In this document: piece by piece, positions 1-21,631 of the stretch | Layout of the letters: each line of letters begins with the position of its first letter | How positions within the stretch are numbered: position 1 is the first letter of the stretch | Source: Candidatus Iainarchaeum sp. | Lineage (GTDB): Archaea > Iainarchaeota > Iainarchaeia > Iainarchaeales > JAFCCW01 | Assembly (NCBI GenBank): GCA_017609985.1 | Contig: JAFCCW010000013.1 | Coordinates: 1-21,631, forward strand | DNA length: 21,631 nt | Direction of reading: 5' to 3' | Notes under the pieces: generated by a model | The model's input: only the letters and a program-made list of their open reading frames with translations | Told to the model about the DNA's origin: nothing | Database searches by the model: none | Translations under genes and position numbers: made by a program

Positions 1-569
1 CCGGTCACTTCCTGAAATGTTGAATTATAGTTATCAAGCGGGAGAAGGTGCCTTGCCGGAAGCGGTAAAGAATCAAGATTTTCAATAGGTTTTCTCGGCT
101 TAGTGTGTATTATTTTTTTGTTCCTGCGAAACGCTATTCCATCAATTTTTGAAAAATCCTTTTTTGAAGCAATCTTTTTCACAAGCTCAAGAAAAGTTTC
201 TTCTCCTTCCCCCACAACAACAACATCTATTTCGGCAAATTTTTTCAACACTTCTTCTGAACAGGCTGTTGCGTGCGCTCCGCCCAAAACCACTGTTGCA
301 TTTGTGGACTTTTTTACCATCTTTGCAATTTTTCCAACAAGCCCCATAATCGGAGTAAAACTTGTCATTCCAACAATGTCTGCTTTTGTTTCCTTTATTT
401 CTTTTTTCAGGTCGGAAAGGCTCATCCTGCTTGCTTCTGCATCCACAATACTGACAGAAATATTATTTTTTTCAAGAACTGCGGCAATATATGCAAGACC
501 AAGTGGCTGTCTTGACGCTCCATATTTATAGAGAATATGCTGTGGTGGATTTATGAGCTGAACCTTCAT
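1..569 (-). CDS. Cobalamin (B12)-binding domain radical SAM protein, N-terminal part (runs off window start)
   Basis: Not in ORF track. Manual translation from ATG at 569: MKVQLINPPQHILYKYGASRQPLGLAYIAAVLEKNNISVSIVDAE...DIVGMTS...VVLGGAHATA...DVVVVGEGEETFLEL...LDSLPLPARHLLP. LINPP, PLGLAYIAA, GGxHAT, GEGE and LPxPAR are hallmarks of class B radical SAM B12-binding domains. AGGTG SD lies upstream. The CxxxCxxC motif would lie outside the window. Confidence 0.9.
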   Translation of the reverse strand, partial: MKVQLINPPQHILYKYGASRQPLGLAYIAAVLEKNNISVSIVDAEASRMSLSDLKKEIKETKADIVGMTSFTPIMGLVGKIAKMVKKSTNATVVLGGAHATACSEEVLKKFAEIDVVVVGEGEETFLELVKKIASKKDFSKIDGIAFRRNKKIIHTKPRKPIENLDSLPLPARHLLPLDNYNSTFQEVT

Positions 570-706
570 TAAATTACACCTTTGAAACTATTTTTGAAAA
601 TTTATTCTGCTAATCCTTTGCAGATAACATAAACTACATTCACTTTAAAATATCATTCTTTATATTTTATTAACATAATAATTTCCTGATAATTGAGTGA
701 TTTTAT

Positions 707-1303
707 ATGGATAAAAAAAATCTTCTGAACGGAAAACCATATCACTATGTTGCGCTGGACGCGCTGAAAAAGCTCAAGCCGGGAAAATTGCTTGAGCTGG
801 GTATAGGCAACGGCAGAATGCTTGAGCAGGCACAGTTGCTGGGTTATGAAGTTCAGGGTGTGGATATAGACGAGAACTTTCTTTCAATTTCGAAAAAGAA
901 GGGATTCAATGTTAAAAAGCTTGATTTAAATAATTCCCTTCCGTTTAAGGATGGCTCTTTTGATTATGTAATGTCCTTTGAGGTGTTGGAACATATTCCA
1001 AACTTTAAAAAAACAATTCAGGAAATAAACCGGGTGCTTAAAAAAGGCGGAAAAGCAATTCTCTCCACACCCAATTGTGGTTTATGGCGTTACAGGTTTG
1101 CTCTGCTCTTCACAGGCAACATGCCTCCCGAGTATGACGGGGCAGAAGGGCATGTGAATCACTATTCTTTCAACCAGTGGAAAAAGATGCTTGAAAAATA
1201 TTTTGAGGTAAAATCTGAAAATACAGAAGTAATATCCAGAAAGCTCAGACTATCAACCAACTTTTTTTCAAAATACTCTTTTTTTGTTTGCGAAAAACCA
1301 TAA
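707..1303 (+). CDS. Class I SAM-dependent methyltransferase (Methyltransf_11/23-like)
   Basis: Motif I LLELGIGNG, GVDID, LPFKDGSFDYV..FEVLEHI, RVLKKGG..ILSTPN; GAGTGA SD upstream of ATG. Confidence 0.9.
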   Translation: MDKKNLLNGKPYHYVALDALKKLKPGKLLELGIGNGRMLEQAQLLGYEVQGVDIDENFLSISKKKGFNVKKLDLNNSLPFKDGSFDYVMSFEVLEHIPNFKKTIQEINRVLKKGGKAILSTPNCGLWRYRFALLFTGNMPPEYDGAEGHVNHYSFNQWKKMLEKYFEVKSENTEVISRKLRLSTNFFSKYSFFVCEKP

Positions 1304-1330
1304 AAAAATTAAAAAGAATCAAAAAGAATC
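1302..1330 (-). terminator. Possible archaeal oligo-T terminator for the minus-strand operon
   Basis: Minus strand reads GATTCTTTTTGATTCTTTTTAATTTTTTT at the point where it converges with the plus-strand methyltransferase. Confidence 0.3.
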
Positions 1331-1387
1331 AGCCCTCATCTGCGAAATAAATTACTCAACCAGTCTCTGTTTTAATCCTGGTGCTGT

Positions 1388-1548
1388 TTACTGCCAGTCT
1401 TCAAAATTAATTTCTGAATATTCCCATTTTATTTCCATTCCTTCTTCAACCCTGGCAGTTTCTTTCGCATCTAAAACACAGCCTCCGAGAAGCACAGAAG
1501 ACAAAAGAGCAAGTCCTAAAAAATTAATCCAATTTTATTAAAATTCAT
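1388..1548 (-). pseudogene. Possible frameshifted/degenerate small lipoprotein
   Basis: ATG at 1548 gives MNFNKIGLIF then TAG at a T6 run (1518-1523). One extra T would give MNFNKIGLIFLGLALLSSVLLGGCVLDAKETARVEEGMEIKWEYSEINFEDWQ*, i.e. a basic n-region, hydrophobic h-region and LLGG-C lipobox-like site. Confidence 0.4.
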
Positions 1549-1568
1549 ACAAAAACCCTGAATCGCTG

Positions 1569-2699
1569 TTAAAGATTTTCCTTTACCTTCTCAGCGACAT
1601 ACTCAACCTGTTTTTCTGAAATGCTTGGAAACATTGGCAGTGTTACTGCGCACTCTTCAAGTTTTTCCGTTACCTCAAGATTGTCCTGTCTGAATTTTTT
1701 GTTTAGATAAAATTCTTGCCTGTGAACCGCAGGGTCAAAGTGAACGCTTGCACCTATTCCCGCAAGTCGAAGTTTATGCAAAAACTTGTTTCTGTTTGTT
1801 TCATCCGAAAGCTTTACAACATACATTTGGTAAACATGCCTGCAGTTTTTATCCTCTCTTGGAATTTCTATTCCCTCAACATCTTCAAGCAGGCTGGAGA
1901 GATATTCTGCGCTTTTTATTCGCCTCTCATTTGCATTATCAATTTTATCCATTTGCACCACGCCGATTGCAGCAAGCACATCGCAAAGCCTGTAGTTATA
2001 TCCTGCAAAGCTTGCGCTCCTGAACCAGGGTCTTTCTTTTTTTTCTCTTTCAAAAGTACTGCTTCCGATTCCGTGTGCTCTTAATGCGGCAATCTTTTCT
2101 GCAAGAGATTCATCATTGCAGGTGACCATTCCCCCTTCTCCGGTTGTAATGTTTTTTGTGGGAAAGAACGAAAAGCAGCCTGTGTCTCCAAAAGAACCTG
2201 TCTTTTTTCCCTTGAATTCAGCGCCTATTGCTTCTGCAGAATCCTCTATCACTGCAAGGGAATGCTTTTTCGCTATACTTCTGATTTCATCCATTTCACA
2301 GCTTTGCCCTGCATAGTGCACTGGCATTATTCCCACAGTTTTTTCTCCAACAAGCCTTTCAATGCTTTCAGGGTCTATATTGCACGAATCCCATTTTACA
2401 TCTGCAAAAACAGGAGTGCACCCTGCAGTAACAATCGCGTTCGCAGAAGCAACAAATGTAAAGCTTGGCAGAATTATTTCTCCTTTCAGTCCCAAGGCTT
2501 CAATTGAAAGCTGGAGCGCCGAAGTGCAGCTGTTCACCGAAACAGAATGTCTGCAACCGATAAATTCTGAAAACTTTTTTTCAAACTCTGCGGCTTTTGG
2601 GCCGTGAGCAAGCCAGCCTGACTCAAGAACACTGCAAACGAGCTTTTTTTCTTCCTCGCCAATTTCTGGAATGCAGAGCGGAATTTTCAAAAAAATCAC
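1569..2699 (-). CDS. DegT/DnrJ/EryC1/StrS family PLP-dependent nucleotide-sugar aminotransferase
   Basis: VNSCTSAL, PSFTFVASANA, PVHYAG, IEDSAEA, FSFFPTKNITTGEGG (catalytic Lys), GYNYRL, LPMFP. Probable true start is TTG at 2690 after a GGTGA SD. Confidence 0.95.
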   Translation of the reverse strand: MIFLKIPLCIPEIGEEEKKLVCSVLESGWLAHGPKAAEFEKKFSEFIGCRHSVSVNSCTSALQLSIEALGLKGEIILPSFTFVASANAIVTAGCTPVFADVKWDSCNIDPESIERLVGEKTVGIMPVHYAGQSCEMDEIRSIAKKHSLAVIEDSAEAIGAEFKGKKTGSFGDTGCFSFFPTKNITTGEGGMVTCNDESLAEKIAALRAHGIGSSTFEREKKERPWFRSASFAGYNYRLCDVLAAIGVVQMDKIDNANERRIKSAEYLSSLLEDVEGIEIPREDKNCRHVYQMYVVKLSDETNRNKFLHKLRLAGIGASVHFDPAVHRQEFYLNKKFRQDNLEVTEKLEECAVTLPMFPSISEKQVEYVAEKVKENL

Positions 2700-3691
2700 C
2701 AGATTATTTTGTTTCCCTTAATGCTTTCAACATAGTTTTTAATTCCTTCTTCAAGACTTGTTTTTGGTTCGTATCCAAACATGGATTTTGCTTTTTCAAT
2801 GCTAAGCGTTCCCCTTTTCGGTCTTAAAAAATCAGATTCCCTGCTTTCAATTTTTGCTTCGGGCACGGCGTCTTTCACAGCATTGGCAAGGTCAAGGACA
2901 CTTCTGGCATTTCCATTTGTAATGTTGAATGTTTCGTTTACTGCTTTTTTTGATTTTGATGCAAGAGCAAATCCGTTTGCCGTATCCTTTACATAAGTGA
3001 AGTCAACTCTTTCAGCCCCGTCGTCAAAAACAGTTAATGGTTTTCCTTTCAACGCGTTTTGCACAAAAAGCTGTGTAACGCGCAGGTTTGAGTCTCCCGC
3101 TCCGTACACTGCTGAAGGCCGTATTATTGTGTAATCAATTCCGAATTTTTTTCCGTAGGCTTTTGTGAGAATTTCCCCGCAAAGTTTTGTTCCCCCATAA
3201 ACATCTATTGGTGTTGTGGGGTGATTTTCATCTGCCGGCTCATACTCAAAATCCCCATACACAAAACTGCTTGAAGTGTAAACAAATCTTTCAAACCCGC
3301 CCAACTCGCGCATGCTTTCAAGAACATTCAGTGTTCCATTAAGGTTTATTCCCTGTGAATCCTCTGGAAATTCATTTGCCTTGGTTGCAATCGGCACTGC
3401 GGCAAGGTGAACAACTATGTCCGGTCTGGATTTTCTAATAGCCCGAAGCAGATGTCCCTTGTTTCTGACATCCCCGCGCAGAATTTCAGCCTTGTCCTTT
3501 AACTCTGTTAATCGCATGGCAAGAGTGTTAGAATAATTGCTCTTAAGCGGGTCAATGTAGTTGTTGAAGGCATCATAGCAGACAACTTTGTTTCCCTCGT
3601 CTGCAAGCTGGCGGGATAAATAGCTTCCGATAAAACCGCATCCGCCAGTAATAAAATATTTCATAGTAATCCACGCTTTAGATTCACTCAT
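2696..3691 (-). CDS. NAD-dependent epimerase/dehydratase (extended SDR, UDP-glucose 4-epimerase-like)
   Basis: ITGGCGFIG, HLAA, SSSFVYG, YGGTK (YxxxK), RDFTY-like RVDFTYV. Start may be ATG 3664 (MKYFITGG). Confidence 0.93.
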   Translation of the reverse strand: MSESKAWITMKYFITGGCGFIGSYLSRQLADEGNKVVCYDAFNNYIDPLKSNYSNTLAMRLTELKDKAEILRGDVRNKGHLLRAIRKSRPDIVVHLAAVPIATKANEFPEDSQGINLNGTLNVLESMRELGGFERFVYTSSSFVYGDFEYEPADENHPTTPIDVYGGTKLCGEILTKAYGKKFGIDYTIIRPSAVYGAGDSNLRVTQLFVQNALKGKPLTVFDDGAERVDFTYVKDTANGFALASKSKKAVNETFNITNGNARSVLDLANAVKDAVPEAKIESRESDFLRPKRGTLSIEKAKSMFGYEPKTSLEEGIKNYVESIKGNKIIW

Positions 3692-3754
3692 GTTTGTTAG
3701 TTATTTTAATTGAATTGGTGCAATCCTGAAATTCAGAATTTGAATTTCCAAATA

Positions 3755-4711
3755 TTAATGCTTCCACATTTCTTGCTTTTGGCCCTGATACCATTTAAGA
3801 AGCTTTTCAAGCCCTTTATCCAGCGAAAACTTCGGTTCAAATCCGAGTTCCTTTTTTGCTCTTGAAATATCAGCACAAAGTCTCATTACTTCTCCAGGTC
3901 GCGGGTCAACAAAAACAGGCTCAATTTTGCCTTTGTTGTCAGTCATTTCAATTATTTTATTTGCCAAATCCAATATTTTTATTTCCGCACCGCTTCCAAA
4001 ATTAATCGGCGTCTTGAGCTTCTTTGCATTTAAAACCAAATCATATGCATTAACAGTGTCTTCAACAAATGTGTAATCTCTTGTTTGAGTGCCATCACCA
4101 TAAATAATAGGAGGCTTTCCGTCAAGAATTCTTTTCATAAAAATTGAAATTACCCCGCCATAGCCGGAGTCCCTTTGCCTTGGTCCGAAAATATTGAACG
4201 GTCTTATGATATTAATATCCAATCCATAGGTTCTGTTATAGCCGTAGCACATTCTATCTGCTCCTGCCTTTGATGCTCCATAGGGGTGCTGTGGCAGTAA
4301 AGGATGTGATTCATCCATCCTATGAGTTTGTGCTGTTCCATACACTTCTGAAGTGGATGCAAAAATGACTTTTTTGGTGTCGTGCCTTCTCACTGATTCA
4401 AGAATGTTCAGTGTTCCAATCACATTAACATCATAGGTTTCCCTTGGTTCAACAATGGATTTGTCAACATGAATCTGGGCTGCAAGATGCATTATTACGT
4501 CAACTTCGGGGATAATTTTCTCAAGCAAATCTCTGTCCCTGATGTCTCCCTTGATTAACTTAAAATTTGGATAGTTCAGCAGACCGCGGATATTGTGCAG
4601 GTTAGAATTTGAGAAATTGTCCAGACAGAATACTTTATGCCCATCTTTTACATATTTTTCACAGAGGTGGCTTCCTACAAATCCAGCCCCGCCTGTAATC
4701 AGCATTTTCAT
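3755..4711 (-). CDS. NAD-dependent epimerase/dehydratase (NDP-sugar 4,6-dehydratase / UDP-GlcA decarboxylase-like SDR)
   Basis: ITGGAGFVG, HLAAQIHVDKS, STSEVYG, PYGASK, RPFNIFGPRQ, GDGTQTRDYTFV. ATG 4711 is preferred over GTG 4729 because a TTTAAAA box lies about 24 nt upstream. Confidence 0.93.
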   Translation of the reverse strand: MKMLITGGAGFVGSHLCEKYVKDGHKVFCLDNFSNSNLHNIRGLLNYPNFKLIKGDIRDRDLLEKIIPEVDVIMHLAAQIHVDKSIVEPRETYDVNVIGTLNILESVRRHDTKKVIFASTSEVYGTAQTHRMDESHPLLPQHPYGASKAGADRMCYGYNRTYGLDINIIRPFNIFGPRQRDSGYGGVISIFMKRILDGKPPIIYGDGTQTRDYTFVEDTVNAYDLVLNAKKLKTPINFGSGAEIKILDLANKIIEMTDNKGKIEPVFVDPRPGEVMRLCADISRAKKELGFEPKFSLDKGLEKLLKWYQGQKQEMWKH

Positions 4712-4734
4712 GGAATAATTGGTTTGCACAATCC

Positions 4735-4741
4735 TTTTAAA
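4735..4741 (-). promoter_or_regulatory. Putative archaeal TATA box (leaderless transcript)
   Basis: TTTAAAA on the minus strand about 24 nt upstream of ATG 4711, with no SD before that ATG. Confidence 0.35.
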
Positions 4742-4782
4742 TCAAAGTTATTTGCCTGATTTGGCGTGTTTTTGGCACAATT

Positions 4783-5547
4783 TTATGCTTTTATGCCCAC
4801 GAAAACAAAAGTCGGGCTAAAAAATTTGATTAAAGGCGCAAGCGGTTTAAGGAGTTTTGCAAGCCAGACTGTTGCGCTTCCAATGTCTTTTTCGATACCA
4901 AACTCGGTTGGGTTCTGGATGATTTTGGAAGTATAATCAATTGCATTAAATCCTGATTCAGCCAGCATTTTTTCAGTGCCATGGAATGTGTGAGAGTGCA
5001 CATCAAACTTTTTTGCTCCTCTTGCCTTTGCAAAAGCATCAGCCAAAAAACCAGGCATTATTCCCATAAAAGGAATTTTAAAATGAACCTCAATTGGCGA
5101 AAGCTTATTTGGGACCGCAAGATAAATCAAGCCGCCGGGTTTCAGGATTCTGTGAGCCTCGGACAAATACTTTTTCTGGTTTGAAACATGCTCAAGCACC
5201 TGATAGGAAATAACAATGTCAAAAAAGTTGTCTTCAAAGGAAACTCTTTCTCCGTCCTCCTGTTGGAAAAAAAGATTTCTGCAGTTGTGTTTCTTTTTTA
5301 GCTTTATGCAGTTTGAAACAGCTTTTTTGTTGATGTCTATTGCAAAAACCTTTTTTGCATGTTTTGCAAACTCAAGCGAATTGTATCCATAGCCGCATCC
5401 GTCATCAAGGACAACAGCTGTCTTCATGTTCTTGTGGCTGGAAATTATTTTTATGATTCTTTCTGCCTTGGCTTCTGCATTTCTCCAGCTTTCTGGAGTG
5501 CCAGACATTTCCTCTAAATAGTTTATTTTTTTACTCACAGCAAGCAA
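4783..5547 (-). CDS. Class I SAM-dependent methyltransferase
   Basis: VLDDGCGYG, AIDIN, FEDNFFDIVISYQVLEHV, RILKPGGLIYLAVPN. Likely start is GTG 5538 overlapping the upstream stop (GTGA). Confidence 0.9.
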   Translation of the reverse strand: MLAVSKKINYLEEMSGTPESWRNAEAKAERIIKIISSHKNMKTAVVLDDGCGYGYNSLEFAKHAKKVFAIDINKKAVSNCIKLKKKHNCRNLFFQQEDGERVSFEDNFFDIVISYQVLEHVSNQKKYLSEAHRILKPGGLIYLAVPNKLSPIEVHFKIPFMGIMPGFLADAFAKARGAKKFDVHSHTFHGTEKMLAESGFNAIDYTSKIIQNPTEFGIEKDIGSATVWLAKLLKPLAPLIKFFSPTFVFVGIKA

Positions 5548-6164
5548 GTCCTTTCGTTTTCTTCCAGTAGCAAACTTGTTTCAGCAGCAATTCGTTCATA
5601 CAAAGAGAAAACAGAGTCACTGTCCAAAACCCGAACCGGTTTCTGCGCGACAACCTCGCCGCCGTCCACTTCAGCAGAAAGCCTGTGCAGGCTGACCCCG
5701 ACTACTTTCTCTCTGTTCTTTAATGCTCTTGGAATTGGGTTGGAACCCTTATAGGCTGGTAGGAGAGAACGGTGCACATTATAGCCTTTGAAAGATTTCA
5801 CGACTGCGGAGGGAATCACCCTGTTAAAACCGACAGACAATACAATACCCTTCCAGTTCTGAATCCTTTTCCACAGCAGTTGCTCATTGCCGTCATCAAC
5901 ATGAATGCATTCAATTCCGTGCTCTTCACAAACCCTGTCAAAAAAGCCCTTCTTTCTGCTTCTTGCGGCAATTTGAAAACCTCTTGACAGCAAATGCTTT
6001 AGCCCAAAGCGCTGAATGGTTTCCACAATGTTTTTTAGTAACCTTCCTTTAATTCTGGAAACAGCCACAAGTTTTATTCTTCCATGGTTTTTTTTAATAA
6101 ATTTCTGCAGAGCCATCTCTAAATAAACATCATCAAATGTCAGCAACGCAATCTCCTGTTCCAT
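5535..6164 (-). CDS. Formyltransferase family protein (Formyl_trans_N; probable sugar N-formyltransferase)
   Basis: YNVHRSLLPAYKGSNP (NxHxSLLPxxxG), GVSLH....VDGGEVV. Single domain with no Fmt C-terminal domain, located in a sugar cluster. Confidence 0.85.
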   Translation of the reverse strand: MEQEIALLTFDDVYLEMALQKFIKKNHGRIKLVAVSRIKGRLLKNIVETIQRFGLKHLLSRGFQIAARSRKKGFFDRVCEEHGIECIHVDDGNEQLLWKRIQNWKGIVLSVGFNRVIPSAVVKSFKGYNVHRSLLPAYKGSNPIPRALKNREKVVGVSLHRLSAEVDGGEVVAQKPVRVLDSDSVFSLYERIAAETSLLLEENERTCLL

Positions 6165-6291
6165 TATCTACCATGCTCAATTATAATTTGACTTTTTTGT
6201 CACTCTTCAAATTTTTCATTTATCTTTTTTAATTTTCAAAATATCATCTCCTTTCCCTGTGCAGAGCTGTTGTGCTCTTTTCAACTAATTG

Positions 6292-7509
6292 TCAGCGCAC
6301 TCTCTGCTGAATTTCGCTGTAAGTTTTTATGTATCGTTCAATTGCCTTCTCTTGTGAATACTCTTCCTTAATTCTTAACAAGGCATGCTTTTCAAGTTTT
6401 TTTTTCTTCTTGTTATCTTTAAGGACTGATAATATGCTTTCAGCTAGCGCACTGCTGTTGCCAATCGGAAACTTGACAGCAGAGTTGTTTTCCACAACCT
6501 CTTTAATTCCTGAAAGGTCACTCACCACGCACGCCTTTCCACATGCCATTGCCTCCAGCAGTACATTCGGGGTTGTGTCAAAAAAGCTCGGCAAAACAAA
6601 CACGTCGGCGGCAGTAAAATAAGAAGGCATATCTTCTCGTGAAATATTTCCAACAAAATCAATGCTTTTTTCAAGATTTTTTTTTCTTACAAGGTCTTTG
6701 AGTTCGGATTCCATCGGGCCACTGCCACCTATGACAAGCCGTGCATTCTTTTCCACTTCCAGAACTTGCTCCATTGCAGTGATAAGCACATCAATTCCCT
6801 TCCATTCAACAAAGCGCGCCGCACACAATATAATTTTTCCTTCCAATCCAAGTTTTTTCTTTGCCTTTTCTTTGCCGGAATCGGGTTTGAACAAGCCGGT
6901 GTTAACGCCGTTCTGAAGCACATGTATTTTTTCATCGGATAAACCCCGCGTTTCCAAAAACCTTTTTCCATAGAATGCATCAGGAAGTATCAGGTCATAG
7001 GTCTTGAAATACCAGTTCTCAATTCCATGAAACATTCCCGCCAAACCTGTTCTGAATTTAAGGGTTTCATCCAGCCCGTTTTTAGGGTTGAATTCTTTAA
7101 ATTTTTTCAGGCAAAGATATTCAAAAACCAAGTCTCCCCCGTATTTCAGCAGAAACGGTTTTTTTCTGACAAATTTTTTTGACAGTGCTCCTGCAAAGCC
7201 TGCGATGGACAGGTCATGTGCATGAAACAAATCATGGTCTCTTTTTGACACAATCTTTTTTGACAGGGAAAGCATTGCAGCAGCCATGTTTATGTTTGAG
7301 AATTCATTTCCCGGCAGGGCAAAACATCGTTCAATTTTCACGCCGTTAATTGTTTCCTTTCTTGGCGCATTCCCCCCGCTTTGAGTCAAAACCGTTACCT
7401 CAAATCCGTCTTCAACCAGTTTTTGAGAAAGCACATCAAGAAAAGAGCCACTGCCGCCGGTTTTTGGCGGAAAAACCCTGCTAACCATGCATAGCTTCAA
7501 ATAGAACAC
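6292..7509 (-). CDS. Glycosyltransferase family 4
   Basis: FPPKTGG, NGVN, ARFVEWKG, ADVFVLPS..DTTPNVLLEAMACG. Probable start is TTG 7500 after an AAGGTG SD. Confidence 0.93.
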   Translation of the reverse strand: MFYLKLCMVSRVFPPKTGGSGSFLDVLSQKLVEDGFEVTVLTQSGGNAPRKETINGVKIERCFALPGNEFSNINMAAAMLSLSKKIVSKRDHDLFHAHDLSIAGFAGALSKKFVRKKPFLLKYGGDLVFEYLCLKKFKEFNPKNGLDETLKFRTGLAGMFHGIENWYFKTYDLILPDAFYGKRFLETRGLSDEKIHVLQNGVNTGLFKPDSGKEKAKKKLGLEGKIILCAARFVEWKGIDVLITAMEQVLEVEKNARLVIGGSGPMESELKDLVRKKNLEKSIDFVGNISREDMPSYFTAADVFVLPSFFDTTPNVLLEAMACGKACVVSDLSGIKEVVENNSAVKFPIGNSSALAESILSVLKDNKKKKKLEKHALLRIKEEYSQEKAIERYIKTYSEIQQRVR

Positions 7510-7519
7510 ACACCTTCAA

Positions 7520-7861
7520 CTATTTTTTCTCTTTTTCCAGCGCGGTTTTTCTCGCAAGAACAGTTATACTGCTTTCAAGCGCCCTTGCTTTGAAAAAGTT
7601 TTTGATTGAGAAAAATAATGCTGTTAATGCAACAATGCTCAGGAACGCAAATTCCTGACGCGCAAAACCAATGGTTTCAGTAAATTGCTTTGAAACCTCG
7701 GGCAAAACAATCATTACCATAAGTGCGACGGACGTGATTAAGAGTCCGAGAGAAAATGCATCCATTCCACGCTTTCGCGTGTTATTGAGTACAAAAACAA
7801 TCAGGACAGCAAGAAATATAATTCCAGCAATTGTTGTGATGTTGGGCAGCATTTCACGCAC
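7520..7861 (-). CDS. DUF2304-like small membrane protein (partner of polyprenol-P glycosyltransferase)
   Basis: Three hydrophobic segments, P....IG..R pattern and C-terminal LESSITVLARKTAL; directly coupled to the upstream DPM1-like GT2. Confidence 0.75.
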   Translation of the reverse strand: MREMLPNITTIAGIIFLAVLIVFVLNNTRKRGMDAFSLGLLITSVALMVMIVLPEVSKQFTETIGFARQEFAFLSIVALTALFFSIKNFFKARALESSITVLARKTALEKEKK

Positions 7862-8543
7862 CTCTTGTTACATTCTCAAGCGCGATTTTGACACCGTCTA
7901 AAAAAGTGGTTCCGCGCTTGCCATCATATCTTGTTTCAATCGGAACTTCTTTTAATACAAGGTTGTGGATTTTTGCTTCCCTGTACACTTCGGCAATGTA
8001 ACCGTATCTGTCAATCCTGAAATTCATTGTGTCAAGTGCCTTTCTGTTGAAAGCCCGAAACCCGCACATGGTGTCAGTTCCCCGCCAGCCGTAAAACACA
8101 AGCACAAAGATGTTGAGCAGTATGTTTCCGATTTTCTTAAACAACGGCATTGTCTTTGTATTTCCCAGAAACCTTGAACCGATGGTGCAGTCTGCCTCTC
8201 CGCATATCACCGGATTAACAACTGCAAAAATGTCTTTTGCTTCATGCTGGTCGTCAGCATCCATTGTTATGACAAAGTCGCTGTCAAGCATTTTTGCCTT
8301 TTCAAATCCTGTGACTGTTGCAGCTCCAACGCCCCGGTTTATTGGATGGTGTAAAACTATTGCGCCTGCCTTTTTTGCTATTTTAAAGGTATTGTCTGTG
8401 CTTCCATCGTCAACCATTATAATGAAAGTTTTTAGTTCCAACGAATTCTTTTCAAGAACAGAAAAAAGCTTTTTCAAAACCTTTCCAATTCGCTCGCCCT
8501 CATTATAGCCAGGAATAACTACGCTTAAAACTTTCTTAGCCAT
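7854..8543 (-). CDS. Glycosyltransferase family 2 (DPM1-like polyprenol-phosphate glycosyltransferase)
   Basis: SVVIPGYNE, VDDGSTDNT, NRGVGAA, MDADDQH, GSRF, DTMCGFRAF, EVPI. Confidence 0.93.
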   Translation of the reverse strand: MAKKVLSVVIPGYNEGERIGKVLKKLFSVLEKNSLELKTFIIMVDDGSTDNTFKIAKKAGAIVLHHPINRGVGAATVTGFEKAKMLDSDFVITMDADDQHEAKDIFAVVNPVICGEADCTIGSRFLGNTKTMPLFKKIGNILLNIFVLVFYGWRGTDTMCGFRAFNRKALDTMNFRIDRYGYIAEVYREAKIHNLVLKEVPIETRYDGKRGTTFLDGVKIALENVTRGA

Positions 8544-8576
8544 AACATCACAATATAGAATGATTTATTTAATTGT

Positions 8577-9944
8577 TTACTTATCCCTGCAAAATCCTCT
8601 TTCACAAATATTTTTCAAAATCCGTAAAGTGCTTTCAGAAACAGTTTCCGTTGAAGTGTCAAGTTTTACATCCGGAGCCGAAGGGGTTTCATATGGAATG
8701 TTTTTTCCCACGATAAATACCTCTTCACCCCTGCTGAGTTTTTTATACAATCCTTTTACATCGCGTTTTTCGCACACTTCAGCAGGACACTGGACAAAAA
8801 CTTCAATGTAATTTTCAATGCTTTTCCTTGCAAAATCCCGCACTTCATTATAGGGTGCAATTATGGAAATCAGAACAGCATTACCCTGTTCAACTTCTTT
8901 TTTTGCAATCAATGCCGCTTCCATGTTTCCCTTTATTATCTCCTCTCTGGAAAAGCTCTTTTCAGAATAGGCTTCCTGTCCTCTTATGGATTTTCTAAGG
9001 GAATCACCGTCAATAATTTTGGCAAAAATTCCTTTCTTTTCAAGTTCCTGCTTTAAAGAGTTTGCAATAGTTGACTTCCCGCTTCCGCTCAATCCGGTAA
9101 GCCAGACAGCAAAACCAGTGCTCTTTGAAATCTTTTTTGGAACTGCTTTGATGTTCAGGCACCTGAAGTCCACTATCAGGTCATTGCCGGCTTCTCTCAG
9201 GTTGTAAGCCTTCTTTATTTTTGGACTGCTGTTTTTTCTGAACTGGAAAATCTTTTCCTTTTGTTCATCAGTCAGGTGATCGTCTCCGTTAATCCAGTTC
9301 AAAAAGCTCATGTCCTTTTGCATAAAAATATCTGTGTCTATCTTATGGAATTGCGGGCTGAGTAACTCTTTCAAAGATTCTTCCGTGAAAGTTACTCTCT
9401 CTTCCTTGAGCTTGAAAATTTCCTCATAATCATTTACAACCTCTGACTCGTAGCTTGGAGGCACGCCTTCGGAAATTATAAAACTGCCGCCTGGCTTTAA
9501 CACGCGAGCTGCCTCTGAAAAAACTTTGTCAGCATCCACTAAAACATGATGCAATACCATTCTTGCAATTACCTTGTCAAATGTATTGTCCTGAAACAGC
9601 AGGCTTCTTGCATCTCCAATGCAAACATCAATATTTTCCTTTTTTTTCCTGAATTCATTTACCATGCTTTCACTGCTGTCTATTGCGACAACTTTTGCGC
9701 ATTTTTCTGCAAGTGCGTTGGCAACAATTCCGGTGCCGGTTCCGATATCAAGAATGACATCGTCTTTTTTCGGATTGATAAAGTTAATAAAATGAGTCAG
9801 GTAGTCCTCCTGATTAGCCCACTGTAACTTATTGTAACTATTGACGCGCCTTCTCCACCAGTCCTTTTTTCCCTTATTTTCCTTTAGATATCCAAGGGCT
9901 TCCAGTTCTCTCCGAACTTCATCCATTGTTTTGTTGTCCTGCAT
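8577..9944 (-). CDS. cysC: Fusion: class I SAM methyltransferase (N-term) + adenylyl-sulfate (APS) kinase CysC (C-term)
   Basis: N-half: ILDIGTGTG, AIDSS, FQDNTFD, LHHV, RVLKPGG. C-half: VWLTGLSGSGKSTIA P-loop, DGDSLR, CEKRDVKGLYKK, PYETPSAPDVKLDT, all typical of APS kinase. Confidence 0.88.
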   Translation of the reverse strand: MQDNKTMDEVRRELEALGYLKENKGKKDWWRRRVNSYNKLQWANQEDYLTHFINFINPKKDDVILDIGTGTGIVANALAEKCAKVVAIDSSESMVNEFRKKKENIDVCIGDARSLLFQDNTFDKVIARMVLHHVLVDADKVFSEAARVLKPGGSFIISEGVPPSYESEVVNDYEEIFKLKEERVTFTEESLKELLSPQFHKIDTDIFMQKDMSFLNWINGDDHLTDEQKEKIFQFRKNSSPKIKKAYNLREAGNDLIVDFRCLNIKAVPKKISKSTGFAVWLTGLSGSGKSTIANSLKQELEKKGIFAKIIDGDSLRKSIRGQEAYSEKSFSREEIIKGNMEAALIAKKEVEQGNAVLISIIAPYNEVRDFARKSIENYIEVFVQCPAEVCEKRDVKGLYKKLSRGEEVFIVGKNIPYETPSAPDVKLDTSTETVSESTLRILKNICERGFCRDK

Positions 9945-11083
9945 CAGTATTCCTCCAGCGGGTCAAACCCAAGTTCCTGCCGTGCTTTTTCCAGAATCTC
10001 TTCTTTCTTTTCTGGCAAACTTTCAGCAAGGTTTTTTTCCTCTTTCGGATCAGCCTCCAGATTGTAAAGTTCAAATGTGTTTGGCACGCTGTTGTATATA
10101 AGCTTCCAGTTCTGGGTTCTGATGCATTTTATATTCGGCTTTTTCGGAGGCTCCTTGTTCTTGTATCTGTTTCCAGTTTCTGAAAAAGCAATTCTTCCGT
10201 TCTTTTCTTTTCCGCGCACTATCGGCAGGATGCTTTTTCCGCTGATTTTTTCCTGCTTTGGATTTTCCTCCAGCCCAAGTGCATCCAGGACAGTTGGTGC
10301 AACATCAATGTTTCTGACCAATTCATCAAATCTTTTTTCAGGAAAAACCCCGTTTTTGATAAAGGCACAAAATGTTTTTAGGGTGTAGTCATAGCAGAAG
10401 CTTCCGTATGCCTTTTCGCCAAATTTATCTCCGACACTCATCCCATGGTCAGAAAATAAAATGACGATGCTGTTTTCAAAAAGCCCGAGGTTTTCAATCT
10501 CTGCAGTAAGTCCTCCAAGATATTCGTCAGCCTCTTTAAAATATTTGTTGTACTGTGCTTCGTAATACTCTTTGTTGTCAAAAAATTCCTTGCTATAGTT
10601 TGTGAACTGTTTGAGAATTTTTTCCTTAACATCAGCATGAATCTTGCTATAATGCAGGAAGCAGAAGAATTTCTGCCCATCGTCGCTTTTTTTCTTCATG
10701 TCCTGCAGGATTCTCCTGTGAATCTCTCCAAGGTTGTCTGCGTTCTCATCATGAATGCTTAATTCGTCAAATCCCTGTAGGGGGCAGACTATGTCGCTCA
10801 GAGTATCTCCTCTGGTAAAATAACCCGCATTCCTAAGGTGCTCTGCAAGAGTCCTGCATTCATCTTTCCTGAAAAGTGCAGATCCGTAGTAATTATCCAC
10901 TCCTGTTTGCATTCCATACATTCCGGTCATGAATGAAAAGACAGACGCAACCGTGTATGGTGCGTGGGTTATGAAATTCGGGAAGAAGCTTCCCCTTTCA
11001 GCAAGCGCCTTAAATTTCGGAAAGTCCAGTAACCTGTCGTTTCTGGCGCCGTCAATCAATAAAACTATAACATTCATCTTCAC
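9944..11083 (-). CDS. Sulfatase-fold / alkaline phosphatase superfamily protein (Thr nucleophile, no CxPxR)
   Basis: LLIDGARND, APYT44VASVFSFMTG, SDHG, IDVAPTVLD, IRTQNWKLIY, ELYNLEADPKEEKNL. Confidence 0.88.
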   Translation of the reverse strand: MKMNVIVLLIDGARNDRLLDFPKFKALAERGSFFPNFITHAPYTVASVFSFMTGMYGMQTGVDNYYGSALFRKDECRTLAEHLRNAGYFTRGDTLSDIVCPLQGFDELSIHDENADNLGEIHRRILQDMKKKSDDGQKFFCFLHYSKIHADVKEKILKQFTNYSKEFFDNKEYYEAQYNKYFKEADEYLGGLTAEIENLGLFENSIVILFSDHGMSVGDKFGEKAYGSFCYDYTLKTFCAFIKNGVFPEKRFDELVRNIDVAPTVLDALGLEENPKQEKISGKSILPIVRGKEKNGRIAFSETGNRYKNKEPPKKPNIKCIRTQNWKLIYNSVPNTFELYNLEADPKEEKNLAESLPEKKEEILEKARQELGFDPLEEY

Positions 11084-12666
11084 ATCACATCAATGTAACC
11101 CATTTCTTCCAATTTTTTCCTTATTTCAATTTCCTGCTTTTCAGTCAACTTCTTTCTTTTTCTTTTTGTTTTTATTTTTTCGGATATGCCTGCTTTTTTT
11201 TTGACAATGTTTTTATTTTTGAAAATGTTTAGAATCCCTCCATCCATTTCAGCGGGAATTCCAAAAATGCTCAGGATAGTCGGAGCAACATCAGTAATAT
11301 TTGCTCCCTTTATTGTCTGCTTTTTTATGTTTTTTCCGGATGCAATGAAAGTTGCGTCCATTGTGTGAAAACCCTCTATTGCTCCTGTTTTTTCAAAAAA
11401 CTTATTTTTTGGAGTTAACACTGATGTGACATGTGGCTTTTTGAATTCCACATAGAGATCAGGTATTTTGTCAAGGAACGGTCCGCTGAACAGTTCCTCT
11501 CGTCTGTAAACATTTTTAACAAGTTTTCCGGTTTCAGAATCGTTTTTCAGAGTATGAATGACTTTGTCCCTTATTTTTTCATAATCTTTTTTTTCAACAA
11601 TGCCCTGCGGTTCCCTTCCCGCTAGATTTATTTTAATCTCTCCGTATTTTCCCGTGCAAAATACCTTTGTTCTGGACCAGTCAGCTGAAACATTTTCAAA
11701 TGCTTTCTCCCGCAGTTTTTCCTCAACCTTTTTTGGCATTTTCAACCCTGTTCTGTCAAGTGCTTTTTGTAATCTGGCACGCCAGCCGAATCTTTTGACA
11801 ATTGAAACCATCCACGCCAGAAAATCAAGATTTTTTTTTGCCTTGAACAAATTGTTTTTTTCAAAAACATTGTTTAAATAAACAGTCCCGTATTGCGGGG
11901 CAAAACCATGGTCGGAAACAACAAATACGGTTGCATCTTTTGCGAGACGAATAATCTTTCCCATTTCCGAGTCAATTTTTTTGTAAAATTTCTTGATTTC
12001 AGATTCTGATTTAGGGTTATACTTTGGATGTTTTTTATCCAGGAAGCTTGAATAGTTGTGGTGCATGTGTTCTGTTTCGCCGATTATCAGCATGACAAAA
12101 TCCCAGTTATTGTTTTCCATAAACCACTTACTAATATCAAATCTTTTCTGCGCGGTTTTAAATGTTTCATCAAAAAAGTCAGCGTGTTCCTTTGTTGCAT
12201 ATTTTGTATGGGTTGTGTATCCTATTTCCTGAAGTTTTTTTGAAAGTTCTTTCGGGTAAGTGCAGTCAGCCATCGGGGGTGTAAGGAATCCAGTAATCAT
12301 TATTCCGTTGACCTGGGTTGGGGGATAACTCAGGGGGAGATTTATTATTGCAATTTTTTTCCCTTCATTTGAAAGCGTTTCATAGATTTTTTGGCCGTGA
12401 ATTGAAGTTGAATTCGGAACCTGCTGGGTGTAGGAGTTTTCCTGCGGCAATTCAGTTGCAAAAATTCCATGCTTGCCCGGATTCAGTCCGGTTACAAGGC
12501 TTGTCCACGCACTCATTGACTGCGGTGGAAAAACTGTTTTTAAAATTCCCGAACTTCCATTTTCAATCAGTTTTTTGGTGTTTGGCATCAGCCCTTTATC
12601 AGCCCATTTTTTAATCAAATCAAGCCTGCTTCCGTCAAGACCAATCACTAAAATTTTTTCTCGCAT
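11080..12666 (-). CDS. Alkaline phosphatase superfamily / type I phosphodiesterase-nucleotide pyrophosphatase-like protein
   Basis: VIGLDG, PPQS50MSAWTSLVTGLNPGKHGI, SDHGF, INLAGREPQGIV, PDL, GFH..DATF, DVAPTIL, C-terminal KLEEMGYI. Confidence 0.88.
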   Translation of the reverse strand: MREKILVIGLDGSRLDLIKKWADKGLMPNTKKLIENGSSGILKTVFPPQSMSAWTSLVTGLNPGKHGIFATELPQENSYTQQVPNSTSIHGQKIYETLSNEGKKIAIINLPLSYPPTQVNGIMITGFLTPPMADCTYPKELSKKLQEIGYTTHTKYATKEHADFFDETFKTAQKRFDISKWFMENNNWDFVMLIIGETEHMHHNYSSFLDKKHPKYNPKSESEIKKFYKKIDSEMGKIIRLAKDATVFVVSDHGFAPQYGTVYLNNVFEKNNLFKAKKNLDFLAWMVSIVKRFGWRARLQKALDRTGLKMPKKVEEKLREKAFENVSADWSRTKVFCTGKYGEIKINLAGREPQGIVEKKDYEKIRDKVIHTLKNDSETGKLVKNVYRREELFSGPFLDKIPDLYVEFKKPHVTSVLTPKNKFFEKTGAIEGFHTMDATFIASGKNIKKQTIKGANITDVAPTILSIFGIPAEMDGGILNIFKNKNIVKKKAGISEKIKTKRKRKKLTEKQEIEIRKKLEEMGYIDVM

Positions 12667-12796
12667 GCAAAGAACCCTACAACCAAAAAGGAAAGGAAAT
12701 GTTTTTTAACCATTCCAGGCTTGCATTCGATTTTTGTACTATTGTTTGTTCAGGCTCATCGCTTTTTTAAATTTTGCTGGCTCCTATCTGTATAAT

Positions 12797-14317
12797 ATGC
12801 TTTGGCTCTGCGAGTTTTTGTCAAAAAACCAGAAAAAAATTTTCATATTAATTTTACTGCTTGGGATAGCTGCGCGAATTTTTTCCCTGACAGTTCTGCC
12901 TGTTGAAGTATACACTGATGCAGTTTATCATCTGCAGATTGTCAAAGAAGTGATTGGCACAGGAACATTCTTTCCTGAAGGAAGTTCCATGCCGCAGTTG
13001 TTTTACTACTCTGCTTCCTCTCAAATTTTTATTCTGACCGGATTTCCGCTGGTGTTTCCCTTTGTGAAAATAGTTCCGCTGTTATTTTCTGCGCTGTTGA
13101 TAGCCCTGACTCTGATAACTCTGAGGGAACTGTTTCCCGGAAAAACATCTGCTCATTTTCTTGGAACTGCTCTTGTTGCAATCCACCCCCTTCTTATACG
13201 ATATGGGTCGGTGAATTACACTGGTCCTGTCGCCGCGGTTTTTGTAATGCTTTCAGTTTATTTTCTTGCAAAGTTTCACCGTTCTTCAAAAGGCAGATAT
13301 CTTATCCTGTTTTTCTTTTCAATTCTTGCAATAAGCCTTTCAAAAGTGAACGCGGTTGCAATGGCCCCGGGGCTTGTGTTCGGAGGCGCGCTTGCAATGC
13401 ATAAAAAAAATTATTCTCCGAAGAAAATTCTTGCCTTTCTTGCAATTGCACTCCTGCTGGCTTCGGCATTCATTATTTTTATGTTTGTGGAAACAGGCGT
13501 TGTGGCAAGAATGTCAGAGGAAAGAATAATAGAGCTTGGTACGGGCAAACTGATTCGTCCAAACATAGCGGAAAGCGCTTTAATGTTTTATTTTTATGTG
13601 TGGGATTTTCCTCCTGTTGCAGAGCTTGGAAAAATTCCTTTTGTTTCGTCTTTTCCTCCTGAGCTTCTGCTCGGATTTTTTGCGCTGGCTGTTCTGCCTC
13701 TTACCACATTAATTGTTTTTTCAGCATATCGCTCATTGAAATCAAAAAACCCAGTCCACTATGCCGTGCTTATTTCAATATTCCTGTGTCTTGCCGTTGT
13801 TTTCTTTCGCAGTTTTGCCGCAAGGCTTTTCATTCCCGCGCTCCCCCTGACTGCAATTCTCATTGTCTATGGCTTTGAAAAAATTAAAAGCTTTGAAAAA
13901 ATAAAAAGCCAGAAAATATTATCTATATTTTTGGTTTCCTTGATTCTCTATTCTCTTTTCGCGTTTTCCTATGCTGCTGGCTCTGCTTTTTATTTCAGTG
14001 ATCAGGCTGATAACTTCAGCGGAATGTATAGCTTTATTTCGAAACTGCCTCCTGAATCGCACATACAGTGCTTTAAAAAGCACAGGGCAATTTTGTTCTA
14101 CACTGAAATAAAATCAGGTTGGCGTGTGGAATCAGAGCTAAATGACGCCGACGAAGTAATGGCTGCACTTGGCAATCGCAATTACACTCACATTGCAGTC
14201 ACCTCTTATGAAACCATCTGGCCAAATGAGCTGATTGAAACAATGCAATTCAAAAACTTTATTAATGAAATATACTCTGACAACTATGCAACTGTTTTTG
14301 AAATAAATTACAGGTGA
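12797..14317 (+). CDS. Multi-pass membrane glycosyltransferase, GT-C fold (ArnT/PMT_2-like)
   Basis: First TM followed by a loop with YTDAVYH, then PQLFYY, about 11-12 hydrophobic segments, R(L)FIP motif and a soluble C-terminal tail ending IYSDNYATVFEI. ATG 12797 (in frame with ORF 12734) has a TTTTAAA box about 25 nt upstream. Confidence 0.72.
   Translation: MLWLCEFLSKNQKKIFILILLLGIAARIFSLTVLPVEVYTDAVYHLQIVKEVIGTGTFFPEGSSMPQLFYYSASSQIFILTGFPLVFPFVKIVPLLFSALLIALTLITLRELFPGKTSAHFLGTALVAIHPLLIRYGSVNYTGPVAAVFVMLSVYFLAKFHRSSKGRYLILFFFSILAISLSKVNAVAMAPGLVFGGALAMHKKNYSPKKILAFLAIALLLASAFIIFMFVETGVVARMSEERIIELGTGKLIRPNIAESALMFYFYVWDFPPVAELGKIPFVSSFPPELLLGFFALAVLPLTTLIVFSAYRSLKSKNPVHYAVLISIFLCLAVVFFRSFAARLFIPALPLTAILIVYGFEKIKSFEKIKSQKILSIFLVSLILYSLFAFSYAAGSAFYFSDQADNFSGMYSFISKLPPESHIQCFKKHRAILFYTEIKSGWRVESELNDADEVMAALGNRNYTHIAVTSYETIWPNELIETMQFKNFINEIYSDNYATVFEINYR
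13872..13907 (+). repeat. In-frame 18-bp tandem duplication (FEKIKS x2)
   Basis: gctttgaaaaaattaaaa / gctttgaaaaaataaaaa, 1 mismatch. Confidence 0.7.
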
Positions 14318-14323
14318 TGCTTA

Positions 14324-15274
14324 ATGGACAAAAAAAAAATTCTTTACATAGCCGGATTTTTGATTCTCGTGCTGTTGGTTCCCTTTTTGGACATTGACTT
14401 AAGTGTTTTTATCATGGTCAAGCACCCAATTTTTATTCTGCTTACCCTGCTTACTATTTTGTTTTCCTTTATTGTCCTTGCTTTCAGGTTGAAATTTTTG
14501 CTTCGGGCTGCTGGTGAAAAAGAACTTTCTCTCATAGACTCGTTCAAGGTTGAAGTCACAAACAGATTTTTCACCTACATCGCGCCAATGAAGCTTAACA
14601 TACCTGTCAAAGCCGTGCTTCTCAATAAAAGATTCAAGGTTGGAAAAGTAAACGCGCTTGCAATGTCTTCCTATGAATACTTCATTGATTTGGGAATACT
14701 CTTTTTCTTTGGATTGCTCGGGTTTTTGTTTGTGTTCAATGACTTTGCAGGAGCACAGGCAAACATGATTTTAATTGTGTTTGCACTGCTGGCTTTTATT
14801 GCGGCTTTTTTCCTTGTTCCAAAACACTTTTTCGGGAAGCTGGAAGCTCGTATTCAGTCTGCTTCTGAGAACATATTCAGAAACGCAATTTTGTTTCTGG
14901 TCAAGTCCCTGAGCCAAATGAGGGAAGCCTGGATTAATCTTTTTTTCAGCAGGGAATCACCTGCTATTATTTTTCTGGTGTTTGTGAAATTCATACTTGC
15001 GATTATAAGTTATATCTTTCTTTTTTGGGCTGTTGGCTATGACCTGAATTTTATTTACATCCTGATGGTAATTTCTTTTTCAATGTTTCTGGGTGGGATT
15101 TCAACGATTCCAAGTGGTCTCGGGGTGAGGGAAGGATCCATTGTGCTTTTGCTCAGCCTGTTTGCCGTCCCCTCTGCTTTCTCTTTCTTTGCAGTAGTGG
15201 CTAACCGTCTGCTGATAATACCTTTTCTTGTTCTGGGCTACTTCTTTTCACTGCAGTTCGGTGTAAAAAAGTGA
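14324..15274 (+). CDS. Lysylphosphatidylglycerol synthase TM / UPF0104 family membrane protein (putative flippase)
   Basis: About 8 TMs, R(L)xxLL, NRFF..AP, E..ID and the signature GGISTIPSGLGVREG...R. Confidence 0.85.
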   Translation: MDKKKILYIAGFLILVLLVPFLDIDLSVFIMVKHPIFILLTLLTILFSFIVLAFRLKFLLRAAGEKELSLIDSFKVEVTNRFFTYIAPMKLNIPVKAVLLNKRFKVGKVNALAMSSYEYFIDLGILFFFGLLGFLFVFNDFAGAQANMILIVFALLAFIAAFFLVPKHFFGKLEARIQSASENIFRNAILFLVKSLSQMREAWINLFFSRESPAIIFLVFVKFILAIISYIFLFWAVGYDLNFIYILMVISFSMFLGGISTIPSGLGVREGSIVLLLSLFAVPSAFSFFAVVANRLLIIPFLVLGYFFSLQFGVKK

Positions 15275-15295
15275 GTTAAGACAAGGTTTTTCTGC

Positions 15296-16597
15296 TCATT
15301 GCCTGTTCTTTAATCCGCTTAGAACAATGTCTATTTTGCTTTTTACAAGCATGAAATCCTCTCTTGTTGGTATAATCTCTATGAATATTTTTTCTTTTCT
15401 TGCAAAATAAAACAGTGCGCTGTTTTTTGTCAGATTAAAAATTATTAATGCTGGAATTATTCCTGTCCAGCCTAATTCTGAAACAATCAATACTGAAGCC
15501 GGAATTCCTACGACAAATGCGGCAATTCCTGAGAAAAACAAATACTCTGCCTTGCTGATGCTCATCAAAGCCTGTCCCATTATGTCAAACGACGATATCA
15601 GCCTAAGCACAACATATAATGGTATTAGAATGTATGCTGCTGAATACTCATCCATGAATATTTCAAGCAGGGGTTTTGAAACAAGTATGAGAAAGATTCC
15701 GATTATCAGGGTTATCAGGAGGTTAAGTTTTAATCCGAGGGAAACAAATCTTGCAAGCACTTTTCTTTCATTGCATTTTTCCATTGAATAGGGCATCAGC
15801 ACGTCATAGATACTGCTTGTTGTTTTTCCAATAAAACTGCTTGCAATTTTGTTTACAAGATAATAATAACCGAGACCAACAGCTCCGACAAACAAGCCTA
15901 TCACTATCTTGAAAAAATTATTGTAAAAATTCTGCGTTATTGAATTCAAAAACTGAAATTTTCCATATTTTACAATTTCCTGCCTGTCAAATTTATTTCC
16001 TTCAACGCTGGTTTTTTTGAAATAATAAAGAGCAAGGGCAATGCACAAGAGCACTGCCACGAGCTGTCCGTAGACCACGCCAAAAGTACCGAGCCCAAGA
16101 CCAAATACAAACAAAAGTGAAAACGCAAGAGTTCCAATTTGCATTATGCTCTCAATCTTCAGGACCTTGCCGAACATTTTAAGTGATGAAAAAAAGAAAA
16201 CAATGCTTACATAAAAAGGCATGAAAATCATCAGGAGGGCGGACACTTGCAACAATTCAAATCCTGGTTTTCCAAGAAAGAAAGTAATCTGTTCCGAGAA
16301 CACGAAAATTGCGGAAATAACCGGGATAATTATTAGATACTGCCATTTGATTATTTTCCAGAAAAGATTTTTTGATTTCGATTTTGGCATAAAAATCTGT
16401 ATCAGATTCTGGAAAGCCTTTACTCCAAACATATTCACGATGCTTGCAAATGCGATGAAATAGGTTACAAGGCCATAGTCTGCAGGCCCCAGATAGTTTG
16501 CAATAAGATAAACATAGACAAAACCCGTGAGAACCATGACTAACTTTTTTGTCTGTTCAAAAACAATGTTTTTTACAAAACCTTTAACCTGTGCCAT
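15296..16597 (-). CDS. Wzx-like oligosaccharide flippase (MOP/MATE superfamily)
   Basis: KN, IANYLGPADYG, GTFGVVYG, VGAVGLGYY, EYSAA..L, LGWTG; about 12 TMs. Confidence 0.88.
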   Translation of the reverse strand: MAQVKGFVKNIVFEQTKKLVMVLTGFVYVYLIANYLGPADYGLVTYFIAFASIVNMFGVKAFQNLIQIFMPKSKSKNLFWKIIKWQYLIIIPVISAIFVFSEQITFFLGKPGFELLQVSALLMIFMPFYVSIVFFFSSLKMFGKVLKIESIMQIGTLAFSLLFVFGLGLGTFGVVYGQLVAVLLCIALALYYFKKTSVEGNKFDRQEIVKYGKFQFLNSITQNFYNNFFKIVIGLFVGAVGLGYYYLVNKIASSFIGKTTSSIYDVLMPYSMEKCNERKVLARFVSLGLKLNLLITLIIGIFLILVSKPLLEIFMDEYSAAYILIPLYVVLRLISSFDIMGQALMSISKAEYLFFSGIAAFVVGIPASVLIVSELGWTGIIPALIIFNLTKNSALFYFARKEKIFIEIIPTREDFMLVKSKIDIVLSGLKNRQ

Positions 16598-16650
16598 TCA
16601 ATCAATTCCATATTTTTAATCTGTGCTGTTCACTGCTCAGTCTATTTCTC

Positions 16651-18039
16651 TTAAAGATACCCGAGCCCGCGAAGCTGTTTTTCTGTTTCCGAATCAAGTT
16701 TTGTTTGTTTTTCTGTCACTTCAATTTCACAGTTTGCACATTCCTCTTCAAAACTTTTTAGCTTATTTTTCATTTCTTCAAGAACTTGTTTTTCTTTGTC
16801 TGAAAGATTTTTTGTTTCATCAGGGTCTGTTTCAAGATTAAAGAGTTCTTCTATGGTGCTGTTTGAAAAAAACACTTCAAATCTTTCCCGTTTAAGAATT
16901 CCTTTGAAAGCCCATTTTGCTAAATCCTTTAAAAGCCTTGAATTAAGTTTTGGCTCAAATCTTTTTTCAGAAATTATATATTTCCATTTGTCTGTCCTGA
17001 CAGATTTTTGTTTTACTGTAAAAGAACCAATTCTTTGATCTGACTGGTTTTCACTAAATGCAATCCTGCTTTTTCCATTTCCTTTAAAAAATTCAACAAG
17101 GCTTTCTCCCTGCATTCGCTCTGGCTTTAGTCCAGCAAGTTCTAGAATGCTTGGGGCAATGTCAATGCTTCTGACAGTTTCCCTGACTCTCTTGCCTTCA
17201 ACTCCTGGCAGTCTCAAAATCAAAGGAATATGCACAAGCTCTTCGTAAAGATTCTGCCAGTGGTCCATTGCCCCGTGGTCCATGAAAGAATCCCCATGGT
17301 CTGCTGTTAAAACAAAAACATTTCTCCCAGAATTCATTTCATCAATCTTCTTAATCAGGTCGCCAATATGCTGATCAACATAGTTTATCTGCTCATCATA
17401 TCTTGCAATCGTATATTCAAGATCATGAAGATTTATTTCTTCGTCAATCACTCCAGTTCGCCAGACATTCTTGCCCTCTGTTGGCTTGTATTCAACAACT
17501 TTTTTTGGAACCTGATATGGGGCGTGCACATCCATATAATGAACAAATGAAAAGACTGGTTTCTTTGCCTGCTTGACATTCTTCAAAATCTTTTTGTTTA
17601 CTTCTTCTGCATTAGCCCAGTGCCCGACAAATTCAAATTTGTCAAAACCATATTCATAACCAAACTTTTTCTTGATGTGCGGGTTTGTTTCAAAAGCCAT
17701 TGTTTCAAACTGGTTTTCTCTAAGCCATTGCGGCAGGTTCTTTAACTTTTTCTTGTACTGGTAGTCGGAATAGTTTTCCGGGTCAAGCACATCAATTGGG
17801 TGCCGCGCCTTGTGAACGCTTGGATAAAGCGAGGTAAGTAGTGAAGTCACAGAAGGTTTTGTATTAAGAGCTTGCGCAATGCAGTCCTCGAACAAAAATC
17901 CCTGTTTTGCAATGCTGTCAATTTCTGGAGAGGTCTGTCTGCCATATCCATAGCAATGCAAGTGATCTGCTCTGAGACAGTCAACCAACAGAACAAAGAA
18001 GTTGCAGTCTTTGAATTCTTTATTTGTCTCACTCTTCAT
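16651..18039 (-). CDS. Sulfatase-fold protein (Thr nucleophile, no CxPxR)
   Basis: VDCLRADHLHCYGY.RQTSP.ID, NT60KPSVTSLLTSLYP..H, HYMDVHAPY, YDEQINYVD, TADHGD, LYEELVHIPLI, ELFNLETDPDETKNL, C-terminal QLRGLGYL. Confidence 0.9.
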   Translation of the reverse strand: MKSETNKEFKDCNFFVLLVDCLRADHLHCYGYGRQTSPEIDSIAKQGFLFEDCIAQALNTKPSVTSLLTSLYPSVHKARHPIDVLDPENYSDYQYKKKLKNLPQWLRENQFETMAFETNPHIKKKFGYEYGFDKFEFVGHWANAEEVNKKILKNVKQAKKPVFSFVHYMDVHAPYQVPKKVVEYKPTEGKNVWRTGVIDEEINLHDLEYTIARYDEQINYVDQHIGDLIKKIDEMNSGRNVFVLTADHGDSFMDHGAMDHWQNLYEELVHIPLILRLPGVEGKRVRETVRSIDIAPSILELAGLKPERMQGESLVEFFKGNGKSRIAFSENQSDQRIGSFTVKQKSVRTDKWKYIISEKRFEPKLNSRLLKDLAKWAFKGILKRERFEVFFSNSTIEELFNLETDPDETKNLSDKEKQVLEEMKNKLKSFEEECANCEIEVTEKQTKLDSETEKQLRGLGYL

Positions 18040-19172
18040 TTTTTACCCCTGCTAATTTTATTGTAAATGTCAATGCTTTCCTCTGCTTTTTTGCTCCAGT
18101 CGTTTTCCTTGGCTCTCTTTAATGCAGTCTTCTCCATTTTCTCTCGCTTTTTTTTGTTATTTAAAACGAGGGAAATTTTTTCTGCAAATTCATCTGGATT
18201 TCCTGCCTCGCAATACACTGCAGAGTCTCCGAGAATATTTTCAACTTCTCTAAACCTGCTTGCAATAGTTGCCTTGCCTGCAGCCATGTATTCAAAAAGC
18301 TTTAACGGAGACCACCAGAATCCATGTTTTTCAAGCTGTTTAAATCGGGTTGTTGAAAAAGGAGCAATGCAAACATCACTTGCCTTGAGGACAACAGGTA
18401 TTTTTTCTTGCTCTATACTTCCAAGGAATCTAACCTTTTTTTCCAAGCCAAGTCCTTCAACTTTTTTCCTGACTTTTTCAAGCTCTTTTCCTGCGCCAAC
18501 AAGAACAAATTTTACGCTGTGTTTCTCAGCAACTCTTTCAGCGATTTTGGGAATTTCCAACACGCCGTGCCATTCCCTGAACGAGCCGACAAAGCAAACA
18601 ATTTTTTCCCCGTGCTTTGAAAATCTTTTTCTTTCTTCTTCGACTTTGCTTTTTCCGATTCTAAAATCTGAATTGCTTACTCCATTACTTACAACATAAA
18701 TCTTTTTTGGAGACTGTGCTGATAAAATTTTCTTAAGAGTTCTTGTCTGGGTAATTATTGCGTTTGTTTTTCTCAGCTTTCTTCTAATAAGGGGAGCATA
18801 CAAAATCTTTCTCTTCCCAGTCCAGGTTTTGGTTCCGGGGTCATTTACTTCAAGAACATGCTTTCCACTAAATCCTTTCAGAAGGCTGATGCTTGAGGGA
18901 TTGATGCTGTAACGTTCGTGCACAATATCTGCTTCGTTTATGTATTTTTTAAGCCTCTTAATTTCACTGAATTCCTTAATTGGGTTGTGGGCAAGTCTAG
19001 CAAGTTCTGTTTCCACAATCTTTACTTTCTTAACCTTGCCTTTTCCTGGTTTGATAAACAGGGTTACACTCACTCCTTTCTTCGCAAGTGCTTCGCAGAT
19101 GCTCTTTGTATGAGTGAAGCCGGCACTGCCTCCCCCAAGCTCTTCTCCAAGTGCAAGATAAACAAGCTTCAC
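18036..19172 (-). CDS. Glycosyltransferase family 4
   Basis: EVND, NGV, FVGSFREWHG, SPLKLFEYMAAGK. Confidence 0.92.
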   Translation of the reverse strand: MKLVYLALGEELGGGSAGFTHTKSICEALAKKGVSVTLFIKPGKGKVKKVKIVETELARLAHNPIKEFSEIKRLKKYINEADIVHERYSINPSSISLLKGFSGKHVLEVNDPGTKTWTGKRKILYAPLIRRKLRKTNAIITQTRTLKKILSAQSPKKIYVVSNGVSNSDFRIGKSKVEEERKRFSKHGEKIVCFVGSFREWHGVLEIPKIAERVAEKHSVKFVLVGAGKELEKVRKKVEGLGLEKKVRFLGSIEQEKIPVVLKASDVCIAPFSTTRFKQLEKHGFWWSPLKLFEYMAAGKATIASRFREVENILGDSAVYCEAGNPDEFAEKISLVLNNKKKREKMEKTALKRAKENDWSKKAEESIDIYNKISRGKK

Positions 19173-20284
19173 TCAATCACTTCCAAGTAAATGCTTTCAA
19201 GTTTTTTTCCATATTTTTTCAGAGAAAAATCCAATGCTCTTCTTCTGGCTTCCATTGCAATCTTTCTCTTTACACTAGCTGGCAAATCCATTGCTTTAAT
19301 CATGTCCCTGCCTGCTTTTTTCGAGTTTTCAAATCCAACAATAAAACCGTTCACTCCCTGTTTTACAAATTTTTCAAAAGAAGGAATTTTGTTAAGTAGC
19401 ACAATCTTTTCAGCAGCCATTGCTTCAATTGCAGTTATTCCAAACCCCTCATGCTCTGAAGCTGAAACAAAAAATTCTGCTTTCTCATAAAATTCTCTGA
19501 GTTTCTTGTCACTCACTCCGCCAGTTATCTCTACTTGTTTGCTGACTCCAAACTCTCCAGCTTTTTTTTCCAGTTCTTCTTTTAGGTTTTCAAAATCTTT
19601 TCCGACAATCAATAACCTTGCATTTTTCTTCCTTTTTGCTGCAACAGCAAATCCCTCAATCAGTTTCTCCAGACCCTTGTTTCTGCTCAGTCTGCCAACA
19701 TACAGGAACAGATTTTTTTCCTTCTTAGAATTTGAAGAACTGAATTTTGAAACATCAACTGCGTTTTCAAGTAATGCAATCTTTTTTTCAGGAACAATTT
19801 TTCTGAACATGCTTCTGTCATTTTCGCTCACAGCAATCACTCTGTCAGCCAGTTTCAATAGAATTTTCTGAACTCCGTTGAAGTAAATTTTCTTAAGCAG
19901 TCCAAAGTTTTTTGTATGAAATACGCCACCGTGCGTGCTTACAACAACTTTTTTCCTGTGCAATGGTTTTGTGACAATCAAAAAATCTGACAAAAAGTTT
20001 ATTCCATGAACATGAACAATGTCTGGCTTGCTTTTTAGTAAAATCTTTGGAACACAAAACGCAATCTTGTAAATTCCAAGGTCAAGAAAAGGAGAGCGCC
20101 AGACTTTAATACCCTGCACGACTTCCTCTGCTTTTAGTTTTTCACTGCTTTTACTGCACTTGTTAAGGCAGAGCACTTCACAATCTATTCCATTCTTTTT
20201 TCCTGAAATACAGGAATCGAGAACAACCTGTTCCACTCCTCCAATACATGGACTGAAATGATGGGCAAGATGCAAGACTTTCAT
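19169..20284 (-). CDS. Glycosyltransferase family 4 (GumH/AceA-like)
   Basis: FSPCIGGVEQVV, HVHGI.FLSD, STHGGVFHT, GRLSRNKG, SEHEGFGITAIEAMAA. Confidence 0.9.
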   Translation of the reverse strand: MKVLHLAHHFSPCIGGVEQVVLDSCISGKKNGIDCEVLCLNKCSKSSEKLKAEEVVQGIKVWRSPFLDLGIYKIAFCVPKILLKSKPDIVHVHGINFLSDFLIVTKPLHRKKVVVSTHGGVFHTKNFGLLKKIYFNGVQKILLKLADRVIAVSENDRSMFRKIVPEKKIALLENAVDVSKFSSSNSKKEKNLFLYVGRLSRNKGLEKLIEGFAVAAKRKKNARLLIVGKDFENLKEELEKKAGEFGVSKQVEITGGVSDKKLREFYEKAEFFVSASEHEGFGITAIEAMAAEKIVLLNKIPSFEKFVKQGVNGFIVGFENSKKAGRDMIKAMDLPASVKRKIAMEARRRALDFSLKKYGKKLESIYLEVIE

Positions 20285-21249
20285 TCTAGCCAGACTCCTT
20301 TAACAATTCCAGTGCCAAGCCCTGCTAAAAAAAGAAAGTCTCTCACAAGCAGGATAAGCGGGGAAAAAAAGCCAAGAGCAAAATTTCTCTTTGCTGCAAA
20401 AACCGTAAATGGAGCAGTTGAAAGAATTGCAACAGAGAGCAATCCCAGCATCAAACCAAATGAAAAACTACTGAAAAGTGAGCCTGCTCCAGCAAGCAAA
20501 GCAAGCCCAATCAAAACAATTCTTGCCTTCATCAACTGAGGAGTATAAGAGTCCTTTACTGCTTTTTCAGAGTGTTTTTTGTAAAGCCTCACTCTCCAAA
20601 AAGCTCTGAAAAATTTTGTTCTAAAATAACCTGCTGGAGACACAGGGTGTTTGTGAAAAACAACTGCTTTTGGATTGAATACAAGTTTTTTTCCTTTCTC
20701 TGCTAGCTTAAAAGAAAAATCCGGGTCTTCACCGCTTGCAATCTTGAATCTTGAATCAAATCCATTGACCTCCAAAAAATCTTTTTTTCTGTAAGCCGCA
20801 GAATAGCTTCCAATAAAGTCAATAAATTTCTGTTTCTTCATTTTTTCATAACGATACTCTATTTCCATTTGGGAAAATCTTGCCATAAATTCTTTTTGCA
20901 TTGAGGCATAAGCTCCTTGCACTCCAGAAACACTCTTGTCCTTAAATGGAGTAAGCATTTCCTTTAGCCAGCCCTGTTCTGCAATGCAGTCGTCGTCAGT
21001 GAAAACAATCACGTCTCCCCTTGCCTGTTTTACTCCATTGTTTCTTGCAGTAGCAGGCCCGGAATTTTTTTGCTGAATCAATCTGACTTTCCTGAATTTT
21101 TTCACAATCTCTGCTGTTTTGTCAGTACTCCCGTCATCAACCACAATAACTTCAAAGCTTCCTGGTTCTTTTTGTCTCAAGACTGAGTTAAGGCATTTGC
21201 CGATAGTCTCCTCTGAATTGAATGCGGGAATCACAACAGTTGCTAGCAT
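20281..21249 (-). CDS. Glycosyltransferase family 2 with C-terminal TM helices
   Basis: TVVIPAFN, VDDGSTD, NSGPATARN, FTDDDC, GFD..F..ASGED, C-terminal hydrophobic helices. ATG 21249 is preferred over TTG 21267. Confidence 0.92.
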   Translation of the reverse strand: MLATVVIPAFNSEETIGKCLNSVLRQKEPGSFEVIVVDDGSTDKTAEIVKKFRKVRLIQQKNSGPATARNNGVKQARGDVIVFTDDDCIAEQGWLKEMLTPFKDKSVSGVQGAYASMQKEFMARFSQMEIEYRYEKMKKQKFIDFIGSYSAAYRKKDFLEVNGFDSRFKIASGEDPDFSFKLAEKGKKLVFNPKAVVFHKHPVSPAGYFRTKFFRAFWRVRLYKKHSEKAVKDSYTPQLMKARIVLIGLALLAGAGSLFSSFSFGLMLGLLSVAILSTAPFTVFAAKRNFALGFFSPLILLVRDFLFLAGLGTGIVKGVWLE

Positions 21250-21333
21250 TGCAAAAATTAAGCTCAAAAAACAGTTAAATACTGTGCTGGTACAAAACCC
21301 GAATCAAGTTTCTTCGCTCACTGCCCCAAAAGC

Positions 21334-21341
21334 TTTAAAAA
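21334..21341 (+). promoter_or_regulatory. Putative archaeal BRE/TATA for cysD (divergent promoter region)
   Basis: CAAAAGC followed by TTTAAAAA upstream of the cysD frame. A TATTTAAC box on the minus strand (about 21274-21281) lies about 25 nt before the GT2 ATG. Confidence 0.35.
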
Positions 21342-21395
21342 CTCAGTAATCATAAGGTGATTTTTTGCAGGTATTGAATCTTGAAGGTGTTTGTT

Positions 21396-21631
21396 CTGGA
21401 CAGGCTTGACGAACTTGAATCAAAAAGCATTTACATAATCCGCGAAGCCTACAGGCAGTACGGCAAGATTGCAGTTCTCTGGTCTATTGGAAAAGACTCA
21501 ACTGCTCTCAAGCCTATAGGCAGTACGGCAAGATTGCAGTTCTCTGGTCTATTGGAAAAGACTCAACTGCTCTCATGTGGCTCTGTCGCAAGGCTTTCTA
21601 TGGCAAACTTCCTTTTCCAGCTCTTCACATT
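21396..21631 (+). CDS. cysD: Sulfate adenylyltransferase subunit 2 (CysD), 5' part; frameshifted as given by a 65-bp duplication (pseudogene or assembly artefact)
   Basis: Not in ORF track. Translation with one repeat copy removed: (L/M)DRLDELESKSIYIIREAYRQYGKIAVLWSIGKDSTALMWLCRKAFYGKLPFPALHI, matching the CysD N-terminus (LE.ESI.IIRE, S.GKDS PP-loop, RKAF...PFP.LH). In-frame starts are TTG 21381, GTG 21387 or CTG 21396. Confidence 0.85.
   Translation, partial: MDRLDELESKSIYIIREAYRQYGKIAVLWSIGKDSTALKPIGSTARLQFSGLLEKTQLLSCGSVARLSMANFLFQLFT
21445..21574 (+). repeat. 65-bp direct tandem duplication within cysD
   Basis: 21445-21509 and 21510-21574 are identical except C21452/T21517. Confidence 0.97.

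What the first reader, a model, noticed from the sequence alone, without database searches (positions are those of the whole stretch)
8577..21631. Candidate glycan-sulfation system: PAPS supply plus non-formylglycine 'sulfatase'-fold enzymes, without a classical sulfotransferase
Seen: APS kinase (8577-9944) and cysD (21396-end) sit within or beside a glycosyltransferase/flippase cluster. Three AP-superfamily proteins (9944-11083, 11080-12666, 16651-18039) are present, two of them translationally coupled directly upstream of the kinase. No recognisable classical PAPS sulfotransferase, sulfatase-maturation enzyme or PAPS/sulfite reductase is in the window. None of the three has the C/S-x-P-x-R formylglycine signature: the nucleophile positions read T44-VAS, S50-MSA and T60-KPS. 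None has a signal peptide or TM anchor. Established: CysD(N)+CysC make PAPS; true sulfatases need FGly; Thr/Ser-nucleophile AP-fold enzymes (LtaS, EptA, NPP) act through covalent intermediates and can be transferases; sulfated N-glycans occur in haloarchaea. Inference: these cytoplasmic proteins could be non-canonical sulfotransferases that move sulfate from PAPS or APS onto lipid-linked or NDP-sugars, rather than hydrolases.
Basis: partly seen in the sequence, partly recalled or inferred. Interest (0 to 1): 0.82.

Follow-up and report, generated by a model that had tools for sequence, protein, structure and literature searches.

The report
Sulfatase-fold enzymes wired to sulfate activation
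A tiny archaeon's sugar-coat gene cluster pairs sulfate-activating enzymes with sulfatase-like proteins that probably add sulfate rather than remove it, and some relatives fuse the two, which hints at a sulfation route that may not need the usual PAPS donor.

Summary
Window 8577-9944 is a methyltransferase-APS kinase fusion. cysD continues past an assembly gap into cysN and a fourth AP-superfamily gene. All four AP-fold proteins carry Thr or Ser at the nucleophile position, lack C/S-x-P-x-R, and have no TM segment or leader.

The genome (1.16 Mb, 86.6% complete; relatives are titled Candidatus Iainarchaeum) gave no match for five classical sulfotransferase families, FGE, sulfite reductase or a CysQ-type phosphatase.

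In Halobacterium salinarum, the sulfatase-like AP-superfamily proteins Agl30 and Agl31 are genetically shown N-glycan sulfotransferases (PMC11980604). That paper does not address the sulfate donor.

New here, across 215 genomes of the phylum:
- 22 genomes have cysD, and 17 of these have an AP-fold gene adjacent or fused to cysD/cysN.
- 14 of the 22 lack APS kinase, and 13 of those 14 have the AP-fold neighbour.
- Four of the five without an AP-fold neighbour have APS kinase plus a classical sulfotransferase instead.
- Natural AP-fold-CysD fusion proteins exist.
- A predicted CysD/AP-fold complex passed its controls.

Counter-evidence: only 1 of 80 metagenome loci of the wider Thr-sulfatase-like family lies next to cysDN, and one relative has the AP cluster with no sulfate activation genes.

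Verdict: probably sulfotransferases, possibly APS-dependent. This is a new variant of a known kind.

The parts
8577..9944 (-). Fusion protein of 455 aa. It has an N-terminal class-I SAM methyltransferase and a C-terminal APS kinase (P-loop GLSGSGKST). An ELEALGYL motif lies at residues 14-21.
   Evidence: Pfam and NCBIfam. Sequence. Motif scan. One other protein with the same architecture, 61% identical, among 120 listed.
9944..11083 (-). Sulfatase-family (PF00884) AP-fold protein of 379 aa. Thr44 stands in place of FGly. No C-terminal LGY tail. Translationally coupled to both neighbours.
   Evidence: A 44%-identical counterpart lies beside a PDE-type gene in relative G015.
11080..12666 (-). 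NPP-like (PF01663) AP-fold protein of 528 aa. Ser50 is at the nucleophile position. D11, H203, D252, H253 and H434 are invariant in its family alignment. C-terminal tail reads ...KLEEMGYIDVM.
   Evidence: Model pLDDT 79.2, pTM 0.80. Best Foldseek matches are Xanthomonas NPP and ENPP1.
12734..14317 (+). Polytopic membrane protein of 527 aa with a weak PMT_2 (GT-C-like) match. With the next gene and the 528-aa AP-fold gene it forms a module that recurs in relative G015.
   Evidence: Module in L030.
14324..15274 (+). LPG_synthase_TM / flippase-like membrane protein, 316 aa.
15296..16597 (-). Wzx-type polysaccharide flippase (Polysacc_synt), 433 aa.
   Evidence: Homologues lie beside AP-fold genes in L019, L020, L025, L125 and L127.
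16651..18039 (-). Sulfatase-family AP-fold protein of 462 aa. Thr60 sits in the motif N-T-K-P-S. C-terminal tail reads ...KQLRGLGYL.
   Evidence: Model pLDDT 76.7, pTM 0.81. Best Foldseek matches are S1 carbohydrate sulfatases, including BT1596 (5G2T/5G2U).
18036..21267 (-). Three glycosyltransferases in one overlapping operon with the 462-aa AP-fold gene: GT4 at 18036-19172, GT4 at 19169-20284, GT2 at 20281-21267.
21381..21631 (+). 5' part of cysD (PP-loop SIGKDS), with a tandem duplication of about 61 bases and a frameshift next to the scaffold gap. The gene continues at C23:21652, followed by cysN and a 587-aa NPP-like AP-fold gene.
1..8543 (-). The rest of the glycan cluster: B12-radical SAM, methyltransferases, DegT aminotransferase, two NDP-sugar epimerase/dehydratases, formyltransferase, GT4, DUF2304 and GT2. 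One methyltransferase at 707-1303 is on the + strand.

Best explanation
The window is part of a cell-surface glycan biosynthesis cluster of a small-genome DPANN archaeon (Iainarchaeota). The cluster carries its own sulfate-activation genes: cysD-cysN, and an APS kinase fused to a methyltransferase.

The four cytoplasmic AP-superfamily proteins are two S1-sulfatase-like and two NPP-like proteins. All have Thr or Ser where sulfatases have formylglycine. They are most likely the sulfuryl-transfer enzymes of the pathway.

Proposed mechanism (inferred, not shown):
1. The metal-activated Thr/Ser attacks the sulfur of the adenylyl-sulfate anhydride (APS, or PAPS where a kinase exists). AMP or PAP is released and a sulfo-enzyme forms.
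2. The sulfuryl group then passes to a sugar hydroxyl of a lipid-linked or nucleotide-linked glycan on the cytoplasmic side, before Wzx flipping.
3. Lacking the FGly gem-diol, the enzyme cannot eliminate the sulfate hydrolytically. This would favour transfer over hydrolysis.

At least the cysD-adjacent members probably work in physical contact with CysD and take APS directly.

Shown: the gene content, the active-site substitutions, the phyletic and neighbourhood pattern, and the fusions. Inferred: the chemistry, the donor and the acceptor.

For: (2) No alternative consumer of activated sulfate in the own genome. Five sulfotransferase Pfam families, FGE, NIR_SIR and Inositol_P all gave 0 matches. 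The extra PAPS_reduct hits are GuaA and ThiI.

(3) Neighbourhood. In the 61-genome sample, the 528-aa protein's homologues occur in 9 of 14 genomes with CysD or APS kinase, and in 1 of 47 without. Phylum-wide (215 genomes), 22 have CysD. An AP-fold gene is adjacent or fused in 17 of the 22 (16 clear, 1 weak).

(4) Independence from the kinase. 14 of the 22 have no APS kinase match at E<=1e-10, and 13 of those 14 have the AP-fold neighbour.

(5) Complementarity. Of the 5 CysD genomes without an AP-fold neighbour, 4 (G111, G112, G114, G167) have APS kinase plus a classical sulfotransferase. In G056, G167 and G114 (weak) the sulfotransferase lies beside the kinase.

(6) Fusions. G105 encodes a 672-aa PDE-type AP domain fused to CysD. 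Among 120 listed long CysD proteins (of 475 hits), 3 are AP-fold-CysD fusions. One is sulfatase-type with Thr at the nucleophile (P0178) and two are PDE-type. The window's methyltransferase domain is also found fused to a PDE-type AP domain (P0246).

(7) Minimal two-gene modules. cysD plus a sulfatase-family gene occur without cysN, kinase or glycan genes in G032, G049 and G069.

(8) Predicted complex of the G049 pair. The score was 0.74 and the best of 3 controls was 0.36. The mark was reached by 58 of 80 solved complexes and 2 of 110 mismatched pairs. The runs agree in at least 96% of contacts and the partner pLDDT is at least 75. My own alignments were used, so the counts hold only roughly. 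This supports binding but does not show it.

(9) Sulfite reductase was found in 0 of the 21 CysD relatives and not in the own genome.
Against: There is no biochemical evidence for any protein of this window.

Thr/Ser nucleophiles with these metal ligands are the hallmark of phosphoryl-transfer AP-fold enzymes (NPP, PhnA, EptA, LtaS). NPP-type enzymes normally attack phosphorus, which with APS would merely release sulfate.

The broad Thr-type sulfatase-like family is not generally tied to sulfate activation. Of 80 metagenome loci (median about 7 kb), 1 has cysD/cysN nearby, 0 have APS kinase and 9 have a PDE-type neighbour.

Relative G028 (93% complete) has three PDE-type genes plus a sulfatase-like gene and Wzx, but no CysD, Sat or convincing APS kinase was found.

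G019 and G056 have APS kinase without an AP-fold gene within 10 kb.

Genomes are incomplete MAGs and kin are not independent.

In the window, the kinase fusion is co-transcribed with two AP-fold genes. So PAPS, not APS, may be the donor here.
Confidence: 0.6

Rival explanations
1. The AP-fold proteins are ordinary phosphoryl-transfer enzymes of the glycan pathway. They would add or trim phosphodiester-linked groups (phosphoglycerol, phosphoethanolamine, sugar-phosphate) or cleave nucleotide-sugars. On this view they sit near cysD/cysC only because both serve the same glycan.
For: The Thr/Ser nucleophile and conserved metal ligands are typical of NPP, PhnA, EptA and LtaS. Only 1 of 80 loci of the wider family is next to cysDN. 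G028 has the AP-fold cluster with no sulfate activation genes found.
Against: AP-fold-CysD fusion proteins exist. Two-gene cysD plus sulfatase-family modules lie outside glycan clusters. The AP-fold neighbour and the classical sulfotransferases are distributed in a complementary either/or pattern. In 13 kinase-less, reductase-less genomes no other consumer of APS is visible.
Confidence: 0.15
2. Some or all of them, especially the NPP-like ones, are accessory nucleotide-processing enzymes of the sulfation pathway. They would remove PAP (no CysQ was found), hydrolyse excess APS/PAPS, or pull the ATP sulfurylase reaction. The true sulfotransferase would be one of the others or unknown.
For: The NPP-like fold is built to bind adenine nucleotides. 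No Inositol_P/CysQ-type phosphatase is in the genome. The 528-aa gene is co-transcribed with the kinase. There are four AP-fold paralogues, so the roles may be split.
Against: In the 14 genomes without APS kinase there is no PAP to remove, yet 13 keep the AP-fold neighbour. Those genomes would then have no sulfotransferase at all: a classical one was found in 1 of the 14. Hydrolysing APS next to its GTP-driven synthesis would be a futile cycle.
Confidence: 0.18
3. They are true sulfatases that edit or recycle sulfated glycans.
For: The Pfam Sulfatase matches and the best structural matches are to S1 carbohydrate sulfatases.
Against: There is no C/S-x-P-x-R motif. No FGE was found. The only radical SAM/SPASM protein nearby reaches no anSME model among its 25 best NCBIfam matches. 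The proteins are cytoplasmic with no leader. They are coupled to sulfate activation rather than to uptake or degradation genes.
Confidence: 0.03

Closest known systems
Halobacterium salinarum Agl30 (VNG1056C) and Agl31 (VNG1057C), N-glycan sulfotransferases of the AP superfamily (PMC11980604)
   Same: Sulfatase-like AP-superfamily proteins encoded inside an archaeal glycosylation cluster. One is soluble. BT1596 (5G2U) is among the nearest solved structures. They act on the cytoplasmic side before flipping. The glycan is also methylated, and here a methyltransferase is fused to the kinase.
   Different: The host here is a DPANN archaeon, not a haloarchaeon. Two of the four proteins here are NPP-like (PF01663), not sulfatase-like. 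The genes are linked or fused to cysD/cysN, Sat and APS kinase, which the paper does not discuss (PAPS occurs 0 times in its text). Sequence orthology and the nucleophile residue of Agl30/31 were not tested.
Type I (S1) formylglycine sulfatases
   Same: The fold, the metal-binding Asp/His residues and the SGSH_C-type C-terminal subdomain.
   Different: Thr replaces the FGly precursor. The Pro/Arg of the signature are absent. No FGE was found. The proteins are cytoplasmic. Transfer rather than hydrolysis is proposed.
Nucleotide pyrophosphatase/phosphodiesterases (NPP/ENPP) and phosphonoacetate hydrolase PhnA
   Same: The 528- and 587-aa proteins match PF01663. Their nucleophile aligns with the Thr of PhnA. 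The best fold matches are Xac NPP and ENPP1.
   Different: About 15-18% identity. There are large insertions (roughly residues 130-330). They are cytoplasmic. They are linked to cysD. The proposed attack is on sulfur rather than phosphorus.
Classical PAPS-dependent carbohydrate sulfotransferases (Sulfotransfer_1/2/3; e.g. Sam10, PMC13291958)
   Same: The proposed overall reaction is the same: sulfate from an adenylyl-sulfate donor to a sugar hydroxyl. In this phylum they occupy the complementary set of genomes.
   Different: Unrelated fold. Classical enzymes use direct in-line transfer with 5'-PSB and 3'-PB motifs and no covalent intermediate. In this phylum they co-occur with APS kinase, whereas the AP-fold genes do not need it.
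Bacterial aryl sulfate sulfotransferase (ASST), the known PAPS-independent sulfotransferase (recalled; cited in PMC11625862)
   Same: A ping-pong mechanism through a covalent sulfo-enzyme, independent of PAPS.
   Different: ASST is a periplasmic beta-propeller with a sulfo-histidine intermediate and phenolic donors. It is unrelated in fold, and it is not linked to ATP sulfurylase.

Membership tests
Type I formylglycine sulfatase (S1) | Sulfatase/AP fold | tested here: met
   PF00884 at 93.6 and 146.2 bits. Foldseek gives S1 sulfatases at E about 1e-21 for the 462-aa model.
Type I formylglycine sulfatase (S1) | C/S-x-P/A-x-R signature that supplies formylglycine | tested here: not met
   The sequences read T-V-A-S-V and T-K-P-S-V. 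T44 aligns with the Cys/Ser54 position of choline sulfatase. The column is Thr in 120 of 120 homologues.
Type I formylglycine sulfatase (S1) | A maturation enzyme (FGE or anSME) in the genome | tested here: not met
   FGE-sulfatase gave 0 matches at E<=1. The radical SAM/SPASM gene at C23:32372-33448 scores best to a tungsten-cofactor maturase model (110 bits against a cut-off of 380), and no anSME model is among its 25 best. The genome is 86.6% complete.
NPP / PF01663 phosphodiesterase family | Match above the Pfam gathering score and an NPP-like fold | tested here: met
   156.4 and 119.9 bits against a cut-off of 23. Foldseek E about 1e-16 to Xac NPP and ENPP1, TM about 0.6-0.67 on the target.
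NPP / PF01663 phosphodiesterase family | Thr/Ser nucleophile and conserved metal ligands | tested here: met
   S50 aligns with PhnA Thr64. The column is S or T in 8 of 8 family members. D11, H203, D252, H253 and H434 are invariant. Assigning these to the two metal sites is from recall.
NPP / PF01663 phosphodiesterase family | Hydrolysis of nucleotide phosphodiester or pyrophosphate bonds | not testable with these tools
   Needs an enzyme assay.
Archaeal AP-fold glycan sulfotransferases (Agl30/Agl31 type) | AP-like core, sulfatase-like protein encoded in a glycosylation cluster | tested here: met
   Definition taken from PMC11980604, section 17.
Archaeal AP-fold glycan sulfotransferases (Agl30/Agl31 type) | Sequence relationship to VNG1056C/VNG1057C | not tested
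   Their sequences were not obtainable.
Archaeal AP-fold glycan sulfotransferases (Agl30/Agl31 type) | Required for, and sufficient to confer, glycan sulfation | not testable with these tools
   Needs genetics and mass spectrometry.
Classical PAPS sulfotransferases | Membership of Sulfotransfer_1/2/3/4 or the Stf0 family anywhere in the genome | tested here: not met
   0 matches at E<=1 for PF00685, PF13469, PF03567, PF17784 and PF09037. The PF09037 control rang nowhere, so that one result is uninformative.
APS kinase (CysC) | Equivalog-level model match and P-loop | tested here: met
   TIGR00455 at 155.6 bits against 138.7. GLSGSGKST is present. It is the only APS kinase in the genome.
ATP sulfurylase CysD/CysN | CysD PP-loop domain followed by a CysN GTPase | tested here: met
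   PF01507 at 96.8 bits. CysN TIGR02034 at 388.7 bits against 336.1. SIGKDS is present. The cysD reading frame is disturbed by a duplication at the scaffold gap.

The most novel reading that the evidence does not exclude
Thr/Ser-nucleophile AP-fold enzymes dock onto CysD, or are fused to it. They take the sulfuryl group straight from APS through a covalent sulfo-Thr/Ser intermediate. This would be a PAPS-independent, ATP-sulfurylase-coupled sulfation pathway, and it would be the missing donor chemistry behind archaeal glycan sulfation. It would also explain sulfated glycans in lineages without APS kinase. As a lead only: the Hfx. volcanii control genome rang for APS_kinase at E<=0.01 but not at E<=1e-5 or E<=1e-10, although it sulfates its low-salt N-glycan (PMC3892788).
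Probability: 0.35. Interest if true: 0.85.

Novelty: new variant of a known kind. Interest (0 to 1): 0.72.

Why it matters
PAPS is treated as the universal biological sulfate donor, and sulfotransferases are searched for by the classical fold. A 2024 review expected archaeal enzymes among PF03567 hits (PMC11625862, passages read).

The 2025 Halobacterium work showed that sulfatase-fold proteins can be the sulfotransferases, but it left the donor and mechanism open.

The pattern found here turns that open question into a direct experiment: CysD(N) + AP-fold protein + ATP + 35S-sulfate, with and without APS kinase. The pattern consists of:
- AP-fold genes adjacent or fused to cysD in 17 of 22 genomes;
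- persistence of the neighbour in 13 of 14 genomes that lack APS kinase;
- replacement by a classical sulfotransferase plus kinase in 4 of the other 5.

If confirmed, it would add a second, mechanistically distinct sulfation chemistry. It would change how 'sulfatase' annotations in biosynthetic clusters are read. It would also offer APS-driven enzymes for glycan sulfation in vitro.

Tried and rejected

(2) The MeOPN-type reading was considered. In it, an APS-kinase homologue phosphorylates a cytidine diphosphoramidate, as in Campylobacter (recalled). I dropped it because bona fide cysD-cysN flank the cluster, and no glutamine-kinase or cytidylyltransferase set was seen.

(3) Assimilatory use of activated sulfate was rejected. 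No NIR_SIR was found in the own genome or in 21 CysD relatives. The PAPS_reduct extras are GuaA and ThiI.

(4) I tested the idea that the shared L-x-x-[LM]-G-Y-[LIMV] tail is the docking peptide between CysD and AP-fold proteins. The confident contacts of the predicted complex involve CysD residues 6-21 and 46-52, not its tail. The tail remains unexplained.

(5) I looked for a general link between the Thr-type sulfatase-like family and cysC/cysD in metagenomes. It is not there: 1 of 80 loci.

(6) The genome-contig scan with the 587-aa family returned only 5 loci, 4 of them already in hand.

(7) Agl7 of Hfx. volcanii: its annotation sits in a supplementary table that is closed, so its fold could not be compared.

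(8) The radical SAM/SPASM gene near the cluster was checked as a possible anSME and did not fit.

Full report
**What is in the window**

The 21.6-kb window is the first part of a 100-kb contig of a 1.16-Mb, 37-contig genome rated 86.6% complete. The closest public relatives carry record titles 'Candidatus Iainarchaeum archaeon', so this is a DPANN archaeon of the Iainarchaeota.

Every sizeable ORF has a glycan-biosynthesis or membrane-export assignment:
- sugar aminotransferase, epimerase/dehydratases and a formyltransferase;
- several methyltransferases;
- GT2 and GT4 glycosyltransferases;
- a Wzx flippase;
- a GT-C-like membrane protein and a flippase-like LPG_synthase_TM protein.

The gene at 8577-9944 is a fusion of a class-I methyltransferase with an APS kinase domain. 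The kinase domain passes the NCBIfam equivalog cut-off (155.6 against 138.7 bits). It is the only APS kinase in the genome.

It is translationally coupled to a 379-aa sulfatase-family protein and a 528-aa PF01663 (NPP-like) protein.

A 462-aa sulfatase-family protein heads an overlapping operon with three glycosyltransferases.

cysD begins at 21381. It is disturbed by a tandem duplication of about 61 bases next to a 20-N scaffold gap. It then continues, followed by cysN and by a fourth AP-superfamily gene of 587 aa.

**Active sites and location**

- T44 of the 379-aa protein aligns with the formylglycine position of choline sulfatase.
- S50 of the 528-aa protein aligns with Thr64 of phosphonoacetate hydrolase.
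- T60 of the 462-aa protein lies in a column that is Thr in 120 of 120 listed homologues.
- The same column is Ser or Thr in all aligned relatives of the four proteins.
- None has C/S-x-P-x-R.
- None has a hydrophobic segment or leader. The catalytic first strand starts within the first 16 residues.

The models (pLDDT 79.2 and 76.7) resemble Xanthomonas NPP/ENPP1 and S1 carbohydrate sulfatases respectively.

**What else the genome has**

There was no match at E<=1 for Sulfotransfer_1, _2, _3, _4 or Stf0. The Stf0 control rang nowhere, so that result says little. There was also no match for FGE or sulfite reductase, and none at E<=0.01 for a CysQ-type phosphatase.

The other PAPS_reduct matches are GMP synthase and ThiI. 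So activated sulfate is made, is not reduced, and has no classical consumer. The caveat is that about 13% of the genome is missing.

**Literature**

Zaretsky et al. [quoted passage not shown] These are annotated as alkaline-phosphatase-domain, sulfatase-like proteins. They confer sulfation when expressed in Hfx. volcanii.

The text never mentions PAPS, formylglycine or threonine. A follow-up paper likewise does not name a donor (PMC12624080, passages).

A 2024 review still looked for archaeal enzymes among PF03567 hits (PMC11625862, passages).

Searches for an AP-superfamily/PAPS/archaea link and for 'sulfatase-like' with CysD/CysN found nothing relevant. These searches cover only the held library.

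**Comparative genomics, first sample**

I searched 60 same-order relatives plus the own genome.
- APS kinase (E<1e-30) occurs in 8 genomes.
- CysD (E<1e-15) occurs in 8.
- Homologues of the 528-aa protein (E<1e-8) occur in 10.
- The AP-fold homologues are in 9 of the 14 genomes that have CysD or the kinase, and in 1 of the 47 that have neither.
- All 8 CysD genomes have an AP-fold gene beside cysD.

The arrangements seen are:
- cysD-cysN-PDE, as in the own genome;
- PDE overlapping the cysD start;
- PDE-cysD-sulfatase-like;
- in G032 and G049, a bare two-gene unit of cysD plus a sulfatase-family gene. It lies among unrelated genes, with no cysN match in the stretch fetched and no kinase match in these genomes.

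Where cysD is missing but the kinase and PDE genes are present (G011, G015), a Sat-type sulfurylase sits next to the kinase.

**Comparative genomics, whole phylum (215 genomes)**

22 genomes have CysD and 20 have APS kinase.

An AP-fold gene is adjacent or fused to cysD/cysN in 17 of the 22. Of these, 16 are clear. One, G113, rests on a weak match to a short PDE-like ORF.

14 of the 22 have no kinase match at E<=1e-10. Of these 14, 13 have the AP-fold neighbour. The exception, G144, has cysD at a contig end.

The other four without an AP-fold neighbour are G111, G112, G114 and G167. They are on short contigs in part. All four have the kinase and a classical sulfotransferase. In G167 and (weakly) G114 it lies directly beside the kinase. 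The same holds in G056, which has the kinase but no CysD.

Among the 14 kinase-less genomes, a classical sulfotransferase was found in 1 (G095).

None of the 21 CysD relatives has a sulfite reductase.

Kin are not independent and MAGs are incomplete. Even so, the pattern spans at least seven GTDB-level families.

**Fusions**

G105 encodes a 672-aa protein. Its first 400 or so residues match the profile of the 528-aa family (E 4e-13), with an FSDHG metal motif. Its last 270 residues are a complete CysD.

I searched the 5.8-billion-protein collection for long CysD proteins. It listed 120 of 475 hits. Most are intein-bearing, tandem-CysD or CysD-CysN(-kinase) forms. Three are AP-fold-CysD fusions: one sulfatase-type with Thr at the nucleophile position, and two PDE-type.

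The window's methyltransferase-kinase architecture recurs once among 120 listed (61% identity). The same methyltransferase type is also found fused to a PDE-type AP domain.

**Predicted contact**

I folded the G049 pair (sulfatase-family protein with CysD, each given with a small alignment).
- The score was 0.74 and the best of 3 controls was 0.36.
- The mark was reached by 58 of 80 solved complexes and 2 of 110 mismatched pairs.
- The runs agree in at least 96% of contacts, and the partner pLDDT is at least 75.
- The counts hold only roughly because my own alignments were used.

The model supports binding but does not show it. The confident contacts are AP-fold residues 93-141 with the N-terminal helix (6-21) and residues 46-52 of CysD.

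**Evidence against**

The wider Thr-type sulfatase-like family is large and mostly bacterial by the names given. Of 80 metagenome loci (median about 7 kb), 1 has cysD/cysN nearby, none has the kinase, and 9 have a PDE-type neighbour.

G028 has three PDE-type genes, a sulfatase-like gene and Wzx, but no sulfate-activation gene was found.

G019 and G056 have the kinase without an AP-fold gene within 10 kb.

Chemically, Thr/Ser AP-fold enzymes are phosphoryl-transfer enzymes as a rule, and NPPs attack phosphorus.

In the window itself the kinase is co-transcribed with two AP-fold genes, so PAPS may be the donor there.

**Reading**

The most economical account is that these AP-fold proteins are the sulfuryl-transfer enzymes of the cluster. 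They would act through a sulfo-Thr/Ser intermediate on the cytoplasmic face before Wzx export. The cysD-linked members would take APS directly.

A division of labour among the four paralogues cannot be excluded. For example, one NPP-like protein might dispose of PAP, since no CysQ was found.

I put 0.6 on the sulfotransferase reading and about 0.35 on the bolder APS-coupled, PAPS-independent pathway.

**Unexplained**

The motif L-x-x-[LM]-G-Y-[LIMV] occurs five times in 2,413 ORFs of the genome. Four of the five are in this cluster:
- the C-termini of CysD, the 528-aa protein and the 462-aa protein;
- the N-terminus of the methyltransferase-kinase.

It ends CysD in 8 of 8 relatives. It ends 78 of 120 homologues of the 462-aa protein. 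It ends 6 of 10 PDE528-type and 3 of 8 sulfatase-type relatives.

Tail-less AP-fold proteins tend to sit next to a tail-bearing gene. The complex model did not place the tail in the interface, so its role is open.

Noticed in passing
window 21470-21631 and C23:21632-21651: A tandem duplication of about 61 bases inside cysD shifts the frame immediately before a 20-N scaffold gap. It is probably an assembly artefact rather than a broken gene.
   Followed up: partly
window 8577-9944 (N-terminus), 11080-12666 and 16651-18039 (C-termini), cysD C-terminus at C23:22200-22239; also C33:301-1365: A shared motif L-x-x-[LM]-G-Y-[LIMV] occurs 5 times in 2,413 ORFs, 4 of them in this cluster. It is conserved at the C-terminus of CysD (8 of 8 relatives) and of 78 of 120 Thr-type sulfatase-like homologues. 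The fifth carrier is a 354-aa protein with no Pfam or NCBIfam match. Function unknown.
   Followed up: partly
window 11080-15274; L030 (G015:C1:395702-399874); L130: A module of the 528-aa NPP-like gene, a GT-C-like membrane protein and an LPG_synthase_TM flippase-like protein recurs in relative G015. In G103, a PDE528-type gene and a GT-C-like gene lie about 3 kb apart.
   Followed up: partly
L005:4346-5785 (C23:25997-27436) and window 3-569: B12-binding radical SAM genes flank the cluster. The one after the 587-aa AP-fold gene resembles HpnJ (468 bits, below the 577.6 cut-off). The order cysD-cysN-PDE-B12 rSAM is also seen in relative G102 (L129).
   Followed up: no
L005:10721-11797 (C23:32372-33448): A radical SAM/SPASM protein 11 kb beyond the window. 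Its best match is a tungsten-cofactor maturase model far below cut-off, and it is not an anSME by NCBIfam. Target unknown.
   Followed up: partly
L129:3400-4110, L133:7015-7725, L138:7089-7907: Short (236-272 aa) PDE-like ORFs lie directly beside cysD/cysN in three relatives. They keep the first-strand Asp, a Thr in the nucleophile motif and SDHG. They are either minimal AP-fold proteins or decayed genes.
   Followed up: partly
G054:C1:112143-114881 (not fetched as a locus): A 992-aa open frame holds three Sulfotransfer_1/3 domains in tandem. It lies about 5 kb from a cysD / cysN-APS kinase operon that also has PDE-type and sulfatase-like genes. So both kinds of candidate sulfotransferase occur in one locus.
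   Followed up: no
proteins P0125, P0135-P0141 and many others: Many CysD proteins of about 490-560 aa have a degenerate second CysD-like half at the N-terminus. Many others carry inteins. Neither group is an AP-fold fusion.
   Followed up: partly
P0246 and P0247: Further fusions of pathway parts occur elsewhere. One joins a PDE-type AP domain to the window's type of methyltransferase. Another joins APS kinase to an Inositol_P (CysQ-type) domain.
   Followed up: partly
L137:1-1336 (G167), L132:2954-4726 (G112), L018:9707-12064 (G054): Other domain fusions of the activation enzymes occur in the phylum: APS kinase-CysD, CysN with a partial APS kinase, and a 785-aa CysN-APS kinase.
   Followed up: no
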